Shown: piece by piece, positions 1-64,000 of the stretch
Layout: every line of letters begins with the position of its first letter
Position numbering within the stretch: position 1 is the first letter of the stretch
Assembly: GCA_963714925.1 (NCBI GenBank)
Contig: CAVQQK010000018.1
Location: 60,361 to 124,360 of the forward strand
Direction: 5' to 3'
Length of the DNA: 64,000 nucleotides
Origin: an uncultured beta proteobacterium
GTDB lineage: Bacteria; Pseudomonadota; Gammaproteobacteria; Burkholderiales; SG8-39
Position numbers and translations under genes: made by a program
Notes under the pieces: model-generated
Databases searched by the model: none
The model's input: only the letters and a program-made list of their open reading frames with translations
Told to the model about the DNA's origin: nothing

Positions 1-227
1 GCGAGTACGGCGAGTTCAATCCCTGGCAGATTCCGATGGGGCAGGCGACGCCCGCGGTGCTCGCGGCGATGGGCGTGATCGTCGAGCCTGCACGCGAGGC
101 GGCTGCGGTGGCGCCGGCGGTCGATGCGGCGCTGCGCCTTGCGTTCAACGGCTACGCCGCGGCGGCGGTGCTCGTATCTCAGCGCGTGATCGGAATCAAG
201 AGTTTCCAGGAACAGGCGGCGCAATGA
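1..227 (+). CDS. 3' end of a TPP-enzyme alpha-type subunit (sulfopyruvate/phosphonopyruvate decarboxylase alpha-like); 5' end lies outside the window
   Basis: Frame is open from the window edge to TGA 225-227. The stop overlaps the next start (ATGA), typical of a two-subunit decarboxylase pair. Too little sequence for a firm family call. Confidence 0.35.
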   Translation, partial: EYGEFNPWQIPMGQATPAVLAAMGVIVEPAREAAAVAPAVDAALRLAFNGYAAAAVLVSQRVIGIKSFQEQAAQ

Positions 228-814
228 GTGCGATCCTGCATCGGCGCGACGTGGTGAGCGCGCTGCTCGACGAGCGCGGCGACCTGCTCGTCGTGGCCGG
301 TCTTGGCTCGACGGCCTGGGACTGCACTGCCGCGGGCGACCATGACCTGACCTTCCCGCTCTGGGGTGCGATGGGGCAGGCGGCGATGATGGGCCTCGGC
401 CTTGCGCTCGCGCGCCCCGAGCGGCGCGTACTGGTGGTCACCGGCGACGGTGAAATGCTGATGGGCATGAGTTCGCTGGCGACGATCGGCGTTCAGCGGC
501 CACAGAACCTGACGCTCGTCGTCATCGATAACGGGCGCTATGGCGAGACCGGCATGCAGGAAACGCACACTGCGCACGGCGTTGACCTGGCCGCGGTCGC
601 GCGCGCATCGGGCTTCGCCGATGCGCGCACCGTCAACGCAGCGGGCGAGCTCGCCGCGCTGCGCGCCATGATTCACGCGCAGCCGGGACCGAACTTCGCA
701 TCGGTGAAGGTGCGCGCGGAAAAGGTCCCGATCGAGCTGCCGCCGCGCGATGGCGCACTGCTCAAGGCGCGCTTTCGGCGCGCCCTGCTTGGCGATCCTG
801 CTGACCTGCAGTAA
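224..814 (+). CDS. Thiamine-diphosphate-binding decarboxylase beta subunit (sulfopyruvate/phosphonopyruvate decarboxylase-like)
   Basis: 196-aa ORF with TPP motif GDGEMLM...VVIDNGRYGETG. The ~190-aa size is typical of ComE-type beta subunits. Confidence 0.65.
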   Translation: MSAILHRRDVVSALLDERGDLLVVAGLGSTAWDCTAAGDHDLTFPLWGAMGQAAMMGLGLALARPERRVLVVTGDGEMLMGMSSLATIGVQRPQNLTLVVIDNGRYGETGMQETHTAHGVDLAAVARASGFADARTVNAAGELAALRAMIHAQPGPNFASVKVRAEKVPIELPPRDGALLKARFRRALLGDPADLQ

Positions 815-850
815 GCGACGTCCCGGCGCCCGGCGCCCGGTACCCGGTAC

Positions 851-1525
851 TTAGCCGATGTGCTGGCGGAAGAACGCCAGCGTGCGCTCGCGTGCGAGCT
901 TCGCGCTCGGCGCGTCGTAGGAGCCGCGCTGATCGCAATTGAACCCATGCGGGGCCGGGTACAGATGCACGGTCTGCGTCGGATGGGCCGCGGCCAGCTT
1001 TTTCACGCTCTCGACCGAAATGTGCTCGTCCTTCTCCCCGTAGTGCGCCATCACCGGGCACTTCGGCTTTTCGGCGATCGACTCGTCGGTCGTGCTGCCG
1101 CCGCCGTAGTAGGGCGCCGCGCAGGCCAGGCCCGGCAAGCGGGCGGCCGCCATCCACGTCACGTACCCGCCCCAGCAGTAGCCGACGATGCCGACCTTGC
1201 CCCCTTCGGCCGCTGCCTTGATCGCGGCCTCGGCGTCGAGCAAGGCAGGTGCGATGGCCGCCTTGTCCTTGAGCGCGCGGCCCTTGGCGATGTCGTCCGG
1301 CGTGTAGCCGACATCGAAGTTGCGTTCGAGCCGGTCGTAGAGCGCCGGTGCGATGGCGAGATAGCCATCGGCCGCGTAGCCGTCCGCGACCGACCGGATA
1401 TGACTGTTGACGCCGAAGATCTCCTGGATCACGACGACGGCCCCGCGCGGCGTGCCGGCGGGGTCGGCGCGGTACGCAGACAGCTTGTGCCCGTCGCTGG
1501 CGACGAGTTCGATGAACTTGCCCAT
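851..1525 (-). CDS. Dienelactone hydrolase family protein (carboxymethylenebutenolidase-like)
   Basis: 224-aa ORF. N-terminus VVVIQEIFGVN and nucleophile-elbow context GYCWGG are typical of the DLH family. Confidence 0.8.
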   Translation of the reverse strand: MGKFIELVASDGHKLSAYRADPAGTPRGAVVVIQEIFGVNSHIRSVADGYAADGYLAIAPALYDRLERNFDVGYTPDDIAKGRALKDKAAIAPALLDAEAAIKAAAEGGKVGIVGYCWGGYVTWMAAARLPGLACAAPYYGGGSTTDESIAEKPKCPVMAHYGEKDEHISVESVKKLAAAHPTQTVHLYPAPHGFNCDQRGSYDAPSAKLARERTLAFFRQHIG

Positions 1526-1640
1526 GATGTTCTCCTCCGTGAGTACAGCGGCTTGAACGGCACGTATTCTACTTGGCTACTTGAGCGGTCGAGCGACCTG
1601 GCCGCTCGGCCGCGTAGGCTGCGCGAGTAGAATCGCGCGC

Positions 1641-2645
1641 ATGAAAATGCGATCTGTGGCGCTGCTCGAGCTCGCGCGCCGTGCACTCGAGCGCGCCGGC
1701 GCGCGCGCGGCGATGGCAGAAGGCGCGGCACGCCACCTGGTGCAGGCCGAGGAACAGGGTTTGCCGACGCATGGCCTATCGCGCGTGCCCTTCTATTGCG
1801 CGATGCTGAGGAACGGGCGCGCCGACGGTGAGGCGAGGCCGGTGCTGGCGTCCGAGCGCGGCGCGGTCTGCCTCATCGACAATCGCGACGCGCTGCCCTA
1901 CGAGGCCTGTGCCTGGGCGATCGATGAGATCATCGTGCGTGCCCGGCGCAACGGGATTGGATTTGCGGGGATTACCGCCAGCGGCCACGTTGGCGTGCTC
2001 GGCATCCACCTGCTGGCGGTGGCGCAGGCCGGCCTGGTCGGCTTTGCCTTCACCAATACGCCCGCCGCGATCCCGGCCTGGGGCGGGCGCAAGGCGCTGT
2101 TCGGCACCGACCCGGTGGCCGCAGTGTTTCCGCGCGCCGACGCGGACCCGCTGGTCATCGATCTCGCGCTGACCACCGTGATTCGCGGCAAGATCATGCT
2201 CGCGGCACAGAAGGGCGAGCGGATCCCGGAAGGCTGGGCGCTCGATCGCGACGGCAAACCGACCACCGACCCGACCGAAGCCATCGAGCACGGCACGATG
2301 TTTCCGATCGGTGGCGCAAAGGGTGCGATGCTGGCGCTCATGTTCGAGCTGATCTGTACCGCGCTGACGGGCGCGGCAATCGGTCCCGAGGCGGATTCGT
2401 TCTTCGCCGAGCAGGGCAACCGTCCGCGGGTCGGACAGGCCTTCGTCGCCATCGACCCGGGTGCGCTCGCGGGGCGTGACCGGTATTTCGAGCGCGTCGA
2501 AACCGTGGTCACCGCGATGCTGGCCGATCCCGGAGTGCGCCTGCCCGGAGCACGGCGCTTTGACGGCGCGCGCCGCGCCGCCGCCGAAGGCATCGACGTC
2601 GCGGACGACCTGCTCTCGAGGATCGAAGCGCTCGCGGCAGGATGA
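1641..2645 (+). CDS. Ldh family oxidoreductase (type-2 malate/L-lactate/sulfolactate dehydrogenase family)
   Basis: The ORF 1581-2645 frame resembles the Ldh_2 family (HGLSRVPFY, GHVGVLG, GGAKG). Start placed at ATG 1641 (MKMRSVALL). Confidence 0.75.
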   Translation: MKMRSVALLELARRALERAGARAAMAEGAARHLVQAEEQGLPTHGLSRVPFYCAMLRNGRADGEARPVLASERGAVCLIDNRDALPYEACAWAIDEIIVRARRNGIGFAGITASGHVGVLGIHLLAVAQAGLVGFAFTNTPAAIPAWGGRKALFGTDPVAAVFPRADADPLVIDLALTTVIRGKIMLAAQKGERIPEGWALDRDGKPTTDPTEAIEHGTMFPIGGAKGAMLALMFELICTALTGAAIGPEADSFFAEQGNRPRVGQAFVAIDPGALAGRDRYFERVETVVTAMLADPGVRLPGARRFDGARRAAAEGIDVADDLLSRIEALAAG

Positions 2646-3568
2646 CGCCGGCGATCGACGCCGCCGACGGCGGCCTGCTCGATGCGTTCTGCGACGCGCT
2701 GTGGCTCGAGGACGGCCTCGCACGCAACTCGATCGAGGCCTACCGTCGGGACCTTGAGCAGTTGTCGCGCTGGCTTGCGCGCGAGCGCGCCGGCGGTCTG
2801 ATCGCGGTCGACGAAGCGGCGTTGCATGCCTTCCTCGCCGCGCGCCACCGCCGAGGTCCGGGGGTCCGCACGCCGCGCAGCGCGAGCGATGCCCGCCTGC
2901 TCTCGAGCCTGCGCCGCTTCTACCAGTACTGTCTGCGCGAGCGCCGCGTCGCAAACGATCCGACGCTGCGGCTCGAACCGCCGAAGCGCACGCCGCGCTT
3001 TCCGAAAATCCTTTCCGAGGCCGACGTCGAAGCGCTGCTCGCAGCGCCTGACGTGACGCACCCGCTCGGTCTGCGCGACCGGGCGATGATTGAAACGCTC
3101 TATGCCTGCGGGCTGCGGGTGTCCGAGCTCACTGCGCTGAAGACGGTCGAGGTAAACCTCGACGCAGGCGTCGTGCGCGTGTTCGGCAAAGGGTCCAAGG
3201 AACGGCTCGTGCCGCTCGGCGAGGAAGCCGTGGGGTGGATCGAGCGCTACCTGCGCGAAGCGCGCCCGATGCTCCTCAGGCGCACGAATTCAGCAGCGCT
3301 TTTCGTCACCGCGCGCGGCGCGGCGATGACGCGCCAGGCGTTCTGGCATCTCATTCGCCGTTACGGCGCGCGCGCGATTCCCGGCAAGGCGCTCTCGCCG
3401 CACGTGCTGCGCCACGCGTTTGCAACCCATCTCATCAACCATGGCGCCGACCTGCGGGTGGTGCAGATGCTGCTCGGCCACACCGACATCTCGACGACGC
3501 AGATCTACACCCACGTGGCGCGCGAGCGGTTGAAGGCGCTGCACGCGAAGCACCATCCGCGCGGATGA
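2642..3568 (+). CDS. xerD: Site-specific tyrosine recombinase XerD
   Basis: 308 aa with an N-terminal SAM-like domain (LWLEDGLARNSIEAYRRDL) and catalytic C-terminus (HVLRHAFATHL...LGHTDISTTQIYTHV). Housekeeping context. Confidence 0.9.
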   Translation: MTPAIDAADGGLLDAFCDALWLEDGLARNSIEAYRRDLEQLSRWLARERAGGLIAVDEAALHAFLAARHRRGPGVRTPRSASDARLLSSLRRFYQYCLRERRVANDPTLRLEPPKRTPRFPKILSEADVEALLAAPDVTHPLGLRDRAMIETLYACGLRVSELTALKTVEVNLDAGVVRVFGKGSKERLVPLGEEAVGWIERYLREARPMLLRRTNSAALFVTARGAAMTRQAFWHLIRRYGARAIPGKALSPHVLRHAFATHLINHGADLRVVQMLLGHTDISTTQIYTHVARERLKALHAKHHPRG

Positions 3569-4053
3569 GCCGCCCGAGCCAGAGCGAGACGCCGGCCACG
3601 CAGTTTCTGCGCCGGCATGGCGTCGAATACACGGCGCACGTCTTCGAGTACGTCGAGCACGGCGGCACCGCGCGCGGTGCCGAGCAACTCGGGGTGCGCG
3701 AGCACGAAATCGTGAAGACCCTCATCATGGAAGACGAGCGCGCGCGGCCGCTGGTCGTGTTGATGCACGGCGATCGCACGGTTTCGACGAAGAACCTCGC
3801 GCGCCAGACGCAGCGCAAGCGCATCGTCCCCTGCGCGCCCGCGGTGGCGCAGCGCCATTCCGGCTACCCGCTCGGGGGCACCTCGCCGTTCGGCCTGCGC
3901 AAGCCGCTGCCAATCTACATGGAGCGCTCGATCCTGGCGTTGCCCGCGATCTACATCAACGGCGGGCGGCGCGGATTTCTCTTGCGCCTCGCGCCGCAGG
4001 CGCTCGAGCGCAGTCTGGCGCCGGTGCTGGTCGAGGTCGCGCTGGCCGACTAG
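3565..4053 (+). CDS. ybaK: YbaK/EbsC-type Cys-tRNA(Pro) deacylase
   Basis: Start ATG 3565 overlaps the xerD stop (ATGA). Sequence FLRRHGVEYTAHVFEY...VKTLIMEDE...GGTSPFG matches the YbaK family. Confidence 0.8.
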   Translation: MSRPSQSETPATQFLRRHGVEYTAHVFEYVEHGGTARGAEQLGVREHEIVKTLIMEDERARPLVVLMHGDRTVSTKNLARQTQRKRIVPCAPAVAQRHSGYPLGGTSPFGLRKPLPIYMERSILALPAIYINGGRRGFLLRLAPQALERSLAPVLVEVALAD

Positions 4054-4078
4054 GCGTCGGCCGTACGACCCGGCGCGC

Positions 4079-4429
4079 TCAGCCCCTGCGTTCGACCGTG
4101 ACGCCGACCAGGCCGGCGTTTTTCATCACGCCGAGCTTGGCGACCGAGACGCGCGCCGAGGACGCACCGAATTCGCCGATCAACAGTTGCGCAATCCGCT
4201 CGGCGACCGTCTCGACCAGATTGAAATGTCCCTCGCCGAGCAGGGCGCGGACGCGCTCGACGATCTTGTCGTAATCGATGCAATCGGACACCCGGTCGCT
4301 CGCGAACACCGTGTCGCCCGCAATGCCGATCTCGAGATCGAGCCGCAGGGTCTGCGCAGCGTGTCGCTCGCGCTTGTGAAAGCCCACGCGCGCGTCGACG
4401 CGCAGGTCGCGAATGAAGATGTGATCCAT
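4079..4429 (-). CDS. folB: Dihydroneopterin aldolase
   Basis: 116 aa, MDHIFIRDLRVDARVGFHKRER...DYDKIVERV, a typical FolB. Adjacent to plsY as in many proteobacteria. Confidence 0.85.
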   Translation of the reverse strand: MDHIFIRDLRVDARVGFHKRERHAAQTLRLDLEIGIAGDTVFASDRVSDCIDYDKIVERVRALLGEGHFNLVETVAERIAQLLIGEFGASSARVSVAKLGVMKNAGLVGVTVERRG

Positions 4430-4477
4430 GGTTCGGCTGCATTATAGAGAGCCGCGGGCGCGTAGAATCGCTCTTCA

Positions 4478-5137
4478 ATGCAAACCGCGCTGATCATGCT
4501 CGCGGCCTATCTGCTCGGCTCGGTGTCCTTCGCCGTCGTCGTCAGCAGGGCGATGGGGCTGCCCGATCCGCGCAACTTCGGCTCGAAAAATCCCGGCGCG
4601 ACCAACGTGCTGCGCTCGGGCAGCAAGCCTGCGGCGGCGCTGACTCTGATCGGGGACGCCGGCAAGGGCGCGGTCGCGGTGGCACTCACCGTGCTCTACA
4701 CCGGAGAAAGCCCGATTTTCGGTGTCGATGCGCCGCTCGCGGGTGCGATGGCATTCCTCGGCCACCTCTATCCCCTGTATCACGGCTTTCGCGGCGGCAA
4801 GGGCGTGGCGACCGCGGCGGGCGTGTTGTTCGCGTTCCACCCGCTGCTCGGACTGGGGACGCTGGCGACATTCGGCATCATGGTCGCGTTCTTTCGGACC
4901 ATCTCGCTCGCCTCGATCGTTGCGGCGGCGTTCGCGGTGTTCTGGGCCTGGTTTCTGTTCGGCCTGGTGCCGGTCACGCCAGCCGTCGGTGCCATCGCGC
5001 TGATGCTCGTCTGGCGCCACCGCGCGAACATCGCCCGCTTGTTCGCCGGCACCGAGCCGCGCATCGGCGCGAAGCCGGATGCTATCGACCCCGGGGCTAA
5101 CGCAGCGTCGCAAGATCCCAGCGCGGACGCACACTGA
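4478..5137 (+). CDS. plsY: Glycerol-3-phosphate acyltransferase PlsY
   Basis: 219 aa membrane protein with the [14 protein letters not shown] signature. Confidence 0.9.
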
Positions 5138-6161
5138 AGCCGTGCCCGGCGGGAGGGCTGCGTTCGGGCGCGCGATCCTGCAAGCGCAGCGCGCCCGCGA
5201 ACGCGATCATCGCCCCGTTGTCGGTGCACAGCGCGGGCTCGGGATAGAACACATCGAAGCCGCGCCGTGCGCCCTCGGCATCGAGCGCGGCGCGTAGCGA
5301 GCGGTTGGCGCCAACGCCGCCCGCGACCACGAGTCGTCCGAGACCCGTGGTCTCGATCGCCTGCGCGCACTTTGCGACCAGGACCTCGACCACGGCGTCC
5401 TGAAAGGCGCGCGCGATATCGGCCCGCGTCGGCGCCTCGAGGGGCGATTCGTTCGGCCTGGCATCGCGCACGAGGAGGGAAACGGCGGTTTTCAGCCCGG
5501 AGAAACTGAAATCGAGGTCGCCGCTGTGCAGCATCGGGCGCGGCAACCGGTGGCGGTTCGGCCTGCCCTGGTCCGCGAGATTCGACAGCGCCGGCCCGCC
5601 CGGGTAGCCCAGACCGAGCAGCGTCGCGGTCTTGTCGAAGGCTTCACCCGCGGCGTCGTCCTGCGTCTCGCCGAGCAAGGCGTAACGCCCAACCCCGTCG
5701 ACGCGCATGAGCTGCGTGTGGCCGCCCGAGACCAGCAGGGCCGCGAAGGGAAACGCCGGCGCGCGGCGCGCAAGCAGCGGCGAGAGCAGATGCCCCTCGA
5801 GGTGATGGATGCCGATCGCCGGCACCGCGCGGGCGAGGGCGAACGCATGTGCGAACGACGCCGCCACGAGCAAGGCGCCGGCGAGGCCGGGGCCTTCGGT
5901 ATAGGCCACGGCATCGATGTCCTCGATCCGCCGCCCGGTGCGCACGAGCAGTTCGCGCGTCAGCGGCACGATGCGCCGCACATGGTCGCGCGAGGCGAGC
6001 TCCGGGACCACACCGCCATAGTCCGCGTGCATGGCGGCCTGCGAGTGCAGGACGTGACCGAGGAGGCCGTCGGCGGCCGGCGCGCCGCGCGCGAGCACTG
6101 CGGCGTCGTAGAGGGCCACGCCGGTCTCGTCACAGGAGGTCTCCAGGCCGAGGATCAGCAT
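5097..6161 (-). CDS. tsaD: tRNA N6-adenosine threonylcarbamoyltransferase TsaD
   Basis: [19 protein letters not shown]-terminus and a conserved Kae1/TsaD body. Start placed at the internal Met (6161); the ORF extends to 6197. Divergent from rpsU as in E. coli. Confidence 0.9.
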
Positions 6162-6241
6162 GGCGGCCGATTCTACGGGGACTGGCGGCGGCTTCACCGA
6201 AGCGGCTATAATCCGCCCCTTTTCAGCGACCTGGAGACTGG

Positions 6242-6454
6242 ATGACGACCGTTCGTATCAAGGAGAACGAGCCGTTTGAAGTGGCCCTGCGCCGGTTCAA
6301 GCGCACGATCGAAAAGACCGGGCTGCTCACCGAACTGCGCGCGCGCGAGTTCTACGAGAAGCCGACCACCGAGCGCAAGCGCAAGCTTGCAGCGGCGGTG
6401 AAGCGCACCCACAAGCGGCTGCGCAGTCAGACGCTGCCGCCGAAGATGTACTGA
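6242..6454 (+). CDS. rpsU: 30S ribosomal protein S21
   Basis: 70 aa, [29 protein letters not shown], a near-canonical S21. Confidence 0.95.
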
Positions 6455-6484
6455 GCGGCGCGACGCAGCACGCCACGTCTCAGG

Positions 6485-6526
6485 ACGCCCCGGCAGAGGG
6501 ACTAACGCCGGGGCGTTCGTGTTTTT
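6485..6526 (+). terminator. Rho-independent terminator after rpsU
   Basis: Stem ACGCCCCGGC / GCCGGGGCGT with a 12-nt loop, followed by TCGTGTTTTT. Confidence 0.6.
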
Positions 6527-6578
6527 GCCGCGATCGCCGACCCACCACCCAGGCAGCCCTTCGGACTTTGACAGACCT

Positions 6579-7025
6579 ATGTCACTCAAAACACGCGTCA
6601 CCGACGACATGAAGGCCGCCATGCGGGCAAAAGACGCACCGCGCCTGTCGGCAATCCGGCTCCTGCTCGCGGCGATCAAGCAAAAGGAAATCGACGAGCG
6701 CATCGAACTAGACGACGCGCAGGCACTGGCGATCGTCGAGAAGCTGCTCAAGCAGCGCCGCGAATCGATCGCCCAGTTCACCCAGGCCGGGCGCGACGCG
6801 CTTGCCGCCGCGGAGCGCTTCGAGGCGGGTGTGCTCGAAGCCTACCTTCCGGCACAGCTGAGCGAAGCGGAGGTCGGCGACGCGATCGATGCAGTCATCG
6901 CCGAAACGGGGGCCGCGGGCGCCAAGGACATGGGGCGGGTGATGGCGGCGCTCAAGGCCCGGCTGTCAGGCCGGGCCGACATGGGCGCGGCCTCGGCGCG
7001 CGTGAAAGCCAGGCTCGCGGGCTGA
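6579..7025 (+). CDS. GatB/YqeY domain-containing protein
   Basis: MSLKTRVTDDMKAAMRAKDAPRLSAIRLLLAAIKQKEID is typical of YqeY. Sits in the rpsU-yqeY-dnaG-rpoD order. Confidence 0.85.
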   Translation: MSLKTRVTDDMKAAMRAKDAPRLSAIRLLLAAIKQKEIDERIELDDAQALAIVEKLLKQRRESIAQFTQAGRDALAAAERFEAGVLEAYLPAQLSEAEVGDAIDAVIAETGAAGAKDMGRVMAALKARLSGRADMGAASARVKARLAG

Positions 7026-7050
7026 GCCCTTACACTAACGGGATCCGCGC

Positions 7051-8802
7051 GTGATCCCCGATAGCTTCAAGCAAGATCTCCTCAATCGCGTCGACGTCGT
7101 CGACGTGGTGTCGCGCTACGTCCAGCTCAGGAAGGGCGGGGCGAACTTTCTCGGTCTGTGCCCGTTTCATAGCGAGAAGTCGGCGTCGTTCACCGTCAGC
7201 CCGGCGAAGCAGTTCTACCACTGCTTCGGCTGCGGCGCGCACGGCGATTCCATCGGATTCCTCATGGCCTACGCCGGGCTCGGCTACGTCGATGCCGTAC
7301 GCGAGCTGGCCGCCTCGGTCGGCATGCAATTGCCCGAGACGCGACCGCGCACGCGCGAGGAAGCGGCGCGCATGGAGCGCGAGGTTGATCTTTACGCGTT
7401 GCTCGAGCAGGCGATGAATTTTTACCGAGGCGAGCTGAAGAATTCGCGCCGCGCGATCGACTATCTGAAGGGGCGCGGGCTGACCGGGGAAATTGCGGCG
7501 CGATTCCGGGTCGGTTATGCGCCGGACGACTGGCAGGCCCTGCGTGCGGCGTTTCCGGAGTACGAGAATCCTGCGCTCGTCGAGGCCGGACTGGTGATCG
7601 AGAACGAGGGCAAGCGCTATGACCGCTTTCGCGACCGGGTCCTGTTTCCGATCTTGTCGAATCGCGGCGCCGTGATCGGATTCGGCGGGCGCGTGCTCGG
7701 CGATGGCGAACCGAAGTATCTCAATTCGCCCGAGACGCCGGTCTTCGAGAAGGGGCGCGAACTCTACGGCATCGTACAGGCGCGCGAAGCGATCCGCCTG
7801 GCGGGCCGGGCGCTGGTCGTCGAGGGCTACATGGACGTTATCTCGCTCGCGCAGCATGGCGTCGGCTATGCGGTCGCGACGCTCGGCACGGCGACCACGC
7901 CGTCTCAGGTATCGCGCCTGCTGCGCCTGGCTGACGAGGTGGTGTTTTGTTTTGACGGGGACGCGGCCGGGCGCAAGGCGGCCTGGCGTGCGCTTGAAGT
8001 CAGCCTTCCACTCGCGCTCGACCACAAGCCGATTCGGTTCCTGTTTCTGCCGCAGGGCGACGATCCCGACACCCATATCCGGGCGCACGGCGCCGAGGCC
8101 TTTGAGCGCGCGGTGCGCGAGGCGCAGACGCTTTCGGGTTTTCTGCTCGCCGAACTGCGTGCGCCGGCCGATCTCGCGACGCCCGAGGGCCGATCGGGGC
8201 TGCTCTCCGCGGCGCGTCCGCACCTGCAGCGCACGGAAGCCCCGGCGCTGCGCCTGCAGTTGGTGAAGGAGATCGCCACGCTGGCGCGCGTATCGCAGGA
8301 GGAGGCCGAGCAGTTGCTCGGGCTCGCGGCGCCAAGTGCGCCACGGCGTTCGGCGCCGCGCCGGGCGGCACCGCCGATTGCCGCGACGCAGGAGCGGAAC
8401 CTGCTGCGCTGCGTGCTGGTCAATCCGGCGTTGGTGCGCGATCTCGAAGCCGAACTGCTCGATACGCGCATGCCCGAGAGTGCGGCATTGCAGGCAATCG
8501 CCGAATCGGCGGTCGATGGAGGGGCGATGAGCGTCGCGGTGCTGATCGACCGGTTCCGGGACAGCGTGCATGCCGAGGTGCTTTACCAGGCGCAGGCCTC
8601 GGCGCTCGAACAGGGCCTGAGTGACGACGACGCGGAGCGGCAGTTCCGGCAGATTCAGCTTGCGCTCCGAATCCAGCGCAGGCACGAGGAGTTCGACGCC
8701 CTCAAGCGTGAGGTGGCGGACGGGCGCGCAAGCCGCGACCTGATGCTGGAGCTCGACCGGCGCGCGAAGGAGCTGGCCGAACTGAAGTCGCAGCGTCTGT
8801 AA
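7051..8802 (+). CDS. dnaG: DNA primase
   Basis: 583 aa with zinc ribbon CPFHSEKSASFTVSPAKQFYHCFGCGAHG and a TOPRIM region (VVEGYMDV). GTG start. Confidence 0.95.
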   Translation: MIPDSFKQDLLNRVDVVDVVSRYVQLRKGGANFLGLCPFHSEKSASFTVSPAKQFYHCFGCGAHGDSIGFLMAYAGLGYVDAVRELAASVGMQLPETRPRTREEAARMEREVDLYALLEQAMNFYRGELKNSRRAIDYLKGRGLTGEIAARFRVGYAPDDWQALRAAFPEYENPALVEAGLVIENEGKRYDRFRDRVLFPILSNRGAVIGFGGRVLGDGEPKYLNSPETPVFEKGRELYGIVQAREAIRLAGRALVVEGYMDVISLAQHGVGYAVATLGTATTPSQVSRLLRLADEVVFCFDGDAAGRKAAWRALEVSLPLALDHKPIRFLFLPQGDDPDTHIRAHGAEAFERAVREAQTLSGFLLAELRAPADLATPEGRSGLLSAARPHLQRTEAPALRLQLVKEIATLARVSQEEAEQLLGLAAPSAPRRSAPRRAAPPIAATQERNLLRCVLVNPALVRDLEAELLDTRMPESAALQAIAESAVDGGAMSVAVLIDRFRDSVHAEVLYQAQASALEQGLSDDDAERQFRQIQLALRIQRRHEEFDALKREVADGRASRDLMLELDRRAKELAELKSQRL

Positions 8803-8901
8803 CGACGAACGTGCTGGAGGACGGCGCGATTATTGATATACTTCACGGTTTTCCCGGCAATCCGCAATCGGGCGGGAAACCGGGCGTAACGCGAGGCGAG
8901 A

Positions 8902-11415
<2,514 letters not shown>

Positions 11416-11435
11416 TCGTCGACGGGGTGTCGAGC

Positions 11436-11463
11436 GGGCCGCGTAAGCGGCCCTTTTGATTTG
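11436..11463 (+). terminator. Rho-independent terminator after rpoD
   Basis: GGGCCGC-GTAA-GCGGCCC hairpin followed by TTTTGATTT. Confidence 0.6.
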
Positions 11464-11480
11464 CGGAGTACCGCAGCCTG

Positions 11481-12080
11481 TTGGGGGAGTGCACGCAGAT
11501 GCAGAAGGTGATCGATTACTACTTTTCGACTTCCTCGCCGTGGACCTATCTCGGTCACGCACGATTTGGCGAGATCGCGCGGCGACACGGCGCGACCGTC
11601 CGCGTTAAACCGGTCGACTATGGCGTCATCTTTCCACAGTCGGGCGGCCTGCCGCTGCCAAAGCGTGCGCCGCAGCGCCAGGCCTACCGCTTGGTAGAGT
11701 TGGCGCGCTGGGCCCAGCATCTCGGCGTGCCGATCAACAGTCAGCCGAAGTATTTTCCGGTGGACGGCAACCCCGCGGCCTGCCTCATCCTCGGCGCCCC
11801 GGAGGCGGCGCGCTTTGCGCTTGCGGGCGCTGTGCTGTCGGCGCTTTGGACCGGGGAGGCGAACATCGCCGATGCGCAGACGCTTGCGCAACTCGCTGCG
11901 CAGCACGGCGTCGCGAACGCGAACGCGGCGATCGAGGCGGGCGGGCATGCGTTCCCGGCATTGACCGAAGAGGCGCGCGCACGCGGGGTATTCGGCGCGC
12001 CGACCTATGTCTACCGCGACGAACTGTTCTGGGGGCAGGACCGGCTCGATTTCGTTGACCGCGCGCTCGGTCGCGGGTAG
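11481..12080 (+). CDS. DsbA-family 2-hydroxychromene-2-carboxylate isomerase-like protein
   Basis: IDYYFSTSSPWTYLG N-terminus and FGAPTYVYRDELFWGQDRLDF C-terminus are typical of the HCCA isomerase/DsbA family. The start could be 11499. Confidence 0.75.
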   Translation: MGECTQMQKVIDYYFSTSSPWTYLGHARFGEIARRHGATVRVKPVDYGVIFPQSGGLPLPKRAPQRQAYRLVELARWAQHLGVPINSQPKYFPVDGNPAACLILGAPEAARFALAGAVLSALWTGEANIADAQTLAQLAAQHGVANANAAIEAGGHAFPALTEEARARGVFGAPTYVYRDELFWGQDRLDFVDRALGRG

Positions 12081-12116
12081 AAGAGATCGACGAGCAACCC
12101 GCCGCAAAGGGCCACG

Positions 12117-12914
12117 ATGGCCACGCAGGAACGCATCTTTTGCCTCACGCCTGCCGGCGCACAGGCGCTCGCGAGCGGCGACGCCGCGGTGCCCTCGGAT
12201 TACCGGCGCCTGCTGCAGCTGGTCGAAGGCGACACGCATATTGACGTGGTGCGCGGTTGCCTGCGGCAATACCCGGACAAGCTGATCGAAGAGTGGCTCG
12301 ACGAATTGGTCGAAATCGGCTACCTCGATCACGCCGCGCCGAGCGATCCGCTCGACCTGGATTTCACGGCCTATTTCTCGAAGGGTCCCGCGCAGGCGAC
12401 CGGTGTGCTGGCCGAGGACGCCAGCAAGCTTGAACAGGATGCCAAGGCTGCGGGCTCGGTGCTGTCGCGCGCCGGCGCATTCTTCTCGGAAGCGCGCCTC
12501 AAGAACCGCTCGCCGTCGAACAAGACACCCGAGGAAACCGTGGTCCTTATCGTCGAGGACGATCCGGATCAGATGGCATTGGCAGATTTGCGTGTCTCGA
12601 TGGCCGGATATTCGGTACGCGTTGCACGCGACGCGGCCGAGCTTCTGGGGGCACTGAAGAAGGATCCGCAGCTCGACATCCTGCTACTCGATGTGATGCT
12701 GCCCGACGGCAATGGGTTCGACATACTCGCGAAGTTCAGACGCCATCCTAATTTCGCCCTGCTGCCGATCGTGATGCTGACCGCAAAGGACGCGGTAACC
12801 GACATCAAGAAAGGGCTTACGCTCGGCGCTGACGGTTATGTGACCAAGCCCTACAGCAAGAGCATCCTCACCGAAGCGGTACGCAAGGTGCTCAAGCAGC
12901 CAGCGCCCGCGTAA
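12117..12914 (+). CDS. Response-regulator receiver protein with an uncharacterised ~140-aa N-terminal domain (REC at the C-terminus)
   Basis: C-terminal REC: VVLIVEDDPDQ...LLLDVMLPDGNGFD...MLTAK...GADGYVTKP. The N-terminal part has no motif I recognise. Confidence 0.7.
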   Translation: MATQERIFCLTPAGAQALASGDAAVPSDYRRLLQLVEGDTHIDVVRGCLRQYPDKLIEEWLDELVEIGYLDHAAPSDPLDLDFTAYFSKGPAQATGVLAEDASKLEQDAKAAGSVLSRAGAFFSEARLKNRSPSNKTPEETVVLIVEDDPDQMALADLRVSMAGYSVRVARDAAELLGALKKDPQLDILLLDVMLPDGNGFDILAKFRRHPNFALLPIVMLTAKDAVTDIKKGLTLGADGYVTKPYSKSILTEAVRKVLKQPAPA

Positions 12915-12924
12915 ATCAATCCGT

Positions 12925-13001
<77 letters not shown>

Positions 13002-13017
13002 ATCAAACCAGTCAGCG

Positions 13018-13266
13018 ATGGGAAATTCGATCAGCCCCGATACGAGCCGCCAGCCCCAGCCGTTGGGGGTAGGTCTCTATCGGCGCTCCGCCGCAATATT
13101 CCTCGCCACGCTCGTGCTGTTCATGGTCGTGATGCCGTTTGCGCCGCAGCTCGCCGACCCGGGTCTACTTGAAGGCCCACTGATCGGCGTCACGCTGATC
13201 ACCGGGGTGAAAGGGGCGCTCGTCGCCGCGAGTCGTTCTCCAGTTTTGAATGATCCAACAATTTGA
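13018..13266 (+). CDS. Hypothetical small membrane protein or truncated gene fragment
   Basis: 82-aa ORF with one or two hydrophobic segments directly after the tRNA, running into an AT-richer tract. No family recognised. Confidence 0.2.
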   Translation: MGNSISPDTSRQPQPLGVGLYRRSAAIFLATLVLFMVVMPFAPQLADPGLLEGPLIGVTLITGVKGALVAASRSPVLNDPTI

Positions 13267-13333
13267 ATGGACCAATGATCCCTGGGCAGATCAGTGTAGA
13301 TTGTGTCCCGGCGGAACTCACGCTCCGATCGCA

Positions 13334-13861
13334 ATGAGCAAGATCCTTATCCTCTATTCGACCATCGATGGACACACCCTGAAGATCTGCAAGCGACTGC
13401 AGCAGGTCGTCGAGCAGGCCGAGCATCGGGTGACATTGGCCCCGATTGAGGACTGGCCCGACATCGATATCGAGCCTTTTGCCAAGATCGTGATCGGCGC
13501 GAGCATCCGCTACGGTAGGCATCGCCCTTGCGTAGCCGAGTTCATGCGCGCGAACCGCCGAATCGTCGAAAGCAAGCCGAACGCGTTCTTCTCGGTCAAC
13601 ATCGTGGCGCGCAAACCGAACAAGAACACGCCGCAGACAAACCCTTACGTCAGGAAATTTATCAGGCAAATCTCCTGGCGTCCGCGGCAGCTCGCCGTGT
13701 TCGCGGGGATGCTGGACTATCCCAGATACGGCTTTTGGGACCGCCAGATCATCCGCTTCATCATGCTGCTGACGAGGGGGCCGACCGATTCGAGCACCGT
13801 GGTCGAATTCACGGACTGGATGCAGGTCGAGGCATTCGGGCACCTGATCAGCGACATGTAG
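13334..13861 (+). CDS. hemG: Menaquinone-dependent protoporphyrinogen oxidase HemG (flavodoxin-like)
   Basis: MSKILILYSTIDGHT...VIGASIRYGRH...FFSVNIVARKPNKNTPQTNPYVRKF...YPRYGFWDR is collinear with E. coli HemG. Confidence 0.88.
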   Translation: MSKILILYSTIDGHTLKICKRLQQVVEQAEHRVTLAPIEDWPDIDIEPFAKIVIGASIRYGRHRPCVAEFMRANRRIVESKPNAFFSVNIVARKPNKNTPQTNPYVRKFIRQISWRPRQLAVFAGMLDYPRYGFWDRQIIRFIMLLTRGPTDSSTVVEFTDWMQVEAFGHLISDM

Positions 13862-13989
13862 CCGCGCGGCATTTCGCCCGGGAGTCCCGATCGATCCCGC
13901 GAATATTGGCCTGCTGCAGTGGGGTGCCCGGCCCAGTTTGATCTACGTCAATCTCCAATTTCGGAACACCATTAAACATGTTCTGAGTC

Positions 13990-14189
13990 GTAATTCCTGG
14001 CGAATTGACGTTGCACCGGGAAAAGAAGGCGGGCCCAGCGTACAAGGATCTCGCCGCAAAATACAAGGCAACTAGGATGCCGTGGGCATGCTGGTCGGCA
14101 AGATCAAGAGGGTCAAGGGACATCCGAAGATTGGCGCGACCAATGACGAATTGAAGGCGGCCGTCGGGCGCGGGTTGTCCACACAGTAA
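13990..14189 (+). pseudogene. Degraded class-I cytochrome c (c551/c8-type) relic
   Basis: One frame reads EKKAGPAYKDLAAKYK; the next reads GN*DAVGMLVGKIKR...NDELKAAVGRGLSTQ*. Collinear with the c551 GPAYKDVAAKY...IK core, but CXXCH is lost (ELTLH) and there is a frameshift and an in-frame TAG. Confidence 0.4.
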
Positions 14190-14244
14190 CGCGAGTCGAT
14201 GGGGGGAAAGCGGGCCGCAGCCGGCTTGTTGCCCGAGGTGAAGC

Positions 14245-14258
14245 TTGATTTGGATCAA
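14245..14258. promoter_or_regulatory. Perfect FNR/Anr-type box TTGAT-N4-ATCAA
   Basis: GCTTGATTTGGATCAAGC palindrome centred ~127 bp upstream of the 14379 start codon. Confidence 0.6.
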
Positions 14259-14378
14259 GCCTCCCCGGGGAGCGTCGACTGTGGCCTTGAGTGAAAGGGG
14301 GCGTGCGTTGCAGCCCATGGTTTTTCGCTCGTGTGCGGATGTATGCCGTGTTGACGCCGACCGAGGTAGGAGCCCGAC

Positions 14379-15370
14379 GTGCCCAAGCACATCGTCCGAT
14401 TGATCATTCTGATTGTCGGTGGCCTCGCCGCAGGGTTGACCGCGAAGTGGTATTTCACCACCGAGTCGTTTTACGAATACGGCCACTATCGCGCTGACTC
14501 GCTGCCGGAAATCGCCGCTCAGGCGCCGGCGTTCCAGACCGCCCGCTATTGCCAGAGCTGCCATGTCGAGCGGCATGCGCAGTGGTCGGCGAGCAACCAC
14601 AAGTCGGTGACCTGCGAGGTGTGTCACGGCGCGGCCCAGGGCCACCCGCAGAAAGGTAAGTTGCCGATTCCCGCCGATACGCGAAAACTGTGCTCGCTAT
14701 GCCATGAAAAGATGGCAGAACGACCCCGCACGCAACCCCAGATCGACTTGGCGCAGCACGGCGCGGGCCAGCAGTGCATCGTCTGCCACAACCCCCATTC
14801 GCCCAAGCTGGCGGGCGCCGCGGCCATGGTCGCTGGAGATGCCGCGGCGGGCGCGAGGAAGCACGCGGAAAGTTGCGCCAGCTGCCACGGCGAGAGCGGC
14901 GTCAGCCCGAACGATACCTGGCCGAATCTGGCTGGTCAGAACGCCGCCTATCTCGCCCGCATCCTCGCGGCGTACAAGTCGGGCGACCAGACCGACGTGA
15001 TGATGTCGCCTGTGGCGCAAACGCTGAGCGATGCCGACGTGCAGAACCTTGCCGGCTACTACGCGGGCTTGAGTTGCCCGGTGCCCACGCGCACTGCGAG
15101 TGGGGGCGCTGCCGCCGGCAAGCTACTGGCCAAGAACTGCGAGGCCTGCCACGGCGAGACCGGTATCGGGGCAATCCCGCCTGGCCCCATATTGCAGGGC
15201 AGAAGTCGACGTACCTCGCCAATACGCTCAAGGCGTTCCGCGCCGGACTGCGCAAGGATCCGATGATGGCAGGCGTGGTTCGGGGTCTGAGCGACGCGGA
15301 TATCGCAAACCTGGCCGCCTACTACGCAGCTCAAAGCTGCGGGCCAGCGTTGCCAGCAAAGGGGGGATGA
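14379..15370 (+). pseudogene. Membrane-anchored hexaheme cytochrome c (tetraheme NrfB/c3-like N-part fused to a diheme c4-like C-part), frameshifted in this assembly
   Basis: CQSCH, CEVCH, CSLCH, CIVCH, CASCH and CEACH. The frame switches 0 to 2 at G-run 15168-15171, and the second c4 half ([15 protein letters not shown]...AAYYAAQSC) continues in ORF 14774-15370. Confidence 0.7.
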
Positions 15371-16216
15371 TGAAACGCGAAGCGATCAGCGCATTGCGCG
15401 CAAGGCGTGTGTTTCTGCGCAAGGCCGGTCGCGCGGCCGCCGTTGCGGGCGCCGCCGTGGCCGCAGGGACGGTGGGCGTCGTGCAGAAGCTGGCCGCAAA
15501 GAGCGAAACCGCCCCGGGCGCGCCCGTTCCCAACAGCGGATTACGACTGGACCCAGCACCGCTGGGGGTTCGGTGTCGATGCGACCAAATGCATCGGCTG
15601 CCTGCGCTGCGTCGAGGCGTGCAAGCGGGAGAACGACGTCCCGGGCACCGCGCATCACTTCCGCACCTGGGTCGAGCGCTACGTCTATCTCGAGGGCGAG
15701 GACAAGCCGCGAATCGACAGCCAGCAGGACCCCGTGAACATCGAGGCATCTGGTTCGGAAAGCGAGTACCGCTTCGCGAACCGCTACCAGGACGCGAAGG
15801 TGGAGAAGGCCTTCTTCGTGCCCAAGCTGTGCAACCACTGCTCGCACCCGGCCTGCGTGCAAGTGTGTCCGGTCGGCGCTACCTACAAGACCGAGGACGG
15901 CGTGGTGCTCATCGACCACGACTATTGCATCGGATGCCGGTACTGCGTGCAGGCCTGCCCCTACGGCGCGCGTCTGTTCAACGAGGAAAAAGGCGTGTCC
16001 GACAAGTGCACCTGGTGCTATCACCGTATCACGAAGGGACTGCAGCCGGCGTGCGTCGAGGTCTGCCCGGTCGGCGCGCGCATTTTCGGCGACCTCAACG
16101 ACAGCCAAAGCCAGATCAGCCTGTTCATCCGGAACAATCGCGTGCAGGTGCTCAAGCCGGAGACCGGCAATGCGCCGAACGTCTTCTACGTCGGCATCGA
16201 CAAGGAGGTGGTCTGA
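15367..16216 (+). pseudogene. Tat-exported 4Fe-4S ferredoxin-type subunit (NrfC/PsrB/HybA-like), frameshifted in this assembly
   Basis: Tat signal [21 protein letters not shown] in frame 15367. The four-cluster body (CIGCLRC, CNHCSHPAC, CIGCRYC, CTWCYHR...CVEVCP) is in frame 15407-16216, with the switch near 15490-15540. Confidence 0.7.
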
Positions 16217-17382
16217 TGGAAGCGATCATTCACTACGCGCCGTACACGGGCTGGGTGTACCCGAACGAGACGGTGATCGAGTGGTCCGTAGCGATCGTCG
16301 TCTATCCCTATATCACCGGGCTGGTGGCGGGCGCGTTTACGGTATCGAGCCTGTACCAGGTGTTCGGCTTCGAGCGGCTGAAGCCGGTGGCCCACTTCGC
16401 TTTGCTGACTTCGCTGGGTTTCATGTTTTTCGTGCCGTTGCCGTTGCTGCTGCACCTCGGCCACCCGGAACGCGCGTTCAACGACCTGCTGACGCCGCAC
16501 CTGACTTCGGCGATGGCCGTGTTCGGCTATTTCGCGACCTTTTACATTGTCTTGCTGCTGAGGGACTGGTTCGCGTTTCGGCCTTACATCGTCGAGCAGG
16601 CGCAGAAACGGAACGGCTTGCGGGGCATGTTCTACCGCGTGCTGACGCTCGGTTCGTACGACGTGTCCGACAAGGCGATGAGCTATGACAGGAAGTGGAT
16701 CTTCGCGCTGGCGGTCGTCGGGATACCGGGCGCGCACGGCCTGCACGGCTATGTCGGGTTCATGTTCGGTTCGCTCAAGTCGCGCGAATGGTGGTCGTCG
16801 GATCTCATGCCGCTCGTGTTCCTTTTTTCTGCGATCATCTCCGGCGTGGCTGCGATCGTGATTGCTATGTTGCGAGCTGCAAGCTGCGTAGGGTGCCGAT
16901 GGACCTAGCGTGCCTCAAAGGCCTCGCGTATACGCTGTGGGGGTTCATCATGGTCGCTCTTGTCCTGGAGGCGCTTGAGTTCTCCAATATCATCTACAAG
17001 GCCGGGAGGGCGTGGACATGATCGTGCAATACGTCACCGGGCCGCTCCTCGTGCCTTACTTCGTCATGCAATTCGGCGTCGGCGCCGTCATGCCGTTACT
17101 GCTGCTCACTTATATCATCTGGCGCGGCACCAGCGGAAAGCTGTGATCGCGGGTACCACGATCAGCGCATGCCTGGTGTTACTCTCGGTATTCATGATGC
17201 GCTGGAACGTCGTTATCGGTGGGCAGGAGATTTCCAAGACGGGCCAGGGACTGTTGGAATATCAAGTCCAGTTGTTCGGCAAGGAGGGTCTGTTTGTTTC
17301 GCTGCTACTGGTTTTTGCACCGCTGCTCATGCTGTTGGGATTGACCCGGCTGTTTCCGCCGTGGGTGGACAAAGTGGCATGA
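16216..17382 (+). pseudogene. NrfD/PsrC-family polytopic membrane quinone-interacting subunit, three frameshifts in this assembly
   Basis: Start ATG overlaps the upstream stop (TGATG). The hydrophobic NrfD-like sequence continues through four frames, with switches at ~16865-16885, 17008-17010 (G-run) and 17147-17149 (A-run). Confidence 0.7.
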
Positions 17383-18613
17383 AGATTCTCCTGGCAGGCA
17401 TGCTTGCCGCTGCCGTGGCGATTTCAGGGGTCTCGCGCGGCGCTGCAGCGCAAACTGCAACCGTCAAGCCCGGCTCCGATGACGCGCTGAGGGCGGTATA
17501 CGCCACGCCGGTCGAAGTCGCGGAGGGCGGGCGCATTGCGGAAGCTTCGTGCGCGCGCTGCCATGGCGCCAACGGGATCAGTGCCACCAAGGGCGTGCCC
17601 CATCTCGCGGCGCAGCGCGCGGCGTATCTCGATCTCCAGCTGCGCGCCTACCGGCACGGCGACGCGTGCTCAAAGCGCCATGACCGGGATCGTGAGGTAC
17701 TTGAGCGATGACGCACTGGTGAGGGTCGCGGCCTACTACGCGAGCCTCGATCCGCCGCGGCCGGCGACGGCCCCGGCCAAGGCGACGCCGTCGAAGCTCG
17801 ACCCGGTACAGGCGGGCAAGGACGCGGCAGCCGGCTGCGGCGGCTGCCACGGCGAAACCGGCATCAGCAAGACGCCTGGCATGCCGAGTTTGGTCGGGCT
17901 CGACCCGGAATACTTCGTCGCGGCCGTGAACGCATACAAGACCGGCCAACGCAAGAACGACATGATGAAATCGCTCGTTGGGGCCCTAAACGAGGAGAGC
18001 GTGAACAACCTGGCGCTCTACTATGCGCTGCAAGAGCCCGCCAAGGCGCAGACGCCGGCCCCCGGCGACCAGGCGGCAGGCAAGGCGGCGGCTGCGTCCT
18101 GCGCCGCATGCCATGGCGACCACGGGGTCAGCGGCAACCCCGCCACGCCGAGCGTTGCCGGTCAGGACGCCGAGTACCTCGCTGCCGCGCTGCGCGCCTA
18201 CAAGGACGGGTCGCGCAAGGACGAATCGATGAAAGGGCCCGCGGCGGCGCTCGACGAACGCGCGCTGCGGAACATCGCGGCGTATTACGCGGCCCAGCAG
18301 CCGCAGCCGCTCAAGGTACGCAGGCCGCTCACCACCGCGGAGTGGACCGAGCGCTGTGACCGCTGTCACGGCCCCAAGGGGCAACAGCACCGACCCGCTG
18401 ATTCCGCGCCTTGCGGCGCAGCGCGTAGACTGGCTCGAGCAGGTCCTGCACGCCTATCGCACGGGTGCGCGCAAGAGCGCGGCGATGGCCGCCATGTCCG
18501 CGTTGATGAAGGAGGCGGATGTGCGGGACCTTGCTGCTTACTATGCGCGTCAAACGGCGCGCGCGGTCACCTACGTGGTGCTGCCGCCGGCGAACACGAG
18601 GCGCGACAAATGA
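17379..18613 (+). pseudogene. Periplasmic tetraheme cytochrome c built from four class-I (c4-half-like) domains, two frameshifts in this assembly
   Basis: Signal peptide MKILLAGMLAAAVAISG. Motifs CARCH, CGGCH, CAACH, CDRCH, each followed by an AAYYA-type motif. Frame switches at ~17661-17670 and 18372-18381. Start overlaps the nrfD-like stop (ATGA). Confidence 0.65.
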
Positions 18614-19413
18614 AAGAGGAACCGAAAGTGAGTGGCGCGCCGCTGCACCGGCTTTATCACCATTTTTCAGAGCTGCCCTACAGCATGCTGGTCATGTACA
18701 CGGCAACCTTGCTCATCCTCGGCACCGCCTACCTGTTCGCCGGAATTTACCTGTTTCACTCCTACTCCGGAAAAGACGGAAATCCGAAAACACTGTCTTA
18801 CGACGACATCGTCATCGCCTACAGCGGCAGCGGCGAGGGTTCGCGTCTCGAGTCGGCGCTGCGCGGATCGATGTCCGCCATGCTGCCGCGGGACGAGCTC
18901 AGTTCGCTCGTCTCATGGGTTCAGGAGGGCGGCGAACGCGCCAGGTACGAAAAGGAGATTAAGCTGCTGTTCGACAAGCGCTGCATGCTCTGCCACGACG
19001 GCAGCAACCCGCATCTGCCGAACCTGAACGGCTACGACAATGTGCAAAAAGTCACCGAGCGGGACACCGGTGCCGCACTGCCCACACTGGTGCGCGTCTC
19101 GCACATCCACTTTTTCGGGCTCACGTTCGTCTTTTTCATCGTGGGGACTATTTTTGGTCATGCCTACGTGCGACCGGTATGGTTCAAGTGCACCGTCATA
19201 GTACTTCCGTTCGTCGCGCTTACGCTGGATATCGGTTCCTGGTATTTCACCAAGATCTACCACCCGTTCGCCTGGGTGGTGATGATCGGCGGCGGCCTCA
19301 TGGGCCTGTCGTTCGCGTTCATGTGGGTGGTGTCCATGTACCAGATGTGGTTCTCGCGGACGCCCTCGGTCGTCACGCAAAGGCAGCGCGGCGAGAGCAC
19401 TGACGTTGGCTGA
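18610..19413 (+). CDS. Integral membrane protein with a single CXXCH motif (CMLCH); family not recognised
   Basis: 267-aa intact ORF, ATGA overlap with the upstream gene, about 4 hydrophobic helices, and a soluble loop carrying FDKRCMLCHDGSNPHLPNLNGY. Confidence 0.6.
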   Translation: MKEEPKVSGAPLHRLYHHFSELPYSMLVMYTATLLILGTAYLFAGIYLFHSYSGKDGNPKTLSYDDIVIAYSGSGEGSRLESALRGSMSAMLPRDELSSLVSWVQEGGERARYEKEIKLLFDKRCMLCHDGSNPHLPNLNGYDNVQKVTERDTGAALPTLVRVSHIHFFGLTFVFFIVGTIFGHAYVRPVWFKCTVIVLPFVALTLDIGSWYFTKIYHPFAWVVMIGGGLMGLSFAFMWVVSMYQMWFSRTPSVVTQRQRGESTDVG

Positions 19414-19633
19414 TCCATCGTGCTCGAGGATCCAATCAAACGTCATTCGCCGAGATCGTGTTGGCGGGCGCGGCTCAGGTGCAGGACAGGGATGATCTCG
19501 TCCTGCTGTTGAGGGCGTATCGCGATATTCGGCGCGAGCGCACCACGACGCACAGGCTGCGCTTGCCTTAGGGCGATACCCTCATCGAGCGCATCGCGTC
19601 CGACGACGGCCAGCCCGCGAAACAGGCGCCGGG

Positions 19634-20686
19634 TCAGTACACCTTGTGGTAGAAGCGCGTTTCGACGGGCAGGGGCATGTCCGCTGTCTGCACGCGTACC
19701 GTCACGACGTACTGCGTGTTGCGGCTCAATCTAACGTACTGCCCGTAGGCCGGAACGTTGTTCAGCGTGATGGGTTCGAGTATCTTCGAGACCCCCGTGC
19801 CATTGAGTTGCGCGACGCGCAGGCCGACCGTGGCGCCGGCGACCGGCGTCTTGCTGGCGCGGTCGAACAGCGAAACGTTGACGTGGTAATAGCTGCTCCC
19901 GCTTGGAACCCCGCCGTGCAGAGATCGTTCGGCGGAATTCTGCGGATAGGCACGCAAGACCTCCGCCGGCAGGAAGCCAAGATAGATCTCCATCCCGCCG
20001 ACCACCTTAAAATTACCCGCGCGCTTCGCCGGCGCCGCGGTGGTACTGGACGCCTCGCGCTTCGGCGCTGCCACAGGGTTGAACATGTAGACGATCGCGT
20101 TGCGAATTTCGGCATCGCTGAGGTCGGACCTGTCGCCGCGCGGCGGCATGCCCCCATGCCCGCGGATCGCTGAGCGGACGAGCTGGTCGAGTCCCTGGCT
20201 GAGCCGCGGCGTCCAAGCCTGGTGGTCGCCGATCCTGGGTGCGCCGCCGACGCCCTCCTGATGGCACTTGCTGCACTGCGCCTCGACGACCTGCTCGCCG
20301 GTGAGCTGGACGCGCAGGGATTTCGCGCTGCCGGGCTCAACCCAGTGGCCGCCCGACTGGTTGACCATGTAGGTGATCGCGCGTTGGATCTCCAGATCGG
20401 AGAGCTTTGCGTTGCCGCCGTGCGAAGGCATCTCGCGTATGCCCTTGAGCGCGTGCTCGGTGAGGCTGGTGAGCCCTTGCTCAGCGCGCTTGCTCCACGC
20501 GTTCCTGTCGCCGATTCTCGGCGCGCCCTTCGCGCCCGAGCCGTGGCAGGCGATGCATACCGACTCCACCACTTCCTTGCCACTGCGCACACCGTCGTCG
20601 GCCCGCGCCTCGAGGAACGCGAGCGCGGCGGCGATCACGAGAAGGCTGGCCAGCGCCAGGCGCGTCGGGATATTGATAGTCGACAT
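19634..20686 (-). CDS. Diheme cytochrome c (two c5-type domains) fused to a C-terminal beta-rich, possibly metal-binding, domain
   Basis: Signal anchor, then CIACHGSGAKGAPRIGD...MP and CSKCHQEGVGGAPRIGD...MPPRG (c5 pattern). The 130-aa tail is MEIYLGFLPAE...YYHVNVSLFD...YGQYVRL. Start placed at the Met at 20686. Confidence 0.75.
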   Translation of the reverse strand: MSTINIPTRLALASLLVIAAALAFLEARADDGVRSGKEVVESVCIACHGSGAKGAPRIGDRNAWSKRAEQGLTSLTEHALKGIREMPSHGGNAKLSDLEIQRAITYMVNQSGGHWVEPGSAKSLRVQLTGEQVVEAQCSKCHQEGVGGAPRIGDHQAWTPRLSQGLDQLVRSAIRGHGGMPPRGDRSDLSDAEIRNAIVYMFNPVAAPKREASSTTAAPAKRAGNFKVVGGMEIYLGFLPAEVLRAYPQNSAERSLHGGVPSGSSYYHVNVSLFDRASKTPVAGATVGLRVAQLNGTGVSKILEPITLNNVPAYGQYVRLSRNTQYVVTVRVQTADMPLPVETRFYHKVY

Positions 20687-20730
20687 CCTGTGATGATACC
20701 AATTTCTGGCGTGCAACAAAAAACGAACCG

Positions 20731-22149
20731 TCAGCGCGCCTCCGGCTGCGGCAGAGTGAGAATCGCTTCCAGACCGCCGCTCGGTCGGTTCTTCAATACA
20801 AGATCGCCGCCGTGCGCGTGGGCGATGTTGCGTGCGATGCCCAGGCCGAGCCCGGTTCCGCCGGTCTCACGACTGCGCGAGGACTCGCCCCTGAAGAAAG
20901 GCTCGAACGCGCGTTCGAGCTCTTCATCGGCAATGCCGGGTCCTTCATCCAGCACGCGGATCGTGATCCGTTTCGCTCCTTCCTCGGCCCTGAGCGTCGC
21001 GCGCTTGCCATAGCGGATCGCGTTGTCGACGAGATTGCTGAGGCAGCGGCGCAGCGCCAGCGGCCTGCAGGCGAACGGATGCGCGAGGCGGCCTTCGACC
21101 TCGACCGTGTTTCCCATGTCCTGGTAATCGGTCTGCAGGCTCTCCAGCAGCGCCATGAAGTCCACGCGTTGCACGGGTTCGCTTGCACTCGCGTCGCGCA
21201 TGAAGTCGAGGGTGTGGGCGACCATCGACTCCATTTCCTCGAGGTCCTTCGAGAACTTTGCGCGCAGCGCTTCGTCGTCCAGCAATTCGGTGCGCAGCCG
21301 CAGCCGCGTGATCGGCGTCTTCAAGTCGTGCGACATGGCCGTGAGAATGCGGGTCCGGTCGCTGATGAAGCGCGCCAGTCGCCCCTGCATGGTATTGAAC
21401 GCGCGGGCGGCGCGGCGCGCTTCGATCGGCCCGGTCTCGGGCAGCGGAGGACGATTGATGTCCTCGCCCAGCTGCTCCGCGGCGCTCGCCAGCGTCGAGA
21501 GCGGGCCGGTCACCCAGCGTACTGCCACCAGCGACAGCGCGACGACGGTACCGAGGAGCACGAGCAGCGTCAGGCCGAGGCGCAGCGGCATCTCCGCGGA
21601 CTCGGGGGAAACAAATGAATCGAAGGTCACCACAGCGCCGTCGCGAAGCACCACTTGGACCACGAAAAACGTACTCTCCGAATGCATCGTCTGCATTCCG
21701 CCGCCGGGCATGGGGTGCTGCATCATCGGCATGCGGGGCGGACTTCTCTGCTCTCGTTGCCCGTAGCGCGCCGGGACACCCGCTGCCCTCACCCCCCGAA
21801 CGTGCATGCCCTCGCCGAGGGCGTAGCGCAATACGGTCGCGAACATCGAAAGCCGCATGTCGGCCTCCGGTGACCCACGGTCCGTCGCCATCGGGGGGCG
21901 GTCGAGCGAAATCGCGAGTGGCGGCGCGTTGAAGACCGAGACGATCCTGCGGCGTTCCTCGGGGGAGACCGAATCGAGCAGCTTGCTGACGTCCGCGACG
22001 CGCTGCGCCACCTGCATGCCGCTCGCGCGGTAGAGCAGTTGGTCGCGTTCGCTCAGATTGAGGTAGGCGGTGGCCAGCTGCGCAAAAACCAATCCGCACA
22101 GCAGGATCAGAACGAGGCGTCCGAAAAGACCGCGTGGCAGCAGGCGCAC
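20731..22149 (-). CDS. Two-component sensor histidine kinase (HAMP-HisKA-HATPase; CpxA/RstB-like architecture)
   Basis: Two TM segments flank a periplasmic domain with Met/His-rich PPRMPMMQHPMPGGGMQTMH. H-box MSHDLKTPITRL and G-boxes GTGLGLGIA. Confidence 0.85.
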   Translation of the reverse strand: MRLLPRGLFGRLVLILLCGLVFAQLATAYLNLSERDQLLYRASGMQVAQRVADVSKLLDSVSPEERRRIVSVFNAPPLAISLDRPPMATDRGSPEADMRLSMFATVLRYALGEGMHVRGVRAAGVPARYGQREQRSPPRMPMMQHPMPGGGMQTMHSESTFFVVQVVLRDGAVVTFDSFVSPESAEMPLRLGLTLLVLLGTVVALSLVAVRWVTGPLSTLASAAEQLGEDINRPPLPETGPIEARRAARAFNTMQGRLARFISDRTRILTAMSHDLKTPITRLRLRTELLDDEALRAKFSKDLEEMESMVAHTLDFMRDASASEPVQRVDFMALLESLQTDYQDMGNTVEVEGRLAHPFACRPLALRRCLSNLVDNAIRYGKRATLRAEEGAKRITIRVLDEGPGIADEELERAFEPFFRGESSRSRETGGTGLGLGIARNIAHAHGGDLVLKNRPSGGLEAILTLPQPEAR

Positions 22150-22871
22150 TAGCGCTTCACCTCGACCGGCACGGCGAGCACGTATCCCTCGCCGCGTACG
22201 GTTTTGATGATCTTTGGATCGGTCGGGTCGTCGCTAAGACGATGCCGCAACCGGCTCACCTGATTGTCGATCGAGCGGTCGAACGGCTCGGCTTCGCGGC
22301 CGTGCGTAAGCATCATCAGCTGATCGCGGCTGAGTACGTGGTTGGGGTGGTCGAGGAAAATCCGTAGCATCCGGAACTCCGCGCCGCTAAGCGACATGAC
22401 CACGCCGTCGGGCGAAATCATGTGGCGCGCGACGGTATCGAGGCGCCACCCGGCGAAGGTCATGGTGCGCGCCTCCTCGGCGCGCAGATCCCGCGGCAGG
22501 CTGCGGTGACGCCGCAACACGCTCTTGATGCGGGCGAGCAGTTCGCGCGGGCTGAAGGGCTTGGCGAGATAGTCGTCCGCGCCGATCTCCAGGCCGACAA
22601 TCCGATCGGTCTCCTCTCCCCGTGCGGTGAGCATGATGACCGGCATATCCGAATCGGCGCGAAGTTTGCGGCACAGCGCGAGACCGTCGTCGCCGGGCAG
22701 CATGAGGTCGAGCACGATCAGGTCGATCTTGCTGCGCGACAGCGCCGTCCACATCGCCTTGCCGTCGGCAACGACCGTGGCCTTGCAGCCGCTCTTGCGC
22801 AGGTACTCGCCAAGGAGGCCGCGAATTTCGGCGTCATCGTCGACGACAAGGATGTGATCGATGCTTTCCAT
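22149..22871 (-). CDS. OmpR-family DNA-binding response regulator
   Basis: REC (ILVVDDD...VLDLMLPGDDG...MLTARG...GADDYLAKPF) plus a winged-helix C-terminus (IKTVRGEGYV). Overlaps the kinase start. Confidence 0.9.
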   Translation of the reverse strand: MESIDHILVVDDDAEIRGLLGEYLRKSGCKATVVADGKAMWTALSRSKIDLIVLDLMLPGDDGLALCRKLRADSDMPVIMLTARGEETDRIVGLEIGADDYLAKPFSPRELLARIKSVLRRHRSLPRDLRAEEARTMTFAGWRLDTVARHMISPDGVVMSLSGAEFRMLRIFLDHPNHVLSRDQLMMLTHGREAEPFDRSIDNQVSRLRHRLSDDPTDPKIIKTVRGEGYVLAVPVEVKR

Positions 22872-23074
22872 GGGCGTATCTATATCCGCTGGCCAGGCCG
22901 CCGTGCAACGGATTTGTAGCCTACTGTAACCGGCTCCGTTTCCGATACGCGGGCGTACAAAAACGCGACGCGACGCTTACATCGGCATGGCGTAATGGGA
23001 ACCAACGCGGCAGCGCATCAGACCGACGCGCAGGAGCCGCAGATTTCCAGACTTCACCAAACGGAGATTCGATC

Positions 23075-23692
23075 ATGAGAAACATCACCAAAATCGCATT
23101 GGCCGTCGGCACGGCACTGTCGCTCGGACTGACTGCCACGGGACTGAGTGCACAGCCCTCCGGCATGGGGTGGGGAGGCCACGGCCCGGGTCACGGCATG
23201 CACGGTTACGGCATGGGACCCAACGCTGGCATGGGATACGGCATGCACGGCTACGGCATGGGACCCAGCGCTGGCATGGGTTACGGCATGCACGGCTACG
23301 GTATGGGCTTCGGCGCGGATGCCGAATCGGTAGAAGGCGGTCTGGCAGGTCTGAAGTCGGCGCTGGGAATCACCGCCAAACAGGAGCCCGCGTGGCAGGC
23401 ATTCGTTGAGAGCGTGAAGCAGCGGGAGGAAAGCAGGGCGTCGTGGTTCGCCAAGATGCACGAAGCGCGGGCTGCCGGTTCGCTGCCGGAACTGCTGGCG
23501 CAGCAAGATGAGGTATTCAAGCAGCATCAAGCCGAAAGACAGGCAACGACATCGGCACTGACGGAACTCTATGCCGCACTCTCGCCGGAGCAGAAAACGA
23601 TCGCGGATCGGCGCTTCGGCGGATACGGCCCGCAATACGGTGGGGGATATGGCCGGGGATACGGCGGCGGGCCCGGCGGGCGCAATCGCTAG
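23075..23692 (+). CDS. Periplasmic Spy/CpxP-family-like protein with N-terminal Met/His/Gly repeats and a Gly/Tyr-rich tail
   Basis: Signal peptide, 3 x 15-aa GMHGYGMGP(N/S)AGMGY repeats, and a helical core with LTXXQ-like segments (ITAKQEPAWQAF; LTELYAALSPEQK). Divergent from the RR/HK pair. Confidence 0.65.
   Translation: MRNITKIALAVGTALSLGLTATGLSAQPSGMGWGGHGPGHGMHGYGMGPNAGMGYGMHGYGMGPSAGMGYGMHGYGMGFGADAESVEGGLAGLKSALGITAKQEPAWQAFVESVKQREESRASWFAKMHEARAAGSLPELLAQQDEVFKQHQAERQATTSALTELYAALSPEQKTIADRRFGGYGPQYGGGYGRGYGGGPGGRNR
23195..23329 (+). repeat. 3 x 45-bp in-frame tandem repeat encoding GMHGYGMGPxAGMGY
   Basis: Direct reading of the DNA and protein repeat inside CDS 23075-23692. Confidence 0.85.
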
Positions 23693-23800
23693 CGTGGGGG
23701 AAAGGGCCGGGCGACAAGTCCGGTCCAACCCTTGGAATTCGCCGTTCCAGCCATACCGCACGCGTAATCACAGCGAGCGCGTGCAGGACGGGAGACAAGG

Positions 23801-23890
23801 ATGATGTGGGGATATGGCGAGATCGGCAAGAACGAGTTCGAGGAGAAGCGGCGTGACCTCTCCGCCAGCTGGGCCGGTGGCCGTGGATAG
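23801..23890 (+). CDS. Candidate 29-aa upstream small ORF overlapping the multicopper oxidase start region
   Basis: GGAGA lies 5-6 nt before ATG 23801. High GC3 and no AGA/AGG codons, whereas the overlapping oxidase frame uses 4 AGA/AGG codons here. Its TAG overlaps candidate GTG starts 23877/23883. Confidence 0.25.
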   Translation: MMWGYGEIGKNEFEEKRRDLSASWAGGRG

Positions 23891-25430
23891 GCAACGCAGA
23901 AATTTCCTCGGGGTTGCGGGCGCAACGGCGATGGCAGGCACGCTGCCGTTCCTGCCGTGGTCGCGTATGACAGCGGCTGCGACGACGGACAAGTCCACAC
24001 CCGACGTCGAGATCGAACTCGTGGCGCGGCCCGATGAAGTGCAGCTGCTGCCGGGCCGGCCCACGGCGGTATGGCGCTACGTCGGCCGCGTGCTGAAAGG
24101 TCCCCCAGAGGCGTTGCAGCCGATTCCCGATAGCTACGCGGGCCCGATCTTACGATTCAGGACCGGACAGAAGGTGCGCATCCGATACCTTAATCGGATA
24201 CCGCAACCCAGCATCGTGCACTGGCACGGCTTGCTTGTTCCGGAGCGGATGGACGGCCATCCGCGCGATGTGGTTCCCGCGGGCGGCGAGTACGTCTACG
24301 AGTTCGAAGTCCGCAACCGCGCGGGTACCTACTGGTTTCATCCGCATCCGCACGGATACACGGGAACCCAGGTCTACGGCGGTCTCGCGGGGCTGTTCCT
24401 GGTGAGCGATGACGAAGAGCGTGCGGCGCGGCTGCCGACCGGCGAGCGCGACATTCCCATCGTGCTCGCCGACCGCACCTTCGATACGGCGAACCAGCTG
24501 GTCTATGAGGCCGCAATGGCTCGCGGAATGATGGGTGCCATGATGGGCTTCTTCGGCGAGCGCATACTCGCCAACGGCCGTCCGTCGCTCTCGTTTCCTG
24601 CTGCGACCGGGGCGTATCGCGTGCGACTTCTCAATGGCTCGAACTCGCGCATCTACCGCATTGCGCGATCTGACCGCAAGCCGTTGGTGGCGATCGCCTC
24701 TGACGGCGGTCTGCTCGCCGCGCCGGTCACAAGACCGTTTCTCGTGCTCGGACCAGCCGAAAGGGCCGAACTCTGGGTCGATTTTCACGCCGAGTCGGCC
24801 GGCGGTCGAATTGCCCTGGTCGCCGAGCCGCTCGACTTCGGCGGTCCGGGCATGGGAATGATGGGGCGCGGCATGGGCGGCATGATGGGGCGCGGCATGG
24901 GCGGCGGTGGCGGCCGGCAGTCCGCCGCACCCCATCCGTTTGCGTTGTTTACGGTCGGCCGAGGCGGCGGCCGCCAGGCGCTCCCGGCCCGGCTGGCCGA
25001 GCTCGCGCCACTCGCGGCACCGCAACAAGCGCAGCGGCGGGAATTTGCGATCACCCTGGGTCAAATGCGCTGGGGCATCAACGGTCGCACGTTCGAAATG
25101 GAAGCGGTGGCACCTTACGAGAAGGTCCGGTTCGGCGGCACCGAGGTGTGGGAGTTCAGCAACCGTACGCCCATGATGGCCGTCCCGCATCCGATGCATG
25201 TCCACGCGGTGCAGTTCCGTGTGCTCGAGCGGATCGGCACACCCCCCGGTCTTGATGGACTCCGCGCCGGCTTCCTCGACGCTGGTCTGAAGGACACGGT
25301 GCTGGTGCTGCCCGGCGAGCGCGTGCGGGTGCACCTGAGCTTCAATGCCTTTCACGGGCTCTTTCTTTATCACTGCCACAACCTCGTGCACGAGGATACG
25401 GGGATGATGCGAAACTACCTTGTCACGTGA
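23814..25430 (+). CDS. Tat-exported multicopper oxidase (CopA/CueO-like) with a Met-rich insert
   Basis: Twin-arginine motif DRQRRNFLGVAG. Copper-site motifs HWHG, HPHPHG, HPMHVHAV, YHCHNLVHEDTGMM. Met-rich GGPGMGMMGRGMGGMMGRGMGGG. The true start may be GTG 23853/23877/23883. Confidence 0.85.
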   Translation: MARSARTSSRRSGVTSPPAGPVAVDRQRRNFLGVAGATAMAGTLPFLPWSRMTAAATTDKSTPDVEIELVARPDEVQLLPGRPTAVWRYVGRVLKGPPEALQPIPDSYAGPILRFRTGQKVRIRYLNRIPQPSIVHWHGLLVPERMDGHPRDVVPAGGEYVYEFEVRNRAGTYWFHPHPHGYTGTQVYGGLAGLFLVSDDEERAARLPTGERDIPIVLADRTFDTANQLVYEAAMARGMMGAMMGFFGERILANGRPSLSFPAATGAYRVRLLNGSNSRIYRIARSDRKPLVAIASDGGLLAAPVTRPFLVLGPAERAELWVDFHAESAGGRIALVAEPLDFGGPGMGMMGRGMGGMMGRGMGGGGGRQSAAPHPFALFTVGRGGGRQALPARLAELAPLAAPQQAQRREFAITLGQMRWGINGRTFEMEAVAPYEKVRFGGTEVWEFSNRTPMMAVPHPMHVHAVQFRVLERIGTPPGLDGLRAGFLDAGLKDTVLVLPGERVRVHLSFNAFHGLFLYHCHNLVHEDTGMMRNYLVT

Positions 25431-25612
25431 AGGCGATCGCGCCGACACCCCGCGATCCGGCGTGAGGAGCAGCTGATCCAGCGCTGCACCGCACTTCGCG
25501 CAGAAGTGGTCGCCGGCAGCCACCCGTTACCGCACGCGGTGCAGAAGTCGCCGCCGCCCGTGGTCGCGGCTCGCGGATCCCTGCACGCAACGCGTGGCCG
25601 TTTGCGCGGCGC

Positions 25613-25626
25613 TTGATCGTAATCAG
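25613..25626. promoter_or_regulatory. FNR-type box (9/10), TTGAT-CGTA-ATCAG
   Basis: Located 36-49 bp upstream of the feoB-like start. Confidence 0.4.
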
Positions 25627-25661
25627 CAAGATGTACGGTCTCCGCTGCGAGCATTGCCGGC

Positions 25662-27711
25662 ATGAGACCGGGCACGACCGCCGTCATTCCGCTTCGCACG
25701 CCGCTTTATCGGGGCGAGCGCCGCCTGCGCATCGCGCTGGTCGGTGCGCCCGGCGGCGGCAAACACACCCTGTTTCGCGCCGTCCAGGCCACTTCGGTAC
25801 GCAGCGCCGCGCTGGCTGGGTCACAGCGCAGCTACGAAGAGTGCGCCGTACAAATCGGGCTCGATGAGGCGCGGCTGATCAACCTTCCGAGCCTGCGCTC
25901 ACTGGTAAACCTCGAAGACGACAACCGCGCAACGCTCAAATACCTTCTCTGGGGCGATCAGCCAGCGCCGGTTTCGCGGCACGACCGGGGCGGCGTGCCG
26001 GCTCCGTTCGAGCGGCCCGACGTGATCCTGCAGGTCGTCGATGCAACGGCGCTCGAGCGGCACTTGGAGCTGACGCTGGAACTGATGGCGCTATCGCGCC
26101 CGATCGTGATTGCGCTCAACAAGATGGACGCGGCGCGCCGGAAGGGACTGTACCTCAGCAGCAAGGCGCTCGCCCGCCGACTCGGGGTGCCCGTGATTTC
26201 CACTTCAGCAGCGAGGGGATCCGGTGTTTCGCAGCTGTTCCGCGCGGCGCTCAATGCTGTAGAAAAAGGTGTCGCACCGCTGCCACTCGCCTCGAGCGAG
26301 CATCTGCAGCGCAGTCTGCTGCCGCTGGCCGAGGCATTGGCGCATGCGGACGTTCAGGCCGCCTTCGGCGTGCCGCCGAATTTCCTCGTCACACAGCTGG
26401 CCCAAGGCGATCGCTACTTCTCGGACGAGCTGCACCAGCATTTTCCCGGGCGGGTGGCAGAGATCGAGCGCTTGCGTGCTGCAGCGTCCGTGGCACTGCC
26501 CCGACCGCTGGGCGAGGAATTGCACGCCGAACGCCATCATCGCGCGGCCAGTCTCGCGGAGGCAGCCACGCGCCCTGACCGAGAGGGTGGGGGCAAGGAC
26601 CTGCGCTATTGGCTTGACGAAATGTTCTTGAGTCCGCGCTGGAGCCTCGCCGGAAGCGCAGCCGTGTTCGCCGCGGTCCTTTTCATCGTATTCGATGTGA
26701 GTGCGTGGCTGGACAGCGTCACGGCAGTACGGCTCACGGACTGGGCGGCGAACTGGCAGCCGCAATCCACCGGCGGCGTCATCGGACGCGCGGTGGTGGA
26801 TGGGCTGATCGGGCTGGTCGGTATCGTGGTGCCTTACATGATTCCACTGGTGCTACTGCTGGTGGCGCTCGAACAGTCGGGCGTGATGGCGCGCATTGCG
26901 TTCGCGGTCGATCGCGCATTTCATCGCATCGGACTGCACGGCGCGGTGGCGCTACCGTTCCTGATGGGGCTGGGCTGCAACGTGCCCGCAATCTCGAGCG
27001 TGGCGCCGCGCCACGCGCGGCGGGAGCGGGTGGCGGCGTCGCTGCTCATCATTTCGTGCCATGCTCGGCGCGCTCGGCGATCGTGCTGGCGCTCGCCGGC
27101 AAGTACCTTGGCGGCCTGGCGGTGTTCGGCATTTTCGCGAGCGCACTGGTGGTGATCGCGCTGCTCGGGAAGCTGCTCCGCCAACACGCGCCGGAGGTCG
27201 AGCCCGGCCTGGTGCAGGAAATCCCGCCTATACGCTGCCGGGCGGCGGCGCGTTGCTGCGTGAGACCTGGCTGCGCACGCAGGACATCCTCACCATCGTC
27301 CTGCCTCTGCTGGTCGCGGGCAGCGTGGTGCTGGCGCTGCTCAATCATTTCGGCGCCGACGCACTCATCGATGCGGTGTTGCAGCCCTTGACACAGCTGT
27401 GGCTCGGTCTGCCAGTCGTGCTCGGAGTGCCGATCCTGTTCGGCGTGCTGCGCAAGGAACTTTCCCTGCTGATGCTTTACCAGGCGCTAGGCAGTTTCGA
27501 CATCGACCGCTTCCTCGACCCGATCCAGCTGCTGACCTTGCTGCTGTTCCTCACCTTCTACATGCCGTGCGTCTCGACTTTCGCAGTGATGCTCAAGTCG
27601 GTTGACCGCAGGACGGCGTTCGTGGCGGTGCTGCTGTCCGTCGGCGTGGCACTCACCGTGAGTGGGGTCGCGCGCTTTGCGCTGCTGGGCATCCAGCGGC
27701 TGGCCGCGTAG
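25662..27711 (+). pseudogene. feoB: Divergent FeoB-family GTPase/ferrous-iron permease, two frameshifts in this assembly, no feoA
   Basis: G-domain LVGAPGGGKHTLF / ALNKMD. The permease part continues across three frames (GLGCNVPAISS...FVPCSARSAIVLALAGKYLG...LPGGGALLRETWLRTQDIL). Switches at T-run 27052-27054 and CC 27227-27228. Confidence 0.7.
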
Positions 27712-27783
27712 CCGCCAGGCGGCGACGCACGCTGCGCGGCGGCCGCATGACCGCGTGCCGCGCTGGACTTCGCGCGAACGCTA

Positions 27784-28233
27784 CTACCGTCCGTGGCGGG
27801 CGTAAACCGTGTAGCTGCCATCCGGAAGGACGAGCAGCACGTCGTACGGTTCGCGCGGCGAACCCTCCATTCCCGGGGCGCCGCCCGGCATGCCCGGTAC
27901 CGCCAGCCCGCGCGCTTTCGGGCGCTCGGCAAGAAGTTTCCTGATGTCTTCGGCGGGCACGTGACCTTCGATTGCGTAACCCTCGATCACAGCGGTGTGG
28001 CAGCCACCGAGCGACTGCGGAATGCCGTATTGCGCACGGTAGTCCTCAGGCTTGTTCACATTCTTGGACTTCACACGGAAGCCGTTGTCCCGCAGATGAT
28101 CAACCCACGAGCTGCAGCACCCTCAGGTCGGGCTCTTGTAAACGGTGGCGACGATCGAATCCGTATCTTCGGCCCCGCACCCTAGCAGTAGCAGCGTCGC
28201 TCCCACGATGGCTGCCCTCAGGAACACTCTCAT
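27784..28233 (-). pseudogene. copG: DUF411/CopG-family periplasmic copper-binding lipoprotein interrupted by an in-frame TGA at the first Cys of the CxCC motif (nonsense mutation or selenocysteine candidate)
   Basis: The reverse strand reads MRVFLRAAIVGATLLLLGCGAEDTDSIVATVYKSPT-TGA-GCCSSWVDHLRDNGFRVKSKNV..., continuing into ORF 27784-28074 in the same frame. TGA is at 28123-28125. Confidence 0.6.
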
Positions 28234-28386
28234 AAATCGACTCCTCTACTCCAAAACAACGGTCACTCGATTCCCAATTCAGACGAAGCTAACAGTCCAG
28301 AACGCGCCCGGAACTGACCTATGTCAAACCGAGGCGGCAGCCGTTTCAGTACCGCTCGGCGTTGGAAATATCCGACGCCTGAGCGC

Positions 28387-29526
28387 CTACTTTTCCGCCT
28401 CGGTCGCGTAGAAGGAGGACAGGCTCTCGATGATCGAGTCGCTGTACGGCAGGCTCATCCTGTGCATCATGGAGCTTTCGCGCCGGTCGTCCCGATACGC
28501 CCGCAGCGCCATGATGAGGTAGTCCTTGTCCTGACCGCGGATTCTCGGCACCGCGAGCGCGGGGTTTTTGTCCGCTTCCGGGCTGTGGCAGCGGTTGCAC
28601 TTGGCGGTCAGGTCCCCGACGATGGTCTGTCCCTTTTCCGCCGGCCGCGACTTCTGCACCGAATAGAACGCGGCGATGTTTTCGATATCCTTTTCGCTGA
28701 GTCCGGTCACGTAAGTGCGCATATCCTCGCGCTTACGGGTGGTTCGATAGGCCTTGATCGCTTCGACGAGGTAGGTCGGATCTTGTGACGCGAGACTCGG
28801 GGTCGCGCTGTCGGTGCTTACCCCGTTCGCGCCATGACAGCCACCGCACACGGCGCTCAGCGGCTCCCCGGCGGCGGGATTGCCGAATGATGGCGTCGGT
28901 CGCTCGGCGGGCGTCTGCGACGCGAAATACAACGCCAGACTCTCCGTTTCCAGCTTGCCCAGGCTCCGCAGCATCGGATGCATCGGGGACTGCTTGCGCT
29001 CGGCGTGGAGGTACTCCTGGATCGCAGCCACGAGATAGCGCGGTTGCTGGCCGGCCAGATTCGGGGTGCCGGAAATCTTGCTGTTGCCGTCTGCGCTGTG
29101 ACAGGTCGCGCACGCGGCCGCCAGCTTCTTGCCGGCGTCGTAGGGCGAGAAGCGCTGCCCCGCCGTGTCCGAGGCGGCAGGGACGCGCGGCAGGCTGGCG
29201 TAGTACGCGGTCACGTTGCGCGTATCTGCATCGGTCATGCGTCCCGCCAGCGCCTTCAACGCGGCGTGAAAGCGCTGGCCCTGCTTGTAGGCGGCGATCG
29301 ACGCAATGAGATAGCGCTCGCGCTGCGCCGCCAGGTGTGGAATGCCGGGCGCGGTACCCCTGCCGTCCACCCCATGACAGCCCTTGCATTCGCGCTCGGC
29401 GAACGCCTTGCCCGCGGCGAGGTCGGCCGCCGGCGCGGCGCCCGAGGTCCCCGGGCTCGATTGGTCCTGGTCGGGGCAGCCCAGCAGGGCCGCAGACAAT
29501 GCGACGCACAGCAAAACACGCTTCAT
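28387..29526 (-). CDS. Tetraheme cytochrome c lipoprotein (four class-I/c4-half domains)
   Basis: Lipobox LLGC, then CKGCH, CATCH, CGGCH, CNRCH, each followed by YL...AYxxG...M and AxYxA motifs. GGAGA RBS before ATG 29526. Intact paralog of 17379-18613. Confidence 0.8.
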   Translation of the reverse strand: MKRVLLCVALSAALLGCPDQDQSSPGTSGAAPAADLAAGKAFAERECKGCHGVDGRGTAPGIPHLAAQRERYLIASIAAYKQGQRFHAALKALAGRMTDADTRNVTAYYASLPRVPAASDTAGQRFSPYDAGKKLAAACATCHSADGNSKISGTPNLAGQQPRYLVAAIQEYLHAERKQSPMHPMLRSLGKLETESLALYFASQTPAERPTPSFGNPAAGEPLSAVCGGCHGANGVSTDSATPSLASQDPTYLVEAIKAYRTTRKREDMRTYVTGLSEKDIENIAAFYSVQKSRPAEKGQTIVGDLTAKCNRCHSPEADKNPALAVPRIRGQDKDYLIMALRAYRDDRRESSMMHRMSLPYSDSIIESLSSFYATEAEK

Positions 29527-29712
29527 TGGAATCTCCAAGAATGTGGTGCCGGCCGGTTCATTCCCGCTTTCGGTCGACTGCGACGTTCGCATGGCCGGCA
29601 TTTTATTCCCACGAGCAAGGGAAGCATAGTTCGGTCTCGCGCACCGGATGGCCCGTCACGCATCGCCTCGCCCAATGCGCCGTTCGGTTATCCGCATCGG
29701 CCGCGCGATCGT

Positions 29713-31674
29713 TCATGCGACTCCGTTTTCGACGAACCCGATGATCACCAAGACGAGCAGGACGAGACCGATGCTGATCAAGGTGAATCCCAGGATCTTC
29801 GATCCCCGGGTCATCGGCCCCGAGGGGGCGTCGACCAGGTGTTTTTGCAGCTCGCCGGTCTCGACCAGGCGGTTGTATTCCAGCGTGTGCTCGCGCTTGA
29901 ATTCCTCCAGCGACACCGCGCCCGTGAACATCACGATATCGAGCGGGAATTTGTCCGGACGAAAGTGGTTGTTGAAGAAATGCACCGTGAACAGAAACAC
30001 CGCCGCAAGGATCGCTTCCTCGCCGTGGACGAGCGTCGCGACATTGAAAACCACGCCGGGCAGGACCGAAGCGACCAGGTTCGGAAACCACAGCATGAGG
30101 CCGCTGCCACCGATGATCGCCACGCCCCAGAACACTGCCCAGTAGTCGAACTTTTCCCAGTAGGTCCAGCGATCGAACATGGGACGCGGCCCCATGCCGA
30201 AGAACCACCGGAACATGGCGATCATGTCCGTGAGATCCTCCCAGCGCGGTACCAGCGAGTTGGGCCCGAACCATCGGAATGTCTTCCAATTGCGGCCGAT
30301 GGACAGGACGAAATAGATTAGCTGCGCCACGAATATTGTCAGGAAAATCGACGCGCCGACGCGATGGATCACGGCGGCCACCTTCGGGCTGCCGAGCTTC
30401 TGCATGACGACCGGCGCCCAAGGACTGTTGGCGTAGAGCGCCGACATGCCGGTGAGCACCAGCGTCATCACGGTCAGCGCCAGCACGAGATGCATCAGAC
30501 GCCAGACCGGCCCGAAGCGCTGGTAATGCTTGCCTTGCAACGCCTGCATCTCGTCGGTTTTGACGTAGGGCCGGGTTTTGCGCGCCTGGCGATCCTTGTA
30601 TTCCCGGTAAAACCACAACCCCATGTGTGCCCAGAAGAAGGCAAACACTCCGACCAGCAGTGCGATCATGAATCGCGCCGCGATCCACAGGTACGGATAG
30701 CGCTCGAAATCGTTGGCGTGGCCGTGTGGCTCGAACGTGGCGAAGCCCGCCGTCGCACCGCGGTGGCATTTCTGGCAGGTCTGTACCCGATTTGACGGAT
30801 GCATGCTCGATGTCGGGCTCTTGACGCGCTGGATCGTGTGGCTGCCGTGGCAATCGAAGCACTTGGCCGTATAGGCGTAGCCCAGGGTGCCGACCTGGCC
30901 ATGATAGGTGCCGAGGTAGGTTTTCAGGTTGTCCTCATGGCAGTTGCCGCAGTTGCGCGTGATGACGAGCCTGGTCGAGGCCAATTCCGGGGATTCGACG
31001 TCGTGGGTCGTGTGGCAATCCGAACAGATGGCTGCCCAGGGTTTTTGGTTCTCCAGGACCGCCTTGCCGTGCACTGATGTCGCGTAGGCCTTGCGCTCCT
31101 CGACGTGGCAGGCGCCGCAGGCGTTCGGAATATTGAGGCGCCATTCCGTACGCTCGTAACTGTCCTTCGGATAGACGTAATGGGCGTCGTGGCAGTCGTA
31201 GCAGGTGGCGTTGGTGCGCGACTGATCCTTGCGGTTCGGGCGCGCATGGATGGACTTCATGTACTTGTCGATCTGCTTGACGACGACCCCCAGTCTCGCG
31301 AACTCCTGCGTCTTGTTTTCCTTTTGCGCCGCCGCCCACAGATCCTCGTGACATTGCACGCAGCTCACATTGCGCTGCACGCCTTTCTGGTGCGGAATTT
31401 CGGTGATGTCCTTGTGGCACTCCACGCACTGGCGCTTGCCGTGCACGCTTTTGGAGAACTTGTCGGGCCTCACGTGCAGCGGGCGCATTTTCCCGTCCGC
31501 ACCCGGCATCGCGAACCCTTCGTTGCCGTGACAGCCCAGGCATATCGCGCTTTCGATCTTGGGTGCGGCGGCTTCGGCTGCCTTGGCGGCGGTGTCGTCG
31601 GCTGCGAGCGCCGCTGCGCCGGCCAGACAGACGACGCTGGCCACGATCCATTGCCCGATTACTTTAGTGCGCAT
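29713..31674 (-). CDS. Nonaheme cytochrome c domain fused to a multi-helix cytochrome-b-type membrane domain (CbcL-like quinone-pool oxidoreductase)
   Basis: 654 aa from ATG 31674. Signal peptide and nine CXXCH (CLGCH, CVECH, CVQCH, CYDCH, CGACH, CSDCH, CGNCH, CFDCH, CQKCH), then ~6 TM helices with conserved His (WAHMG, RLMHLV, VIHRVG, TLVHGEE...FTVHFF). Confidence 0.8.
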   Translation of the reverse strand: MRTKVIGQWIVASVVCLAGAAALAADDTAAKAAEAAAPKIESAICLGCHGNEGFAMPGADGKMRPLHVRPDKFSKSVHGKRQCVECHKDITEIPHQKGVQRNVSCVQCHEDLWAAAQKENKTQEFARLGVVVKQIDKYMKSIHARPNRKDQSRTNATCYDCHDAHYVYPKDSYERTEWRLNIPNACGACHVEERKAYATSVHGKAVLENQKPWAAICSDCHTTHDVESPELASTRLVITRNCGNCHEDNLKTYLGTYHGQVGTLGYAYTAKCFDCHGSHTIQRVKSPTSSMHPSNRVQTCQKCHRGATAGFATFEPHGHANDFERYPYLWIAARFMIALLVGVFAFFWAHMGLWFYREYKDRQARKTRPYVKTDEMQALQGKHYQRFGPVWRLMHLVLALTVMTLVLTGMSALYANSPWAPVVMQKLGSPKVAAVIHRVGASIFLTIFVAQLIYFVLSIGRNWKTFRWFGPNSLVPRWEDLTDMIAMFRWFFGMGPRPMFDRWTYWEKFDYWAVFWGVAIIGGSGLMLWFPNLVASVLPGVVFNVATLVHGEEAILAAVFLFTVHFFNNHFRPDKFPLDIVMFTGAVSLEEFKREHTLEYNRLVETGELQKHLVDAPSGPMTRGSKILGFTLISIGLVLLVLVIIGFVENGVA

Positions 31675-32014
31675 TGCGTTCGATTCCGTCGTTGAATTCT
31701 GGGTCGCCGCGCGCGGTGCTGCGGGAATCCGTGCAACGAGCGCTGACGGTCCGGTGCCTCGGAATGAGCGCAGGACCGCGGCACGAAAATCCCGTCCGAC
31801 GCATGAAGCACGCGCCCGGCACGGGCCCGATGCCTCGAGACGGCCTTGACCCATCGCAGAGGCGCGAACGTCGCGGGACATCGGCGCGAAAGCGCTTCAC
31901 GTGCATGCGCGTTCCCGATGTAAGCCGATTGAATTTGGCGCAAAGGAGTGGATTCGGTCCACCGGTTCGGAAAATTTCCGTCCCGCCAAGTTAGCGACAG
32001 CGGCAGGATCGGAT

Positions 32015-32028
32015 TTGATGCAGATCAG
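32015..32028. promoter_or_regulatory. FNR-type box (9/10), TTGAT-GCAG-ATCAG
   Basis: Lies in the 418-bp non-coding gap upstream of the CbcL-like gene, ~340 bp from its start. Confidence 0.35.
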
Positions 32029-32092
32029 CAGCCAGCGATATTTGCCCGGTACAGGCGTCCGCGTGTATCACCAGGCATGGCGCGAGCGAAAT

Positions 32093-32845
32093 TTACGAGG
32101 CCGCGCTGATCCCGTCACGCCCGACGCGGCGCTCGAGCAGCCGGCTGAAGTTGTCGAGCGACAGCAGATGCAGGTAGGCGCGCGCAAGAATGCCCTTGCG
32201 CATCAGATTCTTGAGCTGGTTCGCGTTCAGATGCTCGAGCTTGGCCTCGGCGACGCGGTGCATGCCGGTGAGCTGCATGGCACCGCCGCCCGCCTTGACG
32301 GTCGCCTGCATCGAAAATGGCTCGAGCAGCGCGTAGTCGTTCAGGATCGCGCACATCTCGCGCGTGCGCTCGAGGTCAGCCTCGTATTCGGTCAGCAAAC
32401 GCTGGATCTCTTCCCACCGCGGCAGCGCCTTGCCCTCCGCGTCGAACAGCGCCTCGCCCGCGTCGTCGACGAACGCGCGCTCGACGCAGATCAAACGGTC
32501 CTGCTGGACCGCGTCGTTCAGGCGCACCTGCGCCATGCAGAACGGATAGCGCCGCGTGTAGGCGGGCACATAGGTCTTCGCCGCCCAGCGCGCGTCTTCG
32601 AGGTAGAGGTTCTCCCCCGCGGTCAGGCCGAGTACCGCGACCGGGGTGAAGGTCTTGCCTTCGTCGCCCGAGGTGAACACGATCGGATATTCGCGCATCG
32701 CCGGCGCGAATTCGGCGAGGCTTACCGGAATCGCATTCAGCGTGCGCGCGAACACGGGCACTTCACCCGGCTGCGGCAGCCGGACCTTGGCGTTGCGCTG
32801 AAGCGCGACGACCTCCTGATAACCAAACGGGGGTGCGATGTCCAT
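32093..32845 (-). CDS. SapC family protein
   Basis: 250 aa; EYPIVFTSGDEG...PVAVLGL...YVPAYTRRYPF matches the SapC family pattern. Confidence 0.8.
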   Translation of the reverse strand: MDIAPPFGYQEVVALQRNAKVRLPQPGEVPVFARTLNAIPVSLAEFAPAMREYPIVFTSGDEGKTFTPVAVLGLTAGENLYLEDARWAAKTYVPAYTRRYPFCMAQVRLNDAVQQDRLICVERAFVDDAGEALFDAEGKALPRWEEIQRLLTEYEADLERTREMCAILNDYALLEPFSMQATVKAGGGAMQLTGMHRVAEAKLEHLNANQLKNLMRKGILARAYLHLLSLDNFSRLLERRVGRDGISAAS

Positions 32846-32897
32846 CGGTTCATTGTCCCTGATGCAGCTTGTGCTGTAAAATCCGCGCCCTACTGAC

Positions 32898-32973
32898 GGG
32901 GTGGTAGCTCAGCTGGGAGAGCGCTGCGTTCGCAATGCAGAGGTCGGGAGTTCGATCCTCCTCCACTCCACCA
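32898..32973 (+). tRNA. tRNA-Ala (CGC)
   Basis: 76 nt: acceptor GGGGTGG/CCACTCC with the G3:U70 Ala identity pair, anticodon loop TTCGCAA, encoded CCA. Confidence 0.9.
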
Positions 32974-33040
32974 CAACCCTGATCGAACGGGTCCCTTTAC
33001 GGGGCCCGTTTTCGCTTGGCCGCGTGATTTCCGTGCAGGG

Positions 33041-33412
33041 CTAGCGGCCGTCGTCCCGATGCCGTTCGAGCATCTCGAGCGGCACCACCGCGACGGTCTC
33101 CTCGTGCGTGGCTTCGAGCACCACCGGTGGCGCGACGCCGGCGTCGAGCGCTTCCTTCCAGCGCCCCGCGCACAGACACCAGCGGTTGCCCGGCTCAAGG
33201 CCGGGAAAGCCGAACTGCGGCGCCGGGGTGGACAGGTCGTTGCCCTGCGCCTTCGAGAATTCGAGGAATTCCTCGGTCAGGCGCACGCAGACGACGTGCA
33301 TGCCGACGTCGTCGTAGTCGGTGTTGCAGCAACCGTCGCGGAAGAATCCCGTGCGTGGTTCCATGCTGCAGGGCTCGAGCGTTCCGCCGAGCACGTTCTT
33401 CGATTCGTACAT
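33041..33412 (-). CDS. DUF2237 family protein
   Basis: MYESKNVLGGTLEPCS...TGFFRDGCCNT...GNDLSTP...GNRWCLCAGRW is the characteristic DUF2237 pattern. Confidence 0.8.
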   Translation of the reverse strand: MYESKNVLGGTLEPCSMEPRTGFFRDGCCNTDYDDVGMHVVCVRLTEEFLEFSKAQGNDLSTPAPQFGFPGLEPGNRWCLCAGRWKEALDAGVAPPVVLEATHEETVAVVPLEMLERHRDDGR

Positions 33413-33416
33413 GACC

Positions 33417-33764
33417 TTACTCCGCGCCTCCGCGCCGCTTTTCCAGGCGGCGCGCAAACACCGTCATTTCCTTTTCCGCCTGGCGGTCGCCTTTTTCGTG
33501 CGCAGCGGCAATGCCCAGGCGCCAGGTCTCGAGCGCCTCGGCGTCGCGCCCGGCCTCGGCGAGCGCCGTGCCGAGCGTCTTCCAGGCCGCCGAGTAGCGT
33601 GGATCGCGCGCGAGCGCCGCGCGCAGCTGCTGGAGCGCGCGTTCGAGTTCCCCCGCCTTCAGGTACGCGGTGCCGAGCGAATAGCGCAGCAGCGCGCCGT
33701 CGCGTGGCGAGTCGAGGAGTTTCTCGAGGTTGCGGATCTGCTCCGAGGGCATTTCGGCTACCAT
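33417..33764 (-). CDS. Small TPR-repeat protein
   Basis: Two or three TPR-like helical pairs (LGTAYLKAGELERALQQLRAALARDPRYSAAWKTLGTALAEAG). Start is uncertain (33764, 33752 or up to 33845). Confidence 0.55.
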   Translation of the reverse strand: MVAEMPSEQIRNLEKLLDSPRDGALLRYSLGTAYLKAGELERALQQLRAALARDPRYSAAWKTLGTALAEAGRDAEALETWRLGIAAAHEKGDRQAEKEMTVFARRLEKRRGGAE

Positions 33765-33843
33765 TTCTGCGTCTGCCGCGCGGGTTCGCGTTCGTACGAT
33801 CGCGGCGGATACACCGCACAGCGATTCTAACCTCGGGGCGCGC

Positions 33844-34221
33844 ATGAAGACCGTGATTCAGACCAAGGACGCACCCGCCGCGATTGGTCCGTACTCGCAG
33901 GCGGTTCGAATGGGCGATACGGTTTACCTGTCCGGGCAGATTGGCCTCGACCCGGAGACGATGCAGCTGGTCGAGGGGCTCGAGGCGCAGGCGCACCGGG
34001 TGTTCCGCAACCTCGCTGCGGTCGCGAAGGCTGCCGGGCTCGGCTTCGAGCACGCCGCGCGGATGACGGTATACCTCATCGACCTCGATCATTTTCCGCT
34101 CGTGAACGAGATCCAGGCGCAGTACATGCGCGAACCGTATCCCGCGCGCGCGACAGTGGGCGTCTCCGAGCTGCCGCGCGGGGCGCTGGTCGAGATCGAT
34201 CTCGTTCTGCACGTCGGGTGA
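33844..34221 (+). CDS. ridA: RidA family reactive-intermediate deaminase
   Basis: MKTVIQTKDAPAAIGPYSQAV...YLSGQIGLDP...PARATVGVSELPRGALVEID is the canonical YjgF/RidA pattern. Confidence 0.88.
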   Translation: MKTVIQTKDAPAAIGPYSQAVRMGDTVYLSGQIGLDPETMQLVEGLEAQAHRVFRNLAAVAKAAGLGFEHAARMTVYLIDLDHFPLVNEIQAQYMREPYPARATVGVSELPRGALVEIDLVLHVG

Positions 34222-36248
34222 TCTCCGGCGCGCTCGCGAAACGGCTCGAAAAGCTCGGGCTGCGCGCGCGCGAAGACTTCATCCTTCACCTGCCGCTGCG
34301 CTACGAGGACGAGACCGCGCTCGCGCCGCCGGGCGAGGCGCCGCCTGCCACCCCGGTGCTGGTGGAGGCGCGCGTCGTGCGCGCGGAGGTCGCCTACCGG
34401 CCGCGGCGTCAGCTCGTGGTGCATGCCCTCTGGGGCGAGGTGCCGCTCGCGCTGCGCTTTTTCAACTTCTACCCGAGCCAGCTCAGCCAGCTGCAGCGGG
34501 CGGCCGATGACGGCCTGCTCGTGCGCGCCTTCGGCGAGGTGCGCAGCGGTTGGTTCGGCGCCGAAATGGGGCATCCGCGCTACCGCATCGTGCGCGAAGG
34601 CGAGCCGCTCCCCGAATCGCTCACGCCGGTGTATCCGACCACGGCGGGCGTGTCGCAGGCGCAGATCCGCGCGCGCGTGTTGGACGCGCTCGCGGCCGGA
34701 CCGCTCGAGGAGACGCTCGCCGCGCCGATGCGCAAACGCTACGGCCTGCCGGCGTTTGATGTGGCCGTGCGTGCGCTGCATCTGCCAACGCCGGACGCCG
34801 ATCGTGCGGCGCTCACCGAGCGCGTGCATCCGGCCTGGCAGCGGATCAAATTCGACGAACTGCTTGCACAGCAATTGTCGATGCGGCTCGCCTACCGCGC
34901 GCGCCGCGGCCGAGCGGCGCCCGCGTTTCCAGTCGACGGCCCGCTGCTCTCCGCGCTGCGGGCGCAGCTGCCGTTTGCGCTGACGGGTGCGCAGACCCGG
35001 GTGCTCGGCGAGGTTCTCGCCGATCTCGCGCAGCCGCACCCGATGCAGCGCCTGCTGCAAGGCGACGTGGGCAGTGGCAAGACGATCGTTGCAGCGCTCG
35101 CCTGCCTCGCGGCGGCCGACGCCGGCTGGCAGTCGGTGGTGATGGCGCCCACTGAAATTCTCGCTGAGCAGAATCTGCGCAAATTCACCGACTGGCTCGC
35201 GCCGCTCGGCGTGCGGATCGCCTGGCTGCAGGGCGGCCAGCCCGCGCGCGCGCGCCGCGCGATGCTCGAGGCCCTCGCGGCGGGAGATGCGCAGATCGCC
35301 ATTGGCACGCACGCCCTGTTCCAGAAGGGCGTCAAGCTTGCGCGCCTCGGGCTCGCGGTAGTGGACGAACAGCATCGCTTCGGTGTCGAACAGCGCCTGA
35401 TGCTGCGCCGCAAAGCCGCTGCGGGTGTGCCGCACCAGCTCATGATGAGCGCGACGCCGATTCCACGCACGTTGTCGATGAGCTATTACGCCGACCTCGA
35501 CGTGTCGGTGATCGACGAAATGCCGCCGGGGCGCCGGCCGGTCAGAACGCGCCTCGTCGCAGCGGGACGGCGCGACGAAGTGCTGGCGCGCGTGCGCGAT
35601 GCCTGCTCCGAGGGTCAGCAGGCCTACTGGGTCTGCCCGGTGATCGAGGAGTCGAACGAGGGCGCGCTGCAGACCGCGCTCGAAACCTTCGAAACCCTCG
35701 CGCGCGAACTCGCCGGCCTGAACGTCGGGCTGCTGCACGGGCGGCTGCCGACGGCGGAAAAGGCAGCGACGATGGCGGCCTTCGCCGCAGGCCGAACGCA
35801 GTTGCTCGTTGCGACGACGGTAATCGAAGTCGGGGTCGACGTGCCGAACGCGTCGCTCATGGTGATCGAGCACGCGGAGCGCTTCGGTCTTGCCCAGCTG
35901 CACCAGTTGCGTGGGCGCGTGGGGCGCGGTAGCCGCGACAGCGTGTGCATCCTGCTCTATGCCGCGCATCTGTCGGACGCCGCCCGCGCGCGGCTGAAGG
36001 TCGTGTTCGAAAATTCGGACGGCTTTGAAATCGCACGCCAGGACCTCCTGCTGCGCGGCCCGGGCGAGGTGCTCGGCGAACGCCAGAGCGGCGCCCCGCT
36101 GCTGCGCTTTGCCGACCTCGAGCGCGACGCACCGCTCATCGCCGCCGCGCGCGATGCGGCCGAGGAGATGCTTGCGCAGGCGCCGGAGCGGGCCCGGCGT
36201 CACCTCGCGCGTTGGCTCCCGGGGCGCCAGGAATACGCGCGCGTCTGA
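34218..36248 (+). CDS. recG: ATP-dependent DNA helicase RecG
   Basis: 676 aa with a wedge domain plus helicase motifs ([36 protein letters not shown]). Confidence 0.95.
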
Positions 36249-36264
36249 CATACTGTCGGCCGCC

Positions 36265-37149
36265 ATGGACGTCCCCTTCATTGCGCGGCGGCTCGATGCC
36301 TACGAGCGATTGGTGCGGCTCGACAAGCCGATCGGCGCGCTCCTCCTCCTGTGGCCAACGCTGTGGGCGCTCTGGCTCGCGTCCGAGGGACAACCGCCGG
36401 TTCAGATTCTGATCATCTTCGTCCTCGGTACGTGGCTGACACGTTCCGCGGGCTGCGCAATCAACGACTTCGCGGACCGCAACTACGATCCCCACGTCGA
36501 GCGCACGCGCAGCCGCCCGCTTGCCGCGGGCGAGATCCGTCCCGTCGAGGCGCTCGCAGTGGCGGCGGCGCTGGGACTCGCGGCCTTCGGCCTCGTCCTG
36601 TTTCTAAACCGGTTCGCAATTGCGCTGTCGTTCGTCGCACTTGGAATCGCGGTGGTCTATCCGTTCATGAAGCGCGTGTTCGCGCTGCCGCAGCTGTTCC
36701 TCGGCATCGCCTTCGGATTCGGCATTCCGATGGCCTATGCTGCGATCCAGGACCGGCTGCCGGCCGAATGCTGGGCGCTGCTGGCGGCGAACGTCTGCTA
36801 CGCCTTCGCCTACGATACCGAGTACGCGATGGTCGATCGCGCCGACGACGCGAAACTCGGCATGCGTACGTCGGCGATCACGCTGGGTGCCTACGACGTG
36901 GCCGCAGTGATGCTGAGCTATGCGCTGATGCTCGCGATCCTGGCGGGCGTGGGCAAGGCATTCGCGATGCCGGGACCCTACTATGTGGGCCTCGCCGCGG
37001 CCTGGAGCATGATGATCTATCATTACTTCCTGATTCGTGGTCGCACGCGCGAAGGGTGCTTCAAGGCCTTTCGTCACAACAACTGGGTCGGTCTCGCGAT
37101 CTTCCTCGGAATCGCGCTGTCCTTCCCGCTCAGGCTTCCATGGCAATGA
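36265..37149 (+). CDS. ubiA: 4-hydroxybenzoate octaprenyltransferase
   Basis: [21 protein letters not shown]...[13 protein letters not shown]...[10 protein letters not shown] is the UbiA signature. Confidence 0.9.
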
Positions 37150-37691
37150 ATACAGATAGTTTTGCGCTTGCCCAGTACGATTTTCGCAGCGGGCTGCTGC
37201 GTGGAAGCTCGCTCTCGCTCGAGGAGTCGACGCTGATGCATCGCGGCCGCTCGCGCCTCGAAACGGTGCCGCTGAAGGCGATCGCAGCGGTGCGCATTGC
37301 CTTCGAGCGCGACATGAACAAGATCGGCTGGGCAATTTTCCTGCTCGTCGTGGCCTATCTCGTCTCCTTGGCCGCCGCGCCGCTTGCGGCGCTGGCCGAG
37401 ACACTGGCGACGCGCGTGCGCGGCGACGGCGCAGGTAGTGTGCAGGCCATCGCGGACGTCATGATTGCGACATTCAACGGTCTCGGCGTGGCGGCGCGCC
37501 TGCTGCCGAAGCTTTCGAACCTGCTGGGCGCGGTCGGGATCGTATTCCTCGTGATCGGTCTTTGGGGCCGGACCACATTGACGTTGACGATTGCGGCGGT
37601 GGAGCGGGAATTCGCCGTACGTGGACGCAATCGACGCCTGTTCGACTTCGCGGAGACGCTCTGCGAGCGACTCGCGGGGCCGGGGATTTAG
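37140..37691 (+). CDS. Hypothetical membrane protein between ubiA and ubiD
   Basis: 183-aa ORF in the 36351 frame with 2-3 hydrophobic helices between two soluble segments. Overlaps the ubiA end by 10 nt. No family recognised. Confidence 0.5.
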
Positions 37692-37738
37692 CGCGCCGTG
37701 CCGCGGGCGCGGCACGCGTGGCGGGGGCAGCTGATCGA

Positions 37739-39295
37739 ATGAGCGCGATGCGCTACAGCGACCTGCGCGGATTCCTCGCGCAGCTCGAGACGCTCGGCGA
37801 GCTCAAGCGCGTCGGCGCGCCGGTGTCGCCGCGGCTCGAAATGACCGAACTCTGTGACCGCGCACTGCGCGCGGGCGGCCCGGCACTCCTATTCGAGAAT
37901 CCCGTCGGATTCGACATGCCGGTGCTCGGCAATCTGTTCGGGACGGTGCGCAGGATCGCGCTCGCCATGGGACGCGACGCGAACGCGCCACCGGAACCGG
38001 CGCTGCGCGACATCGGGCGGTTGCTCGCCGTGCTGCGCGAGCCTGAGCCGCCGCAGGGACTGCGCGATCTGTGGACGCGGTTGCCGGAGTTTCGCCAGCT
38101 CGCCGGGAAAGTACTCGACATGGCACCCAAGCTGCGCAGCGCTGCGCCATGCCAGGAGATCGTGTGGAAAGGCGCTGACGTCGACCTCGGACGCTTGCCG
38201 ATCCAGACCTGCTGGCCTGGCGATGCCGGCCCGCTCATCACCTGGGGCCTGACGGTCACGCGCGGGCCAAACAAGACGCGCCAGAACCTCGGCATCTACC
38301 GCCAGCAGGTCATTGCGCCGAACAAGGTGATCCTGCGCTGGCTCGCGCAGCGCGGCGGCGCGCTCGACTTTCGCGATCACGCGCTCGCCCATCCTGGCGA
38401 GCCATTTCCCGTTGCGGTCGCCTTGGGCGCCGACCCGGCGACGATCCTCGCGGCGGTCACGCCGGTGCCGGACACCCTGGGCGAGTACCAGTTTGCGGGC
38501 CTGCTGCGCGGCGCGCGCACCGAACTGGTGAAGTGCATGGGCAGCGATCTGCAGGTGCCGGCAGGTGCCGAACTCGTACTCGAAGGCGCGATTCGCCCGC
38601 GTACGGACACGGCGGGCGCGACGGACGTGGTACTCGACGCGCCGCCGCCCGACAGCCCCTTCGAAATGGCGCTCGAAGGACCGTTCGGCGATCACACCGG
38701 CTATTACAACGAGCGCGAGTGGTTCCCGGTCTTGACGATCGACCGCATCACGCTGCGGCGCGACGCGATCTACCACTCGACCTACACCGGCAAGCCGCCC
38801 GACGAACCGGCGATGCTCGGCGTCGCGCTGAACGAGATTTTCGTGCCTTTGCTCACGCGACAGTTTCCGGAAATCGTCGACTTCTACCTGCCGCCCGAAG
38901 GCTGCTCCTACCGGATGGCAGTAATCAGCATGCGCAAGCAGTACGCGGGCCATGCCAAGCGGGTCATGTTCGGCGTGTGGAGCTATCTGCGCCAGTTCAT
39001 GTATACAAAATTCATCATCGTGGTCGACGACGACGTCGACGTGCGCGACTGGAAAGAGGTCGTGTGGGCGATCACGACACGGGTGGATCCGGCACGCGAC
39101 ACGCTGATCGCTGAGCGCACGCCGATCGACTACCTGGATTTTGCGAGCCCGGTTGCGGGTCTCGGTTCGAAAATGGGAATCGACGCGACCCACAAGTGGC
39201 CGGGCGAGACCGCGCGCCAATGGGGTCGGCCGATCGAGATGGATGCGGCAGTCAGGCGTCGCGTCGACGACCTTTGGCGCGCGTTGGGGCTTTAG
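37739..39295 (+). CDS. ubiD: 4-hydroxy-3-polyprenylbenzoate decarboxylase
   Basis: [25 protein letters not shown] is collinear with the E. coli UbiD N-terminus. 518 aa. Confidence 0.9.
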
Positions 39296-39325
39296 GTCGC
39301 CCGCGCGCGCCCCCGTACTTTACTT

Positions 39326-40801
39326 TTACGATGTCGGGTCGTAGGCCCAGCGCAGCAGCGCTTCCAGCGCCGGACGCACGCGTCCAGCATTCGCGTCGTT
39401 GACGATCATGACCACCACCTGACGCTCGCCCGCGTGATCCAGGACGTAGCCCGCGATCCCGCGCACGCCTGAAAGCGATCCGGTCTTGATGTGCGCCTGC
39501 CCGGCGACGGCGTCGTTCTTCAGGCGCTTGCGCATGGTGCCGTCGACCGCGACCACCGGGAGGGATGCCATGAACTCGGGCATCGTCGCGCTGCGATAGG
39601 CCGCGCGCAGGAGTTGCGCGAGGCTCTTCGCGCTCACGCGCGCGTGGCGCGAAAGTCCCGACCCGTTCTCGATGACGATGCCCGCGGTCTCGATGCCGCG
39701 CACCGCGAGCGCAGCCTGCACCGCGGCGCCCGCCGCATCGACGCGGGCCGGCGGGCCCGAACCGTTTGCGCCGAGCGTCAGAAAGAGTTGGCGCGCCATG
39801 ACGTTGTTCGAATACTTGTTGATATCCCGCACGACGTCGGCGAGCGGCGGCGACTCGTGCGTGTAGACCAGCGTTGCCCCGCTCGGTACGTGGCCGTCGC
39901 GCACCGCCCCCTTCCAGCTGCCGCCGAGTTCTTCCCAAAGCTGGCGAAACAACCCGCCAACATAGTCGGTGTGCGAAAACAGCGCGATATTCCACGTCCG
40001 TTCGCCGCAGCGCACTGGGTAGTTGCCGGAGAACATCGCGCGCAAGGCCCCGCGTGGGGCTGCCGCGCGTGCGAACTCGGTCTTAATCCGTGCCTTCCAG
40101 TCGCCGCAACGGCCGTTCGTGGGGCGCACGCGGTTGACGACTTCCAGTGGATCGGGACGAGGCTCGGCGATCACCTGTACGGCGTCGCTCCCGGGTTGTG
40201 GAACGAAATGGAACCGCACGGCCTTGAAATTGACGAGCAGTGCGTCGGGCCCGACGTTGTAGGCGCGCAGCGGCTCGGCGTCGAACTCGCCCGGGTCGTA
40301 TGCCTTGTGCGTGAAATACGAGCGGTCGAGCACCAGGTCGCCGTCAAGCTGCCGGATGCCGCGCTCACGCACGTTGCGCAGCAGCAGCCAGAACTGCTCC
40401 AGCGTGAGCTTCGGGTCGCCGCTGCCCTTCAGAATCAAGTGACCCGAGAGCGTGTCGGCTTCCCGGGTGCCGGCGGCATAGATCTCGGTTTTCCAGTGGT
40501 AGGCCGGGCCGAGCGTCTCGAGCGCGGCATAGGTTGTCAGCAGTTTGATCAGCGAGGCCGGATTGCGCGGCGCATCGGCATTTAGTGTCAGCGACGGCTC
40601 ACGGGCGGCAAGCGGCTGGACCCAGATCGAAGCCGAGGACGGCGCGACGCCTGCCGCGCGCAGCGCTTGCGCAATCGGCGCAGGCAGATCCGGTTCCGCC
40701 GCGCGCAGGGGCAGGGACGAGAACGCGGCGCAGAGCGCAACGACGAGCCATGGGACGGGGCGCAACACGCCCGACATTCTAGAGAAGGGCGCCGGCGCCA
40801 A
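39326..40801 (-). CDS. dacB: D-alanyl-D-alanine carboxypeptidase/endopeptidase (PBP4 family)
   Basis: Signal peptide and SxxK (PASLIKLLT); ~480 aa, the size and layout of DacB/PBP4. The start may be the Met at 40777. Confidence 0.85.
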   Translation of the reverse strand: MAPAPFSRMSGVLRPVPWLVVALCAAFSSLPLRAAEPDLPAPIAQALRAAGVAPSSASIWVQPLAAREPSLTLNADAPRNPASLIKLLTTYAALETLGPAYHWKTEIYAAGTREADTLSGHLILKGSGDPKLTLEQFWLLLRNVRERGIRQLDGDLVLDRSYFTHKAYDPGEFDAEPLRAYNVGPDALLVNFKAVRFHFVPQPGSDAVQVIAEPRPDPLEVVNRVRPTNGRCGDWKARIKTEFARAAAPRGALRAMFSGNYPVRCGERTWNIALFSHTDYVGGLFRQLWEELGGSWKGAVRDGHVPSGATLVYTHESPPLADVVRDINKYSNNVMARQLFLTLGANGSGPPARVDAAGAAVQAALAVRGIETAGIVIENGSGLSRHARVSAKSLAQLLRAAYRSATMPEFMASLPVVAVDGTMRKRLKNDAVAGQAHIKTGSLSGVRGIAGYVLDHAGERQVVVMIVNDANAGRVRPALEALLRWAYDPTS

Positions 40802-40880
40802 GGCGCGCGGTCAGGGGGTTGTCACCCCGCACGCGAGAGTCCGCACACGGCGCCAGCGGCCCGAGATATCGGGGTACCCC

Positions 40881-40907
40881 CTTGATATCTGCCTGAGTCG
40901 CCCCTAT
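40881..40907 (+). promoter_or_regulatory. Sigma-32-type heat-shock promoter candidate for groESL
   Basis: CTTGATA-N13-CCCCTAT against consensus CTTGAAA-N13/14-CCCCATNT. Confidence 0.45.
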
Positions 40908-40909
40908 CA

Positions 40910-40936
40910 TTAGCACTCGCCGGCATGGAGTGCTAG
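40910..40936. promoter_or_regulatory. CIRCE operator (HrcA binding site)
   Basis: TTAGCACTC-N9-GAGTGCTAG matches the CIRCE consensus TTAGCACTC-N9-GAGTGCTAA at 17/18 positions. Lies 70 bp upstream of groES. Confidence 0.75.
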
Positions 40937-41005
40937 CAAACTGCCACAAGGCGTCCCAATAATCATTAAGATTATGATTTACAACGAGATTTAACGGAGA
41001 TCCCA

Positions 41006-43034
<2,029 letters not shown>

Positions 43035-43056
43035 GTCCGGGCTTCCCGGTACTGCG

Positions 43057-43087
43057 AAAAGGGGCGCTTCGGCGCCCCTTTTCTTTT
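43057..43087 (+). terminator. Rho-independent terminator after groEL
   Basis: AAAAGGGGCGC-TTCG-GCGCCCCTTTTCTTTT. Confidence 0.65.
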
Positions 43088-43157
43088 GGGGCGCCGACGT
43101 TTGCCCTTATAATCCGCGCTCCTTTTCGCGGCGGGAATTGCCCGCCGCGCCCGACAC

Positions 43158-43213
<56 letters not shown>

Positions 43214-43233
<20 letters not shown>

Positions 43234-43687
43234 CGATTTGCGAGCGTCGCGAGCAAAATCTAGCAAGGATGATTCCGCCCTTGGCCACCACGATTTGCGA
43301 GCGTCGCGAGCAAAATCTAGCAAGGATGATTCCGCCCTTGGCCACCACGATTTGCGAGCGTCGCGAGCAAAATCTAGCAAGGATGATTCCGCCCTTGGCC
43401 ACCACGATTTGCGAGCGTCGCGAGCAAAATCTAGCAAGGATGATTCCGCCCTTGGCCACCACGATTTGCGAGCGTCGCGAGCAAAATCGAGCAAGGATGA
43501 TTCCGCCCTTGGCCACCACGATTTGCGAGCGTCGCGGGCAAAATCGAGCAAGGATGATTCCGCCCTTGGCCACCACGATTTGCGAGCGTCGCGAGCAAAA
43601 TCGAGCAAGGATGATTCCGCCCTTGGCCACCACGATTTGCGAGCGTCGCGAGCAAAATCGAGCAGGCGTAATTGCCCTTGGTCGCGA
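43214..43687. repeat. 57-bp tandem array (7 full units, a truncated 8th and a degenerate 9th tRNA-end copy), each unit being the last 20 nt of tRNA-Phe plus a 37-nt spacer
   Basis: GATTCCGCCCTTGGCCACCA recurs at 43214, 43271, 43328, 43385, 43442, 43499, 43556 and 43613. The spacer is CGATTTGCGAGCGTCGCGAGCAAAATC(T/G)AGCAAGGAT. A degenerate copy ATTGCCCTTGGTCGCGA sits at 43671-43687. Confidence 0.95.
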
Positions 43688-43702
43688 ACCCAGATTCGAC
43701 CC

Positions 43703-44119
43703 TCACTCACCGTTCACGGTGACCACGACCTGCCGCGCATGGCCCGCGTGGCGATGCTCCCAGAGATAGACGCCCTGCCAGGTGCCGAGCGCGAGATGGC
43801 CTTCGACCACGGGAATCATCAGCGAATTCGAAGTCAGCACCGAGCGCGCGTGCGCCGCCATGTCGTCCGGCCCTTCGCTGTCGTGCCGGTACGCCGGATC
43901 GCCGTCCGGGGCGAGACGCGACAACAGCGTCTCCAGATCCACGCGCACCGCCGGGTCGGCGTTCTCGCACAGCATCAGCGAGGCACTCGTGTGCTGGAGG
44001 AAAACGCTGCACAGGCCCTGCCGGATTCGGCTTGCGGCAACCACGTGCTCGACCTCGCGGGTCACATCGAGCGTGCTGCGGCCGCGGGTGTTGAAGCAAA
44101 GCGTGCGTTGTTCGATCAT
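43703..44119 (-). CDS. yjbQ: YjbQ-family secondary thiamine-phosphate synthase enzyme (UPF0047)
   Basis: 138 aa; GLCSVFLQHTSASLMLCENADP...GPDDMAAHARS...LGTWQGVYLWEHR is the typical YjbQ pattern. Confidence 0.85.
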   Translation of the reverse strand: MIEQRTLCFNTRGRSTLDVTREVEHVVAASRIRQGLCSVFLQHTSASLMLCENADPAVRVDLETLLSRLAPDGDPAYRHDSEGPDDMAAHARSVLTSNSLMIPVVEGHLALGTWQGVYLWEHRHAGHARQVVVTVNGE

Positions 44120-44125
44120 GCGCCG

Positions 44126-44701
44126 ATGATGATAGCGCGCTGGTTTGCCGCGGTTTGCGTAGCCCTCTGGCTTTCCTCACCGGTTCGGGCCGAAGCGGAA
44201 GAGGCCGGCGTTCTCGTCGAGCTTGCGAAACCCGGTCGCGTACTGATGCTGCGCCATGCGACGGCACCCGGGTTTGGCGACCCGCCCGGATTCAAACTCG
44301 GCGACTGCGCGACGCAGCGCACCCTGGATGCAGTTGGACGCGAACAGGCGCGCCTGCTCGGCGCGCGGCTACGCGCGGCAGGCATCCGCTCGGCGAAGGT
44401 CTATTCGAGCCAGTGGTGCCGCTGCCTGGAGACCGCGCGCCTGCTGGGTCTCGGCGAGGTCAAGCCCTTGCCGGCGCTCAACTCGTTCTTCGACCGGCCG
44501 GACGAGCGGGCGCGAAGCCTGGCCGCGGTCGAAGCGTTCCTCTCCCGCCTGCCGCGCGATGGCGGCCCCGTCGTCCTGGTCACACATCAGGTGACGATCA
44601 GCGCGATCACCGATCGCGGCGTCGGCTCGGGCGGTGGCTACGTGCTGCGCCTGAACGGCACGGGCAAGCCGCCGGTCGTCGCTGCGCTGACGGTCAACTA
44701 G
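44126..44701 (+). CDS. Histidine phosphatase family protein (secreted, SixA/PGAM-like)
   Basis: Signal peptide then the LMLRHATAPG catalytic RHA motif. 191 aa from ATG 44126; upstream of that the long ORF 43199-44701 is a repeat artefact. Confidence 0.75.
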   Translation: MMIARWFAAVCVALWLSSPVRAEAEEAGVLVELAKPGRVLMLRHATAPGFGDPPGFKLGDCATQRTLDAVGREQARLLGARLRAAGIRSAKVYSSQWCRCLETARLLGLGEVKPLPALNSFFDRPDERARSLAAVEAFLSRLPRDGGPVVLVTHQVTISAITDRGVGSGGGYVLRLNGTGKPPVVAALTVN

Positions 44702-44763
44702 ACGCGATCGAGCCGGTGTATCGTGCGTATCGCGGGCGGGTCATTGGGTCCCTGGAGGTGAAC

Positions 44764-45639
44764 ATGTTGCGTCTGATGCGCGCATGCTGTGCGATCTGGT
44801 CCTGCGCCCTGCCGCTTGCGCATGCGCAGCCCGTACTCAAGGCGACGCTGAAAGCGGAACTCGGATCGTATCTTTCGCAGCCGCACGGCAGCGCGTTTTC
44901 TCCCGACGGCACGCGCATTTACGTCACCGACATGGCGTACAGCCTGATGCGCGTGCTCGACGCCGAGTCGCTGCGCCCGATCGATACCTTCGGCCGCGGC
45001 GAGTTGTCGCGCCCGCATGATGCGGCGTTCGACGGGCAGGGCCGACTGCTGGTCGCGGACACGGGCAACAACCGCGTTGCGATCTATGCGGTCGACGGCG
45101 AAAGGCCGCGGCTGGTGGGCGAACTCACCGACCTTTCCAGTCCGGAGGGCGTCGGCGTCGCGCCCGACGGTCGCGTCTACGCGACCAACACGGGGGCGGG
45201 GAGCGTGAGCATTTTCCTCGCTGGACGGCTCGAGCGAACCGTGGGCCAGTACGGCAGCGGCCCAGGCCAGTTCTCGCGCCCGCACGACGTCGAAGTCGGC
45301 CGCGACGGCACGGTCTACGTCGTCGATTCCGGCAACCACCGCGTGCAGGTGTTCGACGCGGAGATGAATCATCGTGCGAGCAGCGGCGCCGATCTTAAAC
45401 TGAACGAGCCGAAGTACCTCGCGTTGGACGGCGACCGGATCTGGCTCGCCGACGAGGACAACCACCGCGTCGTTCAGCTCGATCGTCACCTGAGGGTGAT
45501 TGGCATTCTCGGCGGCGGCCAGCGCGGCCGCTTGGCCACAGAATTTTACAAACCCGAGGCGGTACTCGCGCGTGCGCCGTTTGTCTGGGTGATCGACACG
45601 TACAACGATCGCATCGTGCGATTGCGCATCGCGCCGTGA
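44764..45639 (+). CDS. Secreted NHL-repeat beta-propeller protein
   Basis: Signal peptide and repeated xPHDxAxDxxGxxxVADTGNNRVxxF units (at least 5). Confidence 0.75.
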   Translation: MLRLMRACCAIWSCALPLAHAQPVLKATLKAELGSYLSQPHGSAFSPDGTRIYVTDMAYSLMRVLDAESLRPIDTFGRGELSRPHDAAFDGQGRLLVADTGNNRVAIYAVDGERPRLVGELTDLSSPEGVGVAPDGRVYATNTGAGSVSIFLAGRLERTVGQYGSGPGQFSRPHDVEVGRDGTVYVVDSGNHRVQVFDAEMNHRASSGADLKLNEPKYLALDGDRIWLADEDNHRVVQLDRHLRVIGILGGGQRGRLATEFYKPEAVLARAPFVWVIDTYNDRIVRLRIAP

Positions 45640-45673
45640 CCGTCGCCGCTGCGGTGCGTGAGCGCGAAACGCT

Positions 45674-47437
45674 GTGCTACGCTTCGCGCTCCCTGCATCT
45701 GACCGAATGGCACGCACGTTGCGTTACGGCGACTATCTCGGTGCGATTCGCCTTGAGCAACGTCGCATCAGCTTCAACGCCTTGGCGCGCGTGCTCGGTG
45801 CACGGCCGCAGCGCGCGCGGTTGCGCGCGCTCGATGCGTATCGACTGATCTTTCCCTACGCCGGCTCGCGCATGTCCGAGCAGGCGCGCGCGGTGCTGCC
45901 GATCGCGGCCTTCCTTGCCCTGTTCCAACTCGTGGTCCTGCGCGCGTCGATCAGCGGGGCCGAGGGCATCCTCTACGGCATCGTGGTGACGATCGGTGGG
46001 CTTGCGCTCTTCATGGAAGGCGTGCGCCTCGGGCTGATGCCGTTTGCGGAGACGATCGGCCGTCTGATGCCACAGCGCGTATCGCTGGTGGCGGTTCTCG
46101 GGGTGGCGTTCGTGCTCGGGGTGCTGGCGACGCTCGCCGAGCCGGCGATCGGTGCGCTTCAGGCTGCGGGCAGCCTGACCGATGCGGCGCGCGCGCCCGT
46201 ACTGGCGGCGATGCTGACGCGGCACGCCGACAAGCTCGTCGGTGCGGTGGGGCTCGGCGTCGGCCTTGCCGTGCTGCTCGGCGTTCTGCGCATGATCTAC
46301 GGCTGGCGCCTGAAGGTTTTCATCATTGCGCTGCTGACACCCTGTCTCGGGCTCACGCTGTGGATGGCGGCCGATCCCCGGCTCGCGACTGTGGTCGGGC
46401 TTGCCTGGGACTGCGGCGCGGTGACGACGGGCCCGGTGACGGTGCCGCTCGTGCTCGCGATCGGCGTTGGCGTCGCAAGCGCAGCGGGGGACGAAGACAA
46501 TCCGCTTTCGGGTTTTGGCATCGTCACCCTGGCGTCGCTGTTTCCGGCGCTCACGGTGATGCTGCTCGGCCTGTGGGCGGGCGGATTGCCCGATCAGCCG
46601 GCGGTCGCCGCAGCGGTGCACAGTGCGCCGATCTGGCACGAGCAGACCCCGTTCGCGGAGGGCATTGGCGCATTGCGCGCGATCGTTCCTCTTATCGTGT
46701 TCCTCTGGTTCATCCTGCGCATCTGGCTGAAGGAGCCCTTGCGCGACGCCTCGTCGCTCGTCTACGGTTTCGCGGTCGCGATCCTCGGCATGCTGCTGTT
46801 CAATCTGGGACTGGCCTACGGCCTCAATCCACTCGGCGAGCAAACCGGCGCACTCGTGCCCGGCGCGTTTACGTCGCAAACGAGCGACACGGGGGCCTTC
46901 TACGGCTACTGGGGCGGCATCGCGGTCGCGCTTGGATTCGCCGCAGCGCTCGGGTTTGCGGCGACGATCGCGGAGCCAGCGCTCTCGGCCATGGGGATCA
47001 CGGTCGAGACGCTGACCGAGGGCGCGTTTCCCAAGAAACTGCTCATCCGTACCGTGGCCTTCGGCGTCGCGCTCGGCGTGGCGCTCGGCGTGGCGAAGAT
47101 CGTGTTCGACCTTCCTCTGGTCTGGCTGCTGGTTCCGGGCTACGCGATTGCGCTCACCATGACGCTGTTGTCGACGGAGGAGTACGTGAATCTCGCCTGG
47201 GACAGTGCCGGGGTCACCACAGGCCCGGTGACGGTGCCGCTGGTCCTCGCGCTCGGCCTGGGGCTCGGGCGCAGCGTCGGCGTGGCCGAAGGATTCGGCG
47301 TGCTTGCGATGGCTTCGGTGGGACCGATCGTTTCGGTGTTGGCGGTCGGGCTATGGGTCTCGCTGCGCAAACGCGTGGCGCGCCGTGTGGCCGCAACGAT
47401 GGCCACGCCGGCAGCGACGGAGGCGAGCACCACATGA
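45674..47437 (+). CDS. DUF1538-family polytopic membrane protein (duplicated domain)
   Basis: Two homologous halves, each with WDCGAVTTGPVTVPLVLA(I/L)G-type motifs. The start is uncertain (45674, 45707 or 45872). Confidence 0.75.
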   Translation: MLRFALPASDRMARTLRYGDYLGAIRLEQRRISFNALARVLGARPQRARLRALDAYRLIFPYAGSRMSEQARAVLPIAAFLALFQLVVLRASISGAEGILYGIVVTIGGLALFMEGVRLGLMPFAETIGRLMPQRVSLVAVLGVAFVLGVLATLAEPAIGALQAAGSLTDAARAPVLAAMLTRHADKLVGAVGLGVGLAVLLGVLRMIYGWRLKVFIIALLTPCLGLTLWMAADPRLATVVGLAWDCGAVTTGPVTVPLVLAIGVGVASAAGDEDNPLSGFGIVTLASLFPALTVMLLGLWAGGLPDQPAVAAAVHSAPIWHEQTPFAEGIGALRAIVPLIVFLWFILRIWLKEPLRDASSLVYGFAVAILGMLLFNLGLAYGLNPLGEQTGALVPGAFTSQTSDTGAFYGYWGGIAVALGFAAALGFAATIAEPALSAMGITVETLTEGAFPKKLLIRTVAFGVALGVALGVAKIVFDLPLVWLLVPGYAIALTMTLLSTEEYVNLAWDSAGVTTGPVTVPLVLALGLGLGRSVGVAEGFGVLAMASVGPIVSVLAVGLWVSLRKRVARRVAATMATPAATEASTT

Positions 47438-47796
47438 GCCGGGAACTGGTCGTTCTCACGGATGCGGTACTGATTACCTGCGTGGTGCAGCGCGGCGTCG
47501 CTGACGCCGTGGTGGACGCGGCGCTCGACGCCGGCGTGCAAGGCGCCACCGTGTTCTACGCACGTGGCACGGGCGTGCGGCAGCGCGCGCTCGGCGTCCT
47601 CGGCGTGACCGTGGGCGCCGAGAAGGAGGTCATCCTGTTCATCGTTCCGAGCGAGCAGGCCGAGTTGATCTTCGAGCGTGCCTACCTCGCGGGAAAACTC
47701 GATACCCCGGGCATGGGTCTGATCACCATGTCGGCGGTCGAGAAAATGGCGACTTACGTGCCGCACGAAATCGCCGAGCGCTTCTCGAGCAAGTGA
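47434..47796 (+). CDS. P-II family (nitrogen-regulatory-protein-like) small signalling protein
   Basis: 120 aa, ATGA overlap with the DUF1538 gene, and a beta-alpha-beta pattern (LITCVVQRGVADAVVDAALDAGVQGATVFYARGTG). P-II-like partners are typical next to DUF1538. Confidence 0.7.
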   Translation: MSRELVVLTDAVLITCVVQRGVADAVVDAALDAGVQGATVFYARGTGVRQRALGVLGVTVGAEKEVILFIVPSEQAELIFERAYLAGKLDTPGMGLITMSAVEKMATYVPHEIAERFSSK

Positions 47797-47800
47797 GCCC

Positions 47801-48115
47801 ATGCAGCGTTACAGGACCATTACCTGCATTATTCCAACCGGGCGCGCGCTCGAGCTGCTCGAGCGGCTGCGGACCGAACACGGGGTGACGAGCGCGTATG
47901 CGCACCATGCACGCGACATCGCCGCGCACGCCACGGGCATGGGACGGACCATTGCCGACGAGAGCGAGGTCGTGACGGTGCTCGTGCCCGAACAGGATGC
48001 CGATCGCCTGTTCGAGCGGTTGTACGAGGCGGCGGGGATTGGCCAGCCTGACGGCGGGCTGATCTTCATGGAACGCATGCTCGCCGCGCGCGCGTCGGTT
48101 GCGCCCGAAGCTTGA
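47801..48115 (+). CDS. Second small P-II-like/DUF1538-associated protein
   Basis: 104 aa, 4 nt after the previous gene, with a similar alpha/beta layout (ITCIIPTGRALELLERLRTEHGVTSAY...VVTVLVPEQDADRLF). Confidence 0.5.
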   Translation: MQRYRTITCIIPTGRALELLERLRTEHGVTSAYAHHARDIAAHATGMGRTIADESEVVTVLVPEQDADRLFERLYEAAGIGQPDGGLIFMERMLAARASVAPEA

Positions 48116-48203
48116 TCTGGCGCAAGCGGGTGAGCACCCGTAAACCGCCTATAATCCGAAGGCTTAGCGCGCGGCGGCCTGTCCGCTGCGCCCGCGCCGC
48201 GCC

Positions 48204-49448
48204 ATGAGCCTCTACGCCCTCGGCCTGAATCACCAAACCGCACCGCTCGAGATCCGCGAGCGGGTGGTGTTTCACGTCGAGCGCCTACGCGAGGCGCTCG
48301 CCGACATCACGCGTGGCCGCGCGAACGAGGCGGCGATCCTGTCGACCTGCAACCGCACCGAGCTTTACCTTGCCACCGGGGAGCCGCGCGCGGCCGCGGC
48401 ATGGTTTGCCGAATACCACCGCATGGCGCCGGACGCGCTGTCGCCGTACCTGTACACGCTGCCGAGCGATCGCGCGGTGAGACACGCGTTTCGCGTCGCC
48501 TCAGGGCTCGATTCAATGGTCCTGGGTGAGCCGCAGATCCTGGGCCAGATGAAGGACGCGGTGCGCGAGGCCGAAGCCGCGGGCACGCTGGGCACGGTCT
48601 TGCACAAACTGTTTCAGCGCTCGTTCGCCGTGGCCAAGGAGGTGCGCTCCACTACGAGTATCGGCGCGAACAGCGTGTCGATGGCGGCGGCGACGGTCAA
48701 GCTCGCGGCGCGCATTTTCCCGACGCTGAGCGAGCAAAAGGTGCTGTTCATCGGTGCCGGCGAGATGATCGACCTGTGTGCGACGCATTTCTCGGCGCAA
48801 AGTCCCGCGCTTATCACCGTTGCGAACCGCACGCGCGAGCGCGCGGAATCGCTCGCACATCGTTTCGGCGGACGCGGAATCGAGTTGCGTTCGCTTGCCG
48901 AGCATCTCCACGAGCACGACATCATCGTGTCTTGCACGGCCTCGTCGCTCCCGATCATGGGTAAGGGCCTGGTCGAGCGCGCGCTGCGCGCACGACGGCG
49001 GCGCCCGATATTCATGGTCGATCTCGCGGTGCCGCGTGACATCGAGCCGGAAGTCGGCGAGATGGACGACGTCTTCCTGTATACGGTCGACGATCTGTCG
49101 GACATCGTTTCGGCGAACCTGGACGCGCGCCGCTCCGAAGTCGAGCAGGCCGAAGCCATCATCGAGACCCAGGTCGGTCAGTTCATGCACTGGATGGACG
49201 CACGTGAAGGCGTTCCACTCATCCGGCTGCTGCGCGATCAGGTCGATGCGGCACGGCGCCACGAACTCGAGCGTGCTGCGCGCATGCTGGCGCGCGGCGA
49301 CGACCCGGAAAAGGTGCTGGAAGCCTTCTCCAGGGGCCTCACCAACAAACTGCTCCACGGCTCGACGCAGGCGCTGAACGACGCGCGGGGTGACGAACGC
49401 GGCCGGCTCGCCGAGTTGCTGATTCGGCTGTTCCGCATCCGGACCTAG
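48204..49448 (+). CDS. hemA: Glutamyl-tRNA reductase
   Basis: [21 protein letters not shown]...STCNRTELY...GAGEM is canonical HemA. Confidence 0.95.
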
Positions 49449-49477
49449 GCCCGAATGCGGCACTGGGCGCGCGCGCC

Positions 49478-50581
49478 ATGAAACCCACTTTACGCGCCAG
49501 GCTCGAGGGCCTTGCCACCCGGCTAGAGCGGTTGAATCAGCTGCTTGCCGCCGAAGATGCAACGCGCGACCTCGACAAATTCAAGCGCCTGTCACGCGAG
49601 CACGCGGAACTGGACGGACTGGTGGCGCTGTACGCACGCTACCGGCGCGCGGATGCTGACGCGGCGGCGGCGACAGACATGGCGGCCGACCCCGCAATGC
49701 GGCCCTTCGCGGAGGAGGAACTGCGCACGGCGCGAGAAGCGATGGCGGCCGCGGAGCGCGATATCCAGCACGCGCTGCTGCCAAAAGACCCGAACGACGA
49801 ACGCAACACCTTTCTCGAGATTCGCGCGGGTACCGGCGGTGACGAATCAGCGCTGTTCGCGGGCGACCTGTTTCGCATGTACGCGCGCTACGCTGAACGC
49901 CAGGGATGGACGGTCGAGATTGTTTCGGAAAGCCTTGCCGAGGTTGGCGGCTACAAGGAGGTGGTCGCGCAGGTGGTCGGGCGGGGGGCGTATTCAAAGC
50001 TCAAGTTCGAATCGGGCGGACACCGGGTGCAGCGTGTTCCTGCAACCGAGTCGCAGGGGCGCATCCACACCTCGGCGTGCACCGTCGCCGTGCTGCCGGA
50101 GGCGGACCGGCTCGTCGAGGTGGTGCTGAATCCGGCCGAGCTGCGCGTCGACACCTTTCGCGCGTCCGGCGCCGGGGGGCAGCATGTCAACAAAACAGAT
50201 TCTGCGATCCGCGTCACGCACCTGCCCACCGGGATCGTGGTGGAGTGCCAGGACTCACGCTCGCAGCACAAAAACCGCGAAAAGGCGCTCGGCGTGCTCG
50301 CAGCGCGCATCCGCGACAAGCAATTGCGCGAGCAACAGGCCAAGACCGCCTCGACGCGCAAGAGTCTCATCGGATCGGGCGACCGCTCCGAACGCATCCG
50401 GACCTACAATTTTCCGCAAGGCCGACTGACCGACCACCGCATCAACTTCACGCTGTACAAGCTCGATCGCGTCATGGAGGGCGAACTCGATGAAGTCGTC
50501 GATGCGCTCTCCGCCGAGTTTCAGGCCGAGCAGCTCACGCAGCTCGCCGAAGAGGGCGAGCCCGCGCGCGCGCCGGCCTGA
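49478..50581 (+). CDS. prfA: Peptide chain release factor 1
   Basis: PAT-type recognition region and the GGQ motif ([28 protein letters not shown]). Confidence 0.95.
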
Positions 50582-50592
50582 CCACGGCGTCC

Positions 50593-51420
50593 ATGAACCT
50601 GGGCGACGCGCTGCAGACGGCCGGGCTCGACCGGCGCGAGGCGCGGCTGCTGCTGGCAGCGGCGAGTGGCATTCCCGAGGCGCGTTTCGTCGCGCATCCG
50701 GAGCATGAGCTCGATGAATCGTCGCGGTCGCGGTTCGAGGCGTGGACGGCGCGCCGCAAGCAGGGCGAACCCATTGCCTATTTGACCGGCTGGCGCGAGT
50801 TTTACGGACTGACGCTCGCGGTGACGCCCGCCGTGTTGATCCCGCGCCACGAGTCAGAATTGCTCGTCGAGCGCGCGCTCGAGCGGCTCGCGGCGCAGGC
50901 GACCCAGCATGCCTGCCGCGTGCTCGATCTGGGTACCGGGAGCGGCGCGCTGGCGCTCGCGATCAAGCGCGAATGCCCGTCGGCACGGCTGTGTGCAGTC
51001 GACGCGAGTCGGCCGGCGCTCGCGGTGGCCCGAGGCAACGCGCTTCGGCTCCGGCTGGATGTCGACTGGCGCGAGGGCCATTGGTACTCGGCCGTGCCGG
51101 GTGCGTGCTTCGACGTGATCGTGTCGAACCCGCCCTACGTTGCACTGGGTGATCCCCACCTCGCCCAGGGGGACCTGCGTTTCGAGCCAACAGCGGCACT
51201 GATCGGCGGCACTGACGGTCTGGCGGCGATTCGGGACATTGTGCGCGACGCGCCGGCCCATCTGCGCCCGGGCGGCTGGCTGTTCCTGGAGCATGGCTAC
51301 GACCAGGCAGTCGCCGTGCGGGCCTGCCTGCAGGCCGCCGATTTTGAGGAGATTGCCACGTGGCGGGACCTGGCAGGCCATCTGCGGGTCAGTGGCGGCC
51401 GGTTTGGCGGCGCCCGTTGA
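50593..51420 (+). CDS. prmC: Release-factor glutamine N5-methyltransferase
   Basis: PIAYLTGWREFYG, SAM motif LDLGTGSGALAL, catalytic NPPY (VSNPPYV). Confidence 0.9.
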   Translation: MNLGDALQTAGLDRREARLLLAAASGIPEARFVAHPEHELDESSRSRFEAWTARRKQGEPIAYLTGWREFYGLTLAVTPAVLIPRHESELLVERALERLAAQATQHACRVLDLGTGSGALALAIKRECPSARLCAVDASRPALAVARGNALRLRLDVDWREGHWYSAVPGACFDVIVSNPPYVALGDPHLAQGDLRFEPTAALIGGTDGLAAIRDIVRDAPAHLRPGGWLFLEHGYDQAVAVRACLQAADFEEIATWRDLAGHLRVSGGRFGGAR

Positions 51421-51470
51421 CCACGGTCGGGACCGTCGCTAAAATCCGACCAAATTCGTCAACTATTGCC

Positions 51471-51523
51471 TTATTCACCGGTTATCCACGCGTTATTCAC
51501 CCGTTATTCACTCGTTTTCCACA
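51471..51523 (+). promoter_or_regulatory. Array of five direct DnaA-box-like 9-mers with 2-bp spacers (11-bp period)
   Basis: TTATTCACC (51471), TTATCCACG (51482), TTATTCACC (51493), TTATTCACT (51504), TTTTCCACA (51515). Each matches TTATNCACA at 8/9. Confidence 0.6.
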
Positions 51524-51537
51524 CCTCAGGATTCATC

Positions 51538-51864
51538 ATGGACAGCCAAGAGATCATCAAACAGAAGGTCAATGCTCACCCCGTCGTGCTCTTCATGAAG
51601 GGCACGCCCCAGTCCCCAATGTGTGGCTTTTCGGCGACCGTCGTGCAGGTTCTGCAGGCGAGCGGCGTCGACCAGTTCCACAGCGTCAACGTACTCGAGG
51701 ACCCGGCGATTCGCGAGGGCATCAAGCAGTTCGCCAACTGGCCGACGATTCCGCAGCTCTACGTGAACGGAGAGTTCGTCGGCGGTTGCGACATCCTGCG
51801 CGAGATGTTCCAGAGCGGTGAGCTGCAGCAGGTGCTCGCCGGCGCGCGCAACGTCTCCGCGTAG
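51538..51864 (+). CDS. grxD: Grx4-family monothiol glutaredoxin
   Basis: 108 aa from ATG 51538 with the CGFS active site (GTPQSPMCGFS) and WPTIPQLYVNGEFVGG. Confidence 0.9.
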   Translation: MDSQEIIKQKVNAHPVVLFMKGTPQSPMCGFSATVVQVLQASGVDQFHSVNVLEDPAIREGIKQFANWPTIPQLYVNGEFVGGCDILREMFQSGELQQVLAGARNVSA

Positions 51865-51901
51865 CCGCGGCAGGCGCCCCGCGTAGCCCGAGGACTGCGC
51901 A

Positions 51902-52660
51902 CTACAGACGACGCGCAGCGGCGGCGAGCCGCTGCGCCAGCGTCTGCGCCTGGCGCAGGTAGCCCGTGCCGAACAGGTTGAGGTGGTTCAGCACGTGATA
52001 GAGGTTGTAGAGGTCCTTGCGTACCGCGTAGCCGGGGTCGAGCGGCCAGCGCGCTGCGTAGGCGGCGTAGAACGCGGGCGGAAATCCGCCGAATAATTCA
52101 GTCATCGCAAGGTCGGCCTCGCGGTCGCCGTAGTACACCGCAGGATCGTAGAGCACCGGTCCCGCGGGCGTGAATCCAACGTTGCCGTGCCACAGATCGC
52201 CGTGCAGGAGCGAAGGTTGCGGGCGGTGGCCAGCAAGCAGAGCGCGCAAACCGTCCAGGTCGAACACGAAGCCGGATTGGCCTGCGCGCGCCGCCTGCGG
52301 CGCGAGTCGTTTCTCGAACCAGAACGCGGGCCAGTCGTCGTACCAGCCGTTCGCCTGCGGCGCGAGACCGATCCAGTTGTCCCTGGCCCAACCGAACCGC
52401 GGTGGCGTATTCGGATGGCGATGAAGTGCTGCCATGGCCTGCCCGAGTGCCGGCCAGTCGGGGGCGCCCCCGAGATCGAGGCGCTGCATTTCGATGACCG
52501 CCTCGCCTGATCGCTCGCCCACCGCAATCACGCGCGGCACCGGGGCACCGGCGGCCGCGAGTGCGGCGAGTCCCTCCGCTTCCGCGCGATACATCGGCGC
52601 ACACGTTGCCGGGCCGCGCTTGACGAAGCTCACCGATTCATCAATTTGCCAACGCGCCAC
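51902..52660 (-). CDS. Fructosamine/ketosamine-3-kinase family protein
   Basis: LLHGDLWHGNVGF...DPAVYYGDREADLAM...YNLYHVLNHLNLFG. The N-terminus looks ~30 aa short, so the start is uncertain. Confidence 0.8.
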   Translation of the reverse strand: MARWQIDESVSFVKRGPATCAPMYRAEAEGLAALAAAGAPVPRVIAVGERSGEAVIEMQRLDLGGAPDWPALGQAMAALHRHPNTPPRFGWARDNWIGLAPQANGWYDDWPAFWFEKRLAPQAARAGQSGFVFDLDGLRALLAGHRPQPSLLHGDLWHGNVGFTPAGPVLYDPAVYYGDREADLAMTELFGGFPPAFYAAYAARWPLDPGYAVRKDLYNLYHVLNHLNLFGTGYLRQAQTLAQRLAAAARRL

Positions 52661-52696
52661 GTCACCCGCTCAACAATCCGACCCGACGCGCAGTGG

Positions 52697-53998
52697 TCAG
52701 ACGCCAGACAGGCGCAGGTTGGCCATTGAGAGCCGTTCGACCAGGATGTCCATGAACGCGCGGTCGAATTTGTGCCGACAGCTCTCGGTGGCGTGTTCGA
52801 GCATCTGGGTTGGTACCGAAATGATCTTTGCGTCGGACGCGACGCTGACGTCGGCCACACGCAAGTGTGCGGTTTTCGACAAGTAGGCCATTTCGCCGAA
52901 CGGTTCGCCGGGTTTCAGGATGTTGAGTAGCCTGCCTTTCTTCGTCACCGTGACCTGGCCCTCGGCGAGAATGCAGAAGTCGGTTCCGGTGTCGCCTTCC
53001 TGCATCAGCTGCTCGCCCGCCGACGCGGTCCGCCAACTCGAGATGCGGGCGACTTCCCAGAGTTCCGCATCCGAGAAGTTCTCGAAAAAAGGGAGCGCCC
53101 GCAGCGTCTCGAATTTGTCCGAGTCGGGAAATTCCCGCGTCTGTACTAACAGCGGTTCGGACCGGAACACCTCGGCAAGTTCACGCGAAAACTGGTCCCA
53201 CTGCGTGTAGCGATGTTCCACGTTCTTCGCCATCGCGCGCCGGACGATATCGTCAATAGCCTTCGGGATCTCGGGTCGGTACGCGGACGGTGGCGAGGGT
53301 TCGACGTTGGCAATCTGGTAGATCAGGCTGAAGTTGTTGGTGGCCTGAAACGGCAGCCGACCGCTCAGCAGGTGGTACATCACAACCCCCATCGAGTAGA
53401 TGTCGGTCTGATGCGTGAGCGGGTGCTCCTTGACCTGTTCGGGCGACATGTACGCCGGCGAACCGATCGCGGAGACCTGTGTGGTGTCGCCGGCGGCAAT
53501 GAGGGCGGCGCCGAAATCGGTGATCTTCACGTCGGTATCACTCGTGTGCAGGATGTTCGCGGGTTTGATGTCGCGATGCGTGACACCCATGCGTTGTGCA
53601 AACTCGAGCGCGCGCGAGCATTTGAACGCGATCTCGACGACGCGATCGATCGGCAGGAGGCTATCGGATCGGCAGAACTTCTCGAGCGTGCCGCCGCCGA
53701 CGTACTCCATGACGATGTAGTGCAGGTCCGGGTCGGAGACCGCGTCGTAGATCTCGCAAATATGCGGATGTTGCAGCTTGCCCGCGAGCGAGGCCTCGGT
53801 GACGAACAGTTTGCGGAACAACTTGCCGCGCTCCGGGTCCGCGAAGGCTTCCGAAAACACGACCTTCACCGCAACCTCGCGGCTGTTGAATGGATCGTCG
53901 CAAAGGTAAACCTCGCTCGTCGCGCCTTCCCCGAGCCGGCGCTTGACGGGATATTTGCCGATTCGTTCAGGCGCTGTCTTGCTGTCCGTCACGACCAA
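52697..53998 (-). CDS. Ser/Thr protein kinase with a C-terminal cyclic-nucleotide-binding domain
   Basis: Hanks motifs (GEGATSEVY, AVK, HRDIKPANIL, DFG, SPEQ) and a cNMP domain (FGEMAYL). TTG/GTG start directly abuts the argH stop. Confidence 0.8.
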   Translation of the reverse strand: MVVTDSKTAPERIGKYPVKRRLGEGATSEVYLCDDPFNSREVAVKVVFSEAFADPERGKLFRKLFVTEASLAGKLQHPHICEIYDAVSDPDLHYIVMEYVGGGTLEKFCRSDSLLPIDRVVEIAFKCSRALEFAQRMGVTHRDIKPANILHTSDTDVKITDFGAALIAAGDTTQVSAIGSPAYMSPEQVKEHPLTHQTDIYSMGVVMYHLLSGRLPFQATNNFSLIYQIANVEPSPPSAYRPEIPKAIDDIVRRAMAKNVEHRYTQWDQFSRELAEVFRSEPLLVQTREFPDSDKFETLRALPFFENFSDAELWEVARISSWRTASAGEQLMQEGDTGTDFCILAEGQVTVTKKGRLLNILKPGEPFGEMAYLSKTAHLRVADVSVASDAKIISVPTQMLEHATESCRHKFDRAFMDILVERLSMANLRLSGV

Positions 53999-55483
53999 TC
54001 AAGGGCGCGCGCGGAGCCGGCGGCGCGCGCGCGCAACGGCTGCCTTGACCTGAGCCGGTGCCGTACCGCCGCGATGACGGCGTGCCCCGACCGAACCCTC
54101 GGGCGTGAGAACGCGCCCCACGTCCGCCCGGATGACCTTCGAGAAGCGCTGCAAGGTGCGCAGCGGCAGATCCACGAGATCACAGTGCTTGGCTTCGGCG
54201 TGACGTACGGCGTGCGCCACCGCTTCGTGCGCGTCGCGAAACGGCACGCCCTTGCGCACGAGGTAGTCGGCGAGGTCGGTCGCGGTCGCGTAGCCTTCGC
54301 GCAGCGCCGCGCGCATGGCTGCGGGGTCCGGCTCAAGACCGGCGATGAGCTCGGCAAATACGGTCAGCGCGTCCCGCAGCGTGTCGACCGCGTCGAACAC
54401 CGGCTCCTTGTCTTCCTGATTGTCCTTGTTATAGGCGAGCGGCTGCCCTTTCATCAGGGCGAGGAGCGCAATCAGGTCGCCGAACACACGCCCGGTCTTT
54501 CCGCGCACGAGCTCGGGCACGTCGGGGTTCTTCTTCTGCGGCATGATCGAGGAACCGGTGCAGAACCGGTCGGGCAGGCGCACGAAGCCGAAGCGCGGGT
54601 TGGTCCAAAGGACCAGCTCTTCGGACAGGCGCGACAGATGCACCATGGCGATCGATGCGCAGGCGCAGAACTCGATGGCGAAATCCCGATCGGAGACTGC
54701 GTCGAGCGAGTTGTCGCACACGGTGTCGAATCCGAGCGCCGTTGCCACGCGCATCCGGTCGATCGGGAACGTGGTGCCGGCCAGTGCCGCGGCGCCGAGC
54801 GGCAACTGGTTGAGGCGCGCGCGACAGTCCGCGAGGCGTGCGCGGTCGCGCAGCAGCATCTCGACGTACGCGAGCAGGTGGTGCCCGAAGGTGACCGGTT
54901 GCGCGACCTGCAGATGTGTGAAGCCCGGCATCACCGTCGCCGCGTGGCGCTCTGCCTGGTCGATCAGCGCATGCGCGAGTCCCGCGAGGCGCTGCTGTAT
55001 GGCGTCGATTTCCGCGCGCAGCCAAAGCCGCAGATCGGTGGCAACCTGGTCATTGCGCGAGCGCGCCGTATGCAGACGTTTGCCGGGATCGCCCACCAGC
55101 ACCGTGAGGCGTCGCTCGATGTTCAGGTGCACGTCTTCCGCGTCGATCGACCATTCGAAGCGTCCGGCAGCGATCTCGCGCCGGATGCGCGCCAGGCCGC
55201 GCTCGATCGCGGCGAGATCCTTGCGTGAAATGATGCGTTGCGCCGCGAGCATGCGCGCATGTGCGAGCGATGCGTCGATGTCGACGAATGCGAGACGCTG
55301 GTCGAAGGACACCGACGCCGTAAAGCGCTTGACCAGCGCGTCGACCGGCTCGGAGAAGCGGCCCGACCAGGTGCCGGTGGTGCGCGACCTACGGGACGTA
55401 CGGGACGGATCGGCTGCGCGGCGGCTTGCGCGATGCGATGCGCGGCCCGCTGGGGGCGGCCGCTTGGAAGCGCTACGAGCCAT
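53999..55483 (-). CDS. argH: Argininosuccinate lyase
   Basis: [26 protein letters not shown]...[12 protein letters not shown] signature. The only in-frame ATG gives a 38-aa Arg/Ser/Pro-rich leader, so the start is uncertain. Confidence 0.9.
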
Positions 55484-55596
55484 GGGGCATACTGGATGCG
55501 CGTGGAGACGCCGCTTCGAACTTCGTCGCGCCGGTTCTCCCTAAAGAACGCGGCAGGTATGTGGCAAGTATAAATCAATTCGCACTGTCGAATGCG

Positions 55597-56616
55597 ATGC
55601 CGGACTTCCGCAATCTCGGTGTAATCGCGCGCGTGCTCGTCGGGGTCAACCTGCTTGCACTCGGCGCGGTGCTTGCTGCTGCGCCGGGCTGGAATGAGCT
55701 GCTCGAGCGGGTCTTGCGCGCGGCGGGATTCGTCGAACCGGTCCTCCTCGCGAGCGTACTCGTGCTCGCCGCGCTTTCGCCGATGCTTGGGCGACTCGCA
55801 TTTGTCGGCGGTACCTGCGCCGTGCTGTTCGTGGTGTCGGCAGTCACCACGCTGGCCCATGTCGCGGTAGCGAATGCGCAGGGCATTGCGGTGGGTGCAG
55901 AACTCGCGCAAGCGATTCTGCTGACCGGGCTCGCGACGATCACCCTTTTGGGTTATCTGCGGCTGGCAGCCAAGGCCTATTCGCCGGCGCTCGCGGAAGC
56001 GCGCTTGCAGGCGTTGCAGGCACGCATCCGACCACACTTCCTGTTTAACAGTCTGAACGCAGTGCTGTCGTTGATTCGGCGTGATCCTGCGCGCGCAGAG
56101 CGCGCGCTGGAGGATCTCGCGGATCTTTTTCGCACCCTGATGTCGGACGCGCGGACATTTGTGCATCTCGCTGACGAGATCGCGCTACTCGAGCGCTACG
56201 CGAGCCTGGAGCAGCTTCGGCTCGGCGAGCGCCTGCGCATCGTCTGGGAACTCGATGCCGCACCGTCGGATGCGATCCTCCCGCCGCTCCTGCTGCAGCC
56301 GCTGCTCGAGAACGCCATCTATCATGGCGTCGAACCGTCGATCGAGCCGGCCGAAGTCGTGGTGCGTATCGCGCAACGCGGCGACCGCCTGCATGTGCAC
56401 ATCGACAATCCTTATTCGGATCGGCATGGCCACCATACGGGCAATCGCATGGCAATTGAAAACATCCGCGAGCGATTGATGCTGTTCTTCGATGCCGAGG
56501 CGCGACTCGAGGCGCGCATCGAGGGCGATCGGTATCATGCCGAAGTCGAAATGCCGTACCGGCCGGCGCCGGCCCTGCGGCGCGGTGCCGGGGGTGGCAC
56601 GAAGCGAGGAGATTGA
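55597..56616 (+). CDS. algZ: LytS/AlgZ(FimS)-type sensor histidine kinase
   Basis: 4-5 TM N-terminus, His_kinase motif RIRPHFLFNSLNAVLSLI, and an ATPase region. argH-algZ-algR-hemC synteny as in Pseudomonas. Confidence 0.8.
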   Translation: MPDFRNLGVIARVLVGVNLLALGAVLAAAPGWNELLERVLRAAGFVEPVLLASVLVLAALSPMLGRLAFVGGTCAVLFVVSAVTTLAHVAVANAQGIAVGAELAQAILLTGLATITLLGYLRLAAKAYSPALAEARLQALQARIRPHFLFNSLNAVLSLIRRDPARAERALEDLADLFRTLMSDARTFVHLADEIALLERYASLEQLRLGERLRIVWELDAAPSDAILPPLLLQPLLENAIYHGVEPSIEPAEVVVRIAQRGDRLHVHIDNPYSDRHGHHTGNRMAIENIRERLMLFFDAEARLEARIEGDRYHAEVEMPYRPAPALRRGAGGGTKRGD

Positions 56617-57395
56617 ACGTGCTGCGCGTGTTTATCGCGGACGACGAGGCGCCGGCGCGCGCCCGGCTGCGCGAATTGATGGAAGACATCATGCCCGAGG
56701 CACCGACGCAGGTTGTCGGCGAGGCGCGCAACGGCGTCGAAACCATCGAGCGCTTGCCGCAGAGCGGCGCCGACGTCCTGCTGCTCGACATCGAGATGCC
56801 CGGTATGCACGGGCTCGAAGTCGCCAGGCATCTGACCCGGCTGTCCGACGCGCCGGCGGTGATTTTCGTGACCGCACACGACCGCCATGCGGTCGATGCA
56901 TTTGAACTTAACGCGCTCGACTACCTGCTCAAGCCGGTGCGTTCGGCACGCCTCGCGGCGGCGCTCAAGCGTGCCGCGGCGATCGGTGCGCCGTCGGCTC
57001 CGGTGCTCGAGCGCGCGGCCGAGCAGGTACGCCAGACCGACGGTCGCGGACGCAGTCATTTTTCACTCGCGGAACGCAATCGAATCGTACTCGTACCTGT
57101 CGCCGACGTTGTCTATCTCAAGGCCGATCAGAAGTACGTCACGCTGCGCACGCGCGAGCGCGAGCACCTGATCGACGAATCGCTTGCATCGCTCGAAGGC
57201 GAGTTTGGAGAAATGTTTGTGCGCATTCACCGCAACTGCATCGTCGCCAGGAACGCGGTGCGCGGGTTCGAACGTGCACCGACCGCGGAGGATGAGGAGG
57301 CACACTGGCTCGTGGTGCTTGAGGGCGTGCCGGAACGCTTGCCGGTCAGCCGGCGGCAGTGGTCGTCGCTGCGCGCGCTGGTGGCGCAGAAGTGA
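56613..57395 (+). CDS. algR: LytTR-family response regulator (AlgR-like)
   Basis: REC (VFIADDE...LLLDIEMPGMHG) plus a LytTR C-terminus (VYLKADQKYVTLRT...FVRIHRNCIV). TTG/GTG start overlaps the kinase stop. Confidence 0.85.
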   Translation: MNVLRVFIADDEAPARARLRELMEDIMPEAPTQVVGEARNGVETIERLPQSGADVLLLDIEMPGMHGLEVARHLTRLSDAPAVIFVTAHDRHAVDAFELNALDYLLKPVRSARLAAALKRAAAIGAPSAPVLERAAEQVRQTDGRGRSHFSLAERNRIVLVPVADVVYLKADQKYVTLRTREREHLIDESLASLEGEFGEMFVRIHRNCIVARNAVRGFERAPTAEDEEAHWLVVLEGVPERLPVSRRQWSSLRALVAQK

Positions 57396-57408
57396 AGCCC
57401 GTTGCGTG

Positions 57409-57915
57409 TCAGCGCGCGGGTGCCGCGAGCCGAGCGCGGGCCTGTTCGATTCGCCGGTCGAGACTGCCCTGGTAAAAGCCGGGCACCGTCAGACCGATGA
57501 GGCGGTCCGCGAGTGCTTCGCCGCGCGCGCCGACAAAGGCGACGACCGGAACGAGGCGCACGCGCTGCAGTTGGGCGAACGCGCTGTGCGTCGTGCGTTG
57601 GCCCGAAAAGTCGACCAAGGGGGCGTCACTGGTGATGTCCACTTCGACGATGCGCAGCGTGGCGCGCGTCGCCGGATCGCTGCCCATCGGTCCGAGATAG
57701 TCTCGGCGCGCCTCGTCACAGTAGGGGCAGCCGGGTTGGCTGAAGAACACGAGGAGTGGAATGCGCGCGCCAGCGGCGTTCTGCGCCGACTGGGCAAGGT
57801 CCTGCGCCCTGTCGATCGACTGCGCACCCGCCGTGTGCGCGAGCGCGCATGCTAGTATCGTCGCCCAAAGACGCAGCGCGATTCCGCCTCGAGCGTCGGC
57901 GCTTCGCCTAGCCAT
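57409..57915 (-). CDS. Secreted thioredoxin-fold protein (CPYC active site)
   Basis: Only the last 168 codons of ORF 57409-58722 look real: a signal peptide, then LLVFFSQPGCPYCDEARRDYL. Confidence 0.7.
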   Translation of the reverse strand: MARRSADARGGIALRLWATILACALAHTAGAQSIDRAQDLAQSAQNAAGARIPLLVFFSQPGCPYCDEARRDYLGPMGSDPATRATLRIVEVDITSDAPLVDFSGQRTTHSAFAQLQRVRLVPVVAFVGARGEALADRLIGLTVPGFYQGSLDRRIEQARARLAAPAR

Positions 57916-57919
57916 CCCT

Positions 57920-58870
57920 ATGGAATCCTCCGTTTCGCGCCCCATCGAGCGCGTCGTCATTGCGACGCGCCGCAGTCGTCTTGCATTGTGGCAAGCCGAG
58001 CACGTCAAGCACAAGCTTGAAACATTGTATCCGCGGGTTGTGGTCGAGTTGCTGCCGCTCTCCACGAAGGGCGACGAATTGCTCGAGGCGCGGCTCGACA
58101 AGGTGGGCGGCAAGGGACTCTTCGTCAAGGAACTGGAGTCCGCGCTGGCCGAGGGACGCGCGGATCTCGCGGTGCACTCGATGAAGGATGTGCCTGCGGC
58201 GCTGCCGCCTGGATTTGCACTTGCCGCGATTCTTGCGCGCGAGGACCCGCGCGATGCACTGGTCTCCAATCGATTCGCGTCGCTCGAGGCGCTTCCCGCG
58301 GGCGGCATCGTCGGTACCTCCAGCCTGCGCCGCGCGGCACAGATTGCGGCGCGCTTCCCTACACTGCAGATCCACGCATTGCGCGGCAACGTCGAAACCC
58401 GCCTTGCGAAACTTGACCGAGACGAGTGCGACGCGATCGTGCTTGCGGCGGCCGGCCTTAAACGGCTGGGTCTCGTCGGGCGAATTCGTGACCTGCTTGA
58501 GCCGGCGACGAGCCTTCCGGCGGCGGGGCAGGGCGCGCTCGGCATCGAGTGTGTCGCGACGCGCACGGAGATCGATCGATTGGTCGTGCCGCTGCGCGAC
58601 CCCGACACCGAGGCCTGCGTTCGCGCCGAGCGGACGGTAAGCCGCGCGCTCGGTGGCAACTGTGCCGTCCCGCTCGGCGCGTTCGCCCAGGTCGTCGGCG
58701 GCCGCCTGAAGTTGCAGGCCATCGTCGCAGCGCCTGACGGTCAGCGTGTGGCGCGCGCACAGGGCGAAGGCGAGATCGAGGCGCCGGAGTCTCTCGGCGA
58801 ACAGGTGGCGGAGCTGCTACGCGCGCGGGGCGCCGCGGAGATTCTCGCCGCGCTGCAAACGACCGGGTAG
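57920..58870 (+). CDS. hemC: Hydroxymethylbilane synthase (porphobilinogen deaminase)
   Basis: VVIATRRSRLALWQAEHV...LSTKGD...GGKGLFVKELE is canonical HemC. Start at ATG 57920. Confidence 0.95.
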   Translation: MESSVSRPIERVVIATRRSRLALWQAEHVKHKLETLYPRVVVELLPLSTKGDELLEARLDKVGGKGLFVKELESALAEGRADLAVHSMKDVPAALPPGFALAAILAREDPRDALVSNRFASLEALPAGGIVGTSSLRRAAQIAARFPTLQIHALRGNVETRLAKLDRDECDAIVLAAAGLKRLGLVGRIRDLLEPATSLPAAGQGALGIECVATRTEIDRLVVPLRDPDTEACVRAERTVSRALGGNCAVPLGAFAQVVGGRLKLQAIVAAPDGQRVARAQGEGEIEAPESLGEQVAELLRARGAAEILAALQTTG

Positions 58871-58898
58871 GCCGGGACCGTAAAGTACGAGTACGCGC

Positions 58899-59708
58899 GT
58901 GGAGATCCGGTCCGACGCCAACGACCCTGCGCAGCCGCTTGCCGGCCGCGGCATTGTCGTGACGCGGCCGCGTGGACAGGCCGACCGTCTTGCCGCGCTC
59001 ATCGAGCGTGCCGGTGGTGTCGCGCATCTCCAGCCGACGATCGAAATCGAGGATGTGCAGGATCTCGAACCGATCCTCGCCTTGATCGATCGGCTTGACG
59101 ACTTCAATCTCGCAATTTTCATCAGCCCGAACGCTGTTGCGAAGGCAATGAATTTGATCCATCAACGTCGCGGCCGGCGCGGGTGGCCGAGTGGCGTGCG
59201 GATTGCGGCGGTCGGACCCGGCAGCCGTCGCGCACTCGAGGCGCGTGGCCTCGACGCGATCATCGCCCCATCGGCGGGCGCCGACAGCGAAGCCCTGCTC
59301 GGGCTGGCGGAGATGGCGTTGGTGGCCGGTTGGCGGATTGTGATCTTCCGGGGCGATGGCGGCCGCGACCTGCTCGGGGACAGCCTGCGTGCGCGGGGCG
59401 CAGATGTGGTGTATGCGGAATGCTACCGGCGTACGCGCCCGCGCGACGACTGCGCGCCGTTACTTGCGGCGTGGGCACGCGGCGCGGTTCATGCCGTGAC
59501 AGTGAGCTCCGGCGAGGGGTTTTCGAATCTTTATGCCATGCTGGGCCCGCCGGGGCAGCAGTGGCTGCGTGGGACGCCGCTCTTCGTACCCCATACACGG
59601 ATCGTGCGCGCTGCCAAGCAGCTCGGGATTCGTGAGGTTGTCGTCGCCGGTGCGGCAGACGAAGACGTTGCCGCGGCGTTGGTTGCATACTTCGCCGCCA
59701 CGAAGTAA
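58899..59708 (+). CDS. hemD: Uroporphyrinogen-III synthase
   Basis: 269 aa in the hemC-hemD position. GRGIVVTRP...AIFISPNAV...AVGPGSRRAL is the HemD pattern. GTG start. Confidence 0.85.
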   Translation: MEIRSDANDPAQPLAGRGIVVTRPRGQADRLAALIERAGGVAHLQPTIEIEDVQDLEPILALIDRLDDFNLAIFISPNAVAKAMNLIHQRRGRRGWPSGVRIAAVGPGSRRALEARGLDAIIAPSAGADSEALLGLAEMALVAGWRIVIFRGDGGRDLLGDSLRARGADVVYAECYRRTRPRDDCAPLLAAWARGAVHAVTVSSGEGFSNLYAMLGPPGQQWLRGTPLFVPHTRIVRAAKQLGIREVVVAGAADEDVAAALVAYFAATK

Positions 59709-59722
59709 AAAAGGGACGAACC

Positions 59723-60835
59723 ATGACGACGAGCGACGACAAGGACACGCGGCCGGACGAAGATGCCCTGCCGGGCGAGGCGGCGGCGTCCACGGCCGAA
59801 CCGGCACCGGCGGCGGAAGCGGCTGCGCACTCCAGGCCTCGGTCGTCGCGTGGGGCCTGGTTTGCAGGATTGCTGGCGGTGATCGCGGCCGGTTTGGCGG
59901 CCGGCGTCTGGTTCGACGCGCGCAAGCGCATCGAAGCGACGACCGCGGCACTTGCGCAGCGCGTGGATGCAATCGAGGCGCAGCAGCGCCAGGTGCGCGC
60001 GCTTGCGCAGGAAGCGCAACTGGGCGCGCAATCACTGAACAAGCAGCTCGCGACGCTCGAAGTGCGCATCGCGGACGCCCAGGGACAGCGGCAGGCAATC
60101 GAGGCACTGTACGAGGAACTGTCTCGCAATCGCAACGAATGGCGGGTCGCGGAGGTCGCGCAGATGGTCGATATCGCCGTGCAGCAGCTCGATCTCGCGG
60201 GCAATGTGCGCGGCGCATTGCTTGCGCTACAGCTTGCTGAATCGCGCATCGCGCGGGCGAGCGACGCGGCGTTCGGGCCGCTGCGCACGGCACTCGCGCG
60301 CGACATCGAACAGCTGAAGGTCCTGCCGGCCTTCGATCCGGGCGCCCTGGGTCAGCGCATCGAGCGGCTCGCGGTCAGCGTCGAGGCGCTGCCGCTCGCC
60401 TTCGATGAGCGCGAGGCGCAGGTGCGTGCGGCGCAACGCGCACCGGTCCCGCATGGGGATGCGTGGTACGCACGCCTTGGCGCCGAGGTCTGGGGCGAAC
60501 TCAAGCAGCTCGTCGTCGTACGGCGCGTCGATGCGCCGGATCCGCCCCTGCTCGCGCCGACGCAGGCGTACTACCTGCGCGAGAACCTGCGGTTGCGGTT
60601 GCTCAGTGCGCGACTCGCGCTTCTGACGCGCGATGCGCGTGCGTACAGCAGCGACCTGCAGGCGGCGCAGGCATGGGTCAAGCGCTACTTTGATCCTCGC
60701 TCTGCGCGTACGACCGAGGTGCTCGCGCAGCTTGCGCAACTCGCCGCCGCGCCGATCGTCATCGAGCTGCCGTCGATTGCAGGCAGTGTGAATGCGGTGC
60801 GTGCGCTGGACGCGCGCGGCGCGCGCCGGTCGTGA
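59723..60835 (+). CDS. hemX: HemX-family membrane protein (uroporphyrin-III C-methyltransferase-like annotation)
   Basis: N-terminal low-complexity region plus one TM, coiled-coil, conserved C-terminal part. Sits in the hemD-hemX-hemY order. Confidence 0.75.
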   Translation: MTTSDDKDTRPDEDALPGEAAASTAEPAPAAEAAAHSRPRSSRGAWFAGLLAVIAAGLAAGVWFDARKRIEATTAALAQRVDAIEAQQRQVRALAQEAQLGAQSLNKQLATLEVRIADAQGQRQAIEALYEELSRNRNEWRVAEVAQMVDIAVQQLDLAGNVRGALLALQLAESRIARASDAAFGPLRTALARDIEQLKVLPAFDPGALGQRIERLAVSVEALPLAFDEREAQVRAAQRAPVPHGDAWYARLGAEVWGELKQLVVVRRVDAPDPPLLAPTQAYYLRENLRLRLLSARLALLTRDARAYSSDLQAAQAWVKRYFDPRSARTTEVLAQLAQLAAAPIVIELPSIAGSVNAVRALDARGARRS

Positions 60836-60872
60836 GTTCGGCTGCGGCCATGATCACGACCGGAGTCCGGCG

Positions 60873-62063
60873 ATGAGGGGATTGTTCTGGTTGCTCGTGG
60901 TGTTCGCCGCGGCGATCGCGCTCGCGCTGATCGGGCGGTCGGAAACCGGCTATGCCCTGTTCATTTATCCGCCGTACCGCGTCGAGATTTCGCTGGTCCT
61001 GTTCGCGGTCCTCGCGCTGGGCGGGTTCATAGTCCTGTATTTCGCGTCCCGCCTCGCGCACCAGGTGCTCGCGCTTCCGGTGCGCGTTCAGGCGTACCGC
61101 GCCCGGCGTCGGCAGACGCGTGCCCAGGACGCACTGGTCGCGTCGATGCAGGCGTATTTCGAAGGCCGTTTCGCGCGCGCGCAGAAGGATGCGGCCCGGG
61201 CGTATGCCGGCGGGTCCGCGCCGGGGTTGGCGGCGCTGATTGCGGCGCGCGCGGCACATCGGCTGCGCGACTTCGCGGCGCGCGACCGCTGGCTCGATCA
61301 GGCAGAAGGCGCGGGTGGTTCGATGCGCGTCGCGCGTACGCTCACGCGGGCGGAACTCGCGCTCGAGGAGCGCGATTTTCAGGCGGCGCGTGATCTCTTG
61401 CGCAGCCTGCCGTCGGGCAAATCCAAGCCGGCAGCCGGCCAGCAGATGCTGTTGCGCGCGGAACGCGGCGCCGGCAATTGGGAGGAAGTCGAACGCATGG
61501 CGACGCAGCTTGCAAAGCAGGACGCCATCTCGCCGGCGCTCGTGGCAGAGGTGCGTATCCAGGCGGCCGTCGAGCTGCTGAAGCGCGACGCGGGCGAGCG
61601 CAAGACGCTCGAGGCACGCTGGCGCGGGCTGTCCGAGCGAGAGCAGATGCATCCGCGTGTCGCCGAGGCGGCCACGCGGCTTGCGACCGGGCTTGGCGCG
61701 ACCGCGCTCGCGCGCGAGATCGTCGAACAAAGTCTCGCCCACGAATGGAGCCCGGCACTGGTGATCAGCTATGGTGACTTGCCGGCGCTCGAGCTTGCCG
61801 AACGCAGCGCGGAAGCGCGTGCGCGCATCGAACGCGCTGAACGCTGGTTGCACGAGCGGCCCGAGGACCCTGCGCTACTCGCGGCACTCGGGCGTCTGTG
61901 CGTGCACGCCGAACTCTGGGGCAAGGCGCAAAGCTATCTGGAGGCAAGCCTGTCGCTCGAGGAAAGCCGCGCCGCACACCTCGATCTGGCGCGGCTCTCG
62001 GAACGCCTGGAACGCGAACCGGACGCCCAGCGCCATTACCGGCGCGCTGCTGAGCTCGATTAG
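60873..62063 (+). CDS. hemY: HemY-family TPR membrane protein
   Basis: Two N-terminal TM helices (MRGLFWLLVVFAAAIALALIG...) and a C-terminal TPR region. Start at ATG 60873. Confidence 0.8.
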   Translation: MRGLFWLLVVFAAAIALALIGRSETGYALFIYPPYRVEISLVLFAVLALGGFIVLYFASRLAHQVLALPVRVQAYRARRRQTRAQDALVASMQAYFEGRFARAQKDAARAYAGGSAPGLAALIAARAAHRLRDFAARDRWLDQAEGAGGSMRVARTLTRAELALEERDFQAARDLLRSLPSGKSKPAAGQQMLLRAERGAGNWEEVERMATQLAKQDAISPALVAEVRIQAAVELLKRDAGERKTLEARWRGLSEREQMHPRVAEAATRLATGLGATALAREIVEQSLAHEWSPALVISYGDLPALELAERSAEARARIERAERWLHERPEDPALLAALGRLCVHAELWGKAQSYLEASLSLEESRAAHLDLARLSERLEREPDAQRHYRRAAELD

Positions 62064-62101
62064 ACCGCGCTCGCGCGGATCTCGGGACCGCGGGTGGGCG
62101 C

Positions 62102-63031
62102 CTAGACCCAGTCGCGCGGCGGTAGAAAATCGCTCGCGAGACGGGCCTCGGGGGTGCCGGGTTCCGGCGCCCAGGCATAGCGCCAGGACACCCGTGGCGG
62201 TAGTGACATCAGGATCGATTCGGTGCGGCCGCCCGATTGCAGGCCGAACAGCGTTCCGCGGTCGTACACCAGGTTGAACTCCACGTACCGTCCGCGCCGA
62301 TAGGCCTGGAAGGCACGCTCGCGTTCGCCGTAGGCGTGATCGCGGCGGCGCTCGAGAATCGGGCTGTAGGCGGGCACGAAGTGGTCGCCCACGGCACGCA
62401 CGAGCGCGAAGCAGGTCTCGAAGCCGTCCTCAGACAGGTCATCGAAGAAAATTCCGCCGATCCCGCGGGCCTCGCCGCGATGCTTGAGGACGAAGTACTC
62501 GTCGCACCAGTGCTTGTAGCGCGCATAGCGCTCGGCGCCGAACGGTTCGAGCGCGCGCTTGCAGGTTGCATGGAAGTGTCGTGCATCGTCTTCGAACCCA
62601 TACGTGGGCGTCAGATCCATGCCGCCGCCGAACCACCAGGCGGGCGCCTCGGTACTGCCCTCTGGCGCGTGGGCGACGAAGAAACGCACGTTCATGTGCG
62701 CGGTCGGGCAATACGGATTGCGCGGGTGCAGGACGAGGGAGACGCCCATGGCGTCGAAGGCGCGCCCCGCGAGCGCGGGCCGTGCGGCGCTCGCCGACGG
62801 CGGCAGGCCTTTTCCGCTCACGCGCGAGAAGTTGACCCCGCCGCGCTCGAACAGCTGGCCTTCCTCAAGCACGCGCGTGACGCCGCCGCCACCCTCGGCG
62901 CGGGTCCAGCGGTCGGTCAGAAAGGGCGTGCCATCGAGTGCCTCGAGCGCGGCAACGATGCGTGCCTGAAGGTCGACGAAATAGGCGTCGACCGCCGTGA
63001 CATCGGGGTGCGCGGGTTGTGCGATTGGCAT
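62102..63031 (-). CDS. hemF: Oxygen-dependent coproporphyrinogen-III oxidase
   Basis: [37 protein letters not shown] motifs are all present. 309 aa. Confidence 0.95.
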
Positions 63032-63083
63032 CTAAGAGGTCGTTTTGAGGAGAGGGGCAGGCGTGGTCGCCGCGACCGGTACG

Positions 63084-64000
63084 CTAGGACCCGCTCGCGC
63101 GCAGGCCACGGTGGCCGATGTCGCGCCGGTACTGCATGCCGTCGAAGCGGATGCCTTCGGCCGCAGCATAGGCGCGCTGACGCGCAACGCGCAGTGAGTC
63201 GCCGAGCGCAGTGACGCACAGGACCCGCCCGCCGCTGGTGACCAGATGCGCGCCGTCGACGCGTGAACCGGCGTGAAACACGCGGCACAGCTCGGTCGGC
63301 GGCGACAGGCCTTCGATGCGATCGCCCGCCACCGGATTCTCGGGGTAGCCGCGCGCTGCGAGCACGACGCCGAGCGCCGAGCGCCGGTCCCACTCCGCGT
63401 GCGCATGTTGTACGTCGCCCTCGAGTGCCGCGTCGATCAACGTCAGCAGATCCGACTTCAGGCGCATCAATATAGGCTGTGCTTCCGGGTCGCCCAGCCG
63501 GCAGTTGTATTCGAGCGCGCGGGGATTGCCCTGGGCGTCGATCATGAGGCCGGCGTACAGGAATCCGACGTAGGGCACGCCGTCCTGCGCCATGCCGAGC
63601 ATCGTTGGCTGGATGATTTCGCGCATCACGCGCGCATGGAGTTCGGGCGTGACCACCGGTGCCGGCGAGTAGGCGCCCATGCCGCCCGTGTTAGGGCCTT
63701 CGTCGCCATCGCGCAGGCGTTTGTGATCCTGGCTCGTCGCGAGCGCAAGCGCATGGCGGCCGTCGCACATGACGATAAAGCTCGCTTCCTCGCCCACGAG
63801 ACATTCCTCGATCACGACCCGCGCGCCCGCGTCGCCCAGCGTGTGCGTCAGCAGCATGCGATCGATCGCATCGTTCGCCTGCGCAACGGTGGTGGCGACG
63901 ACCACACCCTTGCCGGCGGCGAGCCCGTCTGCCTTGACGACGATGGGTGCGCCGTGCTGCGCGACATAGGCCTTGGCATCTGCCGCCTGTTCAAACGTGG
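63084..64000 (-). CDS. purD: Phosphoribosylamine-glycine ligase, C-terminal two-thirds (N-terminus outside the window)
   Basis: ATP-grasp sequence VVKADGLAAGKGVVVA...EECLVGEEASFIV...GPNTGGMGAYSP. The frame is open to the window edge. Confidence 0.9.
   Translation of the reverse strand, partial: TFEQAADAKAYVAQHGAPIVVKADGLAAGKGVVVATTVAQANDAIDRMLLTHTLGDAGARVVIEECLVGEEASFIVMCDGRHALALATSQDHKRLRDGDEGPNTGGMGAYSPAPVVTPELHARVMREIIQPTMLGMAQDGVPYVGFLYAGLMIDAQGNPRALEYNCRLGDPEAQPILMRLKSDLLTLIDAALEGDVQHAHAEWDRRSALGVVLAARGYPENPVAGDRIEGLSPPTELCRVFHAGSRVDGAHLVTSGGRVLCVTALGDSLRVARQRAYAAAEGIRFDGMQYRRDIGHRGLRASGS

What the first reader, a model, noticed from the sequence alone, without database searches (positions are those of the whole stretch)
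14245..19413. FNR-boxed five-gene multiheme / NrfC-NrfD-type redox operon that fits no named complex
All five genes are tightly coupled, with ATGA/TGATG overlaps at every junction. In order they are: (1) a membrane-anchored hexaheme cytochrome, a tetraheme NrfB/c3-like part fused to a diheme c4; (2) a Tat-exported four-cluster ferredoxin subunit; (3) an NrfD/PsrC-type quinone-site membrane subunit; (4) a periplasmic tetraheme protein made of four c4-half domains; (5) a 4-TM protein with a single CMLCH motif. There is no catalytic molybdopterin, siroheme or octaheme subunit. It therefore looks like a stand-alone quinone-pool:periplasmic-cytochrome electron module with 11 c-hemes and 4 FeS clusters. 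It is related to, but not the same as, NrfBCD, alternative complex III or Qrc. A perfect extended FNR palindrome (GCTTGATTTGGATCAAGC, 14243-14260) about 120 bp upstream suggests anaerobic induction. Direction (quinol oxidation versus reverse flow from an external donor such as Fe(II) or reduced sulfur) and the partner are unknown.
Basis: partly seen in the sequence, partly recalled or inferred. Interest (0 to 1): 0.65.

Follow-up and report, generated by a model that had tools for sequence, protein, structure and literature searches.

The report
Anaerobic quinone-to-cytochrome electron-transfer operon
This is a five-gene operon, common in uncultured soil, aquifer and sediment bacteria but never studied biochemically, that most likely wires the membrane quinone pool to periplasmic cytochromes when oxygen is scarce; the copy in this window looks broken only because of sequencing errors.

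Summary
The five overlapping genes, the 6+4+1 CxxCH motifs, the Tat/four-cluster ferredoxin, the NrfD-type subunit and the perfect FNR palindrome are all present. In this window, however, genes 1-4 read through only after seven frameshifts are corrected. Near-identical Illumina contigs from other metagenomes carry the frame-restoring state at every site. dN/dS is normal, and feoB nearby shows the same kind of indel, so these are most likely assembly errors and not decay.

The cluster is conserved. The same gene order occurs in 21 of 54 related loci, all from MAGs. It usually lies within a larger set: MtoAB/PioAB-type porin-decaheme, a c551-like shuttle, a nine-heme/cytochrome-b CbcL-like protein and a paralogous tetraheme lipoprotein. 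An FNR-type box precedes gene 1 in 30 of 34 loci and also precedes the other operons of this set.

Genes 1-3 form one module with the order and architecture of NetBCD, DsrJOP or ACIII, but they fail every curated family cutoff. Genes 4-5 form a separable module. Gene 5 (Pfam PF27139) has no solved structural relative and is widespread in Zetaproteobacteria.

The parts
14243..14260 (.). Perfect 18-bp palindrome with an exact FNR/CRP-family core, TTGAT-TTGG-ATCAA. Its centre lies ~127 bp upstream of the g1 start.
   Evidence: A box with <=1 mismatch lies within 300-400 bp upstream of g1 in 20/22 and 30/34 related loci.
14379..15370 (+). g1: membrane-anchored hexaheme cytochrome c. It has an N-terminal TM helix, four closely spaced CxxCH (c3/c7/MtrA-like, enough extra His for bis-His ligation) and a C-terminal dihaem c4 domain (His/Met). 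A 1-nt deletion at 15171/2 breaks the frame.
   Evidence: The C-terminal half matches cytochrome c4 6q2u at 1.1e-23. The indel is absent in X1, X2, X3 and X9 contigs.
15367..16216 (+). g2: Tat-exported ferredoxin with four [4Fe-4S]-type Cys groups (NrfC/PsrB/DsrO/TtrB-like), lacking a molybdopterin-like domain. The frame is shifted around 15513-15524.
   Evidence: TtrB 205 against cutoff 416; DsrO 203 against 200. (PsrB 2vpw_B 6.5e-46). (two 1-nt insertions in all four runs restore the frame).
16216..17382 (+). g3: NrfD/PsrC-type integral membrane subunit (~8-10 TM helices), the presumed quinone/quinol site. It has three frame-shifting indel sites (16850-16864, ~16997-17001, 17136).
   Evidence: Pfam NrfD 6.5e-32. 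Far below all NCBIfam cutoffs. No PDB sequence match even with a profile. Indels are restored in the reads.
17379..18613 (+). g4: Sec-exported periplasmic tetrahaem protein made of four c4-half (class I, His/Met) domains. It has 1-nt insertions at 17662 and 18378-18382.
   Evidence: PdsA-like 141 bits against cutoff 330; a 99.4%-identical X1 contig and a 99.3%-identical X3 contig lack the 18378/82 insertion.
18610..19413 (+). g5: 267-aa membrane protein of Pfam PF27139 (Aq_1264_TM). Layout is TM1, a periplasmic monohaem domain (C125-x2-C128-H129, invariant M88), then three TM helices. An invariant R162/H165/D207/W211/K215 cluster sits at the periplasmic membrane face. It is intact in the window.
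   Evidence: AF2 pLDDT 81, pTM 0.70; no Foldseek PDB match with E<=0.001; 719 50%-identity clusters.
13938..14190 (+). A second FNR-like box (13938-13951, 1 mismatch) followed by a decayed remnant of the c551/MtoD-like small cytochrome gene. That gene precedes g1 in relatives.
28387..29601 (-). Tetrahaem lipoprotein with four c4-half domains, a paralogue of g4. In relatives it lies directly downstream of g5.
   Evidence: (43/71 loci).
29713..31881 (-). Nine-haem cytochrome c fused to a multi-TM cytochrome-b-type domain (CbcL-like). It is a second candidate quinone-pool coupling protein of the same gene set.
32015..32028 (.). FNR-like box (TTGATGCAGATCAG, 1 mismatch) 134 bp upstream of the CbcL-like gene.
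   Evidence: CbcL-like genes that head an operon carry a box in 9/9 loci.

Best explanation
The locus is an intact-in-nature operon, controlled by an FNR/CRP-family regulator, with two co-transcribed modules.

Module 1 (g1-g3) is a quinone-pool : periplasmic-cytochrome oxidoreductase of the NrfD-subunit type. It has a quinone/quinol site in g3 and a four-cluster FeS relay in g2. The haem wire in g1 is anchored to the membrane and ends in a built-in dihaem c4 domain. This gives the modular logic of ACIII, NetBCD, DsrJOP and Qrc without any catalytic subunit.

Module 2 (g4-g5) supplies a soluble tetrahaem c4-type carrier and a membrane monohaem protein of an uncharacterised family. That protein probably gives c-type cytochromes a second docking or redox point at the membrane.

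Together with the MtoAB/PioAB-type outer-membrane conduit, the c551-like shuttle and the CbcL-like protein found beside it in relatives, the operon forms the inner-membrane end of an extracellular electron-transfer chain that is switched on when oxygen is low.

My committed direction is inferred, not shown. During anaerobic oxidation of Fe(II) or minerals, electrons pass from the high-potential c4-type haems through g1 and g2 to quinone in g3, assisted by proton-motive force. This makes quinol for quinol-dependent nitrate reductase and for reverse electron flow. The module is probably reversible.

The seven frameshifts in the window are consensus errors of the assembly.

Shown: gene content, motifs, conservation of order, conservation of the box, absence of the indels in near-identical populations, and purifying selection.
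Inferred: complex formation, the quinone site, direction of flow and the identity of the regulator.
For: Domain content.

Conserved order and context in 80 non-redundant g5-bearing loci from two look-ups (all but L002 are MAG contigs):
- g4 lies directly upstream of g5 in 59/71 loci.
- g1-g4 are colinear in 21/54 loci, and g1-3 lie elsewhere in the locus in 10 more.
- A CbcL-like gene is present in 29/44 loci and MtrA/B in 17/44 loci of >=15 kb.
- MtrB passes TIGR03509 (414 against cutoff 240) and MtrA passes the DmsE family (225 against 192).
- No MtrC gene is present beside them.

Regulation: boxes precede g1 in 30/34, CbcL-like in 9/9, EB_dh in 10/12 and MtrA in 12/17 loci. Internal genes have about none. 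Density is 0.157/kb against about 0.007/kb expected.

Frameshifts are artefacts:
- Frame-restoring states occur at all seven sites in Illumina contigs of X1, X2, X3, X9, X4, X7 and X17.
- Contigs 99.3-99.4% identical lack the 18378/82 insertion.
- feoB carries the same kind of indel relative to 99.9%-identical contigs.
- dN/dS is 0.15-0.18, the same as between intact orthologues.

Expression: contigs 90-99% identical (mostly 90-95%) are present in an estuary metatranscriptome, and g4-g5 words occur in at least 12 RNA runs.

Independent support: in Ferrigenium straubiae a hexahaem (4 bis-His + 2 His-Met) / 4x[4Fe-4S] / PsrC-like trio in the same gene order is among the strongest induced transcripts under nitrate-reducing Fe(II) oxidation (bioRxiv 10.64898/2026.01.22.701106).

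The g5 family is widespread in Fe(II)-oxidising Zetaproteobacteria and is followed there by class-I cytochromes.
Against: No biochemical data exist for any member.

All characterised cytochrome/NrfC/NrfD modules that use ubiquinone-range donors (ACIII, NetBCD, NrfBCD) oxidise quinol. With ubiquinone (ubiD is in the window) and His/Met c4 haems, the forward direction is the downhill one.

Only 17/44 long loci contain MtrA/B, so the link to an outer-membrane conduit is frequent but not obligatory.

Sequence homology to the Ferrigenium trio could not be tested here.

The box is shared by FNR, ANR, DNR and NnrR-type regulators, so the signal could be O2 or NO.

RNA evidence comes from assembled contigs of relatives and cannot exclude DNA carry-over.

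In the stretch 14961-17727 the best Illumina contigs are only 92-97% identical. For five of the seven sites the 'restored' state is therefore seen in relatives and not demonstrably in the same strain.
Confidence: 0.6

Rival explanations
1. Same machine running forward. It would be an ACIII- or NetBCD-like quinol dehydrogenase that oxidises ubiquinol and reduces the c4-type cytochromes (the g1 C-terminus, g4 and the tetrahaem lipoprotein). Those then feed cytochrome-c-dependent denitrification enzymes or cbb3 oxidase under low oxygen. Alternatively they pass electrons outward through the porin-cytochrome to Fe(III), Mn(IV) or humics.
For: The closest characterised analogues (ACIII, NetBCD, NrfBCD) work in this direction (own knowledge; PMC8076601; PMC8805035). 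The g1 c4 domain resembles cytochrome c4, a sequence also found in PDB entry 8snh, which holds a cbb3-oxidase subunit. Flow from UQ to c4 is thermodynamically downhill. FNR-type control is typical of microaerobic and denitrifying respiration (own knowledge). The preprint authors also favour quinol oxidation.
Against: In Ferrigenium the trio is induced with Fe(II) as the only donor. In that situation cytochrome c is already reduced and quinol is the scarce species (the reasoning is mine). The neighbouring conduit is of the MtoAB/PioAB type without MtrC. The g5 family is widespread in obligate Fe(II) oxidisers.
Confidence: 0.3
2. The operon is a genuine pseudogene cluster in this strain. It would be decaying after loss of the upstream small cytochrome and rearrangement of the gene set.
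For: There are seven frameshifts in 4.2 kb while most flanking genes are intact. A truly decayed small-cytochrome remnant lies upstream. The CbcL-like/lipoprotein pair has been moved 9 kb away onto the other strand.
Against: There are no in-frame stops after frame correction, and every haem and cluster ligand is intact. dN/dS equals that of intact orthologues. All seven sites are restored in other populations, including contigs 99.3-99.4% identical. The same type of 1-nt indel breaks feoB relative to 99.9%-identical Illumina contigs. Long-read MAG loci L036, L073 and L078 show similar fragmentation.
Confidence: 0.08
3. The g1-g3 complex is itself a terminal reductase for a nitrogen oxide such as nitrite, acting at one of the g1 haems. 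This was speculated for the Ferrigenium complex.
For: The preprint's ProFunc-based suggestion and the induction under denitrifying conditions.
Against: There is no CxxCK or other catalytic-haem signature. All six g1 haems have standard CxxCH with plausible His or Met distal ligands. The cluster co-occurs with electron-transfer partners and not with N-oxide genes. The authors themselves call the idea highly speculative.
Confidence: 0.04

Closest known systems
Ferrigenium straubiae 'novel membrane-bound redox complex' (IMG genes 2878408594-596; bioRxiv 10.64898/2026.01.22.701106)
   Same: Same gene order and architecture as g1-g3. It has a hexahaem cytochrome with four bis-His haems followed by two His/Met haems, a four-[4Fe-4S] PsrB-like subunit and a PsrC/ActC-like membrane subunit. 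It is induced under anoxic, nitrate-reducing Fe(II)-oxidising conditions, which fits the conserved FNR-type box here.
   Different: It is described as three genes; no g4/g5 partners are mentioned. Sequence identity to the window proteins could not be measured here. Its function is also unknown.
NetBCD (+PdsA) of Aeromonas hydrophila (quinol dehydrogenase feeding MtrCAB)
   Same: Cytochrome-FeS-NrfD gene order, no catalytic subunit, clustering with an Mtr-type porin-cytochrome and with c4-like dihaem carriers. The PdsA model matches g1 at 83 bits and g4 at 141 bits.
   Different: g1 gives no hit to the curated NetB model NF049875, and the PdsA scores are far below the cutoff of 330. g1 carries a fused dihaem c4 domain and a TM anchor. 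The neighbouring conduit lacks MtrC. An extra g5 is present.
Alternative complex III (ActABCDEF)
   Same: A membrane-anchored multihaem wire (ActA-like), an FeS subunit and an NrfD-like quinone subunit, plus a terminal His/Met haem that hands electrons to soluble carriers. g2 matches ActB at 1e-22.
   Different: No molybdopterin-like ActB1 domain (g2 is 282 aa against ~1000 aa). Only one NrfD-like subunit, so no ActF. No ActD/ActE homologues. g3 has no detectable sequence match to ActC in the PDB.
DsrJOP module of DsrMKJOP
   Same: Anchored multihaem cytochrome, Tat FeS protein and NrfD-like protein in the same order. The window g2 marginally reaches the DsrO cutoff (203 against 200).
   Different: The intact orthologue scores 195, below 200. 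g3 scores 29-40 against a DsrP cutoff of 350. There is no DsrMK, six haems instead of three, and no sulfur-metabolism context.
QrcABCD / NhcABCD of sulfate reducers
   Same: Cytochrome c: quinone oxidoreductases with a periplasmic quinone site and an NrfD-like subunit. They are precedents for the cytochrome-to-quinone direction and for electrogenic operation (PMC8076601).
   Different: QrcC scores 105 against 400. No QrcB-like subunit is present. The c4-type high-potential haems and the proteobacterial ubiquinone context also differ.
Mto pathway of Sideroxydans lithotrophicus (MtoA-MtoB-MtoD-ImoA/CymA)
   Same: Relatives of the window locus carry decahaem-porin-small monohaem operons beside the cluster. 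The small cytochrome matches the MtoD structure 4xxl at 5e-8.
   Different: The inner-membrane partner here is an NrfCD-type module and/or a CbcL-like fusion instead of a NapC/NirT tetrahaem. In the window itself the porin-cytochrome genes are absent and the small cytochrome is a remnant.

Membership tests
NrfBCD (cytochrome c nitrite reductase accessory module) | NrfC equivalog model TIGR03149 reached | tested here: not met
   148.5 bits (window) and 145.2 bits (L002) against a cutoff of 377.6.
NrfBCD (cytochrome c nitrite reductase accessory module) | NrfD equivalog model TIGR03148 reached | tested here: not met
   28-32 bits against a cutoff of 347.6.
NrfBCD (cytochrome c nitrite reductase accessory module) | Adjacent NrfA catalytic pentahaem | tested here: not met
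   No such gene lies beside the cluster in the window or in related loci.
Alternative complex III | ActB with a molybdopterin-like domain fused to the FeS domain (~1000 aa) | tested here: not met
   g2 is 282 aa. It aligns only to the FeS part of ActB (residues 681-828 of 6btm_B).
Alternative complex III | Two NrfD-like subunits (ActC and ActF) plus ActD/ActE | tested here: not met
   There is a single NrfD-family gene. g4 and g5 have no ActD/ActE matches.
QrcABCD | QrcC equivalog NF041782 reached; QrcB present | tested here: not met
   105 bits against a cutoff of 400. No QrcB-like gene is present.
DsrMKJOP | DsrO equivalog NF045797 reached | tested here: inconclusive
   The window g2 scores 203.0 and the intact L002 orthologue 194.8, against a cutoff of 200.
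DsrMKJOP | DsrP equivalog NF045798 reached; DsrM/DsrK adjacent | tested here: not met
   29-40 bits against a cutoff of 350. No DsrMK genes are present.
NetBCD | NetB model NF049875 reached by the cytochrome subunit | tested here: not met
   No NetB hit for g1 at E<=0.01 or E<=1e-5. The model is in the library, because it hit an MtrA homologue at 39 bits.
NetBCD | Cytochrome-FeS-NrfD order next to an Mtr-type porin-cytochrome and a PdsA-like carrier | tested here: met
   The order g1-g2-g3 is met. MtrA/B is present in 17/44 loci of >=15 kb, and PdsA-like domains occur in g1, g4 and cyt379. This shows resemblance in organisation only.
NetBCD | Quinol dehydrogenase activity required for extracellular reduction | not testable with these tools
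   Needs genetics or biochemistry.
NrfD/PsrC superfamily (Pfam PF03916) | Pfam gathering score reached over the full-length profile | tested here: met
   g3 scores 111.8 bits against 25.8 and covers profile positions 9-309 of 313.
FNR/CRP-family regulated promoter | TTGAT-N4-ATCAA box upstream, conserved in orthologous loci | tested here: met
   An exact box is present in the window. Boxes occur in 30/34 g1 upstream regions at <=1 mismatch, and internal genes have about none.
FNR/CRP-family regulated promoter | Binding by FNR (as opposed to DNR/NnrR/CRP) and oxygen-dependent transcription | not testable with these tools
   Only indirect support is available: the Ferrigenium trio is induced under nitrate-reducing conditions.
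Pfam PF27139 (Aq_1264_TM) | Precomputed Pfam hit in close homologues | tested here: met
   All 360 listed homologues from three searches carry PF27139. The local Pfam copy lacks the model.

The most novel reading that the evidence does not exclude
g5 (PF27139) would be a new class of membrane monohaem cytochrome with its own quinone-reactive or proton-coupled site at the periplasmic membrane face, formed by the invariant R162/H165/D207/W211/K215 next to the haem c. Together with c4-type partners and the g1-g3 module, it would be the long-sought entry point by which neutrophilic Fe(II) oxidisers and electron-uptake bacteria move electrons from periplasmic cytochromes into the quinone pool. That would explain why the family is widespread in Zetaproteobacteria and is linked to MtoAB-type conduits in Burkholderiales.
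Probability: 0.15. Interest if true: 0.8.

Novelty: new variant of a known kind. Interest (0 to 1): 0.55.

Why it matters
How Fe(II)-oxidising, mineral-oxidising and electrode-oxidising bacteria connect periplasmic cytochromes to the quinone pool is an open question. It is especially open under nitrate-reducing conditions, where quinol is needed but the donor enters at cytochrome c level.

This cluster is a concrete and widespread candidate for that step:
- The three searches found 3,205, 2,160 and 3,456 g5 homologues (overlapping sets), forming 719 clusters at 50% identity.
- It sits in a conserved regulon marked by the FNR-type box.

It also brings to attention a membrane cytochrome family with no solved structural relative. 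On the practical side, it shows that the apparent pseudogenisation in this assembly is an artefact. The locus should therefore be annotated as functional, and the assembly needs polishing.

Tried and rejected
- Pseudogene reading. Rejected on read evidence and on dN/dS.
- Filing under Nrf, ACIII, Qrc, Dsr or NetBCD. Rejected on curated cutoffs and missing subunits.
- PDB sequence searches. g3 found nothing, either as a single sequence or as a 14-sequence profile. g5 found only insignificant haem-motif matches.
- First AlphaFold model of g5, from a shallow alignment (34 sequences, 74-96% identity). It was unusable, with pLDDT 52. A 117-sequence alignment from three homologue searches gave pLDDT 81, but Foldseek against the PDB found nothing with E<=0.001.
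- Promoter and terminator consensus scan. No sigma-70-like site was found, and terminator-like sites were at chance level.
- Literature. No paper combines NrfC, NrfD and MtoA. Zhong & Shi 2018 does not mention Nrf-type modules. Baker et al. 2022 lists NetBCD, PdsA, MtoC and MtoD as passengers but not this cluster. Nothing was found on aq_1264 or PF27139. The NetBCD paper (PMC6238070) is not held. A peat multihaem cytochrome preprint was irrelevant.
- Source genome. It was not found in the genome collection; the best g5 match is 88%. The organism is therefore placed only as an uncultured Burkholderiales-like betaproteobacterium, from its nearest relatives.

Full report
**What is in the sequence**

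Between 14243 and 19413 on the + strand there are five genes whose ends overlap: ATGATGA at 15367, TGATG at 16214-16218, ATGA at 17379 and ATGA at 18610. The first starts at GTG 14379, behind an AGGAG.

The 18-bp palindrome GCTTGATTTGGATCAAGC lies at 14243-14260 and has an exact TTGAT-N4-ATCAA core. At up to 1 mismatch the window holds six such boxes, against 0.43 expected from shuffles.

Read literally, only gene 5 is an open reading frame. Genes 1-4 are spread over three frames. A MAFFT alignment with five relatives places the frame-shifting indels as follows:
- 15172: 1 nt deleted.
- 15522: 2 nt deleted.
- 16854/16863: 3 nt deleted and 2 nt inserted.
- 17001: 1 nt deleted.
- 17136: 1 nt deleted.
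- 17662: 1 nt inserted.
- 18378: 1 nt inserted.

- g1: 330 aa, an N-terminal TM helix, four closely spaced CxxCH and a dihaem c4 domain.
- g2: 282 aa, an RRVFLRK Tat motif and four Cys groups.
- g3: 389 aa, Pfam NrfD at 6.5e-32.
- g4: 410 aa, a signal peptide and four class-I domains, each with CxxCH and a Met.
- g5: 267 aa, one CMLCH and four TM helices.

**Are the frameshifts real?**

Words of this stretch occur in wetland, sediment, aquatic and estuary metagenomes. I laid Logan contigs of four runs on the operon. The frame-restoring state appeared at six sites: +1 at 15171/2, +1 and +1 at 15513/15524, +1 at 16997, +1 at 17136, -1 at 17662 and -1 at 18378/82. The seventh site (16850-16864) is restored in three further runs.

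Contigs that are 99.3-99.4% identical over 17934-18757 lack the 18378/82 insertion.

In a control stretch (26000-32000) the contigs of X1 and X3 differ from the window by 0-2 bases per kb, so the same population is in those samples. Even so, the window carries 1-nt indels at 27006, 27018, 27051 and 27226 that split feoB. The assembly therefore has patchy indel errors.

Other evidence points the same way:
- The frame-corrected operon has no internal stops.
- All haem and cluster ligands are intact.
- dN/dS against eight relatives is 0.15-0.18, within the 0.11-0.22 range seen between intact orthologues.
- Long-read MAG loci L036, L073 and L078 show similar fragmentation.

I conclude that the frameshifts are consensus errors. 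There is one caveat. Between 14961 and 17727 the best Illumina contigs are only 92-97% identical, so for five of the sites the intact state is shown in relatives and not in the same strain.

**Conservation and context**

Gene 5 has 3205 homologues in the protein collection. The 120 listed are 74-96% identical and all carry Pfam PF27139, 'Aq_1264_TM'.

One 103-kb contig (L002) shows the intact cluster, with products of 332, 282, 397, 412 and 266 aa. It lies directly behind a decahaem MtrA-like gene, an MtrB/PioB porin and a 96-aa monohaem cytochrome. It is followed by a 379-aa cytochrome, an EB_dh-domain protein and a 727-aa multihaem/cytochrome-b fusion.

A scan of species-representative genomes returned 79 loci, all from MAGs. 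They include Burkholderiales, unclassified Beta- and Gammaproteobacteria, Sulfuricaulis, Georgfuchsia, Rhodomicrobium, Xanthobacteraceae, Muproteobacteria and Mariprofundaceae. None was identical to the window; the best match was 88%.

Counts from tblastn with the L002 proteins:

| Feature | Loci |
|---|---|
| g4 directly upstream of g5 | 59/71 |
| g1-g4 colinear upstream of g5 | 21/54 |
| g1-g3 elsewhere or inverted in the same locus | 10 more |
| Tetrahaem 'cyt379' directly downstream of g5 | 43/71 |
| CbcL-like gene present (loci >=15 kb) | 29/44 |
| MtrA/B present (loci >=15 kb) | 17/44 |

The porin passes the MtrB/PioB model (414 against 240). The decahaem passes the DmsE-family model (225 against 192). 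No MtrC gene flanks them, so they are of the MtoAB/PioAB type. The small cytochrome is c551/c552-like and matches the MtoD structure 4xxl at 5e-8.

In the window itself the lipoprotein tetrahaem (28387-29601, -) and the nine-haem/cyt b protein (29713-31881, -) lie 9 kb downstream. The small cytochrome survives only as a decayed remnant at about 14023-14190. No porin-cytochrome gene is present.

The rest of the window is core chromosome: dnaG, rpoD, ubiD, groEL, hemA and prfA.

**Regulation**

A TTGAT-N4-ATCAA box with up to 1 mismatch lies within 400 bp upstream of g1 in 20 of 22 loci. A wider count within 300 bp of each gene start gives:
- g1: 30/34.
- CbcL-like genes that head an operon: 9/9.
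- EB_dh: 10/12.
- MtrA: 12/17.
- Internal genes: essentially none (g2 0/29, g3 0/36, g5 0/59).
- g4 when it heads its own unit: only 4/23.

Box density in these loci is 0.157 per kb, roughly twenty-fold above the shuffle expectation in the window. In the window, further boxes precede the small-cytochrome remnant (13938), feoB (25613) and the CbcL-like gene (32015).

The whole gene set therefore behaves as a regulon of an FNR/CRP-family factor. Whether that factor is FNR/ANR (oxygen) or DNR/NnrR (NO) cannot be told from the sequence.

**What the parts are**

- g2 is closest to PsrB (2vpw_B, 6.5e-46), ArrB and the FeS part of ActB. Among curated models it is equidistant from TtrB (205 against 416) and DsrO (203 for the window, 195 for L002, against 200). 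It is far below NrfC, QrcC and HmcB.
- g3 is an NrfD-superfamily protein by Pfam. It scores only 28-40 bits on DsrP, NrfD, TtrC and HybB models whose cutoffs are 314-450. It has no PDB sequence match, even with a profile.
- The N-terminal tetrahaem of g1 has only generic multihaem matches. Its C-terminal half is a cytochrome c4 (6q2u, 1.1e-23). The curated NetB model gives no hit.
- g4 and the lipoprotein cyt379 are paralogous four-domain c4-type proteins. They are PdsA-like at 111-141 bits against a cutoff of 330.
- g5 is the least understood. It has 719 clusters at 50% identity. It is widespread in Zetaproteobacteria (Mariprofundus, Ghiorsea). In Mariprofundus micogutta it is followed by two monohaem cytochromes and one trihaem class-I cytochrome, then hemN and a globin. 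In other lineages it stands alone or next to an NnrS-like protein.

For g5, invariant residues across 117 sequences are C125, C128, H129, M88, R162, H165, D152, D207, W211 and K215. An AlphaFold model (pLDDT 81, pTM 0.70) gives TM1, a helical haem domain and a three-helix membrane bundle. The secondary-structure map places the R162/H165/D207/W211/K215 group at the periplasmic ends of TM2 and TM3. Foldseek finds no PDB relative.

**Comparison with what is known**

The logic of cytochrome wire, four-cluster ferredoxin and NrfD-type subunit without a catalytic subunit is that of ACIII, Qrc, Nhc, DsrJOP and NetBCD (PMC8076601; PMC8805035). Every membership test I could run failed or was borderline; see the membership table.

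The closest description is a 2026 preprint on Ferrigenium straubiae. Three adjacent genes there encode three proteins:
- a hexahaem cytochrome with four bis-His haems followed by two His/Met haems;
- a four-[4Fe-4S] protein;
- a PsrC/ActC-like membrane subunit.

[quoted passage not shown] This matches g1-g3 in order and architecture and fits the conserved box. I could not compare the sequences.

**Mechanism**

The evidence shows an operon conserved under purifying selection, marked by an FNR-type box, and encoding a quinone-site subunit, an FeS relay and 11 c-haems. It sits in a gene set for extracellular electron transfer.

I infer the following. g1-g3 form a complex that couples the quinone pool to high-potential periplasmic c-type haems. 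g4, and in relatives cyt379, are the soluble or lipid-anchored carriers. g5 is a second membrane redox point for class-I cytochromes.

For direction I commit, at modest confidence, to flow from cytochrome c to quinone during anaerobic Fe(II) or mineral oxidation. With Fe(II) as the only donor, quinol-dependent nitrate reductase needs quinol. The Ferrigenium trio is induced under nitrate-reducing Fe(II)-oxidising growth, and that preprint calls its hexahaem specific to denitrification. The adjacent conduits are MtoAB-type, and g5 is a hallmark of obligate Fe(II) oxidisers.

The main rival is the forward, ACIII/NetBCD-like direction. It is thermodynamically downhill with ubiquinone and is the direction of the nearest characterised analogues.

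**Verdict**

- The genes form two modules, not one five-subunit complex.
- The operon is part of a conserved anaerobic electron-transfer regulon and is not stand-alone.
- The g1-g3 trio is no longer entirely undescribed.

It is a new variant of the NrfD-subunit respiratory modules and includes a truly uncharacterised membrane cytochrome family.

Noticed in passing
window 25662-27711 (indels at 27006, 27018, 27051, 27226): feoB is split into overlapping ORFs by four 1-nt indels. These indels are absent from Illumina contigs that are otherwise 99.9% identical, so the assembly has patchy indel errors. An FNR-like box lies at 25613, upstream of feoB.
   Followed up: yes
window 13938-14190: A decayed remnant of the c551/MtoD-like small cytochrome gene that precedes g1 in relatives. 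The C-terminal 58 aa are recognisable, CxxCH is replaced by ELTLH, there is no signal peptide, and the frame is broken. It has its own FNR-like box at 13938-13951.
   Followed up: partly
window 28387-31881 (- strand) and 32015-32028: An operon of a nine-haem cytochrome fused to a cytochrome-b-type membrane domain (CbcL-like) and a lipoprotein tetrahaem paralogous to g4. An FNR-like box lies 134 bp upstream. In relatives these genes flank the five-gene cluster directly.
   Followed up: partly
window 19634-25430: Several genes lie between the two cytochrome operons: a dihaem class-I cytochrome with a beta-rich C-terminal domain (19634-20719, -), a HAMP histidine kinase and an OmpR-type regulator (20731-22871, -), and a multicopper oxidase (23814-25430, +). 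These may be metal-redox related; I did not analyse them further.
   Followed up: no
window 14961-17727 compared with the flanks: Contigs from the same wetland runs are 99.9% identical to the window in the flanks but only 92-97% identical inside g1-g3. Either the window consensus blends strains or paralogues there, or this stretch is exchanged between strains. One related MAG carries three copies of the cluster (L008, L073, L078).
   Followed up: partly
L036, L073, L078 (long-read MAG contigs): Homologous clusters in these loci are also fragmented into several HSPs per gene. In L073 the flanking EB_dh and cyt379 still match as single pieces and the upstream CbcL-like copy does too, while a second CbcL-like copy downstream is split in two. 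This may be a systematic consensus problem at this multi-copy locus.
   Followed up: no
L084 7001-11292 (Mariprofundus micogutta); L064 1596-3612: Outside Burkholderiales the g5 family sits next to other partners. In Mariprofundus these are two monohaem cytochromes and a trihaem class-I cytochrome, hemN and a globin. In a gammaproteobacterial MAG the partner is a 10-TM NnrS-like protein. One UniRef record names the Mariprofundus protein 'Elongation factor-1 alpha', an evident misannotation.
   Followed up: partly
related loci L005-L083: FNR-type boxes mark the first gene of each operon of the set (g1, CbcL-like, EB_dh, MtrA) and almost never internal genes. This is a regulon-level signal that could be used to find further members.
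   Followed up: partly
window 2642-3568: A tyrosine recombinase with an N-terminal SAM-like domain (XerC/XerD-type) lies next to an Ldh_2-family dehydrogenase. This is ordinary chromosomal context.
   Followed up: no

Follow-up and report, generated by a model that had tools for sequence, protein, structure and literature searches.

Background

In the Escherichia coli replication origin, oriC, clusters of four low-affinity DnaA sites lie 2 bp apart and are filled cooperatively from a strong box (PMC6070618). Outside oriC, 15 of 16 DnaA-bound regions detected by ChIP-seq in E. coli are pairs of boxes 2–3 bp apart; one additional bp between paired boxes abolishes binding, and DnaA roadblocks inside transcribed regions have been documented (PMC11317965). 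The Schaper-Messer consensus for the DnaA box is TTWTNCACA, and TTTTCCACA is counted among the good boxes (PMC5835720). The datA locus has an essential IHF site between same-oriented boxes and a minimal region of about 180–260 bp, and the core of the DARS loci has a box I opposite to boxes II and III (PMC5742627). On Buchnera pTrp plasmids, tandem DnaA-box repeats are regarded as the putative origin (PMC4898801).

Here we analyse an array of five DnaA-box-like 9-mers between the genes prmC and grxD of an uncultured betaproteobacterium, within a 64-kb window (the whole stretch of DNA that was analysed, 64,000 nucleotides). The array resembles one half of oriC as presented in PMC6070618 after Rozgaja et al. 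2011: a consensus box and four weaker ones in the same orientation, with 2-bp spacers, over about 55 bp. By analogy, cooperative filling that depends on ATP-DnaA would be expected for the array. Unlike the half-origin, it lies outside an origin, has no unwinding element, IHF site or opposing half, and is placed in the transcribed leader of a gene; position 9 is where its weak boxes chiefly depart from the consensus. With the double DnaA boxes of E. coli (Stringer, Fitzgerald and Wade 2024, PMC11317965) the array shares a non-origin position, pairs 2–3 bp apart and a placement that would allow DnaA to regulate transcription or to block it; it differs in having five boxes instead of two, and in being a putative site in an uncultured betaproteobacterium.

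The array is also a chromosomal non-origin cluster of DnaA-box-like sites, as are datA, DARS1/DARS2 and the clusters of Bacillus subtilis and Streptomyces, and like them is predicted to hold DnaA. It lacks the interposed IHF site and the length of datA and the opposed box I that the DARS core needs, and whereas the Bacillus clusters are larger and irregular, it is compact, strictly phased and unidirectional. The Buchnera pTrp repeats and the phased arrays beside dnaA in many phyla share its 11-bp unit design, with TTATYCACC followed by GG almost identical to unit 1 of the window. However, the pTrp repeats and the arrays beside dnaA in other genomes consist of long series of identical units at putative origins, whereas the present array has five diverged units in a leader.

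Results

Five phased DnaA-box-like 9-mers in the prmC-grxD gap

Direct reading of the sequence confirmed the anatomy given in an earlier note made from the sequence alone: five 9-mers on the + strand, at an exact 11-bp phase, lie inside the 117-bp gap between prmC and grxD, and each matches TTATNCACA at 8 of 9 positions (Table 1). Neighbouring boxes are 2 bp apart throughout, giving four consecutive pairs in the same orientation; all four fall within the 2–3 bp distance of same-orientation neighbours that determines DnaA binding in vivo outside oriC. The likeness of this spacing to the low-affinity arrays of oriC, also proposed in the earlier note, is supported by the published geometry (PMC6070618, PMC11317965). 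When the 9-mers were compared with TTWTNCACA (TTATNCACA), box 5 matched at 9/9 and boxes 1–4 at 8/9, which makes box 5 a candidate high-affinity anchor of the array.

Table 1 Features of the prmC-grxD region, in window coordinates
Feature	Sequence	Position	Strand	Basis
prmC, release-factor glutamine methyltransferase		50593..51420	+	ORF; PrmC_N/MTS Pfam families on identical gene in L200
-35 hexamer of grxD promoter	TTGACC	51417..51422	+	promoter scan; overlaps prmC stop codon
-10 hexamer, then CCG discriminator	TAAAAT	51440..51445	+	promoter scan
Conserved early leader	CCGACCAAATTCGTCAACTATT	51446..51467	+	alignments of relatives
Box 1	TTATTCACC	51471..51479	+	8/9 vs TTATNCACA
Box 2	TTATCCACG	51482..51490	+	8/9 vs TTATNCACA
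Box 3	TTATTCACC	51493..51501	+	8/9 vs TTATNCACA
Box 4	TTATTCACT	51504..51512	+	8/9 vs TTATNCACA
Box 5	TTTTCCACA	51515..51523	+	8/9 vs TTATNCACA; 9/9 vs TTWTNCACA
Shine-Dalgarno sequence	AGGA	51528..51531	+	6 nt 5' of grxD ATG
grxD, Grx4-type monothiol glutaredoxin, 108 aa		51538..51864	+	homologues named monothiol glutaredoxin / Grx4 family, with PF00462

Boxes 1–4 carry an exact TTATNCAC core. This word occurs four times in the 64-kb window, always within the array, against 1.29 matches expected for the whole window. Tandem Repeats Finder described the array as a repeat of period 11 with 4.7 copies. The probability that an arbitrary tandem 11-mer of the same genome carries TTATNCAC on either strand was 6e-5 empirically and 3.4e-4 from composition, so the likeness to a DnaA box is no by-product of being a repeat. 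The array was base-for-base identical across three independent metagenome assemblies, which excludes an assembly artefact. A search of the 64-kb window for a second phased pair of boxes, relaxed matching included, found none.

The array is 53 bp long, and a complex on it is predicted to have a footprint of about 55 bp. The A+T content of the 117-bp gap is 51%. For 51439-51470, just 5' of the array, about 63% had been claimed; the recount gave 59.4%.

The array lies in the leader of grxD behind a conserved promoter

A promoter scan identified a sigma-70-type promoter for grxD (score 10/12) with a 17-bp spacer between its hexamers. Both hexamers are kept in 17/17 close relatives, array-bearing or array-less, while the spacer between them varies, and the promoter is on these grounds taken as real. 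The assignment of TAAAAT as the grxD -10 element, suggested beforehand, is thus borne out by TTGACC at 17 bp and by the conservation of both. With the usual distance of about 7 nt, transcription would start near 51452, which would place the array at about +20 to +72. Since TAAAAT is the -10 element of a real promoter, the boxes lie in the transcribed leader; the earlier placement of the boxes downstream of the transcription start is therefore supported by the conserved promoter 5' of the array, with the start itself deduced from the -10 position. The motif of this -10 element and its discriminator had also been reported upstream of four other genes. Four such upstream instances were found, but the exact form, TAAAATCCG, recurs only once, at 32877 before tRNA-Ala; the other three read TATAATCCG (6207; 43108, before tRNA-Phe; 48150, before hemA).

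No terminator was found between prmC and grxD in a search of 51000-52200, so transcripts running on from hemA-prfA-prmC would pass over the array as well. The AGGA Shine-Dalgarno sequence is present in 4/5 array-bearing lineages and reads AGAA in the fifth, L216. In alignments, the array-less relatives have an unrelated leader end of 25–27 bp with no evident Shine-Dalgarno sequence.

The genes of the window are ordinary chromosomal ones: it encodes dnaG-rpoD, cytochromes, a copper system, groES/EL and hemA-prfA-prmC-grxD, and further a fructosamine kinase, a Ser/Thr kinase with a cNMP domain, argH, a LytTR regulator, hemCDXY, hemF and purD. The immediate neighbours of the array are prmC, grxD, the fructosamine kinase and the Ser/Thr kinase. 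Two coding or regulatory readings of the leader were discarded. An N-terminal extension of GrxD or a leader peptide (TTG ORF, 51466-51864) was rejected because a repeat period of 11 is not divisible by 3, homologues begin at the ATG of MD(S/T)Q, and the Shine-Dalgarno sequence precedes that ATG. A link to the LytTR regulator (56613-57395) through a TTCGTC word in the early leader was dropped because the word is not conserved among relatives.

The array was gained once within a small clade

The array was absent from all 80 species-level relatives in the genome collection in which it was sought; their GrxD proteins are at most 77% identical, and these genomes are too distant to inform on its conservation. 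Closer relatives came from a protein search, which gave a graded series of metagenomic lineages, and from DNA look-ups and one metagenome pattern scan. Among these the array is present in five lineages only: the window, L224, L203/L204, L239/L259 and L216, with GrxD 100–89% identical. Seven sister lineages do not have it (L205, L206-208, L209/210, L211-213, L214/215, L217 and L218); their GrxD is 83–90% identical and the prfA-prmC-grxD-kinase synteny is kept. Conservation of the array, for which the earlier note had proposed a check, thus extends to five related lineages and stops short of their sisters. The host is an uncultured member of the Burkholderiales, and array-bearing organisms are known only from metagenomes.

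The promoter and the early leader, CCGAsCAAwTTCGTCAACTATT, are common to all relatives; the early leader, present in array-less relatives too, predates the array. The array-bearing lineages group as a single clade in a neighbour-joining tree built from grxD, which argues for a single gain. The comparison therefore indicates that the array is a lineage-specific insertion of single origin. Right after the conserved leader, the array-less lineage L217 reads CTATTCACCGG, which matches unit 1 at 10/11 positions and may possibly represent the proto-box from which the repeat grew. A long GrxD homologue, P0002 (163 aa), suspected of reading through an array, was only a chimera with a partial duplication.

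Substitutions avoid the positions specified by the DnaA-box consensus

From the -35 hexamer to the ATG, the five array-bearing lineages align without any indel and each has five units. Numbers of variable columns at register positions 1 to 11, each counted over five units, were 0, 0, 1, 0, 2, 1, 1, 0, 2, 3 and 4. The seven positions specified by the consensus varied in 3/35 columns and position 5 together with positions 9–11 in 11/20 (Fisher p = 2.7e-4), in a sample of five closely related lineages with about 14 variable columns. Third codon positions of grxD varied in 34/106 columns (p = 0.007 against the core). Within these five related lineages the array therefore shows the pattern of purifying selection on consensus positions, while position 5 and the spacers are left free; position 5, which is free in TTATNCACA, is among the variable ones.

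All three changes in the core belong to one lineage, L216. The cores of boxes 1 and 2 are kept in 4/5 lineages each; in L216 box 1 reads TTGTCCAC and box 2 is degenerate, reading TTATCACC. Variation among lineages is confined to position 5 (N in the consensus) and position 9 in box 3, and to position 9 in box 4. Box 5 shows no change in any of the five lineages, not even at the A of position 9. Between the window and L216, identity of the core is 87.5%, only modestly above the 80% at third codon positions.

Orthologous units were 87% identical, compared with 72% for paralogous units, and the paralogous value was the same within as between lineages. The units have therefore not been homogenised, and their likeness is not upheld by concerted evolution. 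The alignments argue that the differentiated five-unit array has been stable since the ancestor of the clade and that it is kept by selection. Its distance to the promoter and to the Shine-Dalgarno sequence is fixed in all array-bearing lineages, which suggests a connection to the expression of grxD.

The same geometry occurs beside dnaA in other genomes

A species-level genome collection was scanned for three TTATNCAC boxes at an 11-bp phase, giving at least 119 loci. Among the matches listed, dnaA was present at 46/119 array loci, always within 882 bp (median 119 bp), and dnaN at 40/119; recF, gyrB and yidC were also enriched. Two of the dnaA-linked loci listed belong to Polynucleobacter, a member of the window's own order; there the array precedes dnaA by about 50 bp. 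A narrower scan for units of the flavour found in the window, with a pyrimidine at position 5 and G/C at positions 9–11, gave 18 loci, none of them from a clade member or a betaproteobacterium. Four of the 18, in Micromonospora (69% GC), Actinoplanes, Blautia and Kroppenstedtia, are placed next to dnaA and dnaN or between the two genes; they read TTATCCACCGGTTATCCACCGG and onwards. C or G at position 9 is therefore normal in phased arrays adjacent to dnaA. The DnaA-box-like reading of the earlier note is strengthened both by this shared geometry beside dnaA and by a constraint pattern that matches the consensus.

The sole plasmid match to the gap of the window was a Buchnera pTrp plasmid (NZ_LT667502.1) with at least 22 copies of GGTTATCCACC. 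No phage match was found. A mobile-element, plasmid or phage origin of the segment was rejected, the one plasmid match being the Buchnera DnaA-box repeat.

Discussion

A proposed cooperative DnaA-oligomerisation element in the grxD leader

The repeats evolve like a real protein-binding site, and the array is probably a new non-origin docking and roadblock element for DnaA, a type of site with precedents in model bacteria. That DnaA is its ligand we consider likely. For the full reading, in which the array is a cooperative DnaA-oligomerisation element that both blocks grxD transcription and titrates DnaA, we put the chances at about even. This reading starts from the anatomy, promoter, leader position, single gain and constraint described above and from the association of the geometry with dnaA elsewhere; its predictions are that DnaA binds, that the boxes fill in the order given below, that filling depends on ATP and that grxD is repressed.

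In the proposed reading the array arose once in the ancestor of a small uncultured clade of Burkholderiales and has since been retained by selection. Boxes 1–4 are without A at position 9 and show no conservation there; taken singly, each would be expected to bind only weakly. DnaA would dock first on box 5, and ATP-DnaA would then fill boxes 4 to 1 cooperatively, head to tail, an order modelled on the five same-oriented sites of an oriC half-origin that are loaded from a strong box. The resulting complex of about 55 bp, at about +20 to +72, would obstruct RNA polymerase arriving from the grxD promoter or by read-through from prmC, and high levels of active DnaA would lower GrxD synthesis. In addition, about five DnaA molecules would be bound per chromosomal copy. 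Several points tell against this reading: boxes 1–4 would be weak taken singly, the constraint comes from five closely related lineages with all core changes in L216, core identity between the window and L216 is little above that at third codon positions, the repeat pattern would fit a winged-helix regulator too, and the sister lineages manage without the array.

A bolder form of this proposal, which we hold to be unlikely, is that the array works as a self-contained DnaA-ATP filament sensor tying the supply of GrxD, and with it Fe-S and iron trafficking, to the cycle of replication initiation. The array would then amount to half of an origin's oligomerisation region, born in a gene leader by tandem duplication of a proto-box, and we give this part of the proposal the same low rating.

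Titration of DnaA as a possible selected role

It is also conceivable, if rather unlikely, that the array does bind DnaA but was selected as a titration sink or timing element, broadly comparable to datA or the Bacillus clusters, its place in the grxD leader being accidental and any effect on grxD incidental. The evidence from sequence, geometry and constraint serves this reading as well as it does the roadblock, and with five sites side by side each copy would take up several DnaA molecules. E. coli, B. subtilis and Streptomyces, moreover, have non-origin clusters that restrain initiation (PMC5742627, PMC2533591). However, five sites are few compared with the hundreds per genome, E. coli having 307 consensus boxes (PMC5835720), and the constant distance to promoter and Shine-Dalgarno sequence points to grxD expression.

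Neither of the titrating or reactivating loci of E. coli that the earlier note had considered provides a match. A datA-like (DDAH) locus in the strict sense fails for want of its IHF site, the whole array measuring 53 bp: in the gap, the sole match to the IHF site WATCAANNNNTTR with 1 mismatch is the overlap of boxes 2 and 3, and window-wide the number of such matches equals the chance expectation. The missing datA-type site also counts against titration as the selected role. In a DARS-like locus one box would have to face the other way; here the five boxes share the + strand, and a search around the array for reverse-strand matches to the consensus, allowing 1 mismatch, found none.

A possible different reader of the direct repeats

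Operators of OmpR/PhoB-type regulators typically consist of direct repeats at a phase of 10–11 bp, as in pho boxes and in ArcA and PhoP sites with their 11-bp phase, usually as pairs near the -35 element. The array could accordingly be an operator for such a winged-helix regulator, or for a parC-type ribbon-helix-helix protein, its likeness to DnaA boxes being coincidental; we regard this as quite unlikely. The 11-bp phase of the array fits such operators. The repeated pattern, a short major-groove word and an A/T-rich stretch every 11 bp, would be compatible with a winged-helix response regulator too, with the conserved T-rich bases and YCAC read by recognition helix and wing, and an OmpR-type regulator gene is present in the window at 22149-22871. 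This gene, the only one of its type in the window, lies beside a multicopper oxidase and a histidine kinase and therefore most likely belongs to a copper system. In a comparison with published motifs of OmpR/PhoB operators, the phase fitted, unit number and position did not, and no known consensus was matched. Five half-sites are an odd number for dimers, and +20 to +72 would be an unusual position for an activator. The exact DnaA core in four units has a probability of about 1e-4 as a chance match, and position 5, left open by the DnaA consensus, is one of those that vary. The lack of a second phased pair in the window, even with relaxed matching, likewise speaks against such a regulator.

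A possible neutral minisatellite

Slippage on a proto-box where the conserved leader ends could have produced the array as a neutral 11-bp minisatellite, any DnaA binding being without consequence. Its confinement to one small clade and its absence from sister lineages would agree with this, and CTATTCACCGG at the same place in L217 suggests a local seed. Yet copy number and register are unchanged in five lineages without an indel, the units retain their individual identities, and substitutions avoid the core whether it is compared with the spacers (p = 2.7e-4) or with synonymous-type sites (p = 0.007). A neutral repeat is in our judgement distinctly improbable.

A possible RNA-level function

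Very little weight can be given to a function at the RNA level, in which a long, unstructured, pyrimidine/A-rich 5' UTR would recruit an RNA-binding protein or sRNA through its UUAUYCAC words or aid translation initiation. The leader is indeed no more stably folded than its shuffled versions (MFE -11.9 kcal/mol; shuffle mean -15.3 kcal/mol; z = +1.2) and is unstructured, and the array arrived together with a canonical Shine-Dalgarno sequence that array-less relatives lack. Against this, the conserved word is the DnaA box and 11 nt equals one turn of DNA; we know of no meaning of an exact 11-nt phase for RNA-binding proteins. Rfam gave no match to the leader, either at the gathering threshold or at E <= 1, and with no structure predicted a riboswitch or attenuator was also rejected.

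A replication origin

Phased DnaA-box arrays are typical of origins, but that this one is part of an origin, an option listed in the earlier note, whether chromosomal oriC or an integrated plasmid origin with iterons, is next to inconceivable: GC skew is positive in most 2-kb bins (minimum never below -0.022) and the cumulative curve rises steadily across the 64 kb without a switch; tblastn with 46 DnaA, 40 DnaN and 26 RecF proteins from other loci found no dnaA, dnaN or recF in the window; there is no AT-rich unwinding element in the gap, which is only 51% A+T and is occupied by promoter, leader and Shine-Dalgarno sequence; and the hemA-prfA-prmC-grxD synteny is common to array-less relatives. 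Membership in oriC thus failed on skew, on linkage to dnaA/dnaN and on the unwinding element. Plasmid iterons lie beside a rep gene and usually have units of 17–22 bp. Iterons of this kind were rejected here, with no rep gene among the annotated neighbours and a chromosomal synteny shared with array-less relatives.

Implications

Returning to the proposed oligomerisation element in the grxD leader, non-origin DnaA sites and roadblocks are already established; what is new is the target gene, grxD, and the perfectly regular design of five boxes. If DnaA assembles here, the array would be a very clean, minimal and unidirectional DnaA-oligomerisation module outside an origin, and at 55 bp it would be small enough to make a defined substrate on which cooperative filling and its dependence on ATP could be studied. 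The birth of the array in evolution can be read by comparing sister lineages with and without it. Should DnaA fail to bind, an as yet unknown regulator whose site mimics the DnaA box would be implied.

Were the sensor form of the proposal true, the locus would represent a previously undescribed link of the initiator to iron-sulfur and redox homeostasis, and a natural example of how DnaA-assembly regions originate. To our knowledge, no monothiol glutaredoxin has been described as a target of DnaA. Ribonucleotide reductase is a classic DnaA target and needs iron loading. If grxD is blocked as proposed, a monothiol glutaredoxin would join the short list of DnaA-controlled genes, with a hint, drawn solely from the iron requirement of ribonucleotide reductase, that replication and iron or Fe-S supply may be coordinated in these bacteria.

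Conservation of the early grxD leader

The grxD promoter overlaps the end of prmC, the TGA stop codon of which lies inside the -35 hexamer TTGACC (window 51417-51422), and this overlap was kept in all close relatives. The first ~22 nt of the early grxD leader (window 51446-51467) read CCGACCAAATTCGTCAACTATT, with the core CAAWT-N4-5-TCAACTATT. This segment was conserved from the close relatives to Rhodocyclaceae-type genomes, being found upstream of grxD in the closer metagenomic relatives (L205-L218) and at loci L014, L017, L024 and L025, and its conservation was independent of the DnaA-box array. Comparison of window 51446-51467 with Rfam gave no match, and a search of the same segment for an IHF site gave no clear match. 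Among the GrxD homologues, P0002 (ENA, 163 aa) carries an internal duplication of ~55 residues, in which VADLKTVNVLEDEEIRQGIK... is present twice; the metagenome contig probably either carries a tandem duplication or was chimerically assembled.

Other repeats in the window

A multicopper oxidase gene lies divergent from genes for an OmpR-type regulator and a histidine kinase (window 20731-25430). Met/Gly-rich repeats are typical of CopA-like copper-resistance proteins, and the same trait was seen at the multicopper oxidase ORF of the window. A similar repeat, five copies of ATGGGCGGC, was observed at the end of groEL (window 42978-43026).

The tRNA-Phe gene is followed by a tandem repeat (window 43214-43664) with a unit of 57 bp, 7.9 copies and 99% identity. 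The first unit begins within the 3' end of the tRNA, and each unit comprises the last ~20 nt of tRNA-Phe (GATTCCGCCCTTGGCCACCA) and a 37-bp spacer, iterated eight times downstream of the gene. The tract could represent the scars of serial integration or excision, or replication slippage.

Positions of coding repeats, tRNA-Phe and phased DnaA boxes
Feature	Position	Strand	Setting
Met/Gly-rich coding repeats (for example ATGGGCGGC units)	window 23193-23307, 23621-23665, 24858-24907		within and upstream of multicopper oxidase ORF
tRNA-Phe	window 43158-43233		
Phased triple DnaA boxes	L151 618-727, Conchiformibius kuhniae (Neisseriaceae)	both	upstream of lpxC
Phased triple DnaA boxes	L152 5898, Geminicoccaceae		non-dnaA site
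Phased triple DnaA boxes	L162 1973		non-dnaA site

Phased DnaA-box arrays away from dnaA

The sequence GCTTATCCACCGCTTATCCACCGCTTATCCACCCGATAAA was present on at least four contigs of one Paludibacteraceae genome, fecal_MAG_38 (L266, L267, L273 and L280), and in related MAGs (L268, L275, L277 and L279). It is a dispersed repeat containing phased DnaA-box-like units, and may represent the terminus of a mobile element.

Among the matches listed, arrays of TTATCCACCAC with up to 15 units were found in at least 25 low-GC genomes (a subset of L098-L199; for example L111 4502-4796, L099 and L139), several of which are labelled Dependentiae or Babeliales. These arrays occupy a conserved site, adjoining nusA-infB, a UDG-family gene and a C11 peptidase gene rather than dnaA. 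They may be where this lineage has its origin, or may be a DnaA-box cluster that has been conserved. Phased boxes also lay away from dnaA in L152, where they precede a plasmid RepA_C gene, and in L162, where the flanking genes encode an FHA-domain protein and an ABC permease. Phased DnaA-box arrays outside origins may be commoner than is generally appreciated.
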